From Candidatus Cloacimonadales bacterium (GTDB taxonomy: Bacteria; Cloacimonadota; Cloacimonadia; Cloacimonadales; WRIO01), in NCBI GenBank assembly GCA_041654875.1, contig JBAZCP010000001.1, positions 89,920 through 153,919 of the forward strand: a stretch of DNA of 64,000 nt, in the 5' to 3' direction. Of the stretch, positions 1 to 64,000 are shown one piece after another. Positions within the stretch are counted from its first letter, which is position 1. Each line of letters starts with the position of its first letter. The translations under genes and the position numbers were made by a program. Under the pieces are notes generated by a model. It had not been told where the DNA came from. It searched no databases and worked only from the letters and a program-made list of their open reading frames with translations.

Positions 1-477
1 CATAATCATATCATACAGCCCAAAGCGATGGTTAAAACCTCCACCTACGCGTACAGAATACTTTTCTAAAGACCTTAATAAGGGAGTAGTTTTTCTTGTG
101 TCTAATAGCTTAGAATCATACTTTTTGATGAGATCCACGTGTTGTCTTGTAAGTGTTGCAATGCCACTCATACGCTGCAAGAAGTTTAATGCAACTCTTT
201 CTGCTTGCAAGATTGAACAAGAATAGCCTGTAACCTTTGCAATTGTATCGCCATTTGTAACAGAATCTCCATCTTTTTTGTATGCGATCCAGCTGATATT
301 TGAGTCGATATAATGAAAAGCTGTTTTTGCCACATCTAAACCACAAATAATACCATTTTCTTTTGCGATTAGGTGTGCTGTTGATTCTTTTTTTGGCAAA
401 TCTAAGTACTGTGTTGTTAAGTCTCCTGTCCCTATATCTTCTTCATAAGCTAAAGCTATTAATTTATTACAATCCAT
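1..477 (-). CDS. nadC: Nicotinate-nucleotide (quinolinate) pyrophosphorylase, N-terminal 159 codons; the 3' end runs off the window
   Basis: Manual minus-strand translation from ATG (475-477): MDCNKLIALAYEEDIGTGDLTT...LLDTRKTTPLLRSLEKYSVRVGGGFNHRFGLYDMIM. The TRKT and GGGxNHRxGL signatures are those of quinolinate PRTases. Absent from the ORF track because there is no stop inside the window. Confidence 0.85.
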   Translation of the reverse strand, partial: MDCNKLIALAYEEDIGTGDLTTQYLDLPKKESTAHLIAKENGIICGLDVAKTAFHYIDSNISWIAYKKDGDSVTNGDTIAKVTGYSCSILQAERVALNFLQRMSGIATLTRQHVDLIKKYDSKLLDTRKTTPLLRSLEKYSVRVGGGFNHRFGLYDMIM

Positions 478-565
478 CTAATCCCCCTATATTTATAGCT
501 TAGATTACCATTTTTATAAACATAAAAAATATGTCAATAGACAATTTCTATTTTTCTGTATATTC

Positions 566-1435
566 TTAAATAATTTCGTAATTACTACCAAAAATTGGCG
601 ATTTTAAGCCATCAAGAACCTTTTCTATCAAAACTCCTTCTTTGATATTTCTATCTCTACCAAATGTGCTACGTATGGCTTGAGAGGTGAATTGAACAGC
701 TCTATCTATCGCGATAGGTAAGGAATCTCCTTGTAATAAGCTGCCAGTTACTACACTTGTAAAAATATCACCTGTACCTGGATATGAAGCAGGAATATAC
801 GTACAACTCACTCTCCAAAACTTTGAATTTGATCTTGTATATGCGATAACGCCTGTTAAATGGGGGTTTTGTTCGTTATGTACACCTGTAATTACTACAT
901 TTTCAGGTCCTTGTTCGGACAAACGCAGAGCCCATTCTTTTACTTGCTCGATATTTGGTTGACTATTATATGGTTCATCGAGTAATAAACATACTTCTGT
1001 TGTGTTTGGAGTTATTAAATTTGCTTTACAGATTAGTTTTTTCATTTCTTCTATAAGTTTTAATGACATTGGTGCATATGGCTTACCATCATCACCTAAA
1101 ACAGGGTCAACCACGACTAATAGCTCCTCATGCTTATAAAAATCTATCAATTCTTTGACTATATCAATTTGCTTATCTGAGCCCAAAAACCCACTGTAGA
1201 TAGCGTCAAGTTTGATGCCTTCATTTTTCCAATGTTCAAAAAACATTGTCATTTGCTCAGTCAAATCAAGCATCTTGAAATCTGCATATTCAGTATTAGA
1301 AGATAATACAGCTGTCACAAGTGGTGTTACTTGCACACCCATTGTTGATAAAATAGGTATCACTACCATTAAGCTGACTTTGCCTAAACCAGATAAATCA
1401 TGGATTGCTGCTAAACGTGGTATTGGATTTTTCAT
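566..1435 (-). CDS. pdxK: Pyridoxal/pyridoxamine kinase (ribokinase fold)
   Basis: 289-aa ORF. PdxK-type layout with N-terminal IHDLSGLGKVSL and C-terminal GTGDIFTS anion-hole motif. Confidence 0.8.
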   Translation of the reverse strand: MKNPIPRLAAIHDLSGLGKVSLMVVIPILSTMGVQVTPLVTAVLSSNTEYADFKMLDLTEQMTMFFEHWKNEGIKLDAIYSGFLGSDKQIDIVKELIDFYKHEELLVVVDPVLGDDGKPYAPMSLKLIEEMKKLICKANLITPNTTEVCLLLDEPYNSQPNIEQVKEWALRLSEQGPENVVITGVHNEQNPHLTGVIAYTRSNSKFWRVSCTYIPASYPGTGDIFTSVVTGSLLQGDSLPIAIDRAVQFTSQAIRSTFGRDRNIKEGVLIEKVLDGLKSPIFGSNYEII

Positions 1436-1588
1436 CTATTTATATCTCCCTTAATTGTATCTAAATATATTTCATTTTTAAAATGATTATATATTTGTCA
1501 AGCAGAACTTGTTGTGTATACTGATTTGCATATCGGTATTGCAAAGAAAACAGAAAAATATATATGATTGAGCAGCTTTGAAACATCT

Positions 1589-1696
1589 TTGATTCCCTTT
1601 AAAAACCCATTGATTCTCCAAGATAGCAAGGGGAAAGTAACGGGATGGTAACGGGATGGTAACGGGATGGTAACGGGATGCTAACGGGATGATAAA
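1589..1696 (+). repeat. Locus 1 of a dispersed 11-bp tandem array family: 42-bp conserved left flank (1589-1630) plus the array (1626-1696)
   Basis: The sequence reads GCAAGGGGAAA, GTAACGGGATG x4, CTAACGGGATG, then decays. The flank TTGATTCCCTTTAAAAACCCATTGATTCTCCAAGATAGCAAG recurs at 38349-38390. It is a GC-rich island in a 661-bp ORF-free AT-rich gap. Confidence 0.95.
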
Positions 1697-2096
1697 GATA
1701 ATAACGAAATCATTTTTACTTCTTGATTGTATGTTTTTAATTAATTATTTATAAAAAGTAAACAAATATTTACGTAAAAAATAGATTAGCAAACAACAAA
1801 TATTTTAAAAATATAGTCGAGAGTATCAACTGTTTTAATAAGATTTTTGTTATAAAGAGGTACCATTAATTGTATTCATTAATAATAATTAAGTTCTATT
1901 TAAATAGCAATTTAAAATCTGTTTGGCGTGACAAAGTACTGTATTATAGAAGATAGACTACTATTTAGTCAAGAATCATTTAATATATTGACAAAATTAA
2001 AAAGAAATATTTAGTTGTAATTAGTAGTAAAAAAAATGAAATATAGAGTGTATTTAAGCAATGAGGGGAAATAAATTAAAATAAAAGGAGCTAAAC

Positions 2097-4185
<2,089 letters not shown>

Positions 4186-4202
4186 AAACATATTCAACAA
4201 AT

Positions 4203-4231
4203 ACCGCAACTCTCAATGGGTTGCGGTTTTA
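4203..4231 (+). terminator. Rho-independent terminator after kce
   Basis: Stem ACCGCAAC (4203-4210) pairs with GTTGCGGT (4220-4227), followed by TTTTATT. Confidence 0.75.
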
Positions 4232-4251
4232 TTAATTTTAAGGAAATAAAA

Positions 4252-4728
4252 ATGGATAAAAGACCTTCGTGGCATTTATATTTTATTGAAATGGCTTTTT
4301 TGGTTTCACAACGTGCTACTTGTTTGCGTAGAAAAGTTGGTGCGTTAATAGTAAAAAATAATCAAATACTGTCTACAGGCTATAATGGAGCACCAAAGCA
4401 CATAAGGCATTGTAGCGAAACTGGATGTTTAAGGGAGCAATTAAAAGTACCATCAGGCGAGAGGCATGAATTATGCAGAGGTGTGCATGCGGAACAAAAT
4501 GCGATTATACAAGCAGCAGTAAATGGAACAACTATAGATAAATCAATAATGTATTGTACTAATCACCCATGCTCAATATGTGCAAAAATGCTTATAAATG
4601 CCGAGATTAATAGTATTTATATTGCTGAAGATTATCCTGATAAATTGGCTAAAGAAATGCTTGAAGAGGCTGGAATTGAGTTAATATTAGTTGATCGTAT
4701 TACAGGAGATTTGAAAAAACTTTTATAA
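4252..4728 (+). CDS. comEB: dCMP deaminase (ComEB/cytidylate deaminase family)
   Basis: Zinc-binding HAEQNAI and PCSICAKM motifs. I moved the start from the track's 4216 to ATG 4252 (MDKRPSW). The first 12 track codons lie inside the kce terminator hairpin, and AAGGA precedes 4252. Confidence 0.85.
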
Positions 4729-4746
4729 TAACTTTTAGGAGTACTT

Positions 4747-5886
4747 TTGTTTCTAATCTTCTTTTCTGTGGTGATTGTTGTTTACAGTTCAATTAATTAT
4801 TATATTTATAGACATTTACTTCCGATATTCAATAACAACCCACTTGTAAAAAATATCTACCTCGCTACTTTTATCGTTCTTGCATCTTCTTATTTCTTCT
4901 ATCGTATTTTTGACAAAATACATTCTACACCATTTGTGAAGATATTTGGACAAATCGGCTCAATATGGCTAATAATAATGGTATATGCTCTTTTTATTCT
5001 AATTTCATTTGATGTATTTTACCTTATATTTAAGTACTGCTTACCAACTGTGTTTAAATCAATTAGCTCTATTTATGTAATAAAATATATTTTACCAATA
5101 TTGTTTTTGATGATTATTACCGTATTAACTTTGATAGGCATTAAGAATGCTAAACCAGCAAAAGTAAAAGAAATAACAATTAAAAGCTCTGCTTATAAAA
5201 AACTTAACAGACCTTATAAAATTGCTTATGCATCAGATTTGCATATCAATGATTTATTCTTTCCTGATGCTGTTAAGTACTTAGTGGATATTGTAAATAA
5301 AAACGATGTTGATTTTATGTTACTTGGAGGCGATGTGTTTACTGAAGATGTTTCACATTTGTCTTACCACGATAGCGGAGGGCTGCTTAAATCAATCAAT
5401 ACCAAGTATGGTGTCTATACAGTCTTTGGTAACCATGAATATATTGGAAGTATTGAAAGTGCTATTAATCATTTTAATAAGTATAATATCAAAATATTAA
5501 ACGATAATTCTGTTACTATTAATGACGAAATAATTGTTGTTGGTCGTGATGATATAGTGTCAGAAAATATGAACAAGAAAAAAAGAGCTTCTATTAAAGA
5601 ATTATTGACTCCACAATCAGATAGTATGTTTACTATATTAATTGATCATCAACCAAAATCTTTTGCAGAGGGAAAAGGCTTGCCTATTGACTTGTACCTC
5701 TCTGGGCATACACATCATGGACAAATGTTTCCCTTTTCTTTAATTACTAAAAAAGTCTTTGATAATAGCTGGGGTTTGATAAAACGAGAAGATTCTTATT
5801 ATTACGTATCTTGTGGTTATGGCTTTTGGGGTCCTCCAGCACGTATTGGCAGTCACTCTGAATTGGTAATATTTACAATTGAATAA
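4747..5886 (+). CDS. Membrane-anchored metallophosphoesterase (calcineurin-like)
   Basis: N-terminal TM helices are followed by the DLH, GGD, GNHEY and GHTHHGQ motifs. TTG start with an AGGAG RBS 6-7 nt upstream. Confidence 0.8.
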   Translation: MFLIFFSVVIVVYSSINYYIYRHLLPIFNNNPLVKNIYLATFIVLASSYFFYRIFDKIHSTPFVKIFGQIGSIWLIIMVYALFILISFDVFYLIFKYCLPTVFKSISSIYVIKYILPILFLMIITVLTLIGIKNAKPAKVKEITIKSSAYKKLNRPYKIAYASDLHINDLFFPDAVKYLVDIVNKNDVDFMLLGGDVFTEDVSHLSYHDSGGLLKSINTKYGVYTVFGNHEYIGSIESAINHFNKYNIKILNDNSVTINDEIIVVGRDDIVSENMNKKKRASIKELLTPQSDSMFTILIDHQPKSFAEGKGLPIDLYLSGHTHHGQMFPFSLITKKVFDNSWGLIKREDSYYYVSCGYGFWGPPARIGSHSELVIFTIE

Positions 5887-7132
5887 ATATTTAAATAGAC
5901 TTCTCAACGTCTTCAATAGCTTTAAAATAAAGAATTACTCAATCTATTTTTTGGGGCAAGGTACTTCTCTTATAGGCACTTGGATTCAACGTACTGCACT
6001 TAGTTGGCTTATATATCGAGTGACAGACTCTGTTTTATGGCTTGGTTTAATAGGCTTTGTAGGTAAAATCCCATCATTGTTTATAACTCCTTTTGCTGGA
6101 GTAATAGCCGATAAATTTCATAGACATAAGATTTTAAAGATTTCACAGATATGCATGTTGATACAAGCATTTGCTCTTTTTATAATTGTGTTACTTAATG
6201 ATGTAAAAATATGGCAAATTGTATTATTATCATTAATTTTAGGCACGATAGAAACTTTTGAAACACCAGTTCGTCATGCTTTTATATTCGATATAATTAA
6301 AGATAGAGAAAAAATGGCAAATGCGATAGGTTTGAACTCAGCCATGTTTAATATAGCCCGATTAGTTGGGCCCGGTATTGCAGGGTATTTAGTAGCACAT
6401 ATTGGCGAGGCGTATTGTTTTTTGATTAATTCTATATCATTCTTAGCTATGCTCTTAGCACTTTTTAACATGAAAATTGATAGCGTAAAGAAAAACATTA
6501 TTAAATCACCTTTTTTCAGCAATCTTAAAGAAGGCTTTTCATATGTAATTGAGTTTGAGCCTATACGTTATTTGTTGTTTAATGTCAGCATGTTCACCCT
6601 TTTAGGGCAGTCATATACAGTGATATTGCCCTATTTTGCCAAAGAAGTATTTGGTGGTGATTCACGAATTTTAGGTTTGATAATGTCTGCAGTTGGTGGA
6701 GGAGCATTTAGCGGAGCAATATATTTAGCTTCACGCAAAACCACTAAAGGCTTAACTACAATCATATCAAATTTAGGCTTTTTTGCAACAGTTTGCCTGA
6801 TGGTAGTAGCCTATTCAAAAATATATTACCTGAGCTTGGTATTGATTTTTTTAACAAGTTTAGGCATGATGATGCAAATGGCAGGATCAAATACAATCAT
6901 ACAAAGTATTGTTGACGAAGACAAACGTGGTAGAGTGATGAGTATATATTCTATGTCGTTTTTGATATTCTTGCCATTAGGTAGCCTTCTTATCGGTACT
7001 GCATCGAAGTATTTGGGTGTGGAAAACTCAGTATTTTTATCAGCATTATTATGTTGCATAGCAAGTTTTGTATTTAGATTAAAAGTACCACTTATAAGAC
7101 AAAAATTATCTGAAAAAAATGTAGTTGTATGA
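5879..7132 (+). CDS. MFS transporter (EntS/MFS_3-like)
   Basis: 417 aa with about 12 hydrophobic helices. The TTG start overlaps the upstream stop; the exact start is uncertain. Confidence 0.7.
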   Translation: MNKYLNRLLNVFNSFKIKNYSIYFLGQGTSLIGTWIQRTALSWLIYRVTDSVLWLGLIGFVGKIPSLFITPFAGVIADKFHRHKILKISQICMLIQAFALFIIVLLNDVKIWQIVLLSLILGTIETFETPVRHAFIFDIIKDREKMANAIGLNSAMFNIARLVGPGIAGYLVAHIGEAYCFLINSISFLAMLLALFNMKIDSVKKNIIKSPFFSNLKEGFSYVIEFEPIRYLLFNVSMFTLLGQSYTVILPYFAKEVFGGDSRILGLIMSAVGGGAFSGAIYLASRKTTKGLTTIISNLGFFATVCLMVVAYSKIYYLSLVLIFLTSLGMMMQMAGSNTIIQSIVDEDKRGRVMSIYSMSFLIFLPLGSLLIGTASKYLGVENSVFLSALLCCIASFVFRLKVPLIRQKLSEKNVVV

Positions 7133-7179
7133 CGTTTATCCGTCTTGGTTTATACGAATATTAGCTTTTTATTATCTTA

Positions 7180-7208
7180 TTGATCATTATTCCTTGACAT
7201 ATTATAGT
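7180..7208 (+). promoter_or_regulatory. Candidate sigma-70-type promoter of the thiamine operon
   Basis: TTGATC (7180-7185), a 17-bp spacer, then TATAGT (7203-7208), about 30 nt upstream of the TPP aptamer. Confidence 0.45.
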
Positions 7209-7236
7209 ATTAAATTTGTTTTGATTATGTAGAGAA

Positions 7237-7308
7237 TTTCTACAGGGGTGCTCGCAAGGGCTGAGATTAAACCCTTTGAACCTGATCCGGGTAATGCCGG
7301 CGTAGGGA
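7237..7308 (+). promoter_or_regulatory. TPP (THI-box) riboswitch aptamer
   Basis: Canonical core AGGGGTGC...CTGAGA...ACCCTTTGAACCTGATCCGGGTAATGCCGGCGTAGGGA. P1 pairs TTTCTAC with GTAGGGA. Downstream, CCCTCC (7340-7345) can pair either with GGGAGG (7305-7310) or with the SD GGAGG (7374-7378). Confidence 0.93.
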
Positions 7309-7382
7309 GGATAGATAAATCCCATACCTATGCCTATTACCCTCCAATGCAGGATATTACTGCAAATATGAAAGGAGGAGTA

Positions 7383-8156
7383 ATGGAAGCTATAGTTTCC
7401 AATGCCATAGTGCATTCATACTTCAAAAAGCTACAAGACGCTTTGAGTCTTGATGTCGTAGTTGTTGGAGGTGGTCCATCAGGACTGGTAGCAAGTGAAA
7501 GTCTTGCTAAAAAAGGTTTTAAAGTCGCTCTATTTGATTCAAAACTCTCACCAGGCGGTGGCATGTGGGGCGGAGCAATGATGTTTAATGAGCTTGTTAT
7601 CCAAAAAGAAGCATGGCATATTCTCGAAGAATTTAATATCAAATATACAAAAATCTCCGAAGACCTTGCCACTGCAGACTCTATTCAAGCAACTTCATCA
7701 CTAATATATCACAGTAGTAAGGCTGGAGTTAAAGTGTTTAACTGTATATCAGTTGAAGACGTCGTATTTATAAATAATCGAGTATCAGGAGTTGTAATAA
7801 ACTGGACCCCTATCGGCAGGTTGGATATGCATGTCGACCCGTTGATGGTACGTTCAAAAGTAGTTCTTGATGCCACAGGTCATCCATCTGAAATTGCCAA
7901 AATTACTGCACAGAAAAATAATATCAAACTAAATACCGTAACTGGTATGATAATGGGGGAGATGTCTCTCTCAATTGATGAAGGTGAAAAAAGTACAATC
8001 GAAAATACCAAAGAAGCATATCCTGGACTTTATGTATCTGGTATGGCAGCAAATGGAGTGTTTGGTAGTTTTAGAATGGGACCAATATTTGGAGGTATGC
8101 TACAATCAGGTAAAAGTGCTGCAGAATCTATTGCAAAGGAATTGAGCAATGAATGA
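7383..8156 (+). CDS. thi4: Thiazole synthase, Thi4 family (archaeal-type, His variant)
   Basis: FAD motif VVVGGGPSGL and GGGMWGGAMMF are present. MHVDPL carries His (codon 7830-7832) where yeast THI4 has the sacrificial Cys. Start moved to ATG 7383 (AAAGGAGG RBS); the track ORF start at 7248 lies inside the riboswitch. Confidence 0.88.
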   Translation: MEAIVSNAIVHSYFKKLQDALSLDVVVVGGGPSGLVASESLAKKGFKVALFDSKLSPGGGMWGGAMMFNELVIQKEAWHILEEFNIKYTKISEDLATADSIQATSSLIYHSSKAGVKVFNCISVEDVVFINNRVSGVVINWTPIGRLDMHVDPLMVRSKVVLDATGHPSEIAKITAQKNNIKLNTVTGMIMGEMSLSIDEGEKSTIENTKEAYPGLYVSGMAANGVFGSFRMGPIFGGMLQSGKSAAESIAKELSNE

Positions 8157-8775
8157 CTTCGGGCTTTATATCATATTAACCAATCCAACAATTTCCTATA
8201 CAAAAGCAGCAGAAATATGTGTAAAACATAAGATTAAATACTTACAACTCCGAGAAAAAGAAATGCCTGATAAAGATCTGTTGCAGCTTGCAAAAGATAT
8301 TCAATCAATATGTAAAGGCTCAAATACAAAATTCATTGTTAACGATAATATCGCTATTGCAAAGCTATCAAATGCTGATGGGGTGCATCTTGGTCAAGAT
8401 GACTTGAGCAAAGAGGATGCAATTAGAATTCTTAACAATAAGATTATCGGTTTATCCACACACAGCATTTCACAAGCTCAAATAGCATTGCAAAAAAAAC
8501 CTAATTATATTGGCTTTGGTCCTTTATTTGCAACACCTACAAAGAAAAAACCTGATCCAGTTGTGGGATTATCTCCAATCAATGACGTTTTGAAAATGAG
8601 CGATGAATATGGCATACCAGTTGTCGGTATCGGTGGTATTAATGATACTAATATCTCAGATGTTTTAGATGCTGGTATTCGTAATGTGGCTTTAGTTCGG
8701 TATTTTATGAACCATACTGATTTTGAAAATAGGCTAATAAAAATGAAAGAACTGATAGAAAGAAGGGAAAAATGA
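8149..8775 (+). CDS. thiE: Thiamine-phosphate synthase
   Basis: 208 aa with a ThiE-like layout (YLQLREK, GVHLGQDD, GFGPLFATPTK, IGGI). Its start overlaps the thi4 stop. Confidence 0.88.
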   Translation: MNDFGLYIILTNPTISYTKAAEICVKHKIKYLQLREKEMPDKDLLQLAKDIQSICKGSNTKFIVNDNIAIAKLSNADGVHLGQDDLSKEDAIRILNNKIIGLSTHSISQAQIALQKKPNYIGFGPLFATPTKKKPDPVVGLSPINDVLKMSDEYGIPVVGIGGINDTNISDVLDAGIRNVALVRYFMNHTDFENRLIKMKELIERREK

Positions 8776-10040
8776 GTATAATTAACGATGCTAAAATAAA
8801 TAAGAACAATAATGCTATTAATGAAGCAGCTGAATATGATGGGGTAGATAAAAGAATCATTATTGATGGGCTGCTTGATGGTACAATAGTGATACCAAAA
8901 AATAATAATAGAAAGTTTAAGGCAAGAGCCATTGGAAAAGGATTGACTACTAAAGTAAATATCAATTTGGGAGTGTCTGAGGATAATATAGATTTAAACG
9001 AAGAATTAAAAAAACTGGAAGTTGCAATAAACTTTGGTGCAGACAGCTTTATGGATTTATCAACTGCTGGCAATTTGGACAAGATTCGTAAAGAGCTTTT
9101 GGCTCATAGTGGTATCATGATTGGAACTGTGCCCATTTATTCTGTTATTGCTGACCTCATTGAGCATGATAAAAGTCTTAATGATATGACAACAGATATG
9201 CTTTTTGAAGAAATTGAAAAGCAAGCTGAACAGGGAGTTGACTTTATGACGGTACATTGTGGAATAACTTTAAAAAGTTTAAGCTTTCTTGATGAAAACC
9301 CTCGACTTGTCGGCATAGTTAGCAGAGGCGGAAGTATGCTTGCACGCTGGATGAGAGTTAATAAAAAAGAGAATCCATTATATGAGCATTTTGATAGGCT
9401 TTTAGCAATTTGCAGAAAACATGAAGTAACTTTGAGTCTTGGCGATGGATTGAGGCCCGGCGGACAGGCAGATGCGACTGATCAAGCACAAATAGCCGAG
9501 CTGATGGTACTTGGTGAACTTGTACAAAAATGTAGGGCTGAAAATGTACAAGTGATGGTCGAAGGTCCTGGTCATGTGCCTTGGAAAGATATTAAAATGA
9601 ATGTCGAGTTGCAGAAGAGCTTATGTAAGGATGCTCCATTTTATGTATTAGGTCCCCTTACAACTGATATTGCAGCTGGGTATGATCATATAACAGGTGC
9701 AATAGGGGCAACAGCAGCTGCTGTTTATGGTGCTGATTTCCTCTGCTGTGTGACTCCTTCCGAACATCTTTGCTTGCCTAACGTTGATGATATAAAGCAA
9801 GGCACTATTGCATTTAAAATTGCAGCTCATAGTGCAGATATTTCCAAAGGTATCAAGTCGGCTATTCAAAGAGATTATCAAGTCTCAAAAGCACGAGCAA
9901 TGCTTGATTGGAATGAAATGTATAAGCATTTATTAGACCCAGAATTGGCAAAGTCAAGAAAACAAGAGACAAGTTCTGGTAAAAATGAATGTTCAATGTG
10001 TGGAAAGCATTGTGCTATTAAAGTTACTCAACAAATATAG
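8772..10040 (+). CDS. thiC: Phosphomethylpyrimidine synthase
   Basis: 422 aa with ThiC core motifs (GTVPIY, MTVHCG, VSRGGS, EGPGHVP) and a C-terminal CxxC-type cluster (CSMCGKHC). Confidence 0.93.
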   Translation: MSIINDAKINKNNNAINEAAEYDGVDKRIIIDGLLDGTIVIPKNNNRKFKARAIGKGLTTKVNINLGVSEDNIDLNEELKKLEVAINFGADSFMDLSTAGNLDKIRKELLAHSGIMIGTVPIYSVIADLIEHDKSLNDMTTDMLFEEIEKQAEQGVDFMTVHCGITLKSLSFLDENPRLVGIVSRGGSMLARWMRVNKKENPLYEHFDRLLAICRKHEVTLSLGDGLRPGGQADATDQAQIAELMVLGELVQKCRAENVQVMVEGPGHVPWKDIKMNVELQKSLCKDAPFYVLGPLTTDIAAGYDHITGAIGATAAAVYGADFLCCVTPSEHLCLPNVDDIKQGTIAFKIAAHSADISKGIKSAIQRDYQVSKARAMLDWNEMYKHLLDPELAKSRKQETSSGKNECSMCGKHCAIKVTQQI

Positions 10041-10047
10041 CCAATTC

Positions 10048-10080
10048 AGGTACGCTGTCTTACGATGGCGTACCTTTATT
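10048..10080 (+). terminator. Hairpin after thiC (weak terminator or processing/stability element)
   Basis: AGGTACGC (10048-10055) pairs with GCGTACCT (10068-10075), followed only by TTATT. thiD starts 14 nt later with its own RBS. Confidence 0.3.
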
Positions 10081-10093
10081 CATGAGGTAACAA

Positions 10094-10831
10094 ATGAAAT
10101 ACTTCTTAACTATTGCAGCTTCTGATACGTCTGGTGGAGCAGGTATTCAACAAGACTTAAAAGTGGCACAATACTACGGTTTTTGGGGTTTGTCGGTCAT
10201 TACAGCCATTACAGTGCAAGACTTTGAGCAAGTATATTGTGTTCAATCTGTCGATTTAAATATGCTTGAAGCACAAATAGCTCAACTTTTTAAAACTTTT
10301 AACCCTGATTGTATAAAGATAGGACTTATTCCAAATAGCCAAATGCTCGATTTAATAGCTTTTTATTTAAAAAAAACTAATGCTTTTGTTGTACTTGACC
10401 CTGTTTTGAAATCAAGTTCTGGTTTTGATTTTGTTGATAAAGACTATATCTCAATATTAAAATCGATACTGTTGAAAAATATTAGCATATTAACGCCAAA
10501 TAGCTATGAATTTGGACTTTTGAATGATAAAGTGTATGAAGAGTATGCTATGGCTTTACAAGACGCTAAATTGTTCGTAAAAAGATATAAATGTGCAATA
10601 TATTTAAAGGGTGGGCATTTTATTGATAAACAGATAAAAGAAGCTTATATTAGCCACGACAATTTTCAAGAGTTAAGCTATGAGAGAAATAAATGGGTTT
10701 ATTCACACGGTACAGGATGTGCTTTTTCATCAGCTTTGGCTATCAACAGTATTATTCATAGCGATATAAAAAAAGTGCTTCATGAATCTCACAGATATGT
10801 ACAAGATTTTTATGAAGCACTCAATATTTAA
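10094..10831 (+). CDS. thiD: Hydroxymethylpyrimidine/phosphomethylpyrimidine kinase
   Basis: N-terminal LTIAASDTSGGAGIQQDLK and C-terminal GTGCAFSSA are typical of ThiD. Confidence 0.88.
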   Translation: MKYFLTIAASDTSGGAGIQQDLKVAQYYGFWGLSVITAITVQDFEQVYCVQSVDLNMLEAQIAQLFKTFNPDCIKIGLIPNSQMLDLIAFYLKKTNAFVVLDPVLKSSSGFDFVDKDYISILKSILLKNISILTPNSYEFGLLNDKVYEEYAMALQDAKLFVKRYKCAIYLKGGHFIDKQIKEAYISHDNFQELSYERNKWVYSHGTGCAFSSALAINSIIHSDIKKVLHESHRYVQDFYEALNI

Positions 10832-12355
10832 TTAGTAACTCTTAGCAAATATCACCCTCTTTTTGCTTGGTTTGTTGCAATATATGCAATTGCCATCTTC
10901 TAATTCTGCATTATTTGGCATACAACGAATAGTGACTTTGAGCTCTGACTTGATAGCATCTTCACAATCATTACTACCGCACCAATGTGAGTTTGCAAAA
11001 CCACCATGTATTTCTGGTTTTTCAATATCTTTGGGGGTAAAGAATTTGTAGAATTCGTCTTTATCGTCTATTTGCTTTGTATTTTCTTTTCTAAATTCTA
11101 AAGCTCTATTGAATATGTTTGACTGGATTTCATCGAGAATTGATATAAGCTGAGCAACAAAGTCTTTGGAACTAAGACTTTGCTTATCTTTTGCGTCTTT
11201 ATCTCTTCTGCCTATAAAAACAGAATTGTTTTCAATATCTCTTGGACCAATTTCTATGCGTAATGGTGCACCCTTTTTAATCCAATGCCAGCTTTTTTCG
11301 CTGTTTGTCATATCTCTATCATCAACAAAGTATCTTATATGTTCATCATGATAGCGTAAAGGCTTGATATCAGTAATGATATTGCCTATATAATCAATTA
11401 CTTTTTCTCTATCTTGCTCGTTTTTATAAATAGGAATAAAGATAATATGTTCTGGAGCAACTTTTGGAGGTAAAACTAATCCATTATCATCACTGTGTGC
11501 CATAATAAGTGCACCAATTAGGCGTGTTGATACGCCCCAAGAGGTAGTCCAAGCATATTGTACTTCGCCACTCTTATTCTGGAACTTAATATCTGATGCT
11601 TGTGCAAAGTTTTGACCCAAAAAGTGAGATGTTCCAGCTTGAAGTGCCTTTTTATCTTGCATCATCGCTTCAATAGTATATGTGTTAACTGCTCCTGGAA
11701 ATCTTTCTCCTTCTGTTTTTTCGCCTTCTATTACAGGTATAGCAAGATATTCTCTGGCAAATTTTGCATATACTCCAAGCATTTTAATTGTTTCTTCCTC
11801 TGCTTCTTCTTTTGTAGCATGTACAGTATGCCCTTCTTGCCATAAAAACTCTGCTGTTCTTAAAAAGAGACGAGTGCGTAGTTCCCAACGTACAACATTT
11901 GCCCACTGATTAATCAGAAGCGGTAAATCTCTATAAGATTGTACCCATCGTGCAAATGAGGCACCAATAATTGTTTCAGAGGTGGGGCGGACTATATATG
12001 GTTCTGTTAGCTCTCCAGCAACCTTTAGCTTGCCAGTTCCATCATCTTCAAGCCTTGAATGAGTAACAACAGCACATTCTTTTGCAAATCCTTCAACATG
12101 TTCGGCTTCTTTTTCAAAGAAACTTTTAGGTATAAATATTGGAAAATAGGCATTTCTGTGCCCAGTTTCTTTAAACATTTGGTCGAGGTTTCTTTGGATA
12201 TTTTCCCAAATAGCATAGCCCCATGGTTTGATGACCATACATCCGCGTACATCGCTATTTTCGGCCATATCAGCGGCTTTTATTACTTGTTGATACCATT
12301 CAGGGTAATCATCTTCTCTTGTTGGTATAATAGCTGTTCTTGGCTTTTTTGCCAT
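10832..12355 (-). CDS. proS: Prolyl-tRNA synthetase (archaeal/eukaryote-like type without the INS editing domain)
   Basis: 507 aa with class II motifs, the typical N-terminus YPEWYQQVIKAADMAE, and a C-terminal zinc-binding-like domain. Confidence 0.95.
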   Translation of the reverse strand: MAKKPRTAIIPTREDDYPEWYQQVIKAADMAENSDVRGCMVIKPWGYAIWENIQRNLDQMFKETGHRNAYFPIFIPKSFFEKEAEHVEGFAKECAVVTHSRLEDDGTGKLKVAGELTEPYIVRPTSETIIGASFARWVQSYRDLPLLINQWANVVRWELRTRLFLRTAEFLWQEGHTVHATKEEAEEETIKMLGVYAKFAREYLAIPVIEGEKTEGERFPGAVNTYTIEAMMQDKKALQAGTSHFLGQNFAQASDIKFQNKSGEVQYAWTTSWGVSTRLIGALIMAHSDDNGLVLPPKVAPEHIIFIPIYKNEQDREKVIDYIGNIITDIKPLRYHDEHIRYFVDDRDMTNSEKSWHWIKKGAPLRIEIGPRDIENNSVFIGRRDKDAKDKQSLSSKDFVAQLISILDEIQSNIFNRALEFRKENTKQIDDKDEFYKFFTPKDIEKPEIHGGFANSHWCGSNDCEDAIKSELKVTIRCMPNNAELEDGNCIYCNKPSKKRVIFAKSY

Positions 12356-12430
12356 GATAACTCCTTTGTATCTATTTTTTATAAAACAATGATTAAATTT
12401 TTGATTTAATAGTCAATTAGATTTTCAAGT

Positions 12431-14086
12431 TTATTCAAAATGAGAGCGTACAAGCTCGAATGCGTAGCATTTTAGCAAAGTATTTATATGTTTTGGATCT
12501 TCAGCGTTTGCCCTTGAAATGATTTTTTGTAGCTTTATGTGGTTATAATATGGGCTTCGTTGAGCTTCTATTGAGTTGAGTTTTTCGATTATATCTTGCT
12601 TAAACAGTCTAAATAGGATTACGCTTGAGTTTGTTTGACTGGCTAATTTTATTTTAGGTTCTTTTGCTTTGATATGAAAAAGCAATTCTGGATAATTTCT
12701 CGCTATTTGGTTATGGTATTCTTTAAAAAGAATTAAGGGTTTTGTGTTGAGATTTATGCGAGCTTTTATCAAATCGAAATGCAAATTGGGATTGTAAAAG
12801 CTTGCATATTGATTAAGAAATGCTAACTTATGGGCATGTGTATGCACTCCATGCAACATCAGCATAATAAACTCATCTCTTTGTTCATCATTGATAAAGC
12901 TATGCATAGAAAGCTGGCTTTTAAAGTCCTGGAGATGCTGGGCAAGTCCTTTCTTTAAAAATCTACTAAATTCTTCTCGAATCCAGCTATAATCGACTTT
13001 GAAGTGCTTGATTATTGAGCTTATATTGTCCTCATTCAGAGCTTTAATAAAAGATTTATTAATACTATAATTATAGTTTCTAAAGTAAAAGTGTGAAAAA
13101 TCATGCAACATAAAGTTGTAGCCTGCTTTATTAAGCTGGTTAGAAAAATGAATATAGTTTAATTCAGCTGGAATATCGCTATTAAATGTACTTAATATGT
13201 ATTGATTCCATAGGTTGAATAGTCTCTTTTTGTCGTCAATTCCAGGATTATGTTCAGAGTTGATATTAAAAGTATTTTGAAAGCTTGTAAATTGTTCTAA
13301 TTCTTCTTTATCATAAGGCTCCAACATAGACCAATTGTCTTTTGCTTTATTGAGTAATAAAGAAAGAGTGTATCTATTGGCTGTTGTATCATCAGACTGC
13401 AATAGTAGCTTTTTTTGCGAGTCAGGGTAAACAGTTAGAGCCTTATTTAACTTAAAAAAATAAGTGTTAATATCAGGCTCTTTAAAATCAGTCAAATCAA
13501 TACGTCTTTTTCCTGAAGTAAATTTATCATTATAAGCTTTTAAATAGGATGAAGCACCGAATCGAGATACATTTTTCATAAAAGATTGAGAAACAAACAT
13601 ATTAGGTAATAAAGCAAAGGCTCCAAATGCACTGTAATTCCAAGGCTTTTTATCAAGATAATTAGTTAGCCAATCAAGCCTACTGGCAATTATTGTATAC
13701 CCTTGTGAGGACGTATAGAACATGTCTTGTATGCCAAGTGTATCGTTCCAAACTTCAATTTCCTGTTCGTTCCATTTAAAGATTACATAGCCGCCATTCA
13801 TATCTTGTGAGTCTATAGTGCCATCTATTAATCTTTTCCAGTCGTTTTTTTCAGCTATTCCATATCCTGTTTCTTTAGTAAGATAGGCATTTCCAACTAC
13901 TAACCATCCAGACTTTTGTTCATAGCTATCATAATGTACAGTTGTATTGTGTTTTGTATCGGCAAAAGCAAGGTAAAATGAGGGTTTTATAATTGTGTTA
14001 TTTGTTTTTTTATGGGTTTGCAGGAATTTATCTATTTCCCACTTTACGAAAGGTTTGTGGCTTAACACACAAAATACCCAACTCAT
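12431..14086 (-). CDS. Hypothetical protein, distant asparagine-synthetase-B-like fold with degenerate catalytic motifs
   Basis: 551 aa. The N-terminal half follows the AsnB/GATase-II pattern (GWLVVGNAYL, GGYVIFKWN, VWNDTLGIQDMFY, IIASRLDWL). It starts MSW rather than MCG, and the expected PP-loop SGGxDS position reads QSDDTT. Confidence 0.35.
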   Translation of the reverse strand: MSWVFCVLSHKPFVKWEIDKFLQTHKKTNNTIIKPSFYLAFADTKHNTTVHYDSYEQKSGWLVVGNAYLTKETGYGIAEKNDWKRLIDGTIDSQDMNGGYVIFKWNEQEIEVWNDTLGIQDMFYTSSQGYTIIASRLDWLTNYLDKKPWNYSAFGAFALLPNMFVSQSFMKNVSRFGASSYLKAYNDKFTSGKRRIDLTDFKEPDINTYFFKLNKALTVYPDSQKKLLLQSDDTTANRYTLSLLLNKAKDNWSMLEPYDKEELEQFTSFQNTFNINSEHNPGIDDKKRLFNLWNQYILSTFNSDIPAELNYIHFSNQLNKAGYNFMLHDFSHFYFRNYNYSINKSFIKALNEDNISSIIKHFKVDYSWIREEFSRFLKKGLAQHLQDFKSQLSMHSFINDEQRDEFIMLMLHGVHTHAHKLAFLNQYASFYNPNLHFDLIKARINLNTKPLILFKEYHNQIARNYPELLFHIKAKEPKIKLASQTNSSVILFRLFKQDIIEKLNSIEAQRSPYYNHIKLQKIISRANAEDPKHINTLLKCYAFELVRSHFE

Positions 14087-14131
14087 TTCTTTTCTCCTAA
14101 TGAATAATGCTAATTATTCTTAACAAAGAAT

Positions 14132-14159
14132 AAAAAGAGCAAAATCTTAATTTTGCTCT
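14132..14159 (-). terminator. Rho-independent terminator after rpoD
   Basis: On the minus strand, AGAGCAAAAT-TAAG-ATTTTGCTCT is followed by TTTTTATT. Confidence 0.8.
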
Positions 14160-14169
14160 TTGTATAAAA

Positions 14170-15915
14170 TTAGCTTTGTTTTACATTAAAGTTTTCGATA
14201 AATTGAGTTAGTGTTGCACTTCTTGATGGATGTCTAAGCTTTCTAAGGGCTTTATCCTCAATTTGTCTTATTCGTTCTCGTGTTACATTAAATATATTGC
14301 CTACTTCTTCCAATGTTCTGTGGTTTCCATCATCGATACCAAAGCGTAGGCGTATTACTCGTTCTTCTCTTTGATTGAGTGTTTTTAAGATATCATCAAC
14401 TTGTCTTTTTAATAAGTTTCTTTCTGCCATTCGTTCGGGCGAAATTGTTGATTTATCTTCAATAAAGTCACCAAGATTACTATCTTCACTGTCATTACCA
14501 AGTGGTCTATCGAGCGACACAGGCTCTTTTGAGATGGAAAGTATATTTTTAACTTTATCAACAGTGATTTCAAGTGCATCAGCTATCTCATCAGGATGAG
14601 GTTCTCTACCGAGCTTTTGCATAAGCTTTCTGCTCATTCTATTTAGTTTATTAATTGACTCTATCATATGAACAGGTACACGGATTGTTCTGGCCTGATC
14701 AGCAATGGCTCTGGTAATTGCTTGTCTAATCCACCAAGTTGCGTAAGTCGAGAATTTGTAGCCTTTACGGTAGTCATATTTATCAACAGCTCTCATCAAG
14801 CCAGTATTACCTTCTTGTATCAGGTCCATAAAGTCTAAACCACGATTGATGTATCTTTTAGCTATGCTTACGACCAGGCGAACGTTTGCTTCGATAAGTT
14901 CATTTTTAGAGCGTTCTCTCATTTTTTCAGCACGTTCAATTTCTCGCAATAAGTTCATCATTTCATCAGAATTCATTTTGGTTTCGAGTTCTACACGTCT
15001 GATTTTTCTTTTGGCATTTTTTATTTTTCGTAATGTTTCGATAAACTGATTTGGATTAACGCCTGTTTCTGCTTTTACCTCATCAAAGTCTTCTTTGGAT
15101 TTTTTTGCTCTTCTGCCAAGCAAACAAATGTCGTCAAAAGAATATCCTTTTATTCGCACCAAATCATTTATTTGTTGTTGGGACTCTTCGATTCTATTTA
15201 CCAAACTTTTAATCCTATACACCATTCGTTTGATAAGCTTTTCATTAAACACAAGCCTTTGAAATGCACTGACAATTTGCTCTCTTTTTTTATCTATTTC
15301 GTCTGCCATTAAGAGCATTCCATCTTCATCATAGCCTGAATTGTCAATTATATCACCGACTTCGTTAAATATATCTTCAGCTTCTCTTATTATTGATTTA
15401 AACTCGTCCATTATTTTCTGATCTTGAGTCTTGTCGACCCAGCTACCATATTCAAGTCTAAAGATTTGGTCAATTCTTACACGTTTTTCATTATAACGAT
15501 ATAAAAAATTAAACATTTCTTTGAGCGTGCTTCCACATTTAAACACATTTTGATTTATCATCCTTTGAAAGCTTTCGATTTTCTTTGCAATACGAACTTC
15601 ACCTTCTCTATCGAGCAAGCCAACTCGTCCCATTTCTTTAAAATACATTTTCACAGGATCATCATAATACTTACGATTTACTGTCTTCTTTGTTTGGACA
15701 TTCTTTTTGACATGTGCTGCGCTTTTTGTGACTTTCTTTTGTGTCTCATCAATAATGTCAATACCTTGATCTTTCAAGTCATGAATAATATCGTCAATTT
15801 TGTCTAAAAATAAGGGATTGTCGGGTAATATTTCGTTTATTTGCTTATATGTTACATACCCTGCTTCCTTACCGAGTATAAATAATTTTTGCATATAATC
15901 ATTATAACTCAGCAT
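14170..15915 (-). CDS. rpoD: RNA polymerase primary sigma factor
   Basis: 581 aa. Regions 2-4 are conserved ([27 protein letters not shown]; [19 protein letters not shown]). Confidence 0.96.
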
Positions 15916-15924
15916 TTACTCTCC

Positions 15925-17799
15925 TTAAAAAATAGTTTTGTGGACAACAGACTTTGATAAAGCTTGAATTTCTTTTCGAAGAAATATCTTCTCTTCATAC
16001 AATTCTGCATTGTCCGGGTTTTTTGTTATTTGTTCATTAATCTCATTTAAATTTTCTTGTAGTTTTCTAAGTTTTATTTGCATAATTAAATCTTGAATAT
16101 CAAAATCGAAATCTTTAGCAAGCATAAAACCTGTTATTATGCCTTTTAATGCCTCACTTTCAAATTGATTCAGAAAATCATCTATCCTTTCATATATACC
16201 TAAATCATGATTATCGCATAGTTTGATATAAATACTTTTCATATCACTATTAATAAAGTAATCAGAATCTAATTCAGATGCAACTTTTTTTATCAAATTA
16301 TTATTTTTTATCAAATATTGTATCAAATATGCTTCTGCTAAATGTTTGTCAATTGTAGATTTCTGGGATTTATTCGCCATCTTAGATTGGGTTGTTTTAG
16401 GTTCAGAACTTATTTGTTGTGGTGTAGCTTTACTATAATCAGCCTCTACTTTATCATAAGTTCTTATTGTGCTTAATTGTTGTTTTAGGCTACTTATTTG
16501 AACGTCAAAGCGCTTACTAATCTCGTTCAAAAACAGGTCTCGGCTAATAAGATCTGTTAATTCATGGGCTACTTCAATCAAAAAGTCAATTGACTCTCTT
16601 GCTTGATCGTGATATTTATTATTGTATATAAAATCAATCAATGTACTTGCTTCATTAACAAGAAGTTGCAAGGACTCAGGTGAGTTTTTTAATAGATAAG
16701 TGTCAGGATCTTCATTTACGGGTAAATTAATAATCTTAACGCTTAATCCTGTTTTCAATGCTAAAGCAGCACCTTTTATAGCAGCGTCTTTACCAGCTCT
16801 GTCACTATCAAATAAAATATAAATGTTATTAGTATATCTTTTTAATAATTGTAACTGTTCTTCTGTCAATGCGGTGCCCAATGTAGCAACTGAGTTGGTG
16901 AAACCGCATTCCCATAGACGTAAAAAATCAAGATATCCCTCTGAAACAATCACGTATTTCATCTTATTAATTTCATATCGTGAATGATATAAACCATAAA
17001 GCACATTACCTTTTTGATAAATACGTGTGGTTGGTGAGTTAATATACTTTCCAAACTTTTCTGTTTCAGCTGTCAGTGCACGCCCTCCAAAGGCAACAAC
17101 TTTGCTATTTATGTCATGAATAGGAAACATAATTCGTTCGCGAAATATATCATAAGTATTATTGTTTTTAGATTTAAACAAACCAGTTTCATCAAGAATA
17201 TCATCATTAATTTGATTTCTCTTGAGGTGTTGCAATAAACCTTTATAGCTATTTAAAGAAAAACCAATATTGAATTTATTGATTGTTTCTTCAGTCAATT
17301 GTCTATTTTTTAGATAAGTCAATGCCATGCTACCGTGCTTTTTTAAGTTTTCAATATAATAGTCGTTTGCGAGACTGTAAATTGTATATAAAAGCTTAGT
17401 TTTTTTATCTAACTTCTTTTTGGGTCTATTTGTAGGAATTTCAAGATTTATTCGTTCTGCAAGCTTTCTTACTGCTTCTATAAAAGATATCTTTTCATAA
17501 TCTCTAACAAAGGTGATTACATTGCCTGCTTTACCACAACCAAAGCATTTGAAAATTTGTTTTGATGGGCTTACAGTAAAGGATCCTGTTTTTTCTTCAT
17601 GAAAAGGACAACGTGCCTTAAAGTTAGAGCCAGCACGAGTTAGTTTGATATATGAGCCTATAACATCAGCAATATTGATACTGTTGATGATTGTGTCTAT
17701 TATTTTCTCGTCAATTTTACTATATGGCACATGATCACTAAATTCATCTTCTTTTAATAAGTCCTGTGTTGAGAAAGAATTATCACTTATTTTAGGCAT
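15925..17799 (-). CDS. dnaG: DNA primase
   Basis: Zinc ribbon CPFHEEKTGSFTVSPSKQIFKCFGCG and TOPRIM motifs (VSEGYLDF, FDSDRAG). Confidence 0.95.
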   Translation of the reverse strand: MPKISDNSFSTQDLLKEDEFSDHVPYSKIDEKIIDTIINSINIADVIGSYIKLTRAGSNFKARCPFHEEKTGSFTVSPSKQIFKCFGCGKAGNVITFVRDYEKISFIEAVRKLAERINLEIPTNRPKKKLDKKTKLLYTIYSLANDYYIENLKKHGSMALTYLKNRQLTEETINKFNIGFSLNSYKGLLQHLKRNQINDDILDETGLFKSKNNNTYDIFRERIMFPIHDINSKVVAFGGRALTAETEKFGKYINSPTTRIYQKGNVLYGLYHSRYEINKMKYVIVSEGYLDFLRLWECGFTNSVATLGTALTEEQLQLLKRYTNNIYILFDSDRAGKDAAIKGAALALKTGLSVKIINLPVNEDPDTYLLKNSPESLQLLVNEASTLIDFIYNNKYHDQARESIDFLIEVAHELTDLISRDLFLNEISKRFDVQISSLKQQLSTIRTYDKVEADYSKATPQQISSEPKTTQSKMANKSQKSTIDKHLAEAYLIQYLIKNNNLIKKVASELDSDYFINSDMKSIYIKLCDNHDLGIYERIDDFLNQFESEALKGIITGFMLAKDFDFDIQDLIMQIKLRKLQENLNEINEQITKNPDNAELYEEKIFLRKEIQALSKSVVHKTIF

Positions 17800-20141
17800 A
17801 CTACTGTAACTCCATCTCCTCCTGATTCGATTGGTGGTGCAAAAAAATCAACAACTCTCTTGTTTTTTTTCAAATAAGATCTAACTTTTGTACGTAAAGC
17901 TCCAGTTCCTTTGCCATGTACTATGCGCACTCTATTTAGTCTGTTGAGAATGGCATTGTCAAGAAATTGATCAATCTGGGGCATTGCTTCTAAAAAAGTT
18001 AAGCCAAGCACCTTTAATTCGATATTTGAGTAATCTTCTTTATTGACAATTTGGCTACTTATTATGGCTTCTTGAGCTTCTTTTTTGTTTTCTAATAAAA
18101 CCAAATCTGTCATAGGGGAGTTAAAAAAAATTCCATTCATATCCACTTTTGCATTACCTTTATTTAGCTCAATAACGGTTGCTTTTGTCTCTAATTTTTC
18201 TAACCAGACTACAGACCCTACTTTTATTTTATCGTTTGATTTTGCCTTTGATTTACGCATTATAAGAGTTTCTGATTGTTTAAGTATATCATTTTGAAGA
18301 TTGTTGGTTTTATTGAGAGCTTCTTCAAGTTTTTGTTTTCTTTCAGCTTTGTTAATCTTTTTTATTTCTTCAATTTCTGCTATTAATTCTCTTTGTAAAT
18401 GAGTTAATTCTTCATTTTTTCTTTTTAAAGCTTCACTTATTTTTACTTTCTTTTGTTCTTCGATTTCATCAGTCTTCTTTTCATACTCGGAAATACGTTG
18501 TTCGAGTAATTTTGTTTTGATATCAAGCTTATATGTTGCTTGCCCTAAATATTTCTTCTCATCATTAAGTTTTGTTATTAAATGAGTAAGTTCCACGCTT
18601 TGATTTCCAGCTAATTCCTTAGCTTTATCTATGACACTTTTTTCAATACCTAATTTAGCAGCAATTTCAATAGCAAAGCTGTGTCCAGGCATTCCAAAGT
18701 TAAATTGGTATGTGGGTAAGTGACTTTTTGAGTCAAACTGCATAGAAGCATTTACGCATGATTCTGATTGTTCAGCGTAGATTTTAAGTGCTGTATAATG
18801 GGTAGTTATGATACCAGTTACGCCTTTTTGTACAAATTTCTCAAGTACTGCTTGTGCCAATGCTGATCCTTGTTCTGGATCAGTAGCTGCACCAATCTCA
18901 TCGATAAGTATAAGCGTGTTTTCATCACCTTTTTCGAGCATTTCAGCGATGTTTTTAATATGAGCTGAAAAGCTGCTAAGATATGATTCAATAGATTGAT
19001 TATCGCCAATATCAGCATAGACTTTATCAAATTTGCCAATCTGTGAGTTACTGTCAGCTGGTATTGGTAAACCAGAATGAGCCATTAATGTAAGCAATCC
19101 TATTGTCTTTAAAGTTACTGTTTTACCACCAGTATTAGGTCCTGAGATTAGCATTAGTTTCTTTTCTTTGCCAAGCTTTAAATCAAAAGGAATTACTTTT
19201 TTTATGTCATTATATTGAACGATTAAAAGTGGATGTCTTGCTTTTGTAAGTTCAATGATAGGTAAATCGACGAATAGCGGTGGGTTTGCCATAATCTTAT
19301 TAGAAAACCGTGCTATAGCAAATTCCGAATCAAGCTGAGACAGTATTTTTGAATTAATATATATTTGCTTTTTAACTTCGAATATTTCTTGGCTATATTT
19401 TGTAAAAATACGATAAATTTCTTGTTGTTCATCGCTATTTGTTTTGTTTAAATCATTATTTAAATTCATTACTTGCTTTGGCTCAAAGTAGATAGATGCA
19501 TTACTTGCTGAGCGTCCATGACTTATTCCATCAACAAATCCGCTTGCACCTTCTTTTATTAAAAGCACGTATCTATCGTCACGATGGGAGATGATTTTAT
19601 CCTGCAAATAGTTTTCCCAGCTTTGGTTTTTTTGTATGTCATCCAGAACTTTTAAGATATTACTTCTTAACTGTTTTTTCCTTTTTCTGATTGCCATAAG
19701 TTCTTTAGATGCAGTGTCTAATACTTCACCTTCAGCTGAGAATATCTCATAAAATCGTTTCTCAAGATAAAAGAAAGGCGATAGTTTTAATATCTTATTA
19801 GTGAAAATTGGATAATCTAAAAAAGATTCTTTATCTGAATAGATTTTGTTTGTGATTTTGACACACTCAATTATTTGTGTAAATTCTTCAAAATTATAAG
19901 AGCTATGTTCCCATTCTAAGAGTAATTCTTTGAGGTCTATCAGAGTTTCAAAATGATAATTATAGCCTAAAATAGATATTCTCTGTAACTCGTTAATAAG
20001 TTGTAATTTATCAATCTTATCTTGTTTTGCGTTCAATGGTTTTATGGATTCAGTTATTATTTTACCATTAAAACTATGAGTGTCTTTTTTTATCAATTCA
20101 ATAATTTTATTGAATTCAAGATGATGGAATGTGTTATACAT
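17787..20141 (-). CDS. mutS2: Endonuclease MutS2 (MutS-family ATPase with C-terminal Smr domain)
   Basis: 784 aa with Walker A GPNTGGKT and a C-terminal Smr domain (VRIVHGKGTGALR). Confidence 0.94.
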   Translation of the reverse strand: MYNTFHHLEFNKIIELIKKDTHSFNGKIITESIKPLNAKQDKIDKLQLINELQRISILGYNYHFETLIDLKELLLEWEHSSYNFEEFTQIIECVKITNKIYSDKESFLDYPIFTNKILKLSPFFYLEKRFYEIFSAEGEVLDTASKELMAIRKRKKQLRSNILKVLDDIQKNQSWENYLQDKIISHRDDRYVLLIKEGASGFVDGISHGRSASNASIYFEPKQVMNLNNDLNKTNSDEQQEIYRIFTKYSQEIFEVKKQIYINSKILSQLDSEFAIARFSNKIMANPPLFVDLPIIELTKARHPLLIVQYNDIKKVIPFDLKLGKEKKLMLISGPNTGGKTVTLKTIGLLTLMAHSGLPIPADSNSQIGKFDKVYADIGDNQSIESYLSSFSAHIKNIAEMLEKGDENTLILIDEIGAATDPEQGSALAQAVLEKFVQKGVTGIITTHYTALKIYAEQSESCVNASMQFDSKSHLPTYQFNFGMPGHSFAIEIAAKLGIEKSVIDKAKELAGNQSVELTHLITKLNDEKKYLGQATYKLDIKTKLLEQRISEYEKKTDEIEEQKKVKISEALKRKNEELTHLQRELIAEIEEIKKINKAERKQKLEEALNKTNNLQNDILKQSETLIMRKSKAKSNDKIKVGSVVWLEKLETKATVIELNKGNAKVDMNGIFFNSPMTDLVLLENKKEAQEAIISSQIVNKEDYSNIELKVLGLTFLEAMPQIDQFLDNAILNRLNRVRIVHGKGTGALRTKVRSYLKKNKRVVDFFAPPIESGGDGVTVVCLK

Positions 20142-20144
20142 TAT

Positions 20145-20669
20145 TTATTGTTTGATCGACTTAGCTTCTTTGTGTTTATCAATTTGGCTGACAATATTTG
20201 GAGTAATAACTTCTTTAATCTTTTGAGTTTCTTTTATAATATAAGACTTGTTGATATATTCTTGTATTGATTTAGTATATGGAACTAATTCAATAATAGT
20301 AATTAAAATCATTAATACAATAACAGCATTTAGAAATCCTATTAAGGCTCCAAAACACTTATTTACAAATGTTAACGAGAGAAGATTTGCTATCTGATTG
20401 AGTAAAATAATTACTAATTTTGACAGAATTACAACCATGACAAAGATTATGAGATAGGATAAAATATTAGCAAAGAATACGCCAATAGGGAATTTATTCA
20501 TAATTCCTGCTGTTACCATTGGAGCATATCTAATAATCAAAAGACATGCTACCACCAAGCCGACCCAATGTACTATTGTTGCGATTAAGCCTTTTTTAAA
20601 GCCAAAAAAAAGTGCAACAATAAAGTAAACAATTAGCACTATATTCAATACATTATAATTCATAAGCAC
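20145..20669 (-). CDS. cvpA: CvpA-family membrane protein
   Basis: 174 aa with four hydrophobic helices, in the typical position upstream of mutS2. Confidence 0.6.
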   Translation of the reverse strand: MLMNYNVLNIVLIVYFIVALFFGFKKGLIATIVHWVGLVVACLLIIRYAPMVTAGIMNKFPIGVFFANILSYLIIFVMVVILSKLVIILLNQIANLLSLTFVNKCFGALIGFLNAVIVLMILITIIELVPYTKSIQEYINKSYIIKETQKIKEVITPNIVSQIDKHKEAKSIKQ

Positions 20670-20698
20670 CTATAATATTTGATCTAAAGGGTTGTAAA

Positions 20699-20716
20699 AG
20701 GGGACTTTCATCCCCT
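20699..20716 (-). terminator. Intra-operon hairpin (possible attenuator) between yqeY and cvpA
   Basis: AGGGGA-loop-TCCCCT, followed on the minus strand by only a weak T-run (TTTAC). Confidence 0.3.
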
Positions 20717-20722
20717 AAATTT

Positions 20723-21160
20723 TCAAGATAATTTTTGTTTTACAATTGAGCTGATTATTGAGCCATCAGCACGTGAACCTACTTGTTCTTTGACAGCTTT
20801 AATAACAGCTCCCATTTCCTTTATAGTTTTTGCATCAAGATCATTAATTGATTTGTCAATTATTTGACTTAATTCATCTTCTGTCAAAGGAATGGGAAGG
20901 TATGTCCGCAGAATATCAATTTCAGCTTTGCCTTTTTCTACCAGATCATCTCGATTACCTTGATGAAAAAGTACATTTGCCTGTTCTTTACTTTTAACAG
21001 CTTTTTGGATTAGGCTAATGATTTCGGCGTCAGTAAGTTTCTTTTTAAGCTCAATTTCTTTGTTCTGCATTTCACTTTTTAGTATGCGAAGAACTTCAAG
21101 CTTGTGGGTATCTCTTTGACGCATAGCCTCTTTGATATCATTATTTATTCGTGTAAACAC
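20723..21160 (-). CDS. yqeY: GatB/YqeY domain protein
   Basis: 145 aa with YqeY-family sequence features (IKEAMRQRD...LRILKSE...EIISLIQK). Confidence 0.8.
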   Translation of the reverse strand: MFTRINNDIKEAMRQRDTHKLEVLRILKSEMQNKEIELKKKLTDAEIISLIQKAVKSKEQANVLFHQGNRDDLVEKGKAEIDILRTYLPIPLTEDELSQIIDKSINDLDAKTIKEMGAVIKAVKEQVGSRADGSIISSIVKQKLS

Positions 21161-21363
21161 TAACCATACCTCTCCATTTTGCGGGTGAGTTTAATCATCT
21201 TTCTTCTTGCAGCATTATTTTTACGCTTACGTTCGACACTTGGCTTCTCGTATGCTTGTCTTTTCTTAATTTCAGATAAGATAGCTGCTTTTTCACATTT
21301 CTTCTTAAAACGTTTTAAAGTTACTTCGAAAGGTTCTGTTTCTTTAGCATATACTGTTGGCAT
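21160..21363 (-). CDS. rpsU: 30S ribosomal protein S21
   Basis: [48 protein letters not shown]. Start set to the second ATG (21363); the upstream in-frame codons spell the SD GGAGGTG. Confidence 0.9.
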
Positions 21364-21625
21364 GTTTTCACCTCCTTTCATTTAACAAATTAATATAAGA
21401 TTAATACAATAATCTTTATATTATACATAAAAATAAAGTTCGCATTATTTGTCAAGATAAATTTGTCAATAAAAGAGAACTATTTGATTAGTGTTTGTAT
21501 CAGCTATTAATAGTAGAATTATTACAGTAATTGTAAAAATCATTGACTCAAACTTTTGACTTTGTAATCAATTTGAACTGACAGATATTAGCACATCTTT
21601 TTCATTCAGATGAACCCCCCTTATG

Positions 21626-21707
21626 TTCACGAAATATTCACGAATGATTAACGGGAAAGTAACGGGAAAGTAACGGGATGGTAACGGGATGGTAACGGGA
21701 TGGTACA
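21626..21707 (+). repeat. Locus 2 of the 11-bp tandem array family
   Basis: TTAACGGGAAA, GTAACGGGAAA, GTAACGGGATG x3 (21648-21702), then GTACAGG. Two decayed units lie upstream in the same 11-bp register (TTCACGAAATA, TTCACGAATGA at 21626 and 21637). Confidence 0.95.
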
Positions 21708-22133
21708 GGTAAAACAAGAGAAATCTTCTTAATAAGTTAACACAAGATTGTCGTATTGATATTAAGTTTTGCGAGGGTTAGTCAGTACTTTTTTGATGTC
21801 AATTATCTTTTTCAACAGTTTTTTGACAATTAACATATTAATTTTATTATTTAATACCCCCTTGTAATTAAAATAAAAAACATATATTGGTTTGATTAAA
21901 GGGATTATGCTTCCTAAAGTCTTTTTTTACTTTTCTATAAATATGTTATTTGAGTATCTTAAATTTATTGTTTTTTTGAATACCTTTTAGTAATCTATTA
22001 TATTAAGTTACATGACCACACTTCAATTTAAATGATTCAAATACATATAAAAGAAATCGAAAGAATTGTTTTAGGTTGACATTTTTTTGTCTTTTTAAAT
22101 ATTGTATTAAAAAATGATATTAGAGGTATTATT

Positions 22134-25100
22134 ATGAAGAAATTTATGGTTATACTCTTCTTAATTGGGAGCATTTTCATTTTGTTTTCATTTGAGCCTG
22201 AGTTTATGGTAGATCCTGCAATCTCTCCTGATGGAAGCGAAGTATGTTTTTCATATTTAAATGATTTATGGGTTGTTTCCATCGATGGAGGCATAGCTAA
22301 AAGACTATCAAGCACAAGCGGTTATGACTATAATCCAGAGTACTCTCCAGATGGAAGTATGATAGCGTTTAACTCTGACCGTGATGGTGTGAATAAAATA
22401 TATATAATACCTGCAAAAGGTGGTTTAGCAAAAGCTATTTCTCAAGAAAGGCTTGTATTTCACGATTGGTTTAGCGATAATAAACATATTTTAGCAGGAA
22501 TTACATCACCAGGAGAGTATTCTCAGTTAGTTAAAGTAAGCATTGAAGATGGGAAAAGACCTGTCATTATAGCTGAATATGGTGATTCCTTTGCGTGTGT
22601 GTCTCCAGACGATAAAAGCATTATATTTAATAGAAGGGGAGACCCTTATAGAGAGGCTTATAAAGGTAGCCATAACGGCGATTTGTTTTTATATGACATC
22701 AAAAAGAAAGTTTATTCACAACTGACAGATACACAAATAACCGAGCGATATCCTGTTTTTTCTCATGTTGAGAATGATATTATCTATTATTGTGCATCGG
22801 ATGGAAAAGTGTTTCAAATATATAAATCTAATATTGCCAACATGTCAGATAAAGAACAGCTCACAAATTTTGATTTATGGTCGCCACGAGATTTATCAAT
22901 ATCAGATAATGATACAATAGTTTTTGAGTTATTTAATAAAATTTGTAAACTCAATACAGCAACTAAACAAGTAGAGGAAATAAAGATCACTATTGCAGAA
23001 GACTTTTTAGATAGCAGTATTGTTGAAGAAACCAACCATAATAAGGTTAAATCTTTTGCAATATCACCCAATGGGAAATTAGTTGTTTTTAACTATAAAT
23101 ACGATCTTTTTGCTGTACCAAGTGCAGGTGGAAAAGTAAAGCAAATTACTAATAATCAGGCTGGAATTGAAGATATTGTTATCGGTCAAGATAATGAAAC
23201 CATTCTATTCACATCATATCTTAAAGGAGATTTGAAGCTATTCAAAACAAATATCAATAATCTTGATAAAATTGAGATGATAAAGTGGTCTCAAGATAAA
23301 AGAATTGTTAGCTTTAGCAGCTTTTATGATAGAATATTTATTAGATATCATCAAGGGGATAATAGAAATAGAATTGCCGTGATGGATTCAAATTATAACA
23401 AAGTAGAAGATTTGATTAAAGATCATAATGTAAGTTCTTACACCGTTAGTAAAGATTGTGAATACGTCTTTTATACAGTTTACGACAGGCAATCCAAAGC
23501 AAGCAATTTATATTTTTTAGATATAAAGAAAAATGAAAGCAGGCATATTCATAGTCAACTATCATATATCAGCAGTATTTCTCTTGATCCAGCAAATAAT
23601 TATTTGTTTTTGTCCTTTGAGTCTGGAATACATAAGTTAAGTTTGAACAGATTTAATGAATTTGAAAATGATGAAGATAAATGGGATGATATTTTAACAA
23701 CCAAGAGTGAAAAAGCCGAACATAAAGTCGCCGGTGAATTCAATTGGCAAAATCTTGATAATCGTTTTAACAAGATAGTTAGTGCAGATGAAGGCATGTG
23801 GGTTTATCCACTTTTTGCCACATCTGATTCTACATTATATTATATGAGTTATAGTAGAAAGAATAGCATTATTAAGAAAATAAGCTATAATGGAAAAGAT
23901 GATAAGGAAGTATTTAATGCAAATAGCAAGATAGATACATTTGATTTTATAAATGGTGGTAAAACTCTATATTACTCGACTAATGGCAGTATATATAATA
24001 CTCAACTACCTGGCAGTAAAGGTGAGCAATTAGCTTTTACGCATAGATATAAATACGATAAAATTAAGTTAAATAGTTCTATAATGGAGCATGTTTGGGC
24101 AAGTATGGCAAATAATTTTTATGATAAAAATATGCATGAACAAGACTGGAATAAGCTTTATAATCGCTTTTTCCCATATACAGAAAATCTATTGAGTGTG
24201 AGTATGCTGAGCTCAGTGATTGATGAAATGATAGGAGAGTTAAATGCCTCTCATACTGGGTATTATGGTCGCCATGAAAGTTTGAGTAATACAAAGCAAA
24301 GTTCATACATTGGAGCTACTTTTGACTATTCAAATAGACTAAAAAAAGGTTTAAGAATAAAAAAAGTATATAAAGATTCTCAATTAGCTGAAACTTGGAG
24401 TATTGTATCTGGAGATATTTTGCTTGCTATTGATGGTGTGGAAATTAACGAAAAAACAGCAGTTGATGAGCTTTTATATCATAAAGCTGGTGAGAAAGTA
24501 AGTTTGCTTTTTAAGTCTAAAGGGTTGACTGAAATAAAAGCGTTAAACTATTCATCGCAGAATAACTTACGTTACAACAATTGGGTTGCAGAAAGAGCAG
24601 AAATAGTAAATAAAGCAACTGGTGGCAAAATTGGTTATTTACATATTAGAAGCATGAATAAGCAAAGTTTAGATAAGTTTAAAGACGATTTATTAGCAAA
24701 AAACTTCTATACAAATGGATTGATTATCGATGTGAGAAAAAATGGTGGAGGTAATATTTCTGATGATTTAGTTGAAATATTAACAAGAAAACATCATTCA
24801 TACACCCAAAGCAGATACTCAGATGAGGAACCGATAAGCTTTCCAACAGGCACTTATGAAAAACCTCTGGTATTATTGATTGATGAAGACTCTTTTTCAG
24901 ATGCTGAAGTATTTCCTAATCTATTTAAATACCTAAAACTCGGAACCATAATCGGTATGCCAACAAGTGGCTCTGTAATAGGCACTGGGTCAGTTAACTT
25001 TATGGATGGCTCTTCTATGAGAATGCCATCGAGTGGCTGGTATACAATAGATAAAGATGGGTTGAGAAATATGGAAGGGAACCCTGCAGAGCCTGATATA

Positions 25101-25181
25101 TTCGTACCAATGACTATTGAAGACATAATAACAGATAATGATAAACAATTACAAAAGGCGATTGAAGTTTTAGGGTTTTAA
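22134..25181 (+). CDS. Tricorn-protease-like peptidase (beta-propellers + PDZ + S41 C-terminal domain)
   Basis: 1015 aa with a signal-anchor N-terminus, TolB/WD40-like repeats (YSPDGSMIAFNSDRDG), a PDZ-like segment and an S41-type C-terminus (LLIDEDSFSDAEVF). Confidence 0.75.
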   Translation: MKKFMVILFLIGSIFILFSFEPEFMVDPAISPDGSEVCFSYLNDLWVVSIDGGIAKRLSSTSGYDYNPEYSPDGSMIAFNSDRDGVNKIYIIPAKGGLAKAISQERLVFHDWFSDNKHILAGITSPGEYSQLVKVSIEDGKRPVIIAEYGDSFACVSPDDKSIIFNRRGDPYREAYKGSHNGDLFLYDIKKKVYSQLTDTQITERYPVFSHVENDIIYYCASDGKVFQIYKSNIANMSDKEQLTNFDLWSPRDLSISDNDTIVFELFNKICKLNTATKQVEEIKITIAEDFLDSSIVEETNHNKVKSFAISPNGKLVVFNYKYDLFAVPSAGGKVKQITNNQAGIEDIVIGQDNETILFTSYLKGDLKLFKTNINNLDKIEMIKWSQDKRIVSFSSFYDRIFIRYHQGDNRNRIAVMDSNYNKVEDLIKDHNVSSYTVSKDCEYVFYTVYDRQSKASNLYFLDIKKNESRHIHSQLSYISSISLDPANNYLFLSFESGIHKLSLNRFNEFENDEDKWDDILTTKSEKAEHKVAGEFNWQNLDNRFNKIVSADEGMWVYPLFATSDSTLYYMSYSRKNSIIKKISYNGKDDKEVFNANSKIDTFDFINGGKTLYYSTNGSIYNTQLPGSKGEQLAFTHRYKYDKIKLNSSIMEHVWASMANNFYDKNMHEQDWNKLYNRFFPYTENLLSVSMLSSVIDEMIGELNASHTGYYGRHESLSNTKQSSYIGATFDYSNRLKKGLRIKKVYKDSQLAETWSIVSGDILLAIDGVEINEKTAVDELLYHKAGEKVSLLFKSKGLTEIKALNYSSQNNLRYNNWVAERAEIVNKATGGKIGYLHIRSMNKQSLDKFKDDLLAKNFYTNGLIIDVRKNGGGNISDDLVEILTRKHHSYTQSRYSDEEPISFPTGTYEKPLVLLIDEDSFSDAEVFPNLFKYLKLGTIIGMPTSGSVIGTGSVNFMDGSSMRMPSSGWYTIDKDGLRNMEGNPAEPDIFVPMTIEDIITDNDKQLQKAIEVLGF

Positions 25182-25208
25182 ATAATCTAATGTTACAGCT
25201 GTAAAACT

Positions 25209-25257
25209 AAACAAAGCTGGAAGCACGTATTTTATGCAAGCATCCAGCTTTGTTTTT
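25209..25257. terminator. Bidirectional terminator hairpin between convergent genes
   Basis: A 13-bp stem, AAACAAAGCTGGA (25209-25221) pairing with TCCAGCTTTGTTT (25243-25255), flanked by an A-run and a T-run. Confidence 0.7.
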
Positions 25258-25279
25258 GTCTTACAGTATTGTTATATTA

Positions 25280-26839
25280 CTATTCTTTTTCTGCTAAATT
25301 TTGTACATATTCACACATGTAGATTTCGTCTTTTTTATCTGTGAGTACTATTAAGTAATCGCCAGCAAATATTTTTGTATTACCTTTAGGAATTAATTCA
25401 TTTCTACCACGTCTAATTCCAACTAATAGGCAAGATTTGGGCCATTGTATATCCATAATTTGTTTTTGGTCGATATGGGAGCCCATGCGAACAGCTACTT
25501 CTATAATAACTTTTTGATTACTTTCTTCTATGATATTCTTTTTGTTCTCTTTTATAAAGCGAGCAAGAAGTGTTTCATAAATAGCATCAGATTTTAGCAA
25601 ATCAGCTGTCAAATATGCAGTAATTGAGACCACACTTAGAGAAAGTAGATGGCTAAATGAGCCTGTCATTTCAGTAATTAAGAGGCTTCCTGTAATAGGA
25701 GCTTTGACAATGGCAGTAAAATAGCCAGCCATAGCTAAGACAATAAAGTTATTTATATATACGCTATCTATGCCAGTAGCTGAAGTAATCAAGTATCCAT
25801 AAACATTACCAATCAGAGCCCCAATAACTAAAAGTGGCAAAAAAATACCTCCAGGTGCACCACTACCATAACTAATCATTGTGAAGAGGAATTTACCCAC
25901 AAGAAGAATCAATAGAAACTTTAGAGCAGTACTTTGATGAACCAAATCTATTACGAGATGATGCCCACCACCTAATATATCAGGCAGAAAAAAGCCAAGT
26001 GCACCAGCAATTAAAACAGGTATTACCATCTTAAATGGTTCTGGGATAAACTTCATTTTCTTGTAATAATTTAATGAAAAAATCAATGACTTGTTAAAAT
26101 AAACTCCTGATATACCGATTATTACTCCTAACAATAATATTGATCCATAATACTTTAGAGGTAAAATCTCAAGAACAGATAAATTGAATACAGGGTCAAA
26201 ACCAAAAATCACTTTATTGAAGAAATCAGCTGTAATACAGGCTACAGTTGTCGGTAATAAGACAAGAGGGGAGAAGTTTTTGTGCACCTCTTCCAGAACA
26301 AAGACAATTCCAGAAAGTGGTGCACTAAAAGCACCAGACAATCCTGCTCCTGCACCAGAAGAAATCAAGTATTTCTCTTCAATTCTAACTCTCTTGAAAA
26401 TACGACTGACGCCCTTTCCAATTAAAGCTCCCATTTGTACAGATGGTCCTTCTCGACCCAGCGATAGACCAGCTGCAATCATCAGAAAACCATTGGTAAA
26501 TTTGTTGAATAAAGTTTTCCACCAACTCATATCAATATGCCCTAAAAGTTCACCTTCTACTTGTGGGATACCACTACCGCTGATCATTGGCACTCTTTTT
26601 GTGCGGTATTTAACATAAATGGCAATAAGTATTAATAATAAAAACCAAATAGGGATTAACCAATAGTGTGATTTCATATATCTATACGCAGTTGTAGATA
26701 GTTTGCCTGCAAAATCGAGCATGATACGATATGCAACAACAACAATACCAGTGATTAAGCCAACTAAAATTGACTCAAATACAAGCTTCATTTTAATATC
26801 TTGCCAATGGCGTATAGTGTTTAGAATATTATTTTTCAT
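25280..26839 (-). CDS. ClC-family chloride channel/transporter with C-terminal TrkA-C-like domain
   Basis: 519 aa with the selectivity motifs GREGPSVQMG and GAPGGIFLP. Confidence 0.85.
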   Translation of the reverse strand: MKNNILNTIRHWQDIKMKLVFESILVGLITGIVVVAYRIMLDFAGKLSTTAYRYMKSHYWLIPIWFLLLILIAIYVKYRTKRVPMISGSGIPQVEGELLGHIDMSWWKTLFNKFTNGFLMIAAGLSLGREGPSVQMGALIGKGVSRIFKRVRIEEKYLISSGAGAGLSGAFSAPLSGIVFVLEEVHKNFSPLVLLPTTVACITADFFNKVIFGFDPVFNLSVLEILPLKYYGSILLLGVIIGISGVYFNKSLIFSLNYYKKMKFIPEPFKMVIPVLIAGALGFFLPDILGGGHHLVIDLVHQSTALKFLLILLVGKFLFTMISYGSGAPGGIFLPLLVIGALIGNVYGYLITSATGIDSVYINNFIVLAMAGYFTAIVKAPITGSLLITEMTGSFSHLLSLSVVSITAYLTADLLKSDAIYETLLARFIKENKKNIIEESNQKVIIEVAVRMGSHIDQKQIMDIQWPKSCLLVGIRRGRNELIPKGNTKIFAGDYLIVLTDKKDEIYMCEYVQNLAEKE

Positions 26840-29447
26840 GATAATTATACTTATTTTTTATATAATTTAATTCGTCTTCTTTTGTTAAAAACTTTTTATC
26901 TATTTTGCTAATATATAGATCTTGAAGAATCTTAGCTATAACTTTTCCATCTTTTTCACCAAGATTGATGATGTCATGCCCGTTTAGCTCGGTTTTTATA
27001 GAGCTGTCGTACAATAAAAAGTTCTTTATATAATCTATAATTTCTTTATGTTTACTGTTTGATGCAAGTGCAAGTAAAACTTCGTGGTTAATCTTTTTTA
27101 AATGCCATGCAACTTCGCCTCTTGTGGTTGTACTCAGATTATCGCAAAAAAATGCCTTGATACAGATATAATCGTTAAAAGATTTTTTAAGTTGTAACGG
27201 AAACTTATACTGTTGAAAGAATTTTTCTGCTGAGCGTTTAGTCATGTCTTTTGTTAAAATGCACATATAAATAAGCCAATTTTTAATGCTTTTGTTAGTA
27301 AAGCTCTCTTGATACCAAAGAATCATACGTGAAGCAGTCTCCATTTGGTTCTCTTTTTCTTTATTCATAGTCAAGTTTGGGTTAATACTGTATAATATTT
27401 TTAATTTTTTTAGTCTTGAGAAAAATCGATGAACATGTTCGTCTTCACAAGCTTTTACTAATTCTTGAGTAATTCTTTCAACAGAAACCCGCTTTAATAG
27501 CTTTAGATCGAGTGCCGCTGTTATTAGATGCTTAGTATTTTTATCTATTTCGAACTGATATCTCTGTTCAAAGCGAACAGCTCGCAAAATACGAGTAGGA
27601 TCATCAGAAAAGCTCATATTGTTAAGAGTCTTAATTGTCTTAGTTTGAATATCTTTTCTTCCATTATAATAGTCAAAAAGCCTACCATAAAACTTTTGAT
27701 TTATTTGAATAGCCATACTATTGATAGTGAAATCGCGTCTATATAAATCATTCTTTATTGATGACATTTTCACGGCAGGTAAAATACCTGGTTTATCGTA
27801 TATTTCTGAACGAGCACTTGCAAAATCTATCTTGATATTCTTATTGTTTTTGGTATTAAACACGACTATAGCAGTACGAAACTGGGGAAAACTTGCTGTT
27901 GGTAGATTGAATCTATCGCTCAATGCTTTGCTAAACTCTATTGCATCTCCTTCGATCACAATGTCAATATCCACATTTTCTTTATTCATTATTAAATCAC
28001 GAACAAAACCACCAACTAGCCATGCATTTATGCCAAGAATATCTGCAAATGCACCAGTATGGTTGATAACTTTTAAAATCTCGTTATTAATCTTTTTTAG
28101 GTAACCACTTGCATTATCAAAGCTTCCTTCGCTAAATTCTACTTGTTGTTCAAAAGTTGCTTTGATGATATCTCTGCGTGACACAATTCCAATTAGTACG
28201 GGTTGCCCTTTTTTATCGTTGTCAATAACGAGAAGGCGACCGATATTGTGTCTAATAAGCGTTTCTTGTGCTTTGTAAATTGAAGTATTAGAATTTACAG
28301 AGATGATATCAGTTGACATGATATTATCGACTGTTTTTGCACTTAATTTGTGTAATACAGCTTGTCCAACGTCCTTTTTAGTAACAATACCAACAACTTT
28401 TTTGTCTTTAAGAATTGGTATAGCACCAAAATTTTGATTACTTAGCTTTTTACCAACTTCATAAATCTTTGTTTTGACCGTAGCTGTTTCTACATCTTTA
28501 GTCATAATGTTCGCAACAGTACCATGCTTGATAATACTGTCATGTATTAATTGGTGAATTCTTTTTTTGATAATATCGGGGGGAATATTGTGTACAGTAG
28601 CTGAGCCAGATGATAAATGCCCTCCGCCATTGTATTCACTCAATATTGTATTAACTTGTATAAAGAGAAAATCACTGCGTCCAATAATTATTGTTTTATC
28701 AGGTAAGATAACAAACGCAAAGAGACATTTAATATTTTCAGACTGACGAATTATTTGTAATAGTTTTGCGATATTATAAATTTCATTCTCAAGAATAATG
28801 TCAAAAAAGTGTACTTGTATTCCACTAAAATCTAATACCTCCATAGTCGAAACTAACTTGTTCATTAATTGAATTTCTTTAGTGTTCAACTGTGGTTGTA
28901 AATAACTATTTATAAAGCTTATCGAAGCACCCATATTAATTAGATAAGCCAATGCAGAAAAGTCTTCTGAGGAAGTATTGATAGCCTTAAATGAACCTGT
29001 ATCAGAATAAATACCAAGAGCTAAAAAGCTTGCTGTCAAGGGATCAATAGTAATTCCCCTTTCAATTATTTCTTTAATTAATATTGTGGTGCATGCACCG
29101 TAAGCTTCGTATCTATAGTAGAGAAACTTATGATTCTCAAGTTTTGGTGGATGGTGATCAAAGCATATCACTGGCACTTCTGGGTTGTTTATTAAATATT
29201 CTCCGATCTTTCCTGTTCTTTCATAATTGGAATTGTCAACCATGATAACACTTTTTATATTTTTTAGATTAATAGCTCTCTCTTTTATAATATCAAATCG
29301 ACCAGGATAGTCTTTAATAAGTTGTCTTACAGTTATATCAGCTGCACCAGCTAAGCATAACTTAGCATCAGGAAAAAGCAGCTTTGCAGCTATCATTGAT
29401 GCTAATGCATCTAAGTCGCAATTAAAATGACTACAAATTATATTCAT
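26829..29447 (-). CDS. DHH phosphoesterase - CBS pair - poly(A) polymerase/CCA-adding nucleotidyltransferase fusion
   Basis: 872 aa with N-terminal DHH/DHHA1 (CFDHHPP, GGGH), tandem CBS domains and a nucleotidyltransferase head (GGFVRDLIM..DIDIVIEGDA, RDFTINSMA). Confidence 0.75.
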   Translation of the reverse strand: MNIICSHFNCDLDALASMIAAKLLFPDAKLCLAGAADITVRQLIKDYPGRFDIIKERAINLKNIKSVIMVDNSNYERTGKIGEYLINNPEVPVICFDHHPPKLENHKFLYYRYEAYGACTTILIKEIIERGITIDPLTASFLALGIYSDTGSFKAINTSSEDFSALAYLINMGASISFINSYLQPQLNTKEIQLMNKLVSTMEVLDFSGIQVHFFDIILENEIYNIAKLLQIIRQSENIKCLFAFVILPDKTIIIGRSDFLFIQVNTILSEYNGGGHLSSGSATVHNIPPDIIKKRIHQLIHDSIIKHGTVANIMTKDVETATVKTKIYEVGKKLSNQNFGAIPILKDKKVVGIVTKKDVGQAVLHKLSAKTVDNIMSTDIISVNSNTSIYKAQETLIRHNIGRLLVIDNDKKGQPVLIGIVSRRDIIKATFEQQVEFSEGSFDNASGYLKKINNEILKVINHTGAFADILGINAWLVGGFVRDLIMNKENVDIDIVIEGDAIEFSKALSDRFNLPTASFPQFRTAIVVFNTKNNKNIKIDFASARSEIYDKPGILPAVKMSSIKNDLYRRDFTINSMAIQINQKFYGRLFDYYNGRKDIQTKTIKTLNNMSFSDDPTRILRAVRFEQRYQFEIDKNTKHLITAALDLKLLKRVSVERITQELVKACEDEHVHRFFSRLKKLKILYSINPNLTMNKEKENQMETASRMILWYQESFTNKSIKNWLIYMCILTKDMTKRSAEKFFQQYKFPLQLKKSFNDYICIKAFFCDNLSTTTRGEVAWHLKKINHEVLLALASNSKHKEIIDYIKNFLLYDSSIKTELNGHDIINLGEKDGKVIAKILQDLYISKIDKKFLTKEDELNYIKNKYNYHEK

Positions 29448-30189
29448 GGCTGTATAGTTTAAGGGATTTGAGGTTTATTTCTTTATTGAAATGAACATTG
29501 AATTGGTTATTTAAAACAGTTTTATACTGACTGATAAATAGTTCACTTTCTTGTATTAAGTGAATCATTTTCCAGAAAGAGTCTTGGTGATACAATATAA
29601 GCTTTAGCGTTGAATCTAAATGCTGATAATCAGTATTTAATATATTTTCTTGCAGGCATTGCTCACAAATAAATCTATTAAATCCATCAATTGCCATGAT
29701 TTCGGTTTCATTTGATTGGCAAAACCCACATGTAATAGGCAGAAAGTGTGGGTTTATTATAGATAATAATTGAAATGTAAAGCGTGCAAAATAGACTAAG
29801 AAGTTATCATTAATGCTTTTAAAATGGTATAAAAACTGATTAACATATTTATACACCGATTCCAAGTCTTCATTATTGATTATTATGTGCCTTAAAAGCT
29901 CAAAAACAGCTGATAAACAAACTAATTTGTTATAACTTGATCCTGAACAGTACTTGTTTAAAATAGCTGTATTTTGCATTGTATAGAGCTCTGCACTTGG
30001 GCTTTTACTGAGTTTTAATTCTAACTCGTTGTATAGTTGTATTGTTTCTTGGTTTGGGTTATTAGTTTTCTTGATTCCATGTGCTATAAAAGAAATAAAT
30101 GCAAAATCTTTGGAAAAACATTGAACTATATAGCTTGATTCTTTCCACTCAGTTTTTTGAGTTATAATTGCTGATGTAGTCAAATTCAT
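29431..30189 (-). CDS. recO: DNA repair protein RecO (divergent)
   Basis: 252 aa with an N-terminal OB-fold-like region and a Cys4 zinc-finger pattern (CGFC...CEQC). Confidence 0.55.
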   Translation of the reverse strand: MNLTTSAIITQKTEWKESSYIVQCFSKDFAFISFIAHGIKKTNNPNQETIQLYNELELKLSKSPSAELYTMQNTAILNKYCSGSSYNKLVCLSAVFELLRHIIINNEDLESVYKYVNQFLYHFKSINDNFLVYFARFTFQLLSIINPHFLPITCGFCQSNETEIMAIDGFNRFICEQCLQENILNTDYQHLDSTLKLILYHQDSFWKMIHLIQESELFISQYKTVLNNQFNVHFNKEINLKSLKLYSHEYNL

Positions 30190-30191
30190 TT

Positions 30192-32093
30192 TTATTGTAA
30201 GGTACTGTTTATGATTCTCATAAGATCATTTATGGTAAATGGTTTTATAAGAAGAGCTGCAAATCCATTTTCTTTAAAGTTTTTAACGATAGGATCGGTA
30301 GCATTGCTGCTCATGATAATTATTGGGATGTTTGGGTAATTGCTTTTAAAATTGGCAAAGGAATTATCTTCGTTATTCATACATACTTTTATTGATGAAT
30401 CTGTTAAGATCAAATCATATGGCAAGTTATTCTCTGTATAGTTTTTTAAAATATCAAACAACTCTCTACAATCTAAAACGAAATCAACAGTATGATTAAA
30501 GTGTTTAAGCAATTTTTGTATCATTGTGCGCACCATTTCTTCATTTTCGAGCACCAGAATTCTACTCTTACCAAGCATGGGTTGCTTCTTTTTGCTTATT
30601 TCTTTTTCATCAATCACTTTTCTTTCTCCTGCAGGCAAGTAAATATGTAATGTTGAGCCATAATTTTCTTTAGATTCGACTTCTATCAGTCCGTTATGTT
30701 GTTTAATAATAGAATAGCAGGTTGTAAGTCCAAGTCCATCGCCCATTTCTTTTGTAGTAAAGTATGGGTCAAAAATATACTTTAAATTTTCCTCACTTAT
30801 TCCTTGTCCATTATCCTTTATGGATATTTTTATATAATCTTGTTCTGTAAGCCGAGAATCAGTTTGATTTGATGGTCTATAGTTTTCTAAGTTTATCTTT
30901 ATAACACCTCCATTTGGCATAGCATCATATGAGTTAATCAGAATATTTTGAATTACTTGTGTAATTTGTTGTTTATCAACCATAACGTTTCTTAGCATTG
31001 GTTCAAAGAACAGCTGATAAATAATATTTGTTCCTGCTGCTGCAATACTTATAGCGTTTTGCACTAAATCTTGAATATTTACGTTTTCTTTCATAGGCGT
31101 TCCGCCTTTTGAGAAAGTAAGAAGTTGATTTGTAAGCTCTTTTGCTCTACCACATGCTTTTTCAGCGTCATCTAAATATTTATATATTTCAGAAAAGCTT
31201 GGTAAAGATAGCTTTGATAGGCTAATATTTCCGATAATTGTTGACAAGATATTATTAAAACTATGTGCTAATCCAGCAGCAAGGTGGCCAATTGAGTTTA
31301 ATTTATTTTCTTTGATTTGCAGCTCTTCAGTTTTCTTTTTTTCAGTTAGGTCAGTTAATATTATTAAATAATTATTATCTTCATTAGATAAAGCAACTGT
31401 TTCTATTTGTGCATAGAACGGATCATTATTATATCTATACAAAGTACATTCGAATCTATTATACTCTTTATTTAATTTTAGTTTTTTGAGTTGTTGTATA
31501 ACAAAGGATTTTGTTTCTTTGGCAAAAATCTTATCAAAGCTAACGGTATTAACATTTTTAATATAAAAGATTTTTAAAAGTGATTTGTTAAAATATTTGA
31601 TATTTAAGTATTCATCTATTTCAATGATAGCAAAAGGGGTTAGATTTAATAAGCTTTTGAGCCTTTCGCTCATGAGAGCAATTTCTTTATCTTTCAACTC
31701 AATTGATTTAAGTATTTCCCAATCTTTTAAAAAACGTTTTGTTAGGCGAGGCAAGTCTTGAAATAATTCTGGACTTTTGACAAGATAATCAAGAGCCCCC
31801 AACTTTATAGCTTTAACAGCATATTCCTCATTACCAAAGCTCGTTAAGAGTACAGTAGGTATTAATTTTGCTGTGTTATTATAGTCTAATATTTCTAAGC
31901 CATCACCATCAGGTAGCTTTAAATCAACCAAGATAATATCAGGAGTATCATTGTTCAATAATTCTTGAGCATTGCCAATAGTTGTTGCCCTTATCAAGTG
32001 ATATTTGTTAATATCTCTTAAAAAGGAATGTGCAATTAACTCGTAATGATTATTGTCATCTTCAATTAAAAGTATTTTTATGCTCTTTTCCAT
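30192..32093 (-). CDS. Soluble hybrid sensor histidine kinase (REC-PAS-HisKA-HATPase-REC)
   Basis: N-terminal receiver (ILVDLKLPDGDG), H-box GLAHSFNN, N/G boxes (DNGQGI, GDGLGL) and a C-terminal receiver-like domain. No TM segments. Confidence 0.85.
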   Translation of the reverse strand: MEKSIKILLIEDDNNHYELIAHSFLRDINKYHLIRATTIGNAQELLNNDTPDIILVDLKLPDGDGLEILDYNNTAKLIPTVLLTSFGNEEYAVKAIKLGALDYLVKSPELFQDLPRLTKRFLKDWEILKSIELKDKEIALMSERLKSLLNLTPFAIIEIDEYLNIKYFNKSLLKIFYIKNVNTVSFDKIFAKETKSFVIQQLKKLKLNKEYNRFECTLYRYNNDPFYAQIETVALSNEDNNYLIILTDLTEKKKTEELQIKENKLNSIGHLAAGLAHSFNNILSTIIGNISLSKLSLPSFSEIYKYLDDAEKACGRAKELTNQLLTFSKGGTPMKENVNIQDLVQNAISIAAAGTNIIYQLFFEPMLRNVMVDKQQITQVIQNILINSYDAMPNGGVIKINLENYRPSNQTDSRLTEQDYIKISIKDNGQGISEENLKYIFDPYFTTKEMGDGLGLTTCYSIIKQHNGLIEVESKENYGSTLHIYLPAGERKVIDEKEISKKKQPMLGKSRILVLENEEMVRTMIQKLLKHFNHTVDFVLDCRELFDILKNYTENNLPYDLILTDSSIKVCMNNEDNSFANFKSNYPNIPIIIMSSNATDPIVKNFKENGFAALLIKPFTINDLMRIINSTLQ

Positions 32094-32131
32094 TTATAAC
32101 CCTAACTTAGATTTACCAAACAGTTTGTGAT

Positions 32132-33202
32132 TTAATACTCAATTACGTTATCAACGAACCAATCCATATGCAAAAGATCATCTTTGTCTATGACTTCCAT
32201 AGCTTTTAGTCTAAGTTTTCCTTTATTATCAGTTATTGGACCCTCAAAAACATTTATAACTCCAACTTGTAATTCTTGTTTTCTGCGTTCGATATATTGT
32301 TTTATGTCATCTGTCACAAATTCATTAAAGGGTGACAAACCAACAAGCCCAGATTTTAGCCCCCAATCCACAGCTTCACTTTGCCACGTTTTATTATATA
32401 CTTGTTTTATAACTTCATCATATAGAACAGCCCAATTCCATACTGGAGCAGTGATATGAGTATTAGGTGCATAATTTGACATATCACAGTTAAAACCGAT
32501 AGACAAAACATTATGTTTTGCTGCCTCAATTTGAACATTAGCAGTATCAAGATTTTGTAAAATAATATCACAACCATTTTTAACAAGAGCATCAACTGCT
32601 TTAGATTCCTCTATAGGGTCATCCCAAGAGTTAGTCCATTTAACATATAAGCGTGCATTCTGATTGACATTTGCAATACCACGAGCATAGCTATTTATAT
32701 TGCGTACAACTTCTGCAATAGGCTCAGAGGCAACAATACCAATTTTATTGCTATTAGTTAAATACCCAGCACTTATGCCAGCGAGGTAGTTAGCCTCATA
32801 TAATCTTCCAATATAAGAGCCAACATTGTATGACAAGCCAGAATCTCTACAATGCATAAACACTATGCTTGGATAATTTGAAGCAACATTAAACACTGCT
32901 TCTGCGTGTTCATAAGATGTTGCAAATATAAGGTCATAACCTTGATCTGCAAACTGTTTCAAAGCTTGTTCTGTTTTTTCAGTTGTATTCATATTTTCTA
33001 TAGCTATCGTTTTTTCAACAATATCCAAATCTTTGATAGCTAATCTTCCCTGTTCGTGTGCATATGTCCAACCAGAGTCTCCAACTTGATTTAAGTAGAG
33101 AAACGCTACTTTAATTTTTTCTTTTTTATCTGTTTTTTTTATACATGATATGCTAAATAAAGAGTATAAAAGTAGAATACAAATAACAAATATTTTTTTC
33201 AT
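32132..33202 (-). CDS. BMP-family (Med/PnrA-like) substrate-binding lipoprotein
   Basis: Lipobox LFSISC and the BMP pattern KVAFLYLNQVGDSGWTYAHEQG. There are no adjacent ABC permease or ATPase genes. Confidence 0.75.
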   Translation of the reverse strand: MKKIFVICILLLYSLFSISCIKKTDKKEKIKVAFLYLNQVGDSGWTYAHEQGRLAIKDLDIVEKTIAIENMNTTEKTEQALKQFADQGYDLIFATSYEHAEAVFNVASNYPSIVFMHCRDSGLSYNVGSYIGRLYEANYLAGISAGYLTNSNKIGIVASEPIAEVVRNINSYARGIANVNQNARLYVKWTNSWDDPIEESKAVDALVKNGCDIILQNLDTANVQIEAAKHNVLSIGFNCDMSNYAPNTHITAPVWNWAVLYDEVIKQVYNKTWQSEAVDWGLKSGLVGLSPFNEFVTDDIKQYIERRKQELQVGVINVFEGPITDNKGKLRLKAMEVIDKDDLLHMDWFVDNVIEY

Positions 33203-33223
33203 TTTTACCTCCTATCAAAATAT

Positions 33224-34819
33224 TTAGTTATTCTTTGCCGCCTTTATAAATGCACTAAATATTGGGTGTGGGTTTTCTGGATTTGACTTAAATTCAGGAT
33301 GATACTGAACCCCTAAGTAAAAAGGATGATTATCAATTTCAATAATTTCAATTAACAAATCGTCTGGTGATGTGCCACTAAACTTCATTCCATGTTTCTC
33401 AAAGATGTCTCGATATTTATTATTAAACTCATATCTATGACGATGTCTTTCAGTTATATTTTCTTGTTTGTATATGCTAAATGCGAGGCTATCTGGAGTT
33501 AATTTACAAGGATATGCACCAAGTCTCATTGAGCCACCAATATCATCGATATATTTTTGGTCAGGCATAAGAGCGATAACTGGGTTTTTACAATTTTCAT
33601 TAAACTCACTGCTGTATGCATCTTCTATATTACATACGTTTTTGGCAAACTCGATGCTTGCTACTTGCATACCAAGACAAATTCCCAAGAAAGGTATTTT
33701 ATTTGTTCTTGCATACTTAACAATCTCGATTTTACCGTCAATTCCTCTTATACCAAAGCCTCCAGGTACAAGAATAGCATCAACATCGTTCAAAAGGCTA
33801 TGATACTCTTGTGAAGTGTATTGTGCTTCAGAGTCAATCCATTTAATATAAAGTTTTACATTATTCCATGCTGCTGCATGATACAGAGACTCAACAACGC
33901 TCTTATATGCATCTTTGTGTTCTATGTATTTACCGCAAATAGCAATTTTAATATTCCCATCTTGGGGGTTTTTTATATTGTTTAAGAAAGTATCCCATCT
34001 GGAAAAATCAACATTTCTTTCTTCGATTCTAAGATGTTGGCAAATACGGCTTTGCATTCCATCATCAAAATAAATCTTTGGTATTTCATAGACACAATCT
34101 ACATCAATTGCACTGAAAACATTTTTTTCTGATACATTGGTAAAAAGAGCAATTTTTTGCTTAATTTCTTCATCAAGCTCTTTTTCACAGCGGCATAATA
34201 AAATGTCAGGTTGAATTCCTATTTCTCTGAGCTTATAAGCACTATGTTGTGTGGGCTTAGTTTTAACTTCTCCTGCTGTTGGGATATATGGCACATAAGA
34301 AAGAAAGATAAACATTGAGTTTTCATAACCAACTTCGAGCCTAAACTGTCTAACTGCTTCTAAAAAAGGTAAGCTTTCAATATCACCGACTGTACCACCG
34401 ATTTCAGTGATAACTATATCGTTATCCACTGCAAGTTTTTTGATAAAGCGTTTAATTTCATTTGTAACGTGTGGTATTACTTGAACTGTCTTACCAAGAT
34501 ATTCGCCTTTTCTTTCTTTTTTAATCACATTTTCATAAATCACGCCAGAGGTCGTATTTGAATTTCTGTTTGTTGCAAGCCCAGTAAATCTTTCATAATG
34601 ACCCAAATCCAAATCAGTTTCAGCACCATCTTCTGTTACAAAGACTTCTCCGTGTTGAAAGGGGCTCATTGTACCAGGATCGACATTTAAATAAGGGTCA
34701 AGCTTTTGCATAGCTACTTTATAACCCATTTTCTGTAGCAAAAATCCTATGGATGCCGATGCTATACCTTTACCCAGAGACGACAATACACCGCCGATTA
34801 CGAAAATATGTTTTGCCAT
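33224..34819 (-). CDS. pyrG: CTP synthase
   Basis: 531 aa with GGVLSSLGKGI and GATase GICLGMQ motifs. Confidence 0.97.
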   Translation of the reverse strand: MAKHIFVIGGVLSSLGKGIASASIGFLLQKMGYKVAMQKLDPYLNVDPGTMSPFQHGEVFVTEDGAETDLDLGHYERFTGLATNRNSNTTSGVIYENVIKKERKGEYLGKTVQVIPHVTNEIKRFIKKLAVDNDIVITEIGGTVGDIESLPFLEAVRQFRLEVGYENSMFIFLSYVPYIPTAGEVKTKPTQHSAYKLREIGIQPDILLCRCEKELDEEIKQKIALFTNVSEKNVFSAIDVDCVYEIPKIYFDDGMQSRICQHLRIEERNVDFSRWDTFLNNIKNPQDGNIKIAICGKYIEHKDAYKSVVESLYHAAAWNNVKLYIKWIDSEAQYTSQEYHSLLNDVDAILVPGGFGIRGIDGKIEIVKYARTNKIPFLGICLGMQVASIEFAKNVCNIEDAYSSEFNENCKNPVIALMPDQKYIDDIGGSMRLGAYPCKLTPDSLAFSIYKQENITERHRHRYEFNNKYRDIFEKHGMKFSGTSPDDLLIEIIEIDNHPFYLGVQYHPEFKSNPENPHPIFSAFIKAAKNN

Positions 34820-34879
34820 TTATAACCACCTTTTCTTTTATTCATATTTTTTTTATATTTAGTTAGTCAAAAGACAAAC

Positions 34880-35932
34880 CTATGTCTCTGATTCGAGAAT
34901 ATTAATATTATGTTGATAAAGCTTAGTTTTTGAATTTGCCAAGCTAATTGTTTTATTGTTTATTTGCAATCTTATGCAGCAGTTATTTAACATACATTCA
35001 TCGAACAGTAAATAACCAGTGTTCTTTGTCAATGCTGGGTTCAGCCCTACAGTTAGATATGCTTCTTGCAAAGAATTCATTAATAATTTGTTTAAAAAGA
35101 TATTGTCATCATTTTGATTAAGAAAATCAGTAGCAATGATTTTACCTTTTTCAAAGATTATTTGAACATCGCTATAGGATTTGGTATCCAAATACACCTT
35201 ATCTGCATAAAAAATGCCATCTAAGCTGTCAATTTTCTTTTCTATCCTACCTGTTGGGAGAACCATAAAGCAACGACTTCCAAAATCTCCATTATACATC
35301 TGAGTATCAGTAATTGTGAACTTTACTTCAAGATTTCTATCTTCAGTTATTAAATTACATTTATCATGCTTTTTAAACTTATTCTCAGCTATGAGTGACT
35401 GTTTTTTGAGTTCATGATAGTCAATATTAATTGCTTTGAGATAGCTATTATTAAGAGCTTGATAATCAAGATTATAGTATGTGGCTAAAGCATTGGTAGG
35501 CAATCCCATAAGCACAACTTTTTTACTTTGTTTTCTTATTTGGTGCCATAATTCATTAGCTGAAATATTATAGCGGCTCAAGTAATATAAAGGCATATCA
35601 TCCATAAAATATGGATTAGATTTCCAACTAAAATCGATAAATATATCAGCAAGGCTAACCCATTTTTCATAGTATTGGTTTGGCATATTTAACTCATTCA
35701 AACTTAATTCAGAAAACACTCTTTTACGAAGATTTTCAGACGCTATATCCAAAATAGGGAATGCTTGAATTTTCCTAACAACCAAAGCAAATTCTTCAAG
35801 TAGCGGTATTTCAACCAAAGGATCATCCAAATCGTACCCATTATGAAGTTCAGCACTAAGATTTATTGTCATATTTTGCTTAACTTTTATGACATTATGA
35901 ATGATATTAAATGCTATTGCTGCTAAATCCAT
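34880..35932 (-). CDS. Hypothetical protein, possibly a degenerate M29 (AmpS/PepS-like) aminopeptidase fold
   Basis: 350 aa. Only loose pattern resemblance to M29 (VLPTGRIEKKIDSLDGIFYADKV; IIFEKGKII...LTVGLNPAL). Confidence 0.3.
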   Translation of the reverse strand: MDLAAIAFNIIHNVIKVKQNMTINLSAELHNGYDLDDPLVEIPLLEEFALVVRKIQAFPILDIASENLRKRVFSELSLNELNMPNQYYEKWVSLADIFIDFSWKSNPYFMDDMPLYYLSRYNISANELWHQIRKQSKKVVLMGLPTNALATYYNLDYQALNNSYLKAINIDYHELKKQSLIAENKFKKHDKCNLITEDRNLEVKFTITDTQMYNGDFGSRCFMVLPTGRIEKKIDSLDGIFYADKVYLDTKSYSDVQIIFEKGKIIATDFLNQNDDNIFLNKLLMNSLQEAYLTVGLNPALTKNTGYLLFDECMLNNCCIRLQINNKTISLANSKTKLYQHNINILESET

Positions 35933-35975
35933 TATTTGTTATACTCCTAAAACTTTCTATAATAACACTAAGATG

Positions 35976-36794
35976 CTAAAGTCTATCCACATACCAAGTC
36001 TCACCAAGTTTAACTTTGGATAGTGTAAAATTCTTAATATCAAGAATATCCTGTGCTATTTTGCAAAATTTCTCCTCATTATCACTAACAAAGAATAAGT
36101 CTTTACCTTTTTCGATATTTTCACCATTCTTTAAAACACTTTCTATATCAGATAAAATCGAAGTTGCTGAATCTACAAGATTTACTTCATTACCCATAAA
36201 TTCTTGTATTGCTGTTTTTAAGATTGGATAGTGTGTACAACCAAGAACAAGTGTGTCAATGTTTTTGGTTTTAAAATCTTCTAAATACTCTTTTATTATA
36301 TCACGAGTAATTGGATGATTTGCCCAACCTTCCTCTGCCAACGAAACGAATAGGGGACAGGCTTTAGAATAAATAATAACATCAGGGTTAATATTATGAA
36401 TAGTCTTTGTATACGCTTCACTTCGAATCGTTCCTTCTGTTCCAATTACTCCTATTTTATTGTTTTTACTTACTTTTACAGCGTTCATTGCACCAGGCTC
36501 TATGACTCCGAGTATTGGTATATCAAACATTTTTTTTAAAACATTAAGAGAAACTGCAGAGGATGTATTACAAGCAATAACAACCATTTTAACGTCTTCT
36601 TGTATCAAGAAACGGGTGTTTTGAATAGAGTAATCAATCACTGTATTCTTTGATTTTGGTCCATAAGGGACACGTGCTGTATCTCCAAAATAGATAATAT
36701 CTTCATATGGAAATTTTTTGCGGATTTCTTTGAAGACTGTTAGCCCTCCAACACCTGAATCAAATACTCCAATTGCTTGTTTTTTTCGTTTCAT
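35976..36794 (-). CDS. murI: Glutamate racemase
   Basis: IGVFDSGVGGLTV, ACNTSS and GCTHYP motifs. Confidence 0.94.
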   Translation of the reverse strand: MKRKKQAIGVFDSGVGGLTVFKEIRKKFPYEDIIYFGDTARVPYGPKSKNTVIDYSIQNTRFLIQEDVKMVVIACNTSSAVSLNVLKKMFDIPILGVIEPGAMNAVKVSKNNKIGVIGTEGTIRSEAYTKTIHNINPDVIIYSKACPLFVSLAEEGWANHPITRDIIKEYLEDFKTKNIDTLVLGCTHYPILKTAIQEFMGNEVNLVDSATSILSDIESVLKNGENIEKGKDLFFVSDNEEKFCKIAQDILDIKNFTLSKVKLGETWYVDRL

Positions 36795-36803
36795 TATTAG
36801 CTC

Positions 36804-37868
36804 TTATGGTAGGATGTTTTCTAATACTTTTTCATCAATCTTTTCAATAAGTTTTATTATTAAATTAAGTGTAGCTTGATAATCAGACATTTTAATCATA
36901 CCGTTATGGCTATGTGCATAGCGTACAGGTACTGCTAACACAACAGTAGGGACTCCGAGGTTTGACACATGAATCTTTGCAGCATCAGTACCACCTGATT
37001 TTCTTACTGCAATCTGGTATGGTATTTTATTTTCTTCGCAGACATCAATTACAAGATTTTTTAATGCTGGGTTTGTAATCATGGTAGGGTCTATAACACG
37101 CATTTGCAGACCTTTGCCCAAACCACATTGCATTTCGTCTCGATTGCCTGGAAAGTCGTCTCCAGGAGAGCCTTCAAGTACAATAGCCAAATCTGGCTTT
37201 ACCAAATTAGCGATGGTTTGAGCTCCTCTTGTACCAACTTCTTCTTGTGCTGATCCTGCACAGAAGATTGTATTGGGGTGTTTGTTTTCTTTAAAATATT
37301 GGGCTGTTTCGATTGCAAGTGCAATACCTGCTCTATCATCAAAAGCTTTTGAAATCATAATGTCTTTATCTTCGATATAATGGTAGTGAGTAATTGGAAC
37401 AATAAAGTCGCCTTTTCTAATCTCAAATTTTTCGATTATTTCAGTGTCTGATTCAGCACCTAAATCAATATACATATCTTCCAAGGTAAGTCGCCCAGTG
37501 CTGTCTTTGAGATGATGAACTGGCACAGAGCCAATTAGTCCTGTAAATCTTTGCCCTTTATGATTTATAACTTCAACAGGAGATGACATAAGAGTACGTG
37601 GATCCCAGCCACCGATATTTATAAATCTCAGCAAACCATTTTTTGTGATAGAATGGACCATAAAGCCAATTTCATCAAGATGACCTACAAGTAAAATTCG
37701 AGGTTTTTCTGAACTACCTTTTAGTTCAAATGCAATAGAGCCTAAATTGTCTTTTATAAATGGGACATTGTCTCCAATTTGAGATATCATGTACTCTCTG
37801 ATTGGCTTTTCATCCCCAGAAACACCAGGTAATAATGTAAGATTCTTTAAAATTTCTTTTGAACTCAT
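36804..37868 (-). CDS. M42-family aminopeptidase (FrvX/PepA-like)
   Basis: 354 aa with LLPGVSGDE, GHLDEIGF and AFDDRAG motifs. Confidence 0.85.
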   Translation of the reverse strand: MSSKEILKNLTLLPGVSGDEKPIREYMISQIGDNVPFIKDNLGSIAFELKGSSEKPRILLVGHLDEIGFMVHSITKNGLLRFINIGGWDPRTLMSSPVEVINHKGQRFTGLIGSVPVHHLKDSTGRLTLEDMYIDLGAESDTEIIEKFEIRKGDFIVPITHYHYIEDKDIMISKAFDDRAGIALAIETAQYFKENKHPNTIFCAGSAQEEVGTRGAQTIANLVKPDLAIVLEGSPGDDFPGNRDEMQCGLGKGLQMRVIDPTMITNPALKNLVIDVCEENKIPYQIAVRKSGGTDAAKIHVSNLGVPTVVLAVPVRYAHSHNGMIKMSDYQATLNLIIKLIEKIDEKVLENILP

Positions 37869-38348
37869 AACATACTCACTTTCTATATTAGATCTTTTAT
37901 ATCACTTTCTACAATTAATGAGATTTGTCAAGAAAATTCACTAATAATTGTGATAAAAAAATAATAAAACCAATAATTTGATTATTTGAAAATTCTTAAA
38001 AGACTAATAACAAGACAGATAAATATGCTTATATTGTAAATATTATTATAAATACTGCATAGATTAGCAATTTGTAACTATCTTCTTTATAGTTCGATAA
38101 TGGAGATATATTCCTTTTTATATTTATAAATAATAATTAGAAGAGCTAAAATATCAGTTTATTGAAACTATATCGATGCAATTGCTTTTTGATATTAGTT
38201 TTTTTTTCGGTTATACACACATAAAAATTAGTATTCTACTGATAACTATTATGGATATTTACTTGTTAAACTGAAAATATTATAGGTTCTTGAACAATCT
38301 CCTTTAATTATCCTAAATAAGGCTATCTTAAACTCTAAACACTCCTTA

Positions 38349-38423
38349 TTGATTCCCCTTTAAATCCCCTTCATTCTCCAAGATAGCAACGGGATGGTAA
38401 CGGGATGGTAACGGGATGGTATT
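38349..38423 (+). repeat. Locus 3 of the 11-bp tandem array family: conserved flank (38349-38390) plus the array (38386-38423)
   Basis: GCAACGGGATG and GTAACGGGATG x2, then GTATT. The flank TTGATTCCCCTTTAAATCCCCTTCATTCTCCAAGATAGCAAC matches the locus-1 flank at 37 of 43 aligned columns. Confidence 0.95.
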
Positions 38424-38569
38424 AAGAAAACAATTATTTTGGACTAATCATCTCATATAAACAACTATATTACTTAATATTAATAAACCGATACTTGAAG
38501 ATATATATTGACTTATATTGTATGCTTAGAAATTTGTCAATTTAAAGAGATAAAATAAATGGAGGATAA

Positions 38570-39418
38570 ATGAACCTTAAAGAAGTAAAAAGCTATATTT
38601 TCATAACTATTGGTTTGTTTATGAATGCTTTTGCATGGGCAGCTTTTCTCATCCCTCACGAAATCGTAGGTGGTGGAATCAGCGGGGTAGGTCTGGTAAT
38701 TTTTTCAAAGACAGGCATTCCAGTTGGTATTACAGTTCTAATTTGTAATCTTATACTTATTCTTATAGCACTCAAAGTGCTTGGTTCAAAGTTTGGAGCA
38801 AAGACAATTTATGGTATATTTGCATTATCAACATCACTTTCAATTCTACAAAAACTAATTCCTAATGCACTTGTATCAGATCCTTTTTTAGCAACATTAT
38901 TAGGAGGTGCAATAGGTGGATCAGGTATGGGTATTGCTTTTACGCAAGGTGGAAGCTCTGGAGGAACAGATATTATTGCGATGATGGTCAATAAATACAG
39001 ATACATTAGCCCTGGTAAAGTAATCTTATTTATTGATATTTTTATCATTTCATCATCATTTTTTATTTACAATTCAATTGAAAAAATCATTTATGGCTTT
39101 ATTGTAATGACAGTAGCAACATATTCAATAGATATGGTTATCAACGGTGCACGAGAATCAGTGCAAATAATGATTATATCAAAACATTTTGAAGAGATAG
39201 CAAATCAAATTGGTGTTGAATTGAATAGAGGTGTTACTTTACTTAATGGCAAAGGTTGGTATTCAAAAGAAGATATACAAGTTGTAATGACAATGTCCCA
39301 CAAAACGCAAGCGAGTGAGATTATGCAAATTGTTTCAAGTATAGATAAAGAAGCCTTTGTATCAATGGCTCGTGTAATGGCTGTTTTTGGAAAAGGATTT
39401 GAGCAATTAAGACACTAA
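38570..39418 (+). CDS. YitT-family membrane protein (DUF2179 C-terminal domain)
   Basis: 282 aa with a multi-TM N-terminus carrying the GGISG/GGSSGGTDI motifs and a soluble C-terminal domain. Confidence 0.8.
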   Translation: MNLKEVKSYIFITIGLFMNAFAWAAFLIPHEIVGGGISGVGLVIFSKTGIPVGITVLICNLILILIALKVLGSKFGAKTIYGIFALSTSLSILQKLIPNALVSDPFLATLLGGAIGGSGMGIAFTQGGSSGGTDIIAMMVNKYRYISPGKVILFIDIFIISSSFFIYNSIEKIIYGFIVMTVATYSIDMVINGARESVQIMIISKHFEEIANQIGVELNRGVTLLNGKGWYSKEDIQVVMTMSHKTQASEIMQIVSSIDKEAFVSMARVMAVFGKGFEQLRH

Positions 39419-39480
39419 AATAATGTTTGACAAAAATAGATAGTCTTGCAAAATGGATAAAAATTCTTAATTGAGGGCAT

Positions 39481-40491
39481 ATGAAAAAACGATACTGGCT
39501 TAATCTAATTGTTATTATATTGTTAATAGCTTTTTCATTTTATCGATACAAACAAAGAATCTATACTGTAAAAAATTCACAGATTATGATGGATACACAG
39601 ATTGATATTTCAATATCTTCGAAAAATAAATCTGTTAACAGAATTGTTGATAAAAGTTTTAACATTGTCCGGATTTTTGATGACAAATTTTCGTATTATA
39701 ACGAGAACAGCGATCTTAATAAAATCAATGCCAGCACTTCAGATTCAATAAATATTGATCGTGATTTTTATGATATTTTTAAAATAGCCGAAGATATATA
39801 CCAACAAAGTAACGGTTTGTATGATGTTTCTATTGGTAACTTAATCGAGCTTTGGGATTTTAATGAAGGAGATATTCCTTCGAAAGAAAAACTTGACTCC
39901 ATAATAGGAAACGATACGTTTGAATTGATTCAGTTTGATAGCAAAATACTTAAAAAACCAAAAAATATGAAAATAAATCTTGGCAGTATTAGCAAAGGGT
40001 TTATAATCGACAAAGCAATGAGTTTTGTTGTTAAGCAAGGTGTTGAAGAGGCATTTATTAATGCTGGTGGAGACTTAAAAGTATATCGAAAAGATGAAAA
40101 ACCTATCAAAATTGGAATTCAACACCCAAGAATACCAAATAAAATAATTGCTACATTAAAAGTTAGCAATAAAGCAGTAGTTACTTCAGGAGATTATGAG
40201 CGATATTTTGAAAAGGATGGGAAACGGTATCACCATATAATAAATCCCAAAACAGGATTCCCTGCTCAAAACACAATCTCTGTAACTGTAATTTCTGAGT
40301 CTGCTACATTGGCAGATGCATTGTCAACAGCTTTATTTGTAATGAACCCAATAGATGGTATTGATTTAATAAAACAATATCCAGAAACAGAAGCTATTAT
40401 ATATTATCAGTCAGGCGATGGGCTCATATCATTAAAGTCTGAAGGAATGAAAGAATACATAGTATCGGAGTTGAATATTGATACAAAATGA
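39481..40491 (+). CDS. apbE: FAD:protein FMN transferase
   Basis: 336 aa with a signal anchor and ApbE motifs (MDTQIDISI, GSISKGFIIDKA, SGDYERYF..GKRYHHIINPKTG). Confidence 0.85.
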   Translation: MKKRYWLNLIVIILLIAFSFYRYKQRIYTVKNSQIMMDTQIDISISSKNKSVNRIVDKSFNIVRIFDDKFSYYNENSDLNKINASTSDSINIDRDFYDIFKIAEDIYQQSNGLYDVSIGNLIELWDFNEGDIPSKEKLDSIIGNDTFELIQFDSKILKKPKNMKINLGSISKGFIIDKAMSFVVKQGVEEAFINAGGDLKVYRKDEKPIKIGIQHPRIPNKIIATLKVSNKAVVTSGDYERYFEKDGKRYHHIINPKTGFPAQNTISVTVISESATLADALSTALFVMNPIDGIDLIKQYPETEAIIYYQSGDGLISLKSEGMKEYIVSELNIDTK

Positions 40492-41254
40492 TATACAAAA
40501 CCAAAAAGATAATCGTAATATTAAAATAGATAAAGTAGGCGTTAAAAATATTAGCTATCCAATTATTGTTGAAGATAGGACAAATAAAACTCAACATACT
40601 ATTGCAAATATTGATATTTTTGTTGATCTTACCGAAGTCTTTCGTGGCACACATATGAGTAGGTTTTTAGAAGTACTTAATAGCTATCATCAAGAAGTGC
40701 TGATTGATAATTTAGAAGCATTTTTAAACGACATTAAAGAAAAGCTTGGCTCCAATACTGCATATATTAATCTAAGTTTTCCCTATTTTATAAAAAAAAT
40801 AGCACCTGTGTCGAAAATTGAGTCTTTGCTGAACTACCAATGCGAATTTTCAGCAAGTCTAAAAAATGAATTAGACTTTATAATTGGTGTTACAGCACCT
40901 GTTACCGCTTTATGCCCTTGTTCGAAAGAAATAAGCGAGTATGGTGCACACAACCAAAGATCTGCTGTAACTCTCAAAGTTAAATACAAAGGCTTTGTCT
41001 GGCTGGAGGAATTAATTGAATATATTGAAAGTTCGGCAAGTTGTGAGGTTTTTCCTTTGTTAAAAAGAGTAGATGAAAAATTTGTTACAGAACAAGCTTA
41101 TGATAATCCATACTTTGTCGAAGACATTGTCAGAGAGATCGCTATAAAAGTAAAGGAAGATAAAAGAATTACCTGGTTTTCAGTTGAAGCAGAAAACTTT
41201 GAATCGATTCATAATCATTCAGCCTATGCTTTTATTGAACAGGATAACGTATAA
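40478..41254 (+). CDS. folE2: GTP cyclohydrolase FolE2/MptA family (type IB)
   Basis: 258 aa with IDKVGVKNISYPI, GTHMSRF and CPCSKEIS motifs. TTG start with GGAG upstream; the start is uncertain. Confidence 0.8.
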   Translation: MIQNDIQNQKDNRNIKIDKVGVKNISYPIIVEDRTNKTQHTIANIDIFVDLTEVFRGTHMSRFLEVLNSYHQEVLIDNLEAFLNDIKEKLGSNTAYINLSFPYFIKKIAPVSKIESLLNYQCEFSASLKNELDFIIGVTAPVTALCPCSKEISEYGAHNQRSAVTLKVKYKGFVWLEELIEYIESSASCEVFPLLKRVDEKFVTEQAYDNPYFVEDIVREIAIKVKEDKRITWFSVEAENFESIHNHSAYAFIEQDNV

Positions 41255-41258
41255 AACA

Positions 41259-43916
41259 ATGAAGTTAAAAGACAAAATTCTTGCAAATAAGTTTAAAGCT
41301 ATTTATGCTAAAGATAATTCTCACCCAATCGTTAATATGCAGCTTTATGTTAAAATGGGCTCTGGTTGGGAAAGCGATGAGCAGGAAGGTTTTACTCATT
41401 TACTTGAGCATTTAGTTTTTAAATCCACAAAAAAGTATCCAAATAGTAGTATTATGTCAAAAGCTTCATCTCTTGGTGCATATATTAATGCTTATACTGA
41501 TTATGATACGACATGTTTTTATATAAGCTTGCCCCGCTATAAGACTGCAAAAGGAATCGAACTTTTGTCTCAATTAGCAATCTCTGCAAACTTTTCTGAT
41601 GAGGACTTTGAATCAGAAAAAAAAGTTGTTATTGAGGAATTGAAACAATATCAAAAAGACAAAGAAGAATATTTTATAGAGCAAATACCGCGTTTGTATT
41701 TCAAAGAAAGCCCATACAATAAGCCTATCATCGGTTCAATTACTGCACTCAAAAAATGTAAAGCAGATGAAATCAGACAATTCTATAAACAATACTATGT
41801 TCCTGAAAACTGCTTTTTATGTGTGACTGGAGATATTGAATTTTATAGAATTCATAAGACTGTAGAAAAATACTTTTCTGAGTGGACCTGTAACAATGAG
41901 AACAAAACAAAACTACAATATCATATTGCACAATATAGTAAAACTAATAATGTTCAATACGACAATAATTTAAGACATCTAATATATGAACATTTCCCAC
42001 AAAAAATGAAAAGTAAATATTTGGCTTTTGTTTTTCCTGAATATTCTGATAAGCAAGAAGAATCGTTACAGCAGACACTATTAACAAGAATACTTTTTCT
42101 TGGCAATAATTCAATTCTTCATAAGCGTTTATTTTTAAAAGATAAGCTCATTTATGATATGAAAGTCCACTCTTATTCTGGAGTAAATAGTGGAATTTGT
42201 ATTCTGTTGATATCATTACGTAAACAAAACTATGCATATAGAGTAATTGAGACAATATTTGAAGAAATAACTAAATTTATGACAGGAAAATCAGGTAAGG
42301 AAGAACTTGATAATTCCCGTACTGTACTTGAGTATTCTTATTATTACTCATTTGAATATATAGAATCTTTGAATAATTGTTTGTCTTATGAAGAAATAAT
42401 TGGAGACTATAAAGAGATATTTAATTGGCTATATAAAATAAGAAAGATAAGCATCCACAATCTAAGAGATTTAGCTAAAGAACTATTCTCACCAGATAAA
42501 CTTATGGTCGTTAGTGCAGGCAAAACAAGTTTGAGAAAAGAAAAAATTGAAGAATTATTTAAGCTCAATTTGAATGATAATTATAATAGCACTGCAGAAC
42601 GCAATCCAGCAATAATTGGTGAGATAGATAAAGGCAAAAGCAAGAATTATGCAAATTTAAAAATATCACATACTATGTTAAAAAAAAATAGACATATGGA
42701 GCATATCTTACCAAATGGGATAAAGCTCTTTATTAATAATAGTTCTCAAAAAGATTTGTGTGGTATATCACTTGCATTGAAAAGCTCTCAGTTGTATGAA
42801 AATCAATCACAATTAGGACTAAATCAACTTACTTCAAGTATGCTTTTGTATGGAAATAAGTCTATGGAATATGTTGACTTCTTAAGCTATTGTAGCAATA
42901 ATGGTATTTCTTTCTCTGTTTCATGCTCTAAAGAAAATACAAAAATTCGGGCAAAATGTTTTTCAGATAAATTGGTTGAATCTTTATCTTGTATATCTGA
43001 CACTCTTTATAAGCCAACCTTTCCTTTAGAACATTTTTATAATGTTAAAAATACATATATTAGCAATATAGAACGTGCAACTGATTTTCCAGAAACAATG
43101 GCTTTGTATTCCTGGAAACAGCTTTTATTTGGTATGAATTCAAATCTATTGGGTAAAGATGGTCAAATAGAAACACTTAGCAAATTTGAACAAGAAGATT
43201 GTGTTAAATGGCATCAAGATCATCTAATAAACAGCAAAGCAAGCCTCGTCATTACAGGTGATTTGGATTTTGATAAAACTATTAAAGCTTGCGAAAACAT
43301 TTTCACATTAGGTAAACACCCACAAGAAAACGATTTAAGTATTATAGCCGATATCAATCCATCTGAACAACGAAAAAAGTTGATACGAAATGGTTCAGAT
43401 CAATCAATCATCTTTGTTGGAGGCTTTAGTTGTCCATATGCAGAAACAGAAGAGCGTATGGCATTATTAGTGCTATCACAAATATTAGGTGGCGATTTAA
43501 ACTCAAGACTTTTAAAAGAATTACGAGAAAAAAGAGGAATAGCTTATTCTATTGGATTTAACTTTGATAGTTTAATGCATACAGGCTATTTTAATGCTTA
43601 TACTATTGTGGATAAAAGTTTTGAGGATAAAGCTTTAGAAGTTATTCATAAGATATTTTCTACAATAAGAGAAAGAGGAGTTAATTTAAAAGAAATAAAT
43701 ACATCTAAACAATATATTAAAGGTTTGAGTTACTTCGAAGAAGAAGGCGTACTATCTCAAGCACAAACATTGTCTTCACTGTTTTTAGAAAATAAAGATT
43801 ATGATTATTATCAAAAAAGGGATCAGCGCATTAAGATGGTAACAAAGGATCAGATTCAATTAATTGCCGATAAATATTTTAGACCAGAACAGTTGTATAC
43901 TTTAACTTATAGTTAA
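41259..43916 (+). CDS. M16-family zinc peptidase, duplicated (two M16 units in one chain)
   Basis: Inverted zinc motif HLLEHLVF. Start moved to ATG 41259 (MKLKDKIL); the track start at 41184 would overlap folE2 by 71 nt. Confidence 0.8.
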   Translation: MKLKDKILANKFKAIYAKDNSHPIVNMQLYVKMGSGWESDEQEGFTHLLEHLVFKSTKKYPNSSIMSKASSLGAYINAYTDYDTTCFYISLPRYKTAKGIELLSQLAISANFSDEDFESEKKVVIEELKQYQKDKEEYFIEQIPRLYFKESPYNKPIIGSITALKKCKADEIRQFYKQYYVPENCFLCVTGDIEFYRIHKTVEKYFSEWTCNNENKTKLQYHIAQYSKTNNVQYDNNLRHLIYEHFPQKMKSKYLAFVFPEYSDKQEESLQQTLLTRILFLGNNSILHKRLFLKDKLIYDMKVHSYSGVNSGICILLISLRKQNYAYRVIETIFEEITKFMTGKSGKEELDNSRTVLEYSYYYSFEYIESLNNCLSYEEIIGDYKEIFNWLYKIRKISIHNLRDLAKELFSPDKLMVVSAGKTSLRKEKIEELFKLNLNDNYNSTAERNPAIIGEIDKGKSKNYANLKISHTMLKKNRHMEHILPNGIKLFINNSSQKDLCGISLALKSSQLYENQSQLGLNQLTSSMLLYGNKSMEYVDFLSYCSNNGISFSVSCSKENTKIRAKCFSDKLVESLSCISDTLYKPTFPLEHFYNVKNTYISNIERATDFPETMALYSWKQLLFGMNSNLLGKDGQIETLSKFEQEDCVKWHQDHLINSKASLVITGDLDFDKTIKACENIFTLGKHPQENDLSIIADINPSEQRKKLIRNGSDQSIIFVGGFSCPYAETEERMALLVLSQILGGDLNSRLLKELREKRGIAYSIGFNFDSLMHTGYFNAYTIVDKSFEDKALEVIHKIFSTIRERGVNLKEINTSKQYIKGLSYFEEEGVLSQAQTLSSLFLENKDYDYYQKRDQRIKMVTKDQIQLIADKYFRPEQLYTLTYS

Positions 43917-43920
43917 AATT

Positions 43921-44748
43921 ATGAAAGTAAGTGTTGGAATTGATTGTGGCTCACGCACTGTTAAAGCAGTGATATTTGATTGTGAGACAAAAGAAATAAT
44001 TGACTATGGTATTTTAGATAACGGCTTATTTCCTCTCAAAAACATCAATAAACTGCTTGATAATATATTGATTAAAAATCAAATAAAACCATATGATATA
44101 GCTTCTTTGGCTGGAACAGGCTACGGGAGGAATAGTGTAAATTTGCATAATCTGAATAGTCTTAAAAACCAACAAATTCCGCTATTTACCTTCTCTGAAA
44201 TTACTTGTCATGGTAAAGGCAGTAGCTATTTGTTACCAGATTGTCATACTATTATTGACATTGGGGGTCAGGATTCTAAGGTCATTTTGATCGATGATAA
44301 AGGCAAAACTATTGACTTTGTAATGAATGATAAATGTGCAGCAGGAACAGGTCGATTTTTGGAAAAACTTGCCCAAATACTCGACATGAGTCTTGATATG
44401 TTAGATCCACTTGCCAAGCAACATGATAGAAAAATTATTATAAGTAGTACATGTGTTGTTTTTGCTGAATCTGAGATCATAGGTCTTCTTGCAAATGAAG
44501 AAAAAGCTGAAAATATTATTTACTCAATCTACTCTTCTATTGCAAGGAGAGTATTTAGCCAGTCAGGCACACTTTCATTAACAAAACCAATATCCTTTGT
44601 AGGGGGAGTTGCTCATCACGAAACTATAAAAGAAATATTCTCTGAGTTGTATGAATGCGAAATAAAATCACCAGAGAACCCTTCCATTGCTGGTGCTTTA
44701 GGAGCTGCAATTCTTGCAAATGATAGTTTAGAAAGAGCTAAAAAATGA
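43921..44748 (+). CDS. BadF/BcrA/HgdC-type ATPase (2-hydroxyacyl-CoA dehydratase activator-like)
   Basis: GIDCGSRTVK, DIGGQDSK, cluster-ligand contexts DKCAAGTGRFLE and STCVVFAESE. No dehydratase subunits are adjacent. Confidence 0.8.
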   Translation: MKVSVGIDCGSRTVKAVIFDCETKEIIDYGILDNGLFPLKNINKLLDNILIKNQIKPYDIASLAGTGYGRNSVNLHNLNSLKNQQIPLFTFSEITCHGKGSSYLLPDCHTIIDIGGQDSKVILIDDKGKTIDFVMNDKCAAGTGRFLEKLAQILDMSLDMLDPLAKQHDRKIIISSTCVVFAESEIIGLLANEEKAENIIYSIYSSIARRVFSQSGTLSLTKPISFVGGVAHHETIKEIFSELYECEIKSPENPSIAGALGAAILANDSLERAKK

Positions 44749-45530
44749 AAATCGACACTCATCTACACTCTGTATATAGCTTTGATAGCACAATTAAAAC
44801 TGAAAAATTGGTAAAAAAAGCAATAGAACGAAACTATGAGTATATTTGCTTTACAGATCATTTTGACTTATTACCACAAGAATTATCAAAATATGGAATA
44901 TTGTCTTTGAAAAGATATAAAACCGAAATAGATTCATTGAGAGATAAGTTTCCACAAATAAAAATAGGTTTTGGCTTAGAGATGGGGGAGATGCATAGAA
45001 CACGTGAATTAAGAGAAAAAATATTATATGGAATAAAGCTTGACTATATTATTGGTTCTATACATTTGTTAAGGAATGAGAAAAACTTATCCACTCCGAT
45101 AAATTTTTCTTTACAAGATAGTGATATTATGTTATATTATCTTGAGACATTAGAAATGATTGAAAAAGGAGGGTTTGATACACTGGGTCATCTGGATATT
45201 TTTAAAAGAGAGCTTCAAACAAGTATTAAACAACACGAATACATACAGGAACTTTTAGATGATATTCTTTTAAGTTTAATTAAAAGAGAGATTTGTCTTG
45301 AAGTCAATTATTCAGGATTTAGATCTTCTTGCAATCATACATTGCCAGATTTTCCTATTCTAACAAGATATAAAAATTTAGGAGGAGAACTAATTACTAT
45401 TGGTTCTGATTCTCATAGAATCGATTTTTTTGACAAATATTATGATAAAACTGTATGCCTATTAAAAGATGCTCAATTTGATAAAATATTTTATAAGTAT
45501 GACAATAAATGGATCGAAAATAAAATATAA
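44745..45530 (+). CDS. PHP-domain phosphoesterase (HisJ family histidinol-phosphatase-like)
   Basis: MKIDTHLHSVYSFDS, FTDH, GHLD and GSDSH metal-ligand motifs. Confidence 0.7.
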   Translation: MKIDTHLHSVYSFDSTIKTEKLVKKAIERNYEYICFTDHFDLLPQELSKYGILSLKRYKTEIDSLRDKFPQIKIGFGLEMGEMHRTRELREKILYGIKLDYIIGSIHLLRNEKNLSTPINFSLQDSDIMLYYLETLEMIEKGGFDTLGHLDIFKRELQTSIKQHEYIQELLDDILLSLIKREICLEVNYSGFRSSCNHTLPDFPILTRYKNLGGELITIGSDSHRIDFFDKYYDKTVCLLKDAQFDKIFYKYDNKWIENKI

Positions 45531-45538
45531 GGAGATTT

Positions 45539-45868
45539 ATGAAAGCTATAACAATTGATAAAATAGAAGACGGAATGGTGTTAGCACAAGATGTTTTAAA
45601 CCCAAAAGGGCAAATATTAATAAAATCTGGCGTGACATTAGATGATTATTATATTAATGTCTTAAATAAGTTTAATATTGATGTAATAATGGTCGCAGGT
45701 GATAGAGAATCAAGAGAAATGTCGCGTGAAGAAAGAGCAGCTCTCATGATGCAAGTGAGACCTGGTAAAAAAATGATCTTTCAAAAATGTATAACCGATC
45801 CCTTTATATATGAAATGTATGAGGCAGTGGTACAAAATTCTGTATGGGAAAAATGGAATGAAAAGTAA
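45539..45868 (+). CDS. Small protein resembling the N-terminal accessory domain of HD-GYP proteins (DUF3391-like)
   Basis: 109 aa. The pattern KIEDGMVLAQDV..KGQILIKSGVTL....INVLNKFNIDVIMV is of the type seen N-terminal to HD-GYP domains. This is pattern recognition only. Confidence 0.3.
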   Translation: MKAITIDKIEDGMVLAQDVLNPKGQILIKSGVTLDDYYINVLNKFNIDVIMVAGDRESREMSREERAALMMQVRPGKKMIFQKCITDPFIYEMYEAVVQNSVWEKWNEK

Positions 45869-46721
45869 GAATGAAATTTTAAATTTAATACAACAAAATA
45901 TCCAAAACTCATCAGACTTACTATATTATAGTTCAGTAATAACCGAATTTAACCGTGCTATGTCAAGTCCAGATGTACAAATCGAAAAATTAAGTAATAT
46001 TATTGAAAAAGATCCTGGCTTGACTGCAAACGTTTTGAGAATGGCAAATTCAAGCTATTATGGTCTTTCCAAAAGAGTTATGACAGTCAAACATGCCGTT
46101 TCATTGTTAGGATATGTGTCATTAGAAAAAATATTTACAGTTAATGTGTTTAGTAAGAGTATTTCAAAACAAAGAACTGCTCATGGTGAAAATCTTTGGA
46201 AACATTCTCTTGCTGTAGCTATAGCAGCTCAACAAATAGTTTCAAATATAAAACCAGAGATGTCAGAATTGGCTTTTACTGCTGGACTATTACATGATAT
46301 TGGTAAGTTTTTGATAATGAATTTACTGCCAGATTCTTACAATAATCTTTTAAAAGAATTTAACAAAAATCCATATCAATATTCTATTGGACTTGATAAT
46401 AAATTCATAGGTATTGACCATCAGCAAGTTGGTGAGCTTTTTGCAAAATCATGGGACCTGCCCCAACCAATAATTAATGTTATAAGATATCATCATAATA
46501 TTGATTTTGCTAAAGATAATAAAGATATAGTTGCAGCAGTAAGTGTTGCAAATAACATCGTAAAAGGTATGGAATTAGGACAATCTACATCTATGTTGGT
46601 AGAACTAATTCCCAAATGGGTTTGGAGTTATATCTCACTAAACAAAGAGGATTTCTACAAAATAATTCCTTTAATTCAACAAAAATATAATGCATATTTA
46701 GCATTTTTAAATATTGTGTAA
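45858..46721 (+). CDS. HDOD-domain protein
   Basis: KLSNIIEKDPGLTANVLRMANSSYYGL...VKHAVSLLG and GLLHDIGK. Start set to ATG 45858 (MKSKNEIL), overlapping the upstream stop. Confidence 0.75.
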   Translation: MKSKNEILNLIQQNIQNSSDLLYYSSVITEFNRAMSSPDVQIEKLSNIIEKDPGLTANVLRMANSSYYGLSKRVMTVKHAVSLLGYVSLEKIFTVNVFSKSISKQRTAHGENLWKHSLAVAIAAQQIVSNIKPEMSELAFTAGLLHDIGKFLIMNLLPDSYNNLLKEFNKNPYQYSIGLDNKFIGIDHQQVGELFAKSWDLPQPIINVIRYHHNIDFAKDNKDIVAAVSVANNIVKGMELGQSTSMLVELIPKWVWSYISLNKEDFYKIIPLIQQKYNAYLAFLNIV

Positions 46722-46722
46722 T

Positions 46723-48297
46723 ATGGAAAAGTTTAATTTAGGAATACCTTATTTTGACCAAGCACTGAACAGTTTAGAAACAAGAACGCTTTATGGAGTA
46801 CACTCTAATAATGCAAAACTTGCTCAACTATTTGTTGCACCTATAATAACAAATCTTCTTGAACACAAAAAGTCAGTATTAATACTATGCGATACAACAG
46901 CAAATATATTGGTTGATACATACAAAATCTTTAATTTCGATACTCAACCATATATTGAAAGCCAACAACTTGTCATATTAGAGCAACCTCCTGAGTTAAG
47001 TAGCATACTATCTAATTTAAATAACCTTGAGATCGTATTTGACGACCTTCTGGTACATACAAACTGTTTTACTCCAGACTTTATATTTATCGAATCTTTA
47101 ATGTCTTTTCTACCAAAAAATAATAGCTCTGTAAGTAGAATTATAATAAATAAGTTAATCAACTTTTTGCAATCATTGCCTACCACATGTATTATTGATT
47201 TTTCAGACATTGAATATGATTTAGTATTATTCTTTGAAAAGCAAATGAATTCAATATTTTCTTTAAAGTATAGTGATAAACATAGAATTCACCAACTAAC
47301 ATATAAACAAATAAAATCAGATATATCAAAAGAATTCGCTTTTAGCCTGGAATCAAATAGATTTATTGATAAACCGAACTTTTATACTGGAGCCAATATA
47401 TCTGTAAACGACATAGAAACAGTGTATATTTATAAAGAATACAAAGCATTAGAAAATATACTTATAAAAGTTCTTACTACTCAGATAAAATTTGTACTTT
47501 TTGATCGACTTGAAAGCATTTTAGATAATCTAAAAGATAAAAATATGCTTGTATTTTTGCCAGGCTTATTAAAAAATGAAAATGGTGTAAAAATTGGGTA
47601 TGAGCTAAAATGTAAATATAATAGTATAAAACTAATTCTTTTAGTTGATAACTTAATAAGTGTCCAACAAAAAATTAGGTTTTTAAGAATGGGTATTGAC
47701 GGTTTTCTTGAAATACCCTTTTCTATTGATAAAATCAGTGAACTTCTTGCTAAACTTTACCCAATCGTAACTCATAGTAGTAGTAAGAGACAAATATCAC
47801 TGCTTTACACAAAAGATATAAAGTTTAATGTGGACAATCAAGGCATTGTATATTTCGATAATATCTACAGAGAGTTAAAAAACTATCTATATAAAACCTT
47901 TTCAAATGCATCATCGATTCAATTTATAAAGATAAAAATGCACAATATGAATATTAACTCTGTAGCTCCTATATTAAAGAAGCATGATGAGCTACTGTGC
48001 CTTTTTGTCGATAATGTTTTAGAAAAAGAAGTATATTTGATCGCTGCTTTCGAAAACATTAGCCAAAAAGCCAAACAAGAAATATATGCTCAACTAAAAA
48101 TTGCTATTGTGAATTCGACACACTTGATTCAAAGAGATTCTGAAAATGTGCTGAAAAAGATGTTTATTCCAGAGCAACAAAGCACCAGTGTTTATAGCAA
48201 TATATCTGAAGGTATTAGTCACGTTGACTTTATTAGCTATCCTTTTGACGAAGTAAATTATGACCAATTGATAAAAAGGTTATTTGAACATGATTAG
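46723..48297 (+). CDS. Hypothetical signalling protein: KaiC/RecA-like domain with degenerate Walker A, plus a pseudo-receiver and an unknown C-terminal domain
   Basis: The N-terminus follows the KaiC-like layout (LGIPYFDQALNS...LYGV-HSNNAKLA-...VLILCDT...FIFIESLMSFL...CIIDFSD). HSNNAKL replaces GxxGxGKT. The mid region looks receiver-like (MLVFLPG...KLILLVDN...GIDGFLEIPF). Confidence 0.35.
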   Translation: MEKFNLGIPYFDQALNSLETRTLYGVHSNNAKLAQLFVAPIITNLLEHKKSVLILCDTTANILVDTYKIFNFDTQPYIESQQLVILEQPPELSSILSNLNNLEIVFDDLLVHTNCFTPDFIFIESLMSFLPKNNSSVSRIIINKLINFLQSLPTTCIIDFSDIEYDLVLFFEKQMNSIFSLKYSDKHRIHQLTYKQIKSDISKEFAFSLESNRFIDKPNFYTGANISVNDIETVYIYKEYKALENILIKVLTTQIKFVLFDRLESILDNLKDKNMLVFLPGLLKNENGVKIGYELKCKYNSIKLILLVDNLISVQQKIRFLRMGIDGFLEIPFSIDKISELLAKLYPIVTHSSSKRQISLLYTKDIKFNVDNQGIVYFDNIYRELKNYLYKTFSNASSIQFIKIKMHNMNINSVAPILKKHDELLCLFVDNVLEKEVYLIAAFENISQKAKQEIYAQLKIAIVNSTHLIQRDSENVLKKMFIPEQQSTSVYSNISEGISHVDFISYPFDEVNYDQLIKRLFEHD

Positions 48298-48625
48298 CCA
48301 ACTCTATACAGGCTTGATTCTTATCACAATACTGATTACAATAGTTATGATATTTATTATAAAAAGATTAAAAGCCTTAATCAATATTCAAAAAACACTC
48401 CGTAGAATTAATCAAAACGATAAATTTGACAGAGAAGATTTGTATTCAAATTCCAACTATAGTAGGTTAATAATTAATCCCCTTAGTAACCAAAAGCGTT
48501 TTTTTAGGTTGTATAAGAGCGGATATAATTTAATTTGTAGCAAGGAATACAATAAAGTCACATATAATTTAGAAAACTATACTGTTTTTAGAATTTTTGA
48601 AAATAAAGTTAAAAGCGAGAGATAA
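48290..48625 (+). CDS. Small single-pass membrane protein, hypothetical
   Basis: One N-terminal hydrophobic helix (LYTGLILITILITIVMIFII). Translationally coupled on both sides (overlapping stop/start codons). Confidence 0.4.
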   Translation: MISQLYTGLILITILITIVMIFIIKRLKALINIQKTLRRINQNDKFDREDLYSNSNYSRLIINPLSNQKRFFRLYKSGYNLICSKEYNKVTYNLENYTVFRIFENKVKSER

Positions 48626-49002
48626 TGGAAACACTTAATACAAGCATTAAAAGTTTATTAGCTATTGATGAAAATATTGAAGACTATGCTCAACTTAATT
48701 CAATTTTATTATATCATAATATTGACGTAAAACTCATAAACAACATTCTGAATGCAGAAAATGAGATTCAGCTAACAAAATATGATTGTTATCTTATAGC
48801 TGATGTTATAAATACTGAAAAAACAACTTTCCTAATTGATTTAATAAAAATTTATAACCCTGGAGCTGTGGTTATTCTTGTAGCGGAAAATCCAACAGCA
48901 GAAATGATTATCGAATACATACCTTATGGTATAGATAATGTAATAACAAAGCCCTTCCTGTGGACATCTATTGAAAATGTTTTAAATATATATAATTACT
49001 GA
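48625..49002 (+). CDS. Stand-alone receiver (REC)-like protein
   Basis: 125 aa with CheY-like beta-alpha periodicity (LLAIDEN, CYLIADV, VVILVAEN, VITKPF). TAATG overlap with the upstream gene. Confidence 0.55.
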   Translation: METLNTSIKSLLAIDENIEDYAQLNSILLYHNIDVKLINNILNAENEIQLTKYDCYLIADVINTEKTTFLIDLIKIYNPGAVVILVAENPTAEMIIEYIPYGIDNVITKPFLWTSIENVLNIYNY

Positions 49003-49014
49003 CAAACAGTCCAT

Positions 49015-49923
49015 CTATAAAAGCTGTTTCTCTGTTTCTGCCATGATTTGTACGAAATCTTGTTCTTTTGTAGAATTATCATTTATTGCCCATTCGAATT
49101 CTATGGCAATAAATCTTGGGTTATTAACTATTGAATTATGAATTCTATTAATCACTTTTTCACCGTCTATTTTGTTAACCTCATATAAAAAAATTGCAAA
49201 AGTATCAGGATATAATATACCTGCAAAGTCTGTATCTCTAATATTTTTCTTTATAAGATTAGATATTTCTTGCAAAAATAATGACAGTTTATGGCTTCCA
49301 AATGCCTGAGATACTTCTTCTAATTTTTTAATTTTAACGAGACTAAGTGTGTAAGTTCTATTATATCTTGCCAATACGGCATGTTTTTTAATACAATTTT
49401 TAATAAAGCCTTTGTGGTTATAAAATCCAGTATTGCTATCCATCTCATTTGTTTGTTCTAATTCTAATTGGAGCTGCTTAATTTTTAGGATTAATGATAA
49501 AAGTGAACAATAAACATTTATTTTTTCAATTTCATAGTCGCTAAAATAATCTTTTTGTCTATCAATAAACACAAAACCAATAAGATCAACATGATAATAA
49601 AGCGGGAATATAATTAGATCAGTAGCAATATATTCAAAACACATACGGTTATCGCTATAGCGTAATGACTGGAATGATTGCAAGCTATGGACAATCTTAT
49701 CACTATCTTTACATATATGGTTTTTTATAAAAGTAGGGGACAGGTGCTTGTGTGCTTTTATATGAAAAAGATTATCTTCATTATTTCTCAAAAAGATTCC
49801 TAATGATTGAAAAGGAATTTCATTTTCAATATTATTTATAACACTATATAAGTTTTCTTCTATAGTGTTTTTACTTATAAGACTTTGGCTCAATTCGTTA
49901 ATATCTTTAAACCCTATGTTCAT
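49015..49923 (-). CDS. GAF-like / degenerate GGDEF domain protein
   Basis: The C-terminal half follows the GGDEF fold (DSNTGFYNHKGF...LSLVKIKKL...). The active-site position reads GILYPDTFAIFL instead of RxGGDEF. Confidence 0.5.
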   Translation of the reverse strand: MNIGFKDINELSQSLISKNTIEENLYSVINNIENEIPFQSLGIFLRNNEDNLFHIKAHKHLSPTFIKNHICKDSDKIVHSLQSFQSLRYSDNRMCFEYIATDLIIFPLYYHVDLIGFVFIDRQKDYFSDYEIEKINVYCSLLSLILKIKQLQLELEQTNEMDSNTGFYNHKGFIKNCIKKHAVLARYNRTYTLSLVKIKKLEEVSQAFGSHKLSLFLQEISNLIKKNIRDTDFAGILYPDTFAIFLYEVNKIDGEKVINRIHNSIVNNPRFIAIEFEWAINDNSTKEQDFVQIMAETEKQLL

Positions 49924-49925
49924 TT

Positions 49926-51266
49926 TTATCTCCTTTTAATTCTTTGAGTCCATCTAATAACGTCAGTTTCTCCTGCTTTAATATTTCTTTCAATTGTGAT
50001 GGTATAGGCATCTTTTTCTGTGTATTCGAAGTTTTTTTCTATGATTTTATAGTTATTATTGCCAATATAGTGTGAAATGATTAATTTAATCGGTTCTATC
50101 TTTTTATTTTGTATTTTGACTTCAAACTGTTGTTCTATATCATTTCCAATTTTTATATCTTTGATAATTTTTGTATTTGCAATAACGTCAAAAGCGTTTC
50201 CAATAGTCAATAAGACATTTTGATCGATACTTGTATGTGGTAAATCATCTTCGCCAATAAACTCGATATTATTATCTGCATCATCGTATTGGTATAATTT
50301 TACGATTCCTTTTGGTAATGGGATTCCCAATCCATTCTTCTTTGTGTTTTTAAAGTTAATAGTAGACTTAACTTTGTTATTTGAATATTGACTGCTATCA
50401 TATCGATATATTCTTTCAATTGTAATTTCTTTTGTATCAAACAAAAGCATTTGCTTTATTTGCTTGTCATTTATACTTGCTTTTTGGTCTAATGTATAAA
50501 GATGATAGTCGGCAAAGGATTTTTCTTCAAATGTTGGAGAGCTTCTTTCCATCATTGCATCTTTAGAGTACAACACATTTCCAGCACGGTATGTATCTAC
50601 TTTGTTCAATTCACCAGCGACCAATTTTAAAACTACTTGATCATAAGACTTTCCACTCTGATTATTAATTGTTACCCATGGGCTTATTTGGACTTTGTTT
50701 TGAATTAATACGGCATTGTATGTTACATACCAGCTTAAACCTCTTGTTATATAAGAAATTGTAACTGGGTATTTACCTGTTAACGGAGCATTGAGCTGCC
50801 AATTTAACGTTGGTTTAGTATAAAAGTTTGAGGGTAAGTTTAAAAGCTTAATGCTCTTAATTTCTTGTTTATTTAATAAATTAAGCTCTTTAGTCTTTTC
50901 ATCTTGTAATCCTATTGTATTCATGTTGAAAAATAGTAAAATACCATCAAACTCTGTATTATCTTTCATAATAATGCTAATGTTGGAGTTGATATACTTT
51001 TTGAGTATGGCATCAGTGTCTGCCAAGTCATATTCATAGTTTTGTGAAAACAAAAATAGATTCTTATTTTTAGAAGAAAAGATTAGAGAGCTTGGTTCTA
51101 TTCTTTCTGGTATATCATTATAAAGGTAATTTTGGATTCCTTTTTGAAGATGCAAATCTAATTCAGTTTTAAAAACAGCTAAATTGTCATTATAAATTGT
51201 CAGATTGTCTAAAGCATAAAGAAGCACAGAGCTTAATAAAATAATAATAAAAATTCTTTTTAACAT
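49926..51266 (-). CDS. Secreted DUF4139-like protein
   Basis: 446 aa with a signal peptide. The N-terminal LTIYNDNLAVFKTELDLHLQKG pattern is typical of the DUF4139/DUF4140 family; from memory only. Confidence 0.4.
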   Translation of the reverse strand: MLKRIFIIILLSSVLLYALDNLTIYNDNLAVFKTELDLHLQKGIQNYLYNDIPERIEPSSLIFSSKNKNLFLFSQNYEYDLADTDAILKKYINSNISIIMKDNTEFDGILLFFNMNTIGLQDEKTKELNLLNKQEIKSIKLLNLPSNFYTKPTLNWQLNAPLTGKYPVTISYITRGLSWYVTYNAVLIQNKVQISPWVTINNQSGKSYDQVVLKLVAGELNKVDTYRAGNVLYSKDAMMERSSPTFEEKSFADYHLYTLDQKASINDKQIKQMLLFDTKEITIERIYRYDSSQYSNNKVKSTINFKNTKKNGLGIPLPKGIVKLYQYDDADNNIEFIGEDDLPHTSIDQNVLLTIGNAFDVIANTKIIKDIKIGNDIEQQFEVKIQNKKIEPIKLIISHYIGNNNYKIIEKNFEYTEKDAYTITIERNIKAGETDVIRWTQRIKRR

Positions 51267-51895
51267 AATTCCTCCCTTTTACTGCATATATTATAGATTT
51301 TGGTCAATATCATATCAATAGCAATCGCATTAAAACCTCCTTCAGGGACAATGATATCAGCATATCGTTTACTTGGTTCTACAAATTCAATATGCATAGG
51401 TCTAACTGTCTCAAGGTATTGATTTATAATGCTATCTAAAGATCTATTTCGTTCTTTTATATCTCTTTGAATTCTTCTCAAGATACGAATATCAGCATCT
51501 GTATCAACAAATATCTTAATATCCATCAATTCACGAAGAATTTTGTTTTCAAATATCAGAATGCCCTCAACAATCATAATTGGGTTTGGTTTTATCATCA
51601 CTGTTTCAAGTGTTCTTAAATGGTTTTTAAAGTCGTATATGGGCATTTCAAAGGGTAGATTATTTTTAAATAACTCAATATGCTCGACAAATAAGTCATA
51701 ATCAAAAGAGTTTGGATGATCAAAGTTAATCTTTGCTCTCTCATCTAAATCAAGAGAGCCATAATTTTTGTAATAATTATCTTGCAAAATCAATGAAACT
51801 TTATTGCCGAAAGTTTCTTTAATTTTTGTTGTAATCGTCGTCTTTCCAGAACCTGAGCCGCCTGCAATGCCAATAATAACTGGTTTCATCATCAC
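51260..51895 (-). CDS. udk: Uridine kinase
   Basis: P-loop IGIAGGSGSGKTT and Udk-typical FDHPNSFD. Confidence 0.9.
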   Translation of the reverse strand: MMMKPVIIGIAGGSGSGKTTITTKIKETFGNKVSLILQDNYYKNYGSLDLDERAKINFDHPNSFDYDLFVEHIELFKNNLPFEMPIYDFKNHLRTLETVMIKPNPIMIVEGILIFENKILRELMDIKIFVDTDADIRILRRIQRDIKERNRSLDSIINQYLETVRPMHIEFVEPSKRYADIIVPEGGFNAIAIDMILTKIYNICSKREELC

Positions 51896-51952
51896 CCTTT
51901 CTACAATAAGTTTTTACATTAAAAATCTAAGTTTAGTTAATCATGTTTAAAA

Positions 51953-52522
51953 TTAAAAGTCAAGTACTTTTTTAAATAAAGATATCATAAATCCTGCTTC
52001 ATGATTTAAAAGCATTGTGGTAAAGCGGTTATCGTTTTTAATAAAGTTTTGATAAAGTTTTGTTGTCTCACAGTGAGAGCAAATATTGTCAGCAACAATT
52101 ATTGCATTATCATTCAATTTTGGCATTATTAAGTTGATATAATCTATGTATGCTTTTTTATTTGCATCAATAAAAACAAAATCATAATCATTTGTCAATG
52201 AAGGAATAATATCCTCTGCTTTGCCAAAGTATTGTTTGATATTTTCCAAACCACAGAGGTTTTTTATAGCCATTTGATAACGCTTCTCATCAACCTCAAT
52301 TGTTTCAATCATGCAATTATTATTGACAGCAAGACTCATAATAAAAGTAGAAAAACCGTTCGATGTTCCTACTTCTAAAACATTATTTGCATTTTTTGCT
52401 TTAAGAAGAAAAAATAAAAGTTGAGCAGATTCTGTATCAACGTTCCAAAGTCTTCTAATCTCAGACTTTTGTTTTTCAAATAATTTGAATCGTTCGAGAT
52501 GTTTGATTCTTAGTTTTTCCAT
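51953..52522 (-). CDS. Class I SAM-dependent O-methyltransferase (family 3)
   Basis: VLEVGTSNGFST and FVFIDANKKAYIDY motifs. Confidence 0.75.
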   Translation of the reverse strand: MEKLRIKHLERFKLFEKQKSEIRRLWNVDTESAQLLFFLLKAKNANNVLEVGTSNGFSTFIMSLAVNNNCMIETIEVDEKRYQMAIKNLCGLENIKQYFGKAEDIIPSLTNDYDFVFIDANKKAYIDYINLIMPKLNDNAIIVADNICSHCETTKLYQNFIKNDNRFTTMLLNHEAGFMISLFKKVLDF

Positions 52523-53634
52523 CTATATTTACCAAATGTTCCTTTTAATCCATAAAACAAAAAGTAAGGTATATAAAACAACTCAATAATAGGAAAGATT
52601 ACAAGATACTTATACATTTTCATTTTAAATAACCAAGGCATAATTAATATCAAATCAGAAACAACTTTTATTGAGAATAAAAATATGAAAATAGACCAAT
52701 TTACAAAGCTAAACAAGCTCAAAAAGAATAAGATCAATATTAACAGATAATAAAATGCTACCAATAGGATAATTGTTTTTAGATAAGCTGGATAATGTTT
52801 AAGCTTTGATGCACGCCTAATTTCTTGATGATGATGTTGTATAAGGCTTTTTTTTTCTTTCGCTGGTACAATTGAGCTCTCTGTAAACATAAAATTATAC
52901 GCTCGAATGAGTTTTCTTTGCATCAAGAGCATTAAATCGTCGTCGCCAGACATAATCATTCCGATTTTGCTAAAACCACCAACTTTTATAAAATTCTCTT
53001 TTCGATATGCCATATTACGTGCTGTGCAAGTCATTGCAATCTTTTGTCCAAAGCTGGCAGAGCATAAGGCAAAAATAGAGATTCTCTCAAAAGATTTGAA
53101 GATATTAATAAAACTATTTTGTTCATAAATAAAGGGGGAGAAGCCTGCTACGAAATCTATATCTTTTTCGAAGTGTTTGTTTAGCTCACTAAGCCATTGT
53201 AATGAAGGTAAACAATCAGCATCTGTAAAAGCCAAAAGTTCATATCTTGCTTTGTCAATACCGATTTGCAAAGCCCGTTTTTTCCCAATTAGGTTTTTAT
53301 ATTTTTCGTCTTCAACATAATCAGATACTTTGTATATAGAGATATTATATTCTTTTTTACAGTTCTCAATCTTCTCAACAGTATCATCACTCGATCTATC
53401 ATCAATAAAAATAATTTCATAATGAGATTCAGGATAATCTTGTTTTGTTAATAGCTCGCAAAGCTTATCTATGTATTGAGATTCATTTCTCGCAGCAATA
53501 ATAACAGAAAACTTATTATCTGGTTTTTTTTTATTTTTGTACAGGTGTTTAAAATGCCCTAAGCTTAAGTAGATAAAAAAAATAAGATATGATGTAGATA
53601 AAAAGAGAATTATTATTATAATAGCAATAATCAT
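52510..53634 (-). CDS. Membrane glycosyltransferase family 2
   Basis: FSVIIAARNE...IIFIDDRSSDDT, a DAD motif (FTDADC) and C-terminal TM helices. Confidence 0.8.
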   Translation of the reverse strand: MIIAIIIIILFLSTSYLIFFIYLSLGHFKHLYKNKKKPDNKFSVIIAARNESQYIDKLCELLTKQDYPESHYEIIFIDDRSSDDTVEKIENCKKEYNISIYKVSDYVEDEKYKNLIGKKRALQIGIDKARYELLAFTDADCLPSLQWLSELNKHFEKDIDFVAGFSPFIYEQNSFINIFKSFERISIFALCSASFGQKIAMTCTARNMAYRKENFIKVGGFSKIGMIMSGDDDLMLLMQRKLIRAYNFMFTESSIVPAKEKKSLIQHHHQEIRRASKLKHYPAYLKTIILLVAFYYLLILILFFLSLFSFVNWSIFIFLFSIKVVSDLILIMPWLFKMKMYKYLVIFPIIELFYIPYFLFYGLKGTFGKYRWKN

Positions 53635-55232
53635 GTTATCCGAGAGTCAGTCATCTCAATGAAATCAGCTAAATTAGGTGATTCTTTTCTTATGTCTTGT
53701 AAAGTAGGTTTCTTTATAACACCAGAGTTATTCGCTTGTTTTAGTTCAAAAAATAACTTAATTTTTAAGTTAAAATGTTTATTAAGAATATTCTCAATAT
53801 CCTTTGTTTGCTTTTGTAACATATTATGTGCTAAAGTTTGATTTACAATAAGGTAAAGTGCATTATTCTCAAACGCTTTTAGTTGAACATTCTCAAAAAA
53901 TGACCCAACTACAGGAAACTCTTTATTAATTTTTTCACACAAATGTTTCCAATTATTCTTAATAATATCAAGATTCACTTCATTGACTAATGGACTTGTA
54001 TTTTTTACCTCTTTGATAATTTTTTCTTGAATAGCAGTGCTTTGTTTGTGGCTTATATCCTGAATTTGAATATTTTGTATTGATGCAGGAATTTGATGAA
54101 CAGTAACTTTACCTGACTCTAATTGTTGAAGTATTTTGTCTATTGATTTCATTTCTGAGATTTTTGAAAGTTTTACAAAACACATTTCTACAACTATGTT
54201 TGAATTATGGCTCTGTCGTATATGGTTTTTAGATTCAACTAAAAATGACATCATATATATAATTTCGTCTTGACTAAACAGAGAACTTATTTCTTTCATA
54301 ATCTCTGCTTGGCTGTTGTCTAAGTCCTTTGTTGGAATCTGCAATTGTATCAAAAGAAGATTACGTAAATAATCAAGAAAAGAATTAATAAACTCATTGA
54401 TATCAATACCTTTATCAGTAATCTCATTTAATAAATAAATCATCTCAGCTGGATTGTGATTATTGATTGCATGCATCATATTGTGAAAAACATCATTACC
54501 AACCATACCAAAAATTGTCCGGATGTTTTCACTTGTGGTGTGTGTATTGCCATATGAGATCACCTGATCCATCAAAGATAAGGCATCTCGCATACCGCCA
54601 TCTGACTTTTTGGCAATAATAAATAGTGCATCATCATCAATACTTATCTCTTCAATTCTGCAAATTTCTTTTAACCTATCAACTATTGCACTAACAGGTA
54701 TTCTCTTAAAATCAAATCGTTGGCAGCGTGATATTATGGTAGGAAGTATCTTATGTGGTTCGGTTGTTGCAAAGACGAAAATCACGTTTTTTGGTGGTTC
54801 TTCGAGGGTTTTTAATAGAGCATTGAACGCGTTTTTACTTAGCATATGAACTTCATCGATAATGAAGATTTTATATTGCGAATTGTGAGTTGAATACATT
54901 AGCTCTTTTTGTAAATCTCTTATATCATCAACACTGGTATTCGAGGCTCCGTCAATTTCAACAACATCTGCTGAGTTTCCGAGAGTAATCTCATTACAAT
55001 TTACGCATTTTCCGCATGGGTTGATAGTGGGACCGTGTTCGCAGTTCAAACTTTTGGCAAATATTCTTGCTAATGAAGTTTTGCCAACTCCTCTTGGACC
55101 AGTAAACAAATATGCTTGTCCAACACGTTTGCTTTCGATGGCATTTTTAATAATTTGCACAATATGATCTTGAGCATATACTTCAGTAAAGTTTTGTGGT
55201 CTATATTTTCTTGCTAAAACTATGTATGACAT
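53631..55232 (-). CDS. dnaX: DNA polymerase III subunit gamma/tau
   Basis: Walker A GPRGVGKTS, a zinc module (CEHGPTINPCGKCVNC) and the SRC motif (IISRCQRF). Confidence 0.94.
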   Translation of the reverse strand: MSYIVLARKYRPQNFTEVYAQDHIVQIIKNAIESKRVGQAYLFTGPRGVGKTSLARIFAKSLNCEHGPTINPCGKCVNCNEITLGNSADVVEIDGASNTSVDDIRDLQKELMYSTHNSQYKIFIIDEVHMLSKNAFNALLKTLEEPPKNVIFVFATTEPHKILPTIISRCQRFDFKRIPVSAIVDRLKEICRIEEISIDDDALFIIAKKSDGGMRDALSLMDQVISYGNTHTTSENIRTIFGMVGNDVFHNMMHAINNHNPAEMIYLLNEITDKGIDINEFINSFLDYLRNLLLIQLQIPTKDLDNSQAEIMKEISSLFSQDEIIYMMSFLVESKNHIRQSHNSNIVVEMCFVKLSKISEMKSIDKILQQLESGKVTVHQIPASIQNIQIQDISHKQSTAIQEKIIKEVKNTSPLVNEVNLDIIKNNWKHLCEKINKEFPVVGSFFENVQLKAFENNALYLIVNQTLAHNMLQKQTKDIENILNKHFNLKIKLFFELKQANNSGVIKKPTLQDIRKESPNLADFIEMTDSRIT

Positions 55233-55254
55233 ATTACATCCAAAAATCTTAACA

Positions 55255-56046
55255 TTATATATTTATAATGTATTTTCTTACTCTTTTGCTAATCACAACA
55301 AAGAATAGTGCTAAGCCTATCATGAGAGTAGAAAGAGCATTGATAGTTGTTATTGTACCACGACGTATTGCACCTTCCACATAGACAGGTAGTGTGTTAA
55401 ACCCTCTTCCCGATGTAAAGAAAGTAATCATAAAATCATCTATCGACAAAGTAAAAGCAAGCAATGCTGCCGCTATTATACCAGGCATTAGAAGCGGTAA
55501 TTGTATTTTGAAAAATATTTGTCTTTTATTTGCCCCTAAATCCATTGCAGCATCGATTAAGTTGTAATCAAAGCCTTCCAATCGAGATTGTATCACAATT
55601 ATTGTATAAGAAACACAAAATGTTATATGGGCGAATAGAACAGTTAGCATTCCCATTTTTACTTTGACAAAGCTGAAAAGCAATGCCAAAGAAACACCCA
55701 TCAGAATGTCAGGCATAATAAGAGGAATAAATATTAGTCCTTGAAAAAACTTTGCTCCTTTAAACTTTTTATTCTCAAGAGCAAGTGCAGAAAAAAGCCC
55801 AAGAATTGTTGAAAAAATAGTTGATAATACGGCAATTAACATAGTGTTTTTAAAAGAATTAATAATATCTTTGTTTTGAAATAATAAATGATAGTATTTG
55901 AATGTAAAACCACGCCAAGATGAAATGAATTTAGAATCGTTAAAGCTATATATTATAAGTAATAATATAGGTATATATAGAAATACTATCACAAATGTAA
56001 ATGTTGTTAGATTTAGTAAACAAGATTTTTTGGGTCTATTTATCAT
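55255..56046 (-). CDS. potC: Spermidine/putrescine ABC transporter permease
   Basis: 263 aa with 6 TM helices and an EAA-loop-like segment DAAMDLGANKRQIFFKIQLPL. Confidence 0.8.
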   Translation of the reverse strand: MINRPKKSCLLNLTTFTFVIVFLYIPILLLIIYSFNDSKFISSWRGFTFKYYHLLFQNKDIINSFKNTMLIAVLSTIFSTILGLFSALALENKKFKGAKFFQGLIFIPLIMPDILMGVSLALLFSFVKVKMGMLTVLFAHITFCVSYTIIVIQSRLEGFDYNLIDAAMDLGANKRQIFFKIQLPLLMPGIIAAALLAFTLSIDDFMITFFTSGRGFNTLPVYVEGAIRRGTITTINALSTLMIGLALFFVVISKRVRKYIINI

Positions 56047-56923
56047 CTTTACTCACCATTTTTTCATTAAACTTTATGTGTAAGAAATAAAATGCCACAA
56101 GTAATAAGCTAATAAATGTTAGTAACATTATTGATAGGGCAGAGGCAAGAGGCCAATTTCTTGGTATATTCTTAATTTTATAAGTGATTATTTGCCCGAT
56201 ATATAAGGAGTCTTGTGAACCAACTAATTGGGGAATTATATAAGCTCCAAGTGCAGGGATGAATACTAATATAGAGCCAGCTAAAATACCATTTTTTGAA
56301 AGCGGTAACGTAACCTTGAAGAACGCCTTAATCTTATTAGCTCCTAAATCCATAGCTGCATCCAACAAACTAAAATCCATTTTTTCTATATTGCTATATA
56401 GAGGTAAAATCATATATGGTAAATAAACATAAACCATAACTAATATTACTGCAAAGTCATTTCTGATAAGTAGTAAGGGTGTATCAGTAATTTTAAAAAA
56501 CACTAATAAATTGTTTAAAATTCCTTCTGGTGAAAGGAAAATTCTCCAAGAAAATATTCTGATTATGAAATTAGTTAAAAATGGAATTATTATTAAGACA
56601 AGCAGAAAGTTTTTTACCTTTTCAGAACTTCTGGCAATCAAATATGCAGAAGGATATCCTAATATAAGACAAACAAGAGTTGATATTGTGGCAAGCCTAA
56701 AAGATAAATAAAAGGAGCGAAAATATTCTTTTGAAAAAACTTCACGGTATGCATCAAGAGTAAAAACTGCTTTAACATCGTAAATATCAGTTTCGAAAAA
56801 ACTATAGAGAATTATAATAATATATGGAATTAAAAAGAAAAATACAAGCCAAGCCATTGTTGGAAAGGACAATAGCCAACTATATATATTCTTCTTTTTC
56901 TGTAAACTTTCTTCGTTTGTCAC
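56036..56923 (-). CDS. potB: Spermidine/putrescine ABC transporter permease
   Basis: 295 aa with an EAA loop DAAMDLGANKIKAFFKVTLPL. Confidence 0.8.
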   Translation of the reverse strand: MTNEESLQKKKNIYSWLLSFPTMAWLVFFFLIPYIIIILYSFFETDIYDVKAVFTLDAYREVFSKEYFRSFYLSFRLATISTLVCLILGYPSAYLIARSSEKVKNFLLVLIIIPFLTNFIIRIFSWRIFLSPEGILNNLLVFFKITDTPLLLIRNDFAVILVMVYVYLPYMILPLYSNIEKMDFSLLDAAMDLGANKIKAFFKVTLPLSKNGILAGSILVFIPALGAYIIPQLVGSQDSLYIGQIITYKIKNIPRNWPLASALSIMLLTFISLLLVAFYFLHIKFNEKMVSKDDK

Positions 56924-56939
56924 AGCATTATCCTTCTAT

Positions 56940-58055
56940 CTAATTATTCTCTTGGTCAAGTATTACAAATGAATCAATATCATGCCAAAATAAGTATACA
57001 TCTTCTTCCCAGTCAAGGGCAACATCGTCAAAATACACTCTTTTATGTTGATTAAAAACTCTGAATTTATGTTGTCCAACTTTTACAATATATTGAGTGT
57101 GTGTACCAAGATATAAGATGTCTTCTATTTTACCTTTAAGAATATTAAAGTCGCTTTTAATAGCTGGTTGTTTACGGGAAATAGCAATTTTTTCTGGTCT
57201 TAAAGAAAGAGTGATCTTAGTTCCAATATCGACTTTAAGGTGGCATGAGCTGTCTAATACAACTTTATTTCCTTCCTGTTGGAGATCGGTTTCAATTTCT
57301 ATAAACTCATCTTCAATTCCGACAACTTTTCCTGCTATAAGATTTGTATCTCCAATAAAATAAGCTGAAAAAATAGAATTTGGTCTTTCATATATATCAT
57401 CAGGTTGTCCTGTTTGAATGATTTGACCTTTATTCATAATAGTCATTCTGTCTGAAACACTCATAGCTTCACTTTGATCATGAGTAACATATATAAATGT
57501 AATACCTACTAAGTCATGAATATTCATTAATTCTATTATCATTCTTTGTCTTAATTTTAAATCGAGTGCTGCTACTGGTTCGTCAAGCAATAAGACTTTT
57601 GGTTTATTAATAAGTGCTCTACCTATTGCAATTCTCTGCTTTTGCCCACCACTTATTGCATTGGGATATTTATCTTTATGATCATACATCTGGACAATAT
57701 CAAGCATTTCATGTACTTGCTTTTTTATTTCTTTTTCAGGCACTTTTTTGATTCTTAGCCCAAAAGCAACGTTCTCGAATATGCTCATGTGTGGGAAAAG
57801 AGAATAGTTTTGAAATATTGTATTTACTTGTCGTTTATATGGGGGAAGCTCTGTTATATCTTGATTTTCGATATAGATTCGTCCTTTAGTTGGCATTTCA
57901 AATCCAGCAATCATACGCAAAATAGTTGTTTTACCACATCCACTTGGTCCTAAAAATGAGAAGAGTTCACCATTATTAATAGTAAGTGATACATTATCAA
58001 CAGCTTTAAAATTTCCAAATCTTTTTGATACATTTTCTAATCTTATTTCACCCAA
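56940..58055 (-). CDS. potA: Spermidine/putrescine ABC transporter ATP-binding protein
   Basis: Walker A GPSGCGKTT, signature ISGGQKQR, Walker B LLLDEP and a C-terminal TOBE-like domain. Confidence 0.9.
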   Translation of the reverse strand: MGEIRLENVSKRFGNFKAVDNVSLTINNGELFSFLGPSGCGKTTILRMIAGFEMPTKGRIYIENQDITELPPYKRQVNTIFQNYSLFPHMSIFENVAFGLRIKKVPEKEIKKQVHEMLDIVQMYDHKDKYPNAISGGQKQRIAIGRALINKPKVLLLDEPVAALDLKLRQRMIIELMNIHDLVGITFIYVTHDQSEAMSVSDRMTIMNKGQIIQTGQPDDIYERPNSIFSAYFIGDTNLIAGKVVGIEDEFIEIETDLQQEGNKVVLDSSCHLKVDIGTKITLSLRPEKIAISRKQPAIKSDFNILKGKIEDILYLGTHTQYIVKVGQHKFRVFNQHKRVYFDDVALDWEEDVYLFWHDIDSFVILDQENN

Positions 58056-58102
58056 TATTTCACCTTTCTATAGAAAACTCTATTGTTTTATAATATAATT
58101 AC

Positions 58103-58130
58103 AATATATTTTTTAACAAACATTTGTCAA
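58103..58130 (-). promoter_or_regulatory. Candidate potA-proximal sigma-70-type promoter
   Basis: On the minus strand: TTGACA (58130-58125), a 16-bp spacer, then TATATT (58108-58103), about 50 nt upstream of the potA ATG. Confidence 0.45.
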
Positions 58131-58437
58131 AGTATATTTTCAATTTTTAATTCTCTTTTAAATATTTTTTAATATAGTGGGTGAGAAGTCAATGTTTTTT
58201 TCGTATTAAGCAATTCCTTTTTTACAATTATAATTAAATAATTCCATTATATATCGAGATATAAATCTTTTATAGTTTATGTGCTTTGATTTATTACATA
58301 ATGATAGGGTATAAAAGGTTATATTTTTGTTGGAAGTCAATCAAGAAGTATTATTAAGAATGAAATTAGATAATTAATAAGATATTAATTCTAAGTATTA
58401 GCTTTTTATCTCGTAAATTTTGCGTTTAAAAATGGTG

Positions 58438-58466
58438 ATTATAGTGGGAAAGTAACGGGATGGTAA
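58438..58466 (-). promoter_or_regulatory. Candidate minus-strand promoter built from an array unit
   Basis: On the minus strand: TTACCA (58466-58461, inside a repeat unit), exactly 17 bp, then a perfect TATAAT (58443-58438) 2 nt beyond the left edge of the G-rich array. Confidence 0.35.
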
Positions 58467-58489
58467 CGGGATGGTAACGGGATGGTATC
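58441..58489 (+). repeat. Locus 4 of the 11-bp tandem array family
   Basis: ATAGTGGGAAA and GTAACGGGATG x3 (58452-58484), then GTATCG. It lies in a 942-bp ORF-free gap. Confidence 0.95.
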
Positions 58490-58967
58490 GATTTTCTTTA
58501 ATAGTGTTTTGCTATTTCTCTTCCATTAATAATGTTAATTTTATAAGTGATAAACAATTTGTGATAATATTTTGTGTTGATGTTTTTTAATAATGTTAAT
58601 ATGATTTTACAGAGTTATGTATGGTTTCATAGAAATATTAAAATTGCTCATCAAAACAGAGTTATTTTTTAGATGGTTTTAAATAAATTGGAAATCAAAT
58701 ATTTTAACGATAAAAGTTTAAATAGATAAATTTAATTTGTATTTGGAATTATAAGCTATTTTAAGGCTCTTTTTGATCCTTAGAAGAGCTTTGATACTAT
58801 GATTTTTTTTTAAAGCTGTATTTACACTCTAATTTAACTTCATGTTCTGGAATCTGTTTATCACTTTTAAACATCAAAGAAAGGGGTTGCTTCACATTAA
58901 ATACCTCTTGAATATTTCGCTGAATCAAATTGAAACATAAGCAACATTATGTAAACCTGCAGACAGT

Positions 58968-58993
58968 AAAAAAAGCCAGTTACCTGGCTTTTT
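58968..58993 (-). terminator. Rho-independent terminator after the thioredoxin-like gene
   Basis: On the minus strand, AGCCAG-GTAA-CTGGCT is followed by TTTTTTT, starting 5 nt after the stop codon. Confidence 0.8.
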
Positions 58994-58997
58994 ATAA

Positions 58998-59447
58998 TTA
59001 TTTAGATAACAATGTTTTAAGATGTGTTATGTAAGATTCAGCTCCGCCTTGTTGATAACCTGTTCTATTGATTTCTTTCTGATTAGAGTCTATTAGAACG
59101 ATTGTTGGGAAGCCTTGAATTCCATATTTTTGAGCCAGTGCTCTATTGGTTCTTTTCAAATCTTCGGATTGTGAAATTTTTTGTGGAAAGTCCAATTTTA
59201 ATAGGATAAGGTTTTCATTTGCATAGTTTATAAAGATTTCTGTATCAAAAACCTCAGAAGCCAATCTTTTACACCATATACACCAGTCAGAACCTGTAAA
59301 ATTTATTAAAATTGGTAAATCACGTTCCTTAGCAATTTCGATCGCTTGATTATAATCTTCTAACCAAATAGTATTAGGAGAATCTTTAGCACATGCCACC
59401 ATGAAAAGTGATAAAAATAAGACAGATACGATTAATCTATTTATCAT
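58998..59447 (-). CDS. Thioredoxin-fold lipoprotein (thioredoxin_7-like)
   Basis: Lipobox-like LFMVAC and CxxC active site WCIWC in the context ILINFTGSDWCIWCKRL. Confidence 0.75.
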   Translation of the reverse strand: MINRLIVSVLFLSLFMVACAKDSPNTIWLEDYNQAIEIAKERDLPILINFTGSDWCIWCKRLASEVFDTEIFINYANENLILLKLDFPQKISQSEDLKRTNRALAQKYGIQGFPTIVLIDSNQKEINRTGYQQGGAESYITHLKTLLSK

Positions 59448-59863
59448 ATCTCCACCCCATTTAAAAATATTTTTACCTTTATGTCAACAGCTTTTTGTAA
59501 CATTGCCGAAACTGCACAATACTTATCTTTTGAAAGGCTAATTGCCTTTTTAACACTATCTGGTTTTAAATCACCTTCAAATATGTAGCTTAATTCGACA
59601 TCTTTGAAGACTTTTGGGTGCGTTTCCTCTGTATCAGCTGTCACTTTGAGATCAAAATTATAATTCTTGAACTTCATTTTATCAAGAATTGATACAACAT
59701 CCATTCCTGTACAAGCAGCTAAGGCTGATAATACTAATCCTTTTGGACGTGGACCTCTATCATCTCCTCCATTTTCTTTATCAACGTCAAGCATGAAAGT
59801 ATGGTTATCTAATTCTGTTGAAAAAGTAAATCTCTCTTTCCAAGATAATTTCGTTTCGATCAT
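59444..59863 (-). CDS. OsmC-family peroxiredoxin-like protein
   Basis: 139 aa with the two conserved Cys contexts LAACTGMD and KYCAVS. Confidence 0.85.
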   Translation of the reverse strand: MIETKLSWKERFTFSTELDNHTFMLDVDKENGGDDRGPRPKGLVLSALAACTGMDVVSILDKMKFKNYNFDLKVTADTEETHPKVFKDVELSYIFEGDLKPDSVKKAISLSKDKYCAVSAMLQKAVDIKVKIFLNGVEI

Positions 59864-59881
59864 AATTACTCCTTTGTTTTT

Positions 59882-60331
59882 TTATTTTCCTTGAGGAATT
59901 TGATATAAAAAATCTTTCCATTTTGACAATGCATCAAAAATAAGAGTCAGTTCATTTTCATCAAGCTGGTTCAAGATTTTATTATAACTTTTAATTGATT
60001 CATTTATATGCTTATTTAGCATTTCTTTACCTTCTTCATTAATCTGAGTATAAAATACTCTTCTATCATCAGTTGAAGGAAAACGTACAAGATAATTTTT
60101 CTTAATCAAACTATCAACCAAGTGTGTTATTCGGCTATGTGTAACGCCAAGATGTTCAGATAGCTCTTTCATATTGACATTTCTATCTGTTTGAATTAAA
60201 TAATGCAATAAATTACATTCTACTCGTCCGAGTTTAGAGCATTTTTTTTGCATAAATTCAAAGCTGCCCATTAATTGAGCGATCTGGTTAGTCACATCAT
60301 AAATTTGTTTGCCAATTTCATTTTTTTTCAT
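59882..60331 (-). CDS. MarR-family transcriptional regulator
   Basis: 149 aa with a winged-HTH region (MKELSEHLGVTHSRITHLVDSLIKKNYLVRFPSTDDRR). Confidence 0.85.
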   Translation of the reverse strand: MKKNEIGKQIYDVTNQIAQLMGSFEFMQKKCSKLGRVECNLLHYLIQTDRNVNMKELSEHLGVTHSRITHLVDSLIKKNYLVRFPSTDDRRVFYTQINEEGKEMLNKHINESIKSYNKILNQLDENELTLIFDALSKWKDFLYQIPQGK

Positions 60332-60392
60332 TTGTCCCCCGATTTTTATTAAAGATCATCTTGATTTACAAAACTAATAATTGTTAATCATA

Positions 60393-60412
60393 TTATTTTA
60401 TTAATATAATAA
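60393..60412. promoter_or_regulatory. Near-perfect 20-bp AT palindrome, possible MarR operator
   Basis: TTATTTTATTAATATAATAA matches its own reverse complement at 18 of 20 positions and lies about 60 bp upstream of the marR start. AT-rich context makes chance plausible. Confidence 0.2.
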
Positions 60413-60656
60413 ACTATTCAATTATAAAAGCAAATAATAAGTGTTACAATTTAGTTTAAACAAGTACTAAAGAATAATTGATTTAACAAAAAATCTACAA
60501 ATATATTTCTTACATCATCTATGAATTTAGAATTATTAATACATTTCAATTTAATATAATACTTAAAACTAAACAAATAGCAATATTAAAAATGATTTTA
60601 ACAAATAAGTAATAAAATGATTGACAAATTAATACAAATTCAAATATCTTTAATAT

Positions 60657-63600
60657 ATGGTAAAGAGTATGAAACGAAAAACAATAAAAAAAGTAAATCT
60701 TCAAAGTAAAAGCGAAGGACAAGAGCACGTTGTTAAAGATTTTCAATTGGAAGAAAATGAATTTATCGACAATAGATATCGTGTTATCGAGCCTCTTCAC
60801 TCAAGTAGATTCAGCCAAATATATCTCGCTGAAGATATAAATTTAGGCAAGTTTGTTGTTATTAAAATATTTGGCAAATATTTCGAATTAAAAGATAATT
60901 ACGAGTTTCTTAAGTTATTTACCAATCAATTTAAAACATTAAAACATAAAAATATCGTAAATATTGAAGATTTCATCGATTCCAATTATGTTTTTCAAGT
61001 AATGGAATACATAGAAGGCCACACTTTAGAACACCTTAATGATAAAAGATTATTAAAGAAATCACAAATTCTGCCTTATTTACTTCAAATTGCAGAGGCA
61101 ATGCAAATGGCACACGCCAAAAGTATCTATCATTGTGACTTAAAGCCCTCTAATATCATGGTTAATAATCAAGATATCATAAAAATTATAGATTTCTCTC
61201 ATCCACAACTACATAAAACTCTTTATGGTGAAGATATCTTAACAAACGAATACATAGCTCCTGAATTTTTAAATAATGTTTTGGAAAATACTGATAACGT
61301 GCAGCGTGATATTTATGCTTATGGTATCACTATGTTCGAATTAGTTTATGGTTACTTACCCTTTAAGACAAACTCAAATCAACAAATAGAGTATATTCTC
61401 CCCAATAAATTACGACGTAGTAAAAAGCCTATAGATAAAATCATAAGAAAATGTATTTATTATTATCCCGAAGACAGATATCAATCATTTGATGAAGTAA
61501 TTACTGACCTAAAATCAATAAAAATAACAAAAGAGCCACTTTTGCATACATTTAAAAAAACATTTGCTAATACAATTAAACTCAAGAATATTAATCCTGA
61601 CTATAGAAGTGATTTGAAATATTTATGGCTCGCTTTGATGTCGCTTTTGTTGATATTACCTTTTTATTTAGTTGTTCAAAGAAATTATGAGCAGCCTTAT
61701 AATGAAATTGAAATTGACTCTCCCCCATATCATTTATATGTAAACATGCTTAATCAAGGTCAATTGCCACTTAAAACAGCATTAAAAAAAGGCGACCATT
61801 TAGAGTTTGTTGATAATCAAGGTAATAGTATGTTTGAAATGTTTTATAATAATGAAAAGAAACTTGATATAGAGTTTCAAAGAAAAAAGATATTTGTTAA
61901 CAAGAAACTATACGGTCAAACTGTAAAACATGTGCATGATTTACCTTTAGGAAAGAATTTAAAATATCTTAAAACAGATATTTTCTTATCAAAAAAAGAT
62001 TTTAAAAAACAAAATAATTACGGATTTATTATCAACTTAGATGAAGTAATAGACGAACAGATTTTTAGTGAACTACCAAATAAAACAGCATTTATTAATA
62101 TGAAAAATAATAAAAAAATCAAAACAATTAATAGCTTAAAGAGATTGAAATATCTGGAAGGGTTAAACATTGAAAACAGTGAAATTAACACTGAGGATCT
62201 GAAAGAAATTAAGCCACTTAAGCATCTTAACTTAAAGAAAACAAAAATTAAACGCCTCTCCCCTATCTTAAAGCAAACTCAACTTCAAAATCTCGACATC
62301 AGCGATACAGATATTGAAATACTAAATAGTATTGAAAACCTTAATAGCCTTGAGAACCTGTTTCTGTCAACAAACATGATAAGTGATTTTAGACCGCTTT
62401 ATAAATTATCAAATTTGCGATCAATTAGTACTAATACTCAGGGCTTTCAAGAGAGTACTATCGAAGAGTTTAGACAGTTTTTAGATAGATCTAATGCACA
62501 GAAAAGTATCAGGCATAAATATATTTCAAAGAAAAACAATAATTATTTTTATTTCATATTATTTTTAGTTACACTGATAATGGCTGCAGTTATAGTGTTC
62601 TTGTTTAGGCTTTTATTTAAAAAAGTTAAAAAGCAACTGAATAATATAGTAGCAGATATAGATGAAGCTGAACAGCAAGAAGAACCACAAAAAAAGATCA
62701 AAGCATACGGCAGCAGAGAATTAAGTCTTATTAGAACATCAATAGATGATAATAGGCTCTACACGCCTCCAAAAGATAATGCACTATACTATTTAGGTAC
62801 ATTGTTGAATGACAATGATCAAGACAAAGAGCTATTGAGTCTTAAAGATGAATTAATAGGTATATTGGAAGATAAATGCAAACTGCATGTCAAGCGAGAT
62901 GAATATGAAGCTATTTATCTGATTAGTGATGCTTGTAATCAATATTTTCCAAATGAAGTTTATTCAAGCAAACTAAAAATGGCTAAGAAGCACCTTTTGA
63001 AAAACTATTTAATTAAAATGAAAAAAATAAAAAAAGGAAGCTTTTTAATGGGTGATTTTACAGTACAATTTTCTGATAAATCTCTAACACCTCACATAGT
63101 ACATGTAGAATCTTTTAAAATTAGTGACACAGTAATTACCAATAAACAATTTTGTGAGTTTTTAAATGCTGAAGGTAATCAAAGAGAATATGGAACCTCA
63201 TGGTACAAAGAAGATAGCCAATACGCTCGTATTGAGAAATTACATGGACAATATATATGCAAAGAGCCTTACAATGATTTTCCTGTATATGATATAAACT
63301 GGTTCGGAGCAATGAGGTTTTGTGAGTGGAAAGGTGGAAGATTACCTACAGAAGCAGAATGGGAATATGCAGCAAGATCAGCAGGAAAAAACAATCTATA
63401 TGCTATTAACGGCAAATTAAACAAAAACAATGCAAACTATCTTGTTGATATAAATGACACATTGTGGCATTCTGTTTTTCCTGTTAAAAGTTTTAAACCA
63501 AATAGTCTCAAATTATATGAAATGAGCGGCAATATTCTCGAGTGGTGTTATGATTGGTATGATAAATATTATTATGATATTTCGCCAGAGAACAATCCCA

Positions 63601-63761
63601 AAGGTCCTAAAAACGGGGAAATGAAGGTTGTAAGAGGGGGTGCTTGGTGCTTTGGAACAGAGCAAATGAAAACTATTTATCGTGGTAGTGCAAAGCCTCT
63701 TACACGAAATAATTTTATTGGTTTTCGCCTGGTAATGCCTATTACAAAGGATAAAATATGA
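60657..63761 (+). CDS. Ser/Thr protein kinase - TM - LRR - TM - FGE-sulfatase (SUMF1-like) domain fusion
   Basis: Kinase motifs VVIKIF, HCDLKPSNIMV, DFS and YIAPEF. Two hydrophobic segments (YLWLALMSLLLILPFYLVV; FYFILFLVTLIMAAVIVFLF). LRR-like LxxLxLxxN repeats lie between them. The C-terminus is FGE-like (GSFLMGD, RLPTEAEWEYAAR, VVRGGAW, GFRLV). Confidence 0.8.
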   Translation: MVKSMKRKTIKKVNLQSKSEGQEHVVKDFQLEENEFIDNRYRVIEPLHSSRFSQIYLAEDINLGKFVVIKIFGKYFELKDNYEFLKLFTNQFKTLKHKNIVNIEDFIDSNYVFQVMEYIEGHTLEHLNDKRLLKKSQILPYLLQIAEAMQMAHAKSIYHCDLKPSNIMVNNQDIIKIIDFSHPQLHKTLYGEDILTNEYIAPEFLNNVLENTDNVQRDIYAYGITMFELVYGYLPFKTNSNQQIEYILPNKLRRSKKPIDKIIRKCIYYYPEDRYQSFDEVITDLKSIKITKEPLLHTFKKTFANTIKLKNINPDYRSDLKYLWLALMSLLLILPFYLVVQRNYEQPYNEIEIDSPPYHLYVNMLNQGQLPLKTALKKGDHLEFVDNQGNSMFEMFYNNEKKLDIEFQRKKIFVNKKLYGQTVKHVHDLPLGKNLKYLKTDIFLSKKDFKKQNNYGFIINLDEVIDEQIFSELPNKTAFINMKNNKKIKTINSLKRLKYLEGLNIENSEINTEDLKEIKPLKHLNLKKTKIKRLSPILKQTQLQNLDISDTDIEILNSIENLNSLENLFLSTNMISDFRPLYKLSNLRSISTNTQGFQESTIEEFRQFLDRSNAQKSIRHKYISKKNNNYFYFILFLVTLIMAAVIVFLFRLLFKKVKKQLNNIVADIDEAEQQEEPQKKIKAYGSRELSLIRTSIDDNRLYTPPKDNALYYLGTLLNDNDQDKELLSLKDELIGILEDKCKLHVKRDEYEAIYLISDACNQYFPNEVYSSKLKMAKKHLLKNYLIKMKKIKKGSFLMGDFTVQFSDKSLTPHIVHVESFKISDTVITNKQFCEFLNAEGNQREYGTSWYKEDSQYARIEKLHGQYICKEPYNDFPVYDINWFGAMRFCEWKGGRLPTEAEWEYAARSAGKNNLYAINGKLNKNNANYLVDINDTLWHSVFPVKSFKPNSLKLYEMSGNILEWCYDWYDKYYYDISPENNPKGPKNGEMKVVRGGAWCFGTEQMKTIYRGSAKPLTRNNFIGFRLVMPITKDKI

Positions 63762-64000
63762 AAAAATATATATTGTTTATAGTTTTAGTTTTTTTGTTTT
63801 CTTTAAGTTTTGGTGATACAATAAACGATTTGTTTTCCACAGCTTCAGATGATTTATTATCTACTTTTCAAAATATTTGTAAAAAAGAAGATGTGCTTTT
63901 GTATGAAAAATTTGAGGGTAATATTGGAGAAAGCTTTAGCAAACATTTGTTTTCTAAACTTAGCAAAGAAAAAACATGTGTGCTTGTAAGTAAAGAAGAA
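63758..64000 (+). CDS. Hypothetical secreted protein, N-terminal 81 codons (runs off the window)
   Basis: ATGA overlap with the kinase stop codon. Signal-peptide-like MKKYILFIVLVFLFSLSFG. Not in the ORF track because there is no stop in the window. Confidence 0.4.
   Translation, partial: MKKYILFIVLVFLFSLSFGDTINDLFSTASDDLLSTFQNICKKEDVLLYEKFEGNIGESFSKHLFSKLSKEKTCVLVSKEE

Follow-up and report, generated by a model that had tools for sequence, protein, structure and literature searches.

What is an 11-bp sequence that stands repeated head to tail in an intergenic gap, and again at three further places in the same contig? The question is raised by the array of GTAACGGGATG at locus 1 of the window, the whole stretch of 64,000 nucleotides analysed here, and the preliminary description had answered it by favouring a phased protein-binding array of the PhoB/OmpR or iteron type. 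We suggest a different answer, namely that the array forms an arm of an interspersed repeat element, short, non-coding and intergenic, of one Cloacimonadota lineage, its identity as a dispersed repeat being close to certain. REP, BIME and MITE repeats are well studied in proteobacteria and essentially undescribed in Cloacimonadota, an uncultured phylum that is important in anaerobic digesters, and our literature search found no description of repeats of this kind in the phylum.

Four arrays of one unit

Read directly, the locus 1 array consists of GCAAGGGGAAA (1626-1636), four copies of GTAACGGGATG (1637-1680) and CTAACGGGATG (1681-1691), after which it decays into ATAAAGATAAT; TRF places it at 1637-1695, with a period of 11, 5.4 copies, 95% matches and a score of 104. 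Arrays of the same unit lie at 1626-1691, 21648-21702, 38386-38418 and 58441-58484, all on the plus strand, and TRF finds those of loci 2-4 at 21649-21705, 38388-38421 and 58452-58487. With at most one mismatch, GTAACGGGATG has 14 matches in the window where 0.13 are expected, a number reached in none of 100 shuffles. The core AACGGGA occurs 16 times, always (16/16) inside the four arrays, and within the window no isolated or paired site was found outside them. The four loci and the flank common to loci 1 and 3 that had been described before are borne out, as is the dispersal of the unit on one strand (14 of 14 matches on the plus strand). It also holds that the array is non-coding and that it is not a CRISPR, the units being contiguous, with no unique spacers between them.

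The gap around locus 1 is, as previously reported, divergent and free of ORFs over 661 bp (1436-2096). It is bordered on the left by a PfkB/Phos_pyr_kin gene on the minus strand and on the right by a class-III aminotransferase gene on the plus strand, with a BKACE (kce) gene after the latter. The left flank of the array (about 1588-1628), in which direct reading shows the internal repeat TTGATTC(C/T)CC, appears again at locus 3 (38348-38388), and TTCTCCAAGATAGC is identical between the two. Loci 2 and 4 have the array without this flank. Locus 2 also has no canonical centre, and upstream of it there is only a C-run, gaacccccctta, at about 21613-21624; the rpsU gene (ribosomal protein S21, 67-73 aa; 21160-21381, minus strand) sits between YqeY and this array, and since it intervenes, locus 2 is divergent from rpsU and not from YqeY. 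Locus 4 is placed between two minus-strand genes and is antisense to both. The parts of each copy are collected in Table 1.

Table 1. Parts of the element at the four loci of the window, and insertion sequences beside the related elements of MAG OY762964.1
Feature	Position	Strand	Basis
Locus 1, C-rich diverged arm: cTTTGATTCCCTTT AAAAACCCATT GAT, 2-3 units of ~11 bp	1587..1613	+	reading; aligns to locus 3
Locus 1, conserved centre: TTCTCCAAGATAGCA	1614..1628	+	exact match between 1614-1627 and 38374-38387
Locus 1, G-rich arm: degenerate GCAAGGGGAAA, 4 x GTAACGGGATG, CTAACGGGATG, decayed terminal ATAAAGATAAT	1626..1702	+	reading, TRF
Locus 2: TTAACGGGAAA, GTAACGGGAAA, 3 x GTAACGGGATG, terminal GTACAGGTAAA	21648..21713	+	
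Locus 3, C-rich diverged arm: cactccttaTTGATTCCCCTT TAAATCCCCTT CAT	38340..38373	+	
Locus 3, conserved centre: TTCTCCAAGATAGCA	38374..38388	+	
Locus 3, G-rich arm: GCAACGGGATG, 2 x GTAACGGGATG, terminal GTATTAAGAAA	38386..38429	+	
Locus 4: ATAGTGGGAAA, 3 x GTAACGGGATG, terminal GTATCGATTTT; no centre, no C-rich arm	58441..58495	+	
IS3-family IS beside OY762964.1 elements	L042 4110-5400; also L013, L014, L018, L022, L029, L041, L058, L065, L078		

The composite element around the array

A metagenome scan that required two perfect GTAACGGGATG units returned 42 loci. Eight of these were set aside as coming from other organisms, and removal of duplicates left about 28 distinct Cloacimonadota-type copies, whose anatomy is that of window loci 1 and 3. 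The array had been described as a feature in itself; it is real, but it belongs to a larger element of about 80-130 bp, roughly inverted around a conserved centre, of which it makes up one arm. The C-rich arm repeats every ~11 bp, in two to five diverged units with the consensus cTTTnAYTCCCC, an arm type that is present in 16 type-A copies. The centre, TTCTCCAAGATAGCA, is bracketed by short inverted runs of the GGAG/CTCC type and is present in 25 distinct copies, 16 of which have it in one orientation relative to the perfect arm and nine in the other, so that, when the element is defined by its centre, the perfect arm may lie on either side of it. The G-rich arm is made up of a proximal degenerate unit, GCAAGGGGAWD, two to five perfect GTAACGGGATG units and a distal decayed unit, for which 32 aligned copies give the consensus G[GC]TAnnGRAAAT. 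Beyond this 12-nt unit no conservation was found in the 32 aligned right flanks. The centre or the C-rich arm is missing from some copies, among them window loci 2 and 4 as well as L116, L119 and L129. No terminal inverted repeats could be delimited at the outer ends of the aligned copies; GGGA-type units stand inverted on both arms.

All loci have the same perfect unit, while the diverged arm varies greatly from copy to copy. A recent burst from a single master copy would not be expected to leave a uniform unit next to a drifting arm, and the invariance could reflect selection on the unit. Within an array the perfect units lie in the middle and the decayed ones at the edges, a pattern from which we infer slippage or unequal exchange.

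Genomic context and orientation

Every copy, that is, the four in the window and about 28 in the metagenomes, is intergenic, and none lies inside an ORF. The gaps that they occupy are co-directional in 17 cases, divergent in 13 and convergent in two, matching the length-weighted background of gaps in the same contigs (57, 36 and 7%, respectively); a preference for divergent gaps was rejected on this ground. The flanking genes are unrelated to one another (exonuclease, DeoC, pseudouridine glycosidase, Fpg, GntR, FliJ, UPF0047 and outer-membrane proteins, among the metagenome and window copies), and a regulon was rejected because the downstream genes are so diverse. No recurrent protein family, transposase or RAYT was found beside copies of the window family. 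The neighbours of the window loci are metabolic or housekeeping genes, with no rep or par gene adjoining, and the distance from array to start codon ranges from 33 to about 700 bp. The motif thus occurs only inside copies of the element and next to unrelated genes, which speaks against the gene-specific PhoB/OmpR- or iteron-type array first proposed.

The orientation of the copies is less even. In 34 of 43 cases the G-rich perfect arm is directed at a downstream gene of the same orientation; for co-directional gaps alone the count is 14 towards the downstream gene and three away from it. The arrays of one contig are mostly on a common strand. These biases of orientation and shared strand are not predicted by a purely neutral repeat. 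Control by the replication strand found no support in the upstream genes, which are unbiased (16 on the plus and 18 on the minus strand), or in OY762964.1, the MAG described below, where array orientation shows no replichore pattern; in the window family it may still play a part. At L103, L104 and L141 a sigma-70-like promoter of the downstream gene, identified by reading, lies 3' of the array.

Conspecific strains and relatives

Contigs of many samples whose flanking proteins are identical to those of the window bear the same arrays, NCBI GCA_028686915.1 among them. The species is present in digester and landfill samples, e.g., those of Ga0172382 and Ga0265293. The locus 2 array is identical across 8 conspecific contigs and the locus 4 array across 9; at locus 3, strain L222 has one unit fewer, the single-unit length difference among strains, and three contigs carry a C/G change that gives GCAAGGGGATG as the first unit. 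The earlier suggestion of a slippage-prone VNTR draws some slight support from that one difference, but copy number is otherwise near-constant among conspecific contigs. All of these contigs bear the element, and since none of them offers an empty site, its ends and any target-site duplication are undefined. Several contigs of this species (L149, L150, L226, L227, L228 and L248) end in or at 11-bp arrays; short-read assemblies break there, and the repeat therefore fragments MAGs.

In relatives with an aminotransferase about 80% identical to that of the window, the operon is kept and so is the box TTGACAAAA, about 105 nt before the ATG, while the gap upstream of the operon is only 171 bp long, with different genes beside it, and no 11-bp array was found within about 60 kb. 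In the window this promoter box (at ~1990) lies about 300 bp downstream of the locus 1 array, which is therefore outside the conserved control region of the operon, and a gene-specific operator at locus 1 is not borne out. Absence of the array from the orthologous gaps of close relatives was part of what the preliminary description had fixed in advance as refuting its reading, and there it is absent though the operon is conserved. The element is likewise absent upstream of YitT in relatives whose YitT is 85% (L249) and 74% (L252) identical. The relatives' gaps are too diverged to align with those of the window. As the orthologous genes work without the element in these relatives, it is not needed for the genes next to it.

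Elsewhere in L249 (GCA_029553545.1), two unexpanded copies are found, at 16037-16150 (plus strand) and about 6260-6380 (minus strand). They share with the window family the centre plus a first unit, TTCTCCAAGATAGCAAGG(G/A)GAAT, and copy 1 agrees with window locus 1 over TTCTCCAAGATAGCAAGGGGAA. Besides a CCTTTTGATTCC-type arm they have a G arm of two units only (GCAAGGGGAAT and GTAAGGGGGGA) and an extra conserved right part that ends in AAATAGTCWTATACA, and there is an inner inverted repeat of 13 bp with 11/13 matches. The family of elements thus predates the perfect array, which is a lineage-specific amplification of unit 2.

Two further observations concern the same relatives. The gaps of loci 1 and 3 (1436-2096 and 37869-38569) are synteny breakpoints relative to L154-L158, L249 and L252, at which the downstream operons are kept and the upstream neighbours differ (a pdxK-like gene in place of an S49 peptidase or histidine kinase gene, and an M42 peptidase gene in place of TatD or a MarR-OsmC-thioredoxin operon). 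Downstream of a thioredoxin-like gene in L252, the 74% relative, a pyrimidine tract with an 11-bp period, TTCTTTCCTTA x3, occupies 1362-1420; its analogous place made it a candidate orthologue of locus 4, which was set aside because homology could not be demonstrated, only the terminator by the thioredoxin gene being alignable.

A sister family and other 11-bp arrays

A scan of the genome collection for three successive AACGGGA-N4 units matched many unrelated genomes once, at least 16 loci of the Cloacimonadales MAG OY762964.1, a complete chromosome, and three other Cloacimonadota MAGs. The unit in OY762964.1 is AACGGGAGA[CG]C (AACGGGAGAsC), the opposite arm consists of inverted copies of it, and the loop between them is GCGAGC, which also occurs flipped as GCTCGC. 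These elements are palindromes of ~250 bp that fold with about -100 kcal/mol on either strand, and the equal energy of the two strands marks them as palindromes at the level of DNA. The centre profile of the window family matches them weakly (E 1e-3 to 1e-4). Three Cloacimonadota families have AACGGGA in common, and in all of them the 11-bp period is strict.

Of the 16 OY762964.1 copies, 10 have an IS3-family IS, or what is left of one, directly beside the perfect arm (Table 1), always in the same orientation and with several different junctions. Its two ORFs are an HTH OrfA (155 aa) and an rve OrfB (218 aa), but several loci retain only the first ~60 codons of the IS. The proteins of this IS are absent from the loci of the window family.

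Arrays of the window's 11-mer also turned up in another context, in five Ga0214179 contigs (L102, L124, L125, L131 and L139), where the unit is GTAACGGGA(T/C)G; on their flanks stand 10-bp repeats of CAGTAACGGT and GTAACGGTAACGGGAC, the TTCTCCAAGATAGC centre is lacking, and they probably represent a different element or organism. Dispersed or long ACGGGA arrays with an 11-bp period were noted in other FCB-group MAGs as well (L027/L047/L089, L060/L074/L090, L040/L097, L083 and L007), the hosts being a Bacteroidaceae MAG, two Bacteroidales MAGs, Ca. Celaenobacter antarcticus (15.5 copies) and Kapaibacterium; some of these arrays have conserved flanks of their own.

Folding, RNA and promoter signals

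The window loci fold like shuffled sequences on either strand (z from -0.3 to +0.8). Complementarity between mirror positions of the two arms is the same within one copy as between different copies, and against arm-wise shuffles the mean z is -0.56 (n=25 copies). With no specific pairing between them, the arms share an inverted motif, AAnGGGA (TCCCnTT on the other strand), and not a base-paired structure, which makes a single-strand hairpin substrate of the REPIN type unlikely in the window family and recognition of double-stranded DNA the simplest reading.

Rfam, CsrB/RsmZ-type sponges included, gave no match at or near threshold for the array or the element, no terminator was predicted on it, and no conserved promoter is attached to it; the sRNA that had been offered as an alternative finds no support in these searches. 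A hairpin or riboswitch-like leader at the RNA level was suspected from T standing opposite G in the left arm of the OY762964.1 family, and was rejected because that family folds with equal energy on both strands and the window family has no specific pairing. An outward promoter at the array end, where TGGTATAAG resembles an extended -10, was rejected as well, since the resemblance is confined to the decayed unit and the 32 flanks have no T at position 6 of the -10. Mimicry of a sigma-54 or ECF promoter by the unit fails, on reading of the sequence, by its spacing. The G-quadruplex that had also been proposed is not supported either: at least four G3 tracts with loops of at most 7 nt define such a structure, and here the loops are 8 nt long and locus 3 has three tracts.

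Comparison with known systems

The closest known kinds of repeat are REP/BIME/REPIN elements and foldback-type MITEs, the window family itself being undescribed. Neither plasmids and phages nor IMG/VR hold a match to the window element, and together with Rfam and the literature they confirm that it belongs to no described repeat family. A phage or plasmid origin was rejected on this ground; the 60 IMG/VR matches to the 15-mer centre come without arrays and are chance matches.

REPINs are extragenic, have a high copy number, consist of inverted arms around a spacer and persist by vertical descent (PMC3116915, PMC3337134). The window family resembles REP, BIME and REPIN elements in its small size, its lack of coding capacity, its strictly extragenic location and its many copies per genome (PMC3116915, PMC3333891), in its inverted arms around a spacer, and in being lineage-specific yet stably inherited. 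REP sequences are also known IS targets, and the sister family is likewise an IS insertion hot spot (PMC1525189). Unlike REPs and REPINs, however, the window family has arms built of 11-bp direct sub-repeats, which is not a REP feature; its arms are not specifically complementary and form no stable hairpin, hairpins being found only in the sister family of OY762964.1; no RAYT was found beside the copies; and the conserved centre occurs in both orientations. The host, moreover, belongs to an uncultured phylum of the FCB group, whereas the REP/BIME elements of the comparison are those of proteobacteria.

Eukaryotic Foldback elements have long inverted arms of tandem sub-repeats, and Correia and ERIC elements are bacterial MITEs. 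Like these, the window elements are of similar size, dispersed between genes, and provided with inverted arms of variable length that carry repeated putative transposase sites, and the ~250-bp palindrome of the sister family is itself a foldback. What sets them apart from MITEs is that no terminal inverted repeats or target-site duplication could be defined and that no autonomous partner is known.

PhoB/OmpR operators (the pho boxes, and the PhoP boxes of B. subtilis) and the 11-bp iterons of R1 parC are head-to-tail direct repeats, and the arrays share with them the 11-bp period, a conserved core of ~7 bp with ~4 variable bp, and the number of three to six copies. The period of 11 and the invariant AACGGGA core are those of an OmpR/PhoB-type repeat. 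In contrast to such operators, the window arrays are not at -35, serve no coherent regulon and are not kept at orthologous promoters, and in contrast to operators and iterons alike they always form part of a repeat element that has a second, inverted arm. They differ from plasmid iterons and par centromeres also in having no rep or par neighbours, in occurring at four loci within 64 kb and in matching no plasmid.

Origin and possible roles of the element

We consider it probable, though well short of certain, that the element is a selfish or neutral interspersed repeat of the REP/MITE sort, one arm of which grew by slippage. As selfish or neutral DNA, the family would have become established in many intergenic places, in the way of REP/BIME/REPIN elements or MITEs. 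The mobility that we infer would probably be provided in trans, by a putative protein that recognises the GGGA units of both arms once per helical turn. In the species of the window, unit 2 of one arm would then have been amplified by replication slippage or unequal exchange, leaving the middle units of the array perfect and those at its edges decayed. Tandem amplification of units is also how BIME-2 elements grow. Any effect of such a repeat on its neighbours, as a protein roadblock, a DNA bend or a recombination hot spot, would be secondary at most and is hypothetical, and phased binding of a putative protein, e.g., a transposase or a nucleoid protein, is possible.

That last possibility can be carried further, to arrays that are functional in themselves: a platform on which a host protein polymerises head to tail and thereby regulates, insulates or organises DNA, the candidates being an OmpR/PhoB-type response regulator, a ParR/centromere-like protein or a nucleoid-associated protein, and the element their domesticated carrier. 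The strict 11-bp period on both arms and in three Cloacimonadota families would fit such a platform, as would a perfect unit that stays identical at all loci though the other arm drifts, the placing of the arrays in promoter-containing gaps with the G-rich arm mostly turned to the downstream gene, a copy number stable among strains, and a lack of hairpins that leaves double-stranded DNA as the likeliest substrate. We nevertheless hold it to be doubtful, because the window has no isolated or paired sites elsewhere, the neighbours are unrelated and stand at very different distances from the arrays, locus 1 is remote from the conserved promoter box, relatives lack the element in the corresponding gaps, its use of gaps is that of the background, and no candidate binding protein was found. 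A bolder form, in which a conserved protein of Cloacimonadota, perhaps of the whole FCB group, polymerises on AAnGGGA units exactly 11 bp apart and the elements are its landing pads, is unlikely. If it were true, the protein might be, e.g., a transposase that has been domesticated, or one with a nucleoid or insulator role, slippage would tune the length of the arrays and the downstream promoter would set their orientation, and the arrays would form a new genome-wide phased-array system and not junk DNA; units that are protein landing sites would make the family a pointer to an unrecognised DNA-binding system of the phylum.

The remaining readings place the activity in a single strand or in the tract itself. 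A REPIN-type element moved as single-stranded DNA by a single-copy RAYT (a Y1 HUH transposase) would share with the window family the extragenic location, high copy number, inverted arms and lack of polymorphism within the species that are known of REPINs (PMC3116915, PMC3337134), and the long hairpins of the sister family attract IS as REPs do (PMC1525189); this is still very unlikely, as RAYTs act on hairpins (PMC3333891) and the window family has no specific one, no RAYT gene is near any copy, and arms of tandem 11-bp units are not REP-like. Action as RNA, be it an sRNA or leader whose repeated GGGAUG titrates an RNA-binding protein or a C-rich arm that masks the G-rich one, would fit the tendency of the G-rich arm to lie on the sense strand of downstream genes. 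The unit moreover resembles the CsrA site, whose SELEX consensus, RUACARGGAUGU, is comparable to GUAACGGGAUGG, and CsrA/FliW may exist in the lineage, given its flagellar genes (FliJ, flagellin). We regard such a role as highly improbable in view of the lack of an attached conserved promoter or terminator, of covariation or specific pairing of the arms and of an Rfam match, and in view of sigma-70-like promoters that lie downstream of the array at locus 1, L103, L104 and L141 and of locus 4 being antisense to both neighbours. A G-quadruplex or i-motif element, or a hypermutable VNTR that switches neighbouring genes, is suggested by the regularly spaced GGG tracts and the one unit by which a strain differs, and is extremely improbable: the G3 tracts are too far apart and at locus 3 too few, nearly all conspecific contigs from many samples have the same copy number, and the arrays are far from start codons and from -35/-10 boxes, so changes in their length would not alter promoter spacing.

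Taken as a REP/MITE-like repeat, the element is unusual in its build, with inverted arms of 11-bp units in helical phase, a centre that can be flipped and amplification of one arm only. The unexpanded, expanded and ~250-bp foldback copies in three species provide a natural series for the origin and decay of such repeats. In practical terms, the arrays fragment short-read MAG assemblies and sit at synteny breakpoints, and they are possible strain markers.

Other features of the window

Apart from the element, the window has a TPP riboswitch (RF00059) at 7234-7325 on the plus strand, with 74.8 bits against a gathering score of 54.3, upstream of plus-strand genes that start near 7248-8156. Further along, at 60657-63761 on the plus strand, it encodes a protein of 1034 aa in which a Ser/Thr kinase domain occurs together with leucine-rich repeats and an FGE-sulfatase domain.

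What the first reader, a model, noticed from the sequence alone, without database searches (positions are those of the whole stretch)
21626..21707. Array locus 2: eight phased 11-bp units with a degeneracy gradient
There are five good units: TTAACGGGAAA, GTAACGGGAAA and GTAACGGGATG x3. They are preceded, in exactly the same 11-bp register, by two decayed units (TTCACGAAATA at 21626 and TTCACGAATGA at 21637). At loci 1, 2 and 4 the leftmost units carry GGGAAA and the inner units GGGATG, and every array ends on the right with a truncated GTA. This internal polarity is conserved across loci. That argues for a structured element (graded-affinity sites or directional expansion) rather than random microsatellite noise. 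The locus sits in the 770-bp divergent gap between the rpsU operon and the tricorn-like protease gene.
Basis: seen in the sequence. Interest (0 to 1): 0.65.

Follow-up and report, generated by a model that had tools for sequence, protein, structure and literature searches.

The report
Dispersed intergenic repeat with 11-bp arrays
The 11-bp tandem array is real, but it is the amplified arm of a roughly 100-bp repeat element scattered through the intergenic DNA of an uncultured Cloacimonadota bacterium: an undescribed family of a known general kind, not a new kind of system.

Summary
The array at 21626-21707 is real and far beyond chance. It is one of four same-strand GTAACGGGATG arrays in the window. 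About 30 more Cloacimonadota-type copies turned up in digester, landfill and sludge metagenomes.

The arrays are not free-standing microsatellites. Most sit in a composite element built entirely in 11-nt register. It has 3-5 C-type units (TCCCC...), an almost invariant 15-nt core (TTCTCCAAGATAGCA) and then G-type units. The perfect array sits on one side of the core or the other. The finding's locus has the array but no recognisable core.

The polarity is real but looser than claimed. Variant units lie only on the core side, yet only 11 of 32 arrays start with GGGAAA and only 19 of 32 end in GTA.

Unit number did not change between assemblies or strains. Flanking genes are unrelated housekeeping genes. 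The elements favour divergent, promoter-bearing gaps. No stable fold, G-quadruplex, Rfam family, phage or plasmid match was found.

Best reading: a lineage-specific dispersed repeat family resembling BrickBuilt, BOX, REP and STRR elements, with one arm amplified by in-register slippage. Its function is unproven. A protein-binding platform is not excluded.

The parts
21648..21705 (+). Locus 2 (the finding): array TTAACGGGAAA, GTAACGGGAAA, GTAACGGGATG x3, then a partial GTA
   Evidence: Identical unit number in five independent assemblies, with one SNP in L007
21626..21647 (+). Locus 2: two in-register 11-mers, TTCACGAAATA and TTCACGAATGA. They are 9/11 identical to each other and 6/11 and 4/11 to the array unit. 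They may be a diverged, duplicated core, but this is not significant
   Evidence: alignment test p 0.1-0.5
21612..21625 (+). Locus 2: C-rich stretch GAACCCCCCTTATG, resembling a C-type arm unit (weak)
21703..21716 (+). Locus 2: decayed terminal unit GTACAGGTAAAACA (family consensus for unit +1: gTAa.gg.aat)
1590..1613 (+). Locus 1: C-type arm TGATTCCCTTTAAAAACCCATTGA
1614..1628 (+). Locus 1: invariant core TTCTCCAAGATAGCA
1629..1712 (+). Locus 1: junction unit AGGGGAAA, array GTAACGGGATG x4 plus CTAACGGGATG, and decayed tail ATAAAGATAATAACGAAATCA
38350..38373 (+). Locus 3: C-type arm TGATTCCCCTTTAAATCCCCTTCA
38374..38388 (+). Locus 3: invariant core TTCTCCAAGATAGCA
38386..38421 (+). Locus 3: array GCAACGGGATG, GTAACGGGATG x2, then GTA. 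The first unit overlaps the end of the core. The same three units appear in the indel-rich independent assembly L062
58433..58451 (+). Locus 4: TGGTGATTATAGTGGGAAA, resembling the form-B junction (reversed core end plus GGGGAAA)
   Evidence: p 0.006 against L012, 0.10 against the consensus
58452..58487 (+). Locus 4: array GTAACGGGATG x3, then GTA

Best explanation
The array is the amplified arm of one partly decayed copy of a dispersed intergenic repeat family. The family is specific to a narrow Cloacimonadota lineage.

Shown:
- A full element is about 90-120 bp and is built entirely of 11-nt units in one register.
- It has 3-5 C-type units (..TCCCC..T..), a 15-nt core TTCTCCAAGATAGCA that is identical in 22 of 26 copies, and then G-type units (..GGGGA..).
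- The perfect run (GTAACGGGATG)n, with n = 2-5, lies on one side of the core (form A) or as its reverse complement on the other side (form B). It never lies on both sides.
- A related species carries array-less copies of the same element.

Inferred:
- The family spread through intergenic DNA as a non-autonomous repeat, or was maintained as one.
- The arrays arose from the pre-existing 11-nt periodicity by replication slippage or unequal exchange in steps of one unit. Other 11-mers of the same elements are also tandemly duplicated in register (TTCACGAA.. x2 here, TCCTACTACAC x3, CCTTTTGATTC x2).
- The 'degeneracy gradient' is the boundary between the homogenised interior of the array and the non-amplified junction or core sequence.
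- The invariance of the core and the unit suggests that both are recognised by some trans-acting protein, either the enzyme that moves the element or a host DNA-binding protein. That protein is not identified.

The array is not a gene-specific operator, not a hypervariable contingency locus and not a structured RNA.
For: - Four arrays in the window and about 30 non-redundant Cloacimonadota-type arrays in metagenomes share the unit, the register and the flanks.
- Orienting by the core shows the two mirror forms and the invariant core.
- The unit-index table shows the register is kept from unit -5 to +1, at 6.4-10.7 bits per unit against 2.7-4.1 bits in the flanks.
- Array-less copies occur in the nearest relative species. 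There are three copies that align well over about 120 nt.
- Elements are intergenic in 31 of 33 cases.
- Neighbouring genes are unrelated housekeeping genes with no shared theme and no transposase.
- Positions are not conserved across relatives. The site upstream of YitT is empty in the 85%, 74% and 61% relatives.
- Window loci 3 and 4 lie at synteny breakpoints.
- Unit number is unchanged in 5 assemblies of locus 2, in an independent assembly of locus 3, and in 5 same-locus pairs at 94-99.9% identity.
- Sub-motifs of the unit are neither enriched nor avoided outside the arrays.
- There is a published precedent for a dispersed intergenic element that contains a minisatellite and has copies lacking its leader or tail: BrickBuilt (PMC4596501).
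Against: - No target-site duplication, no sharply defined termini and no autonomous partner were found. Only some copies show a 12-nt inverted pair (TGATTCCCTTTA / TAAAGGGAATCA).
- No insertion polymorphism was seen between close strains.
- The core and the array unit are far better conserved than the opposite arm. Simple neutral decay of transposed copies does not predict this. It hints at in-situ selection or active homogenisation.
- The elements favour divergent over convergent gaps, 13 to 2 (p about 0.007). The G-rich strand tends to be the sense strand of the downstream gene, 10 to 3 in tandem contexts (p about 0.09). Among core-bearing copies in tandem contexts (these overlap the 10:3 set), the array lies on the downstream side in 8 of 9 (p about 0.04). 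This could reflect function rather than tolerance.
- At the finding's own locus, membership rests on the array alone.
- The metagenome copies were found with a 2-perfect-unit seed, which biases the sample toward perfect arrays.
Confidence: 0.55

Rival explanations
1. DNA-level protein-binding platform. The 11-bp units (7 conserved bases, AACGGGA, plus 4 more variable) place identical sites on one face of the helix. They would bind a lineage-specific protein cooperatively, such as a nucleoid-associated protein or a global regulator. The C-type arm would give the same sites in inverted orientation around the core. The complex would shape or insulate nearby promoters. This partly overlaps with the best explanation if the protein is the element's own mobilising enzyme.
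For: - The period of 11 is close to one helical turn, and the register is kept over the whole element.
- The unit and the core are near-invariant while the other arm keeps only the TCCCC pattern.
- There is a strong preference for promoter-bearing divergent gaps and an orientation bias toward the downstream gene.
- No RNA structure competes as an explanation.
- From general knowledge, PhoB pho boxes and the parC iterons of plasmid R1 are 11-bp phased direct repeats.
Against: - There is no fixed distance to start codons (about -2 to 618 nt, median about 270).
- Downstream genes have no common theme.
- Single units are not enriched outside the elements.
- Positions are not conserved between relatives.
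- No candidate protein is known.
Confidence: 0.2
2. RNA-level motif array. Transcribed in the sense of the downstream gene, the array offers evenly spaced, unstructured GGA motifs. GUAACGGGAUGG matches the CsrA SELEX consensus RUACARGGAUGU at 9 of 12 positions. It could bind a CsrA-like or other single-strand RNA-binding protein, either as a long leader or as a sponge.
For: - The G strand is the sense strand of the downstream gene in 25 of 32 cases, and in 10 of 13 tandem contexts.
- The arrays are no more structured than shuffles, with z from -0.07 to +1.1, so they would stay single-stranded.
- The consensus is documented in PMC4347634.
- Flagellar genes, which often go with CsrA-FliW (own knowledge), occur in related contigs.
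Against: - The arrays lie far from start codons and probably upstream of the promoters. At locus 2 the best sigma-70-like sites lie downstream of the array (weak evidence).
- The critical A of ANGGA is a C here.
- Dozens of copies per genome is unlike known sponge RNAs.
- No promoter or terminator frames the array.
- Whether csrA is present in this genome was not tested.
Confidence: 0.08
3. Bidirectional Rho-utilisation site or insulator. Whichever way a transcript enters the element, it first meets a C-rich, G-poor, unstructured tract with YC dimers every 11 nt. Rho would therefore stop transcription from crossing the intergenic region.
For: - The C-arm on one strand and the reverse complement of the array on the other are C-rich and G-poor.
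- The - strand of locus 4 folds at only -3.6 kcal/mol.
- No intrinsic terminators are predicted in the four gaps.
Against: - Elements are rare in convergent gaps (2 of 32), where terminators are most needed. They are commonest in divergent gaps, where no transcript should enter.
- Many arrays are only 2-3 units (22-33 nt) long, shorter than typical rut sites (own knowledge).
Confidence: 0.05
4. Contingency locus. Unit number changes at high frequency and switches or tunes the neighbouring promoters, giving phase variation.
For: It is a tandem repeat in promoter-bearing intergenic DNA. An 11-bp step would keep flanking sites on the same helical face.
Against: Unit number is identical in every comparison available: five assemblies of locus 2, an independent error-rich assembly of locus 3, and five same-locus pairs from different samples at 94-99.9% identity.
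Confidence: 0.03

Closest known systems
BrickBuilt MITE with internal 23-nt minisatellite, Porphyromonas gingivalis (PMC4596501)
   Same: - It is a dispersed, strictly intergenic, species-restricted element with a spacer-less tandem repeat inside conserved flanking modules.
- Some copies lack the leader or the tail, like window loci 2 and 4.
- It lies 49-591 nt from neighbouring genes, which are unrelated to each other.
- The host belongs to the same FCB superphylum (own knowledge).
   Different: - BrickBuilt has 23-nt units, up to about 23 copies, long non-repetitive leader and tail (up to about 300 nt), IS5-type terminal inverted repeats and some target duplications.
- Here the units are 11 nt with 2-5 copies, and the whole element is 11-nt phased with inverted polarity around a 15-nt invariant core.
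- No IS-type ends or duplications were found here. There is no sequence similarity.
BOX elements of Streptococcus pneumoniae (boxA-boxB(n)-boxC; PMC3049150)
   Same: It is a modular dispersed intergenic repeat in which one internal module varies in number. It is restricted to one lineage, judged parasitic and moves slowly.
   Different: From own knowledge, boxB is about 45 nt. BOX elements form extensive RNA secondary structure. Here no fold better than shuffles and no covariation was found.
REP/BIME and REPIN elements (own knowledge)
   Same: They are short intergenic elements with inverted symmetry, present at tens to hundreds of copies per genome. They are lineage-specific. In some families the most conserved part is central or near a hairpin. 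BIME-2 forms tandem arrays.
   Different: REPs are true hairpins, are mostly 3' of genes, and are tied to a RAYT transposase gene. Here the arms do not pair convincingly, the elements favour 5'/divergent gaps, and no RAYT could be sought.
Dispersed short tandem repeats: cyanobacterial STRR and GGGNATC repeats of Xanthomonas/Nostoc (PMC4692102); TAACTGA repeats of Beggiatoaceae (PMC4679880)
   Same: - One fixed short unit is tandemly repeated 2-6 or more times at many intergenic loci.
- There is no pattern in downstream gene function.
- The function is unresolved.
- The degenerate G-type units here even contain GGGAATC.
   Different: - Those units are 7 nt.
- GGGNATC repeats form G-quadruplexes, prefer four units, and are under-represented between divergent ORFs.
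- TAACTGA repeats sit within a few nt of start codons.
- Here the unit is 11 nt, no G4 is predicted, divergent gaps are preferred, arrays are far from starts, and arrays are embedded in a larger core-bearing element.
Phased 11-bp protein-binding repeats: PhoB pho boxes and parC iterons of plasmid R1 (own knowledge)
   Same: The period is 11 bp, and sites are head-to-tail with a conserved 7-mer plus a 4-nt spacer. parC has two sets of repeats flanking a core.
   Different: Those are single loci or coherent regulons at fixed promoter positions. Here there are dozens of loci beside unrelated genes at variable distances.

Membership tests
MITE (non-autonomous DNA transposon) | Terminal inverted repeats at defined ends | tested here: inconclusive
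   Some copies begin TGATTCCC(C)TTTA and end TAAAGGGAATCA (a 5'-TG...CA-3' pair). Many copies have no sharp left end. In the relative species, conservation runs beyond these motifs.
MITE (non-autonomous DNA transposon) | Target-site duplication | tested here: inconclusive
   No direct repeat was evident by inspection next to the candidate ends in the three best-defined copies. No filled-versus-empty pair was available.
MITE (non-autonomous DNA transposon) | Autonomous partner element with the same ends | not testable with these tools
   No genome of the lineage was found in the genome collection. The 40 neighbouring ORFs scanned include no transposase.
MITE (non-autonomous DNA transposon) | Presence/absence polymorphism between related genomes | tested here: inconclusive
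   Between genus-level relatives the site upstream of YitT is filled in the window and empty in three relatives. Upstream of the tricorn-like gene, both the window and L052 carry an element, but the DNA is not alignable. Close strains show no differences.
REP/REPIN | Stable imperfect hairpin | tested here: not met
   Fold z-scores range from -0.07 to +1.1 on both strands. The consensus structure has 5 pairs, -0.48 kcal/mol and 0 compensatory changes.
REP/REPIN | Associated RAYT (Y1 transposase) gene flanked by elements | not testable with these tools
   No complete genome was available.
Modular repeat with internal minisatellite (BrickBuilt/BOX type) | Conserved flanking modules around a variable number of tandem units, dispersed in intergenic DNA | tested here: met
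   C-arm and core on one side, a decayed terminal unit on the other, n = 2-5 units, and 31 of 33 copies intergenic.
Dispersed short tandem repeats (STRR type) | The same short unit tandemly repeated at many separate loci of one genome | tested here: met
   Four loci in 64 kb. Up to five loci on one 158-kb contig.
Contingency (phase-variable) repeat | Unit number varies between closely related genomes | tested here: not met
   Unit number is identical in all 11 comparisons. Assemblies give only the consensus of each population.
Response-regulator (PhoB/OmpR-type) binding array | Fixed position relative to the promoter, and a functionally coherent regulon | tested here: not met
   Distances to the downstream start run from -2 to 618 nt. 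Neighbouring genes are heterogeneous.
CsrB-type sponge RNA or CsrA site | GGA motifs (ANGGA) in hairpin loops of a discrete transcript, or overlapping a Shine-Dalgarno sequence | tested here: inconclusive
   There is one GGA per unit and a 9/12 match to the SELEX consensus, but CGGGA stands in place of ANGGA. There is no framing promoter or terminator. The arrays are far from Shine-Dalgarno sequences.
G-quadruplex-forming repeat | Four G-tracts with short loops and a predicted G4 | tested here: not met
   The loops are 8 nt. ViennaRNA with G4 enabled predicts none. The G4Hunter-like score is 1.05.
Rfam RNA families | Match to a curated covariance model | tested here: not met
   There is no hit at the loci at gathering threshold or at E <= 1.

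The most novel reading that the evidence does not exclude
The elements would be a genome-wide, protein-read architecture peculiar to this Cloacimonadota lineage. A dedicated protein would recognise the invariant 15-nt core. It would polymerise along, or actively maintain, the identical 11-bp units on the gene-proximal side. This would give dozens of phased nucleoprotein platforms upstream of promoters.

That would explain three things: the core and unit stay identical at more than 30 loci while the other arm drifts; the amplified arm faces the downstream gene; and a relative has a different 11-nt array (AGAGACAAGAG) upstream of the same gene.
Probability: 0.12. Interest if true: 0.7.

Novelty: new variant of a known kind. 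Interest (0 to 1): 0.38.

Why it matters
If the main reading is right, this is a tidy, previously unreported repeat family in an abundant but uncultured anaerobic-digester phylum. The practical consequences are:
- It breaks short-read assemblies exactly at the arrays.
- It marks synteny breakpoints.
- It could serve as a strain or lineage marker.

The architecture is unusual. Everything is phased at 11 nt, polarity is inverted around an invariant core, and only one arm is amplified. The contrast between the invariant core and unit and a drifting opposite arm makes it a reasonable place to look for a new DNA-recognising protein or mobilisation mechanism. By itself it does not open a long-standing question.

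Tried and rejected
- **Structured RNA or hairpin.** Folds of all four loci on both strands are no better than shuffles. RNAalifold on 23 core-centred copies gave 5 pairs and no covariation.
- **Rfam.** Nothing at gathering threshold or E <= 1.
- **G-quadruplex.** None predicted.
- **Phage or plasmid origin.** There were no hits for the 22-mer or the core in viral contigs, and none by blastn in the phage and plasmid collections.
- **GTDB representative genomes.** The 22-mer gave no hit. The tricorn-like protein query produced no confirmed relative (33 pattern matches, none passing tblastn). The lineage was therefore not found there by either query.
- **Regulon theme.** Pfam scans of 28 downstream and 20 upstream neighbours found none.
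- **Orientation clustering along contigs, as for a KOPS- or Chi-like polar signal.** All four window arrays are on the + strand, but across six contigs the clustering is not significant (Fisher combined p about 0.5, my calculation). Local GC skew is confounded by gene orientation.
- **Restriction-site or single-site enrichment.** GGATG and other sub-motifs occur at the expected frequency outside the arrays.
- **Homology of the locus-2 left flank to the core.** Not significant.
- **Orthology of the elements upstream of the tricorn-like gene in the window and L052.** The intergenic DNA is not alignable.
- **Promoter scans.** Uninformative in this AT-rich DNA.
- **Ga0214179, L015, L034 and L035 hits.** Set aside as probably coincidental unit matches. 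The Ga0214179 contigs look like low-coding, eukaryote-like satellite DNA.
- **Literature.** No paper holds the unit in a relevant context.

Full report
**Observation.** The sequence at 21626-21707 reads, in one 11-nt register: TTCACGAAATA, TTCACGAATGA, TTAACGGGAAA, GTAACGGGAAA, GTAACGGGATG x3, then GTA. TRF reports 21649-21705 with period 11 and 5.2 copies. The window has 21 matches to the unit at up to 2 mismatches, against 4.9 expected, and no shuffle reached 21. Twelve of the matches are perfect. They form four in-register clusters, all on the + strand and all intergenic: 1637-1695, 21648-21705, 38386-38421 and 58452-58487. The locus lies between rpsU and a tricorn-like S41 protease gene. 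rpsU heads an rpsU-yqeY-cvpA-mutS2-dnaG-rpoD cluster. One side claim is wrong: locus 1 does not end in GTA.

**Source organism.** Names attached to identical proteins place the window in a Candidatus Cloacimonadota/Cloacimonadales MAG. The same locus occurs in digester-type JGI, ENA, Logan and NCBI assemblies. The lineage was not found in the GTDB-representative collection by the two queries tried. The nearest relative of the protease is only 66% identical.

**The array is part of a larger element.** An exact search for two units in JGI metagenomes gave 42 stretches. After removing duplicates and unrelated hits, about 30 share flanks with window loci 1 and 3. To the left of the array lies a 15-nt core, TTCTCCAAGATAGCA, or its reverse complement. 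Further left lie 3-5 C-rich 11-mers. When every copy is oriented by the core, two mirror forms appear:
- Form A: degenerate C-type arm, then core, then perfect (GTAACGGGATG)n.
- Form B: perfect (CATCCCGTTAC)n, then core, then degenerate G-type arm (GGGGAAT...).

No copy has both arms perfect. The core is identical in 22 of 26 copies. In a table of units indexed from the array edge (32 arrays), the 11-nt register is kept from unit -5 to unit +1, at 6.4-10.7 bits per unit against 2.7-4.1 bits in the flanks. The unit next to the array ends in AAA in 11 arrays and in ATG in 15. The right end is GTA in 19. The number of perfect units is 2 in 19 arrays, 3 in 12 and 4 in 1. Other 11-mers are also tandemly duplicated in register, which points to slippage in steps of one unit: TTCACGAA.. 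x2 at this locus, TCCTACTACAC x3 in L024 and CCTTTTGATTC x2 in L056. A profile search found no further array-less copies in the window or in the flanks of the loci.

**The finding's own locus.** It has the array, a decayed terminal unit and a C-rich stretch, but no recognisable core. The resemblance of its left flank to the C-arm and core is not significant (p 0.1-0.5). Locus 4 weakly resembles a form-B junction. Copies that lack a flanking module are also known for BrickBuilt.

**Relatives.**
- The species 66-85% identical in protein (Ga0116243) carries three array-less copies with the same core. They align well over about 120 nt. One of them lies about 400 nt upstream of its tricorn-like gene, as in the window, but the DNA does not align.
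- Upstream of YitT, where window locus 3 sits, the 85%, 74% and 61% relatives have no element.
- A 68% relative has a different 11-nt array there, AGAGACAAGAG x3.8.
- The Trx-OsmC-MarR block next to locus 4 sits beside YitT in L059. Loci 3 and 4 therefore coincide with synteny breakpoints.

**Stability.**
- Locus 2 has the same unit number in five assemblies, with one SNP.
- Locus 3 has three units in an independent, indel-rich assembly.
- Five same-locus pairs from different samples, at 94-99.9% identity, have identical arrays.
- Logan contigs start inside the array, as expected when a repeat is longer than k.

**Context.** These figures rest on a crude ORF caller. Of 32 arrays with a called downstream ORF, the gene 3' of the G strand is co-oriented in 25. 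There are 13 divergent gaps against 2 convergent (p about 0.007). In tandem contexts the split is 10 to 3 (p about 0.09). Among core-bearing copies in tandem contexts, which overlap the 10:3 set, the perfect array faces the downstream gene in 8 of 9 (p about 0.04). Distances to the start codon run from -2 to 618 nt. Neighbouring genes are unrelated housekeeping genes and none is a transposase. Clustering of orientation within contigs is not significant, and GC skew is confounded by gene orientation.

**Mechanistic tests.**
- No stable fold on either strand.
- No conserved structure or covariation.
- No Rfam match.
- No G4.
- No phage or plasmid match.
- Sub-motifs of the unit occur at the expected frequency outside the arrays.

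**Interpretation.** The best-supported reading is a lineage-specific dispersed intergenic repeat family with one arm amplified by in-register slippage. The lack of both-arm-perfect copies is what would be expected if long perfect palindromes are unstable. That is an inference from general knowledge.

Two things do not fit simple neutral decay. First, the core and the unit are invariant beside a drifting opposite arm. Second, there are location and orientation biases. Both leave room for a protein-binding platform or an RNA-level role. The unit matches the CsrA consensus at 9 of 12 positions, but its position argues against that role. Rho-site and contingency-locus readings are disfavoured by gap type and by stability.

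**Comparison with known systems.** The closest are the BrickBuilt MITE with its minisatellite (PMC4596501), pneumococcal BOX elements (PMC3049150), REP/REPIN elements, and dispersed heptamer repeats (GGGNATC, PMC4692102; TAACTGA, PMC4679880). None shares sequence with this family. None has the fully 11-nt-phased design with inverted polarity and a central core. I therefore rate it a new variant of a known kind, of moderate interest.

Noticed in passing
window 7234-7325 (+): TPP riboswitch (Rfam RF00059, 74.8 bits) upstream of the gene at 7248-8156. This is the only Rfam hit in the window.
   Followed up: no
window 12431-21381 (-): The rpsU-yqeY-cvpA-mutS2-dnaG-rpoD cluster resembles the macromolecular-synthesis operon. 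The rpsU start is ambiguous (73 aa or 67 aa), which gives a 752-bp or 770-bp gap.
   Followed up: partly
window 38386-38421 and 58452-58487; L059, L063: Window loci 3 and 4 coincide with synteny breakpoints. The Trx-OsmC-MarR block that follows locus 4 in the window lies directly upstream of YitT in the 74% relative and about 9 kb downstream of YitT in the 68% relative.
   Followed up: partly
L063:1-41 and L064:1-41: A 68%-identical YitT relative has a different 11-nt tandem array, AGAGACAAGAG x3.8. It is purine-rich on the sense strand and lies 215 nt upstream of YitT. Both contigs start inside it.
   Followed up: no
L059:1371-1404: A C-type 11-nt array, TTCTTTCCTTA x3, lies near the 3' end of the thioredoxin gene in the 74% relative. 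No core is present.
   Followed up: no
L012, L049, L036, L052:9610-9625, L056:16140-16160: A second short motif, AATAGTCA or TAGTCAAAA (sometimes itself tandem, for example GACTATTTTTT x2-3 in L049), recurs 35-60 nt beyond the core on one side of the element.
   Followed up: no
L010, L032, L033, L039, L047 (Ga0214179 contigs): The same 11-mer, mixed with GGTAACGGGAC units, occurs at the ends of contigs with 27-31% GC and low coding density. Most of them share the right flank GGTAACGGTAACGGGACAAAATCAA.AGAAG.ACTGTA. The ORFs look eukaryote-like, so this is probably an unrelated satellite with a coincident unit.
   Followed up: partly
window 21670-21705 and the other arrays: Each pair of units encodes a mini-ORF, ATG GTA ACG GGA TGG TAA (MVTGW stop). 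The mini-ORFs overlap from unit to unit. This is probably a by-product.
   Followed up: no
window 60657-63761 (+): A 1034-aa protein combines a Ser/Thr protein kinase domain, leucine-rich repeats and an FGE-sulfatase domain.
   Followed up: no
window 20286-20338, 23968-24018, 25498-25552: Three imperfect two-copy tandem duplications of 26-28 bp lie inside coding regions (TRF scores 66-74).
   Followed up: no

Follow-up and report, generated by a model that had tools for sequence, protein, structure and literature searches.

BcsE, as published, is a protein of 523 residues, in which an N-terminal domain (residues 1-217) with a degenerate Walker A motif is followed by a degenerate receiver and a degenerate GGDEF domain (PMC7439463). 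The gene directly following bcsE encodes BcsF, a single-pass peptide that complements the β-sheet in the N-terminal domain of BcsE with its cytosolic tail (PMC11470070). BcsE systems are known from Betaproteobacteria and Gammaproteobacteria (PMC8892547). A locus resembling bcsEF in several respects was found in the window, which is the whole stretch of 64,000 nucleotides analysed here, from a Candidatus Cloacimonadales bacterium. Its genes are as follows.

43921 to 44748, plus strand: HgdC-type acyl-CoA dehydratase activase (TIGR00241 at 236 bits)
44745 to 45530, plus strand: PHP-family (HisJ-type) metal phosphoesterase (Pfam PHP, TIGR01856)
45539 to 45868, plus strand: small soluble protein, 109 aa
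45858 to 46721, plus strand: HDOD protein; the ORF can also be read from 45810
46723 to 48297, plus strand: large pseudoenzyme (putative scaffold), 524 aa; 527 aa from a TTG at 46714
48284 to 48625, plus strand: single-pass membrane protein, 113 aa
48625 to 49002, plus strand: single-domain receiver, 125 aa
49015 to 49923, minus strand: GAF-like protein with a degenerate GGDEF domain, 302 aa, convergent neighbour

The large protein shares with BcsE a size of about 525 residues, a P-loop-less RecA/KaiC-like N-terminal domain (about residues 1-220), a degenerate receiver, and a third α/β domain. Whereas the third domain of BcsE is a degenerate GGDEF, its counterpart here is an α/β domain of orphan sequence. 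Like BcsF, the membrane protein has an N-terminal transmembrane helix and a cytosolic tail and is encoded immediately 3′ of the large gene, but its length is 100-125 residues among the related loci, in contrast to 63 in BcsF. Unlike the BcsE-BcsF pair, the genes are not linked to bcsA, B, Q, R, or G and have no cellulose synthase, and they come with two further partners, a single-domain receiver and a phosphoesterase, that are obligatory or nearly so. The distributions also differ; the members traced so far belong to Cloacimonadota.

The ORFs from 45539 to 49002 are real and closely packed on the plus strand. An earlier note on this DNA had described five closely packed plus-strand genes, and this layout was confirmed; all junctions overlap or abut. 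The HDOD gene, whose ATG is placed at 45858 because the N-termini of its orthologues indicate this start, overlaps the end of the small gene by 11 nt. With the conserved Met4 (46723) as its start, the large gene follows the HDOD stop codon by 1 nt; with the TTG start, it overlaps the HDOD gene by 8 nt. The large gene and the membrane-protein gene overlap by 14 nt, and the receiver ATG has one base in common with the stop codon of the membrane-protein gene. A 12-nt gap separates the receiver gene from the convergent minus-strand gene.

Is this arrangement conserved? The large protein (about 525 aa), the membrane protein (about 100-125 aa), and the receiver (about 125 aa) are encoded together in all 13 related loci having downstream sequence, with identities across loci of 17-49%. 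The flanks of this trio vary (FUR/FeoB, PFOR, Mfd, acetyltransferase, or isochorismatase genes). A metal phosphoesterase gene lies directly 5′ of the module in 11 of the 13 loci, encoding a PHP protein in nine and an AP_endonuc_2 TIM barrel in two; loci L006 and L011 have no adjoining phosphoesterase. The small protein and the HDOD protein are a joint optional insert (6 of 14 loci). In summary, the conserved unit is a four-gene module composed of a metal phosphoesterase (PHP here), a triple pseudoenzyme of about 525 residues, a single-pass membrane protein, and a single-domain receiver. The window genome additionally carries the optional small protein and a metal-binding HDOD protein, inserted after the PHP gene. 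The co-conservation check suggested in the earlier note thus succeeds for the pseudo-KaiC, membrane, and receiver proteins but fails for the HDOD, pseudo-KaiC, and receiver proteins. Only 27 representatives of the large protein family were found at E ≤ 1e-10 among 1.84 billion proteins, and neither the large protein nor the membrane protein has paralogues or homologues outside this arrangement among the 1.84 billion representatives. Neither Pfam nor NCBIfam has a family covering the 527-aa protein, and the gene combination is not a described system, as the earlier note had supposed.

The large protein consists of a RecA/KaiC-like pseudo-NTPase (about residues 1-220), a pseudo-receiver (about 236-350), and an orphan C-terminal domain (about 358-527). 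The first two domains had been named previously, while the third had been left unmentioned. An AlphaFold2 model built from 21 sequences has three domains and a pLDDT of 82, with a predicted β-α-β-β-α-β core in the C-terminal domain, for which no relatives were found in PDB or Pfam. Pfam matches to the protein are weak (KaiC at 4e-4, and REC), but KaiC matches 16 of the 21 family members, the P-loop-less MEDS family weakly matches three, and a PDB profile search with residues 234-350 found CheY-type receivers at 5e-9. The Walker A motif is missing from all 21 members, Walker B is degenerate, and the acceptor Asp of the receiver domain is replaced by Pro; the pseudo-KaiC/pseudo-receiver assignment is therefore upheld. 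The N-terminal domain has the KaiC fold, in common with KaiC/RecA-superfamily ATPases including MEDS. KaiC, however, has two RecA-like domains, in contrast to one here, and nothing points to the hexamer formation or autokinase activity of KaiC in the large protein.

A Foldseek search with the model retrieved KaiC (7e-14) and, over the full length, BcsE chains (9fp0_E, 9fo7_E, and 9fnn_U; about 2-4e-12, 504-558 columns), of which 9fo7 is a BcsE2F2 entry. The TM-scores to BcsE are low (0.24-0.28) and those to KaiC slightly better, indicating that most of the signal comes from the RecA fold at the N-terminus. Pfam CBP_BcsE matches the N-terminus in three of the 21 members, but PF10995 gives 13 bits on the window protein against a cut-off of 25. 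The hhalign comparison with BcsE is collinear but not significant (E=0.11, probability <1%). The large protein also lacks the RxxD I-sites of BcsE, and no RxxD motif is conserved in the core proteins, as assessed over the 21 members. Membership of the BcsE family was rejected on the hhalign result, the absence of a conserved RxxD, and the absence of a linked synthase.

The membrane protein has one hydrophobic 19-mer (residues 8-26), an N-terminal transmembrane helix, followed by KRLK. A K/R-rich segment after the helix obeys the positive-inside rule, and the tail of about 85 residues is cytoplasmic. These features agree with the earlier assignment of a single-pass membrane protein. Its C-terminal region carries the conserved motifs R..INPL and YD....T.FR.Y, and an orthologue directly follows the large gene in 13 of 13 loci having downstream sequence. 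The receiver matches Pfam Response_reg at 3.7e-5, under the gathering score. In a CheY-anchored alignment, D12 and K109 are kept, D57 is replaced by Ala (with an Asp at +1), and T87 is also replaced by Ala. Because of Ala at both positions, the window receiver is probably a pseudo-receiver too. Thus, what had been called a stand-alone REC is indeed a single-domain receiver, but probably not one with a working acceptor. The acceptor Asp is present in six of 12 orthologues.

The PHP assignment is firm (Pfam PHP at 9.6e-23; TIGR01856 at 121 bits, cut-off 90), and this call and that of the upstream activase (TIGR00241, 236 bits) stand as previously made. The metal ligands H6, H8, H39, E79, H107, H149, D222, and H224 are invariant in eight orthologues, and the PHP phosphoesterase is likely to be the catalytic member of the module. 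On the other hand, the enzyme may be a histidinol-phosphatase with a housekeeping role and no link to the module beyond a common operon, which counts against the module reading; its identity of 42-54% is far above that of the large protein.

The small protein is an optional accessory, always paired with HDOD; its orthologues in L002, L007, L013, and L014 are each encoded directly 5′ of an HDOD gene. It belongs to no Pfam family. The name "DUF3391-like" was not borne out, since relaxing the threshold to E ≤ 10 still gave no match to Pfam DUF3391; all five orthologues do weakly match the C-terminal 45 residues of NCBIfam NF053512, a REC-HD-GYP model, and this is the sole signal. The HDOD domain itself is clear (Pfam HDOD at 8.6e-55; HD at 9.6e-12). 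It had been regarded as degenerate, but the protein passes the TIGR00277 HDIG cut-off (45 bits against 27.6), and its closest solved structure is 3HC1 (1.7e-21), a Geobacter GSU protein of the same fold in which five His and one Asp bind two irons (PMC12075610). The H, HD, H, and HH positions are aligned, and all six ligands (H117, H147, D148, H189, H213, and H214) are kept and invariant across three orthologues. Pseudomonas SadB shares the HDOD fold, but the window protein has no YbaK domain and its metal pocket is undegraded. Unlike 3HC1 and SadB, it is paired with a 109-aa protein; the N-terminus of this small protein is similar to a segment that HD-GYP response regulators carry as a fusion.

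The minus-strand protein matches GGDEF at 1.6e-10 and its active site reads YPDTF, as the earlier note had said of a degenerate GGDEF; to be corrected is that the I-site RDTD is intact, five residues before YPDTF. In three orthologues, the active site reads YPDTF, FSDMF, or FPDTF, and R229xxD232 is invariant. The N-terminal GAF-like assignment comes from a weak NifA N-terminal match (E=0.005). PelD of the Pel system likewise has a GAF-like N-terminal region, a dead GGDEF site, and an RxxD I-site five residues upstream. In contrast to PelD, the window protein has no transmembrane segment, no pel genes are nearby, and its GAF assignment is weak. The gene had been counted within the unit, but it lies on the opposite strand and adjoins in only three of 14 loci (the window and its two syntenic relatives, L001 and L013); it is a local neighbour outside the conserved module. 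Its product is a candidate for a separate, lineage-specific c-di-GMP receptor, judging from the I-site.

Taken together, the layout and most domain calls of the earlier note stand, as does its view of the central proteins as related to signalling enzymes but non-catalytic, and probably acting by protein-protein contacts. The gene set needs revision. With the metal ligands of PHP all in place, dead domains do not make up almost the whole run. Nor is every piece non-catalytic, given the intact-site phosphoesterase next to the module at 11 of the 13 loci and the di-metal site retained by HDOD. No c-di-GMP-binding motif is conserved in the core proteins, so that the proposed c-di-GMP link comes only from the lineage-specific neighbour gene.

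What does the module do? Because the trio is co-conserved, its folds, size, and boundaries match those of BcsE, and BcsF offers a precedent, it may be a membrane-tethered pseudoenzyme scaffold working like E. coli BcsE2F2; I hold this tentatively, at somewhat below even chances. The membrane protein would tether the large protein to the inner membrane, and its conserved cytoplasmic tail might extend the pseudo-NTPase sheet by a β-strand. The pseudo-receiver would combine with the C-terminal domain into a platform. Its binding of the small receiver would be through the α4-β5-α5 face, which bears the family motif QKxRxxRxG(A)D, and a phosphorylated ligand may be bound as well. Such an assembly would hold the co-translated phosphoesterase in place or gate it. 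In lineages whose receiver has the acceptor Asp, an unlinked kinase would phosphorylate it and so modulate the complex; the window genome would have lost this input, for which the HDOD and small-protein pair may stand in. All these contacts are inferred.

The alternatives differ in what they make of the partners. It is unlikely, but conceivable, that the module is an envelope-biogenesis assembly factor and not a signalling device. On the model of bcsEFG, the large protein and its anchor would bring the PHP or AP_endonuc_2 enzyme to the membrane, where its substrate would be lipid-linked or a sugar phosphate. Two unrelated phosphoesterase folds alternate in the conserved place directly 5′ of the module, the AP_endonuc_2 copy of L007 best matches the phosphodiesterase CbiR (3.7e-16, below that model's cut-off), and E. 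coli bcsE, bcsF, and bcsG, the last encoding a membrane phosphotransferase, share one operon. However, the ever-present receiver points to signalling, L006 and L011 do without the enzyme, and E. coli BcsE and BcsF make no direct contact with BcsG (PMC11470070). A single dead-domain c-di-GMP sensor/adaptor complex of all six products (small protein, HDOD, pseudo-KaiC, membrane protein, receiver, and degenerate GGDEF) is quite unlikely. HDOD proteins were proposed as c-di-GMP binders (PMC6543031), the GGDEF relative keeps its I-site RxxD while having lost GGDEF, and the genes adjoin in the window, L001, and L013. Yet 11 of the 14 loci are without the GGDEF gene and eight lack HDOD and the small protein, the HDOD di-metal site is complete, no RxxD is conserved in the core, and a later study saw no c-di-GMP binding by SadB, which is the HDOD protein studied best (PMC12075610).

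The least probable reading is that the large and membrane proteins are true, highly diverged orthologues of BcsE and BcsF that regulate a synthase-dependent exopolysaccharide via c-di-GMP. The architecture, size, and adjoining membrane-protein gene are the same, L006 has a ParA/MinD-like P-loop gene on the 5′ side reminiscent of BcsQ, and a GT2 glycosyltransferase with a membrane domain is encoded 3.5 kb downstream in the window; the GT2 gene, however, is confined to syntenic close relatives, homologues of BcsA, B, Q, R, and G are not co-conserved, the BcsE/GIL-defining I-site motifs are absent, and the PF10995 score and profile-profile comparison fall short as described above. It is also very unlikely that the genes form no functional module, their order being synteny inherited within one phylum and their products acting independently. 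All identifiable members so far are from Cloacimonadota, and a block of ApbE-FolE2-M16-activase-PHP, including obviously unrelated housekeeping genes, is syntenic across several loci. Nevertheless, the trio persists where both flanks are wholly changed (L006, L009, L011, and L016), with start and stop codons still overlapping or abutting at identities down to 17-20%, and its large and membrane proteins are confined to this arrangement among the 1.84 billion representatives.

The activase gene of that block lies 5′ of the PHP gene in the window, L002, L004, L010, and L013. It is missing in L016, where the PHP gene and the trio are found in a different context and the wider upstream region is unrelated. 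The activase is a syntenic neighbour of PHP in one sub-lineage only.

In the window, five plus-strand ORFs lie at the positions claimed in an earlier note on this DNA, packed as in an operon, and converge on a minus-strand gene. They are listed here, with an asterisk marking a degenerate domain.

45539-45868, plus strand: small protein of 109 aa
45858-46721, plus strand: HDOD protein
46723-48297, plus strand: large protein of 524 aa (527 aa from TTG 46714), hereafter the scaffold
48284-48625, plus strand: single-pass membrane protein
48625-49002, plus strand: receiver (REC) of 125 aa
49015-49923, minus strand: convergent GGDEF* protein of 302 aa

The HDOD gene starts at ATG 45858, as inferred from orthologues, and overlaps by 11 nt with the stop of the 109-aa gene. 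The start of the scaffold gene at the conserved Met4 (46723) lies 1 nt past the HDOD stop, and a start at TTG 46714 would give an 8-nt overlap. The membrane-protein gene overlaps with the scaffold gene by 14 nt, the ATG of the receiver gene has one base in common with the membrane-protein stop, and a 12-nt gap separates this run from the GGDEF* gene. The co-directional run begins far 5′ of the five ORFs, and 8 nt separate the end of a PHP gene from the small gene. A scan for consensus promoters and terminators gave nothing better than shuffled sequence (~30% GC DNA). The first ORF of the run (38570-39418, plus strand) encodes a membrane protein of the YitT family that ends in a DUF2179 domain, and ApbE comes next; the YitT-family gene is not conserved at the same position in the other loci.

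Which of these genes belong together? I surveyed the neighbourhood of scaffold homologues in fourteen distinct loci (L numbers below denote related loci elsewhere), 13 with downstream sequence and 13 with upstream sequence. Wherever downstream sequence is available (all 13 such loci), directly after the scaffold gene come the genes of a single-pass membrane protein of 96-125 aa and of a receiver of ~125 aa. The order of this core trio is kept even at 17-23% scaffold identity to the window protein, and amid unrelated flanks (FUR/FeoB, PFOR, Mfd, acetyltransferase/TPR, isochorismatase, hemerythrin/OTCase). The upstream side is covered in 13 loci, and in nine of these a PHP gene lies directly 5′ of the module. 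In L007 (7217-8008) and L009 (5509-6288), it is replaced by a TIM-barrel gene of the AP_endonuc_2 family, with a stop codon that overlaps the start of the scaffold gene (530-aa product), while L006 and L011 have no adjacent phosphoesterase. The best match of the L007 copy is the cobamide-remodelling phosphodiesterase CbiR (3.7e-16, under the model cut-off), and the replacement may be a non-orthologous displacement of the phosphoesterase. In summary, the scaffold, the membrane protein, and the receiver form a strictly co-conserved set with a near-obligatory upstream phosphoesterase. The small protein and the HDOD protein occur together in six of the 14 loci, always within the same gene string (5′ of the AP_endonuc_2 gene in L007), and the GGDEF* gene in three. 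The observation in the earlier note was largely right and needed several corrections. The co-conservation that it had proposed to check was found for the scaffold and the receiver, along with the membrane protein, and not for the HDOD protein, and the unit that it had drawn from these six genes has to be redrawn.

The scaffold belongs to a small family. When 1.84 billion representatives were searched exhaustively with HMMER, 36 proteins were found, 27 of them with E≤1e-10 and about 20 of full length (500-540 aa); this search was used instead of word-indexed searches with the scaffold and the 21-sequence alignment, which returned only two or three proteins from a candidate list saturated by AT-rich, low-complexity composition. 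A GTDB scan gave a single hit, one locus in a Cloacimonadota MAG. The sole named relative is an 'ATPase domain-containing protein [Candidatus Cloacimonadota]', and a family known only by that name now has a context. The matches of the 527-aa protein to the KaiC, BcsE, and REC family models are all sub-threshold. An AlphaFold2 model reached pLDDT 82 with the 21-sequence alignment (pLDDT 41, unusable, with three sequences) and has three domains.

Residues ~1-220: domain 1, RecA/KaiC-like α/β domain (NTPase*)
Residues ~236-350: domain 2, receiver fold (REC*)
Residues ~358-527: domain 3, β-α-β-β-α-β core with a long helical insert

The top PDB match of the model in Foldseek is KaiC (7e-14, about 420 columns), and the Pfam KaiC model (PF06745) matches 16 of 21 members, with a best value of 1.5e-12 and 20.1 bits for the window protein, below the cut-off of 26.6. 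The Walker A P-loop (GxxxxGK[ST]) was found in none of the 21 members, the window segment reading HSNNAKLAQLF; for this lack of a P-loop, the reading as a true clock or autokinase of the KaiC type was rejected. The Walker B position varies. CheY-type receivers in the PDB match residues 234-350 at 5e-9 with a three-sequence profile; the acceptor position of this pseudo-receiver is mostly Pro, and the Lys is replaced. With a profile of the C-terminal domain, no match was found in the PDB at E≤10, and the Pfam matches were noise. The modelled core would fit that of a cyclase in stripped form. All three domains lack catalytic or phospho-acceptor residues. Two motifs are specific to the family: QKxRxxRxG(A)D on α4-β5 of REC*, and YPxDExxID in the C-terminal region.

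This architecture recalls that of BcsE, a protein of 523 aa whose RecA-like N-terminal domain (1-217, Walker A degenerate) is followed by a receiver and a GGDEF, both likewise degenerate (PMC7439463, PMC11470070). BcsE is encoded beside BcsF, a 63-aa single-pass protein whose cytosolic tail adds an extra β-strand to the BcsE NTPase* sheet and brings BcsE to the membrane (PMC7439463, PMC11470070). BcsE systems have been described as characteristic of β- and γ-Proteobacteria (PMC8892547). The scaffold and BcsE appear alike in domain order, boundaries, size, the lost P-loop, and the lost acceptor Asp, and the membrane peptide encoded 3′ of the scaffold at each of the 13 loci with downstream sequence is BcsF-like. 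In Foldseek, three E. coli BcsE chains, one of them from the BcsE2F2 subcomplex, match the scaffold model over its full length (2-4e-12, 504-558 columns), with low TM-scores of 0.24-0.28, which are expected for flexible multi-domain proteins. Of the three domains of BcsE, NTPase* and REC* were confirmed in the scaffold; its third domain may be cyclase-like.

Is the scaffold then a true orthologue of BcsE that controls an EPS synthase? The structural matches would favour this, while the sequence comparisons and the neighbourhoods speak against it. The Pfam model CBP_BcsE/GIL (PF10995) gave 13.3 bits (cut-off 25) over residues 5-75 only, and any match at all in just three of 21 members. In hhalign, the scaffold alignment (A2) and a 16-sequence BcsE profile (A7) were collinear over 305 columns, though not significantly related (E=0.11, probability 0.55%), and neither was a single BcsE sequence (E=0.49). 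BcsE has c-di-GMP I-sites on its GGDEF* (R415TGD) and REC* (R306ATD), and such I-site motifs define GIL/BcsE. The scaffold differs in that no RxxD stands at a conserved position among the 21 members; REC* has the QKxRxxRxG(A)D motif instead. Since the marks of the BcsE family are missing, the proposal that the scaffold works like BcsE-BcsF rests on architecture, not on demonstrated homology. None of bcsA, B, Q, R, or G was found in any of the loci read. A GT2 glycosyltransferase (52510-53634) was considered as the regulated synthase and rejected, as it is found only in syntenic close relatives. BcsQ is a ParA/MinD-like partner of BcsE. In the PHP-less locus L006, a gene for a 227-aa P-loop protein (7073-7756; GAYGSGKS, weak CbiA/ParA matches) lies 245 nt 5′ of the 531-aa scaffold gene and recalls BcsQ; this is a single case.

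In the membrane protein, a K/R cluster comes after the single hydrophobic helix at the N-terminus, and the remaining ~85 residues, with the conserved motifs R..INPL and YD....T.FR.Y, are therefore predicted to face the cytoplasm. For the receiver, the E. coli CheY sequence served only as a ruler for the alignment positions D57, T87, and K109. Among 12 loci (alignment A13), six orthologues have Asp at the D57 position; in the other six, that of the window among them, the position is Ala, Ser, Asn, or a gap. The window receiver (24.3 bits against Pfam REC, under the cut-off of 30.2) keeps K109, the KPF lysine, and has Ala at both D57 and T87, so that, judged from its sequence, it is most likely a pseudo-receiver; the Asp at +1 might conceivably be a substitute acceptor. 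The loss of the acceptor Asp does not track the presence of the HDOD protein in the 12 loci: L014 and L007 have both the HDOD protein and the Asp, while the window, L013, and L002 have the HDOD protein without it. A receiver whose acceptor is lost in about half of the lineages offers a natural series for phosphorelay parts becoming pure adaptors.

The earlier note had read every piece as non-catalytic, which does not fit the metal-ligand sets of two of the proteins. The PHP protein matches the HisJ-family model TIGR01856 (121 bits, cut-off 90.2), and its metal-binding set (HxH, H, E, H, H, DxH) is complete and unchanged across eight orthologues. The HDOD protein matches Pfam HDOD (PF08668; 8.6e-55, 185.7 bits), with the HD and HDIG models also passed, and its nearest solved relative is Geobacter 3HC1 (1.7e-21; H, HD, H, HH aligned). 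In 3HC1, two irons are held by five His and one Asp, and SadB is without three of these His (PMC12075610; a 2025 structural paper). The five His and one Asp of the window protein align with the 3HC1 ligands and are invariant in three orthologues. It keeps a complete HD-type metal-ligand set and, contrary to what had been supposed, is not visibly degenerate. With its di-metal site intact, this HDOD subtype is relevant to the role of HDOD domains. DUF3391 is the N-terminal module of HD-GYP proteins, and the small protein had been called DUF3391-like. The Pfam DUF3391 model matched none of its five orthologues at E≤10; all five weakly match the C-terminal ~45 aa of NCBIfam NF053512, a REC-HD-GYP phosphodiesterase model (best 9e-5). 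The N-terminal module of the small protein (GM.La.DV...G..L.K.G..L) is therefore of the type fused to HD-family signalling enzymes, which fits the strict pairing with HDOD. In the PDB, its profile found only marginal matches to an RNA polymerase β′ segment, judged uninformative.

Further genes lie upstream of PHP in the window.

43921-44748, plus strand: HgdC-type activase (TIGR00241, 236 bits, passed)
41184-43916, plus strand (with 39481-40491 and 40478-41254): two-unit M16 peptidase fusion, 910 aa, with weak YfmF and YfmH matches

The activase has no dehydratase partner nearby in the window. It accompanies PHP in one sub-lineage only, as does the M16 gene. The halves of the M16 fusion match YfmF and YfmH (EF-P 5-aminopentanol modification) under the cut-offs. 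The activase and the M16 peptidase were rejected as module parts; both are missing in L016, where PHP and the core trio stand in a new context, and in L007, L009, L006, and L011. Several loci of Cloacimonadota (L002, L004, L010 without M16, and L013) share ApbE-FolE2-M16-activase-PHP as a syntenic block.

On the other side, the minus-strand protein has a GGDEF domain (PF00990; 1.6e-10, 41.4 bits) whose active site reads YPDTF instead of GG[DE]EF and whose β1 Asp is replaced; the GAF call made for it corresponds to a weak match only. Its I-site RxxD (RDTD) is intact, five residues before YPDTF, and invariant in three orthologues, and a c-di-GMP receptor of the PelD type is plausible. Apart from the window, the gene adjoins the module only in L001 and L013, which are syntenic with it globally, and the protein is best treated as a separate, lineage-specific receptor candidate. 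One more gene follows.

49926-51266, minus strand: 446-aa protein with only a weak DUF4139 match, directly 3′ of the GGDEF* gene after a 2-nt gap

Since the 446-aa protein is conserved in L001 and L013, it may be a functional partner of the GGDEF* receptor.

How might the core trio work? In a membrane-tethered mechanism like that of BcsE and BcsF, the membrane protein would anchor the scaffold at the inner membrane, perhaps as a dimer; the pseudo-receiver and the C-terminal domain would dock the small receiver, possibly also a phosphorylated ligand; and the assembly would localise or gate the phosphoesterase. Phosphorylation of the small receiver would modulate this in the lineages that have its Asp. 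In the window lineage, this input would have been lost, and the HDOD protein, which keeps its metal site, may provide another input together with the small protein. As a whole, and argued by analogy, this mechanism is a tentative proposal, falling a little short of probable. It is more doubtful that a BcsE-like triple pseudoenzyme with a BcsF-like anchor, coupling a (pseudo)receiver to a PHP/AP-endonuclease-type phosphoesterase, makes up an undescribed membrane signalling module.

Four other explanations were weighed, and each conflicts with at least one neighbourhood or motif result. The six-gene c-di-GMP adaptor complex of the earlier note was right in spirit, in seeing pseudoenzymes as adaptors and an undescribed combination; the intact I-site of the GGDEF* protein would suit it, while the patchy occurrence of three of the six genes does not. 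Mere inherited synteny would account for the block shared by several loci, and is at odds with a trio that persists amid unrelated flanks. An envelope-biogenesis factor would suit the phosphoesterase directly 5′ of the module, and is at odds with the constant presence of a receiver.

BcsE and BcsF have so far been known only as accessories of proteobacterial cellulose secretion. A structurally equivalent pair in a phylum that is unrelated and dominated by uncultured members, where a receiver and a phosphoesterase take the place of the synthase, would point to a reusable regulatory design, namely a membrane-tethered pseudo-NTPase/REC*/cyclase-like scaffold. If the undescribed signalling module is real, the BcsE/BcsF principle would be a general synthase-independent device, evolved or retained outside Proteobacteria, and the module would possibly sense a nucleotide or phospho-ligand other than c-di-GMP. 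The Cloacimonadota module would then be an independent system for asking what triple pseudoenzymes sense.

A gene elsewhere in the window (60657-63761, plus strand) encodes a protein of 1034 aa in which a Ser/Thr protein kinase domain and leucine-rich repeats are joined to an FGE-sulfatase (formylglycine-generating enzyme-like) domain at the C-terminus.
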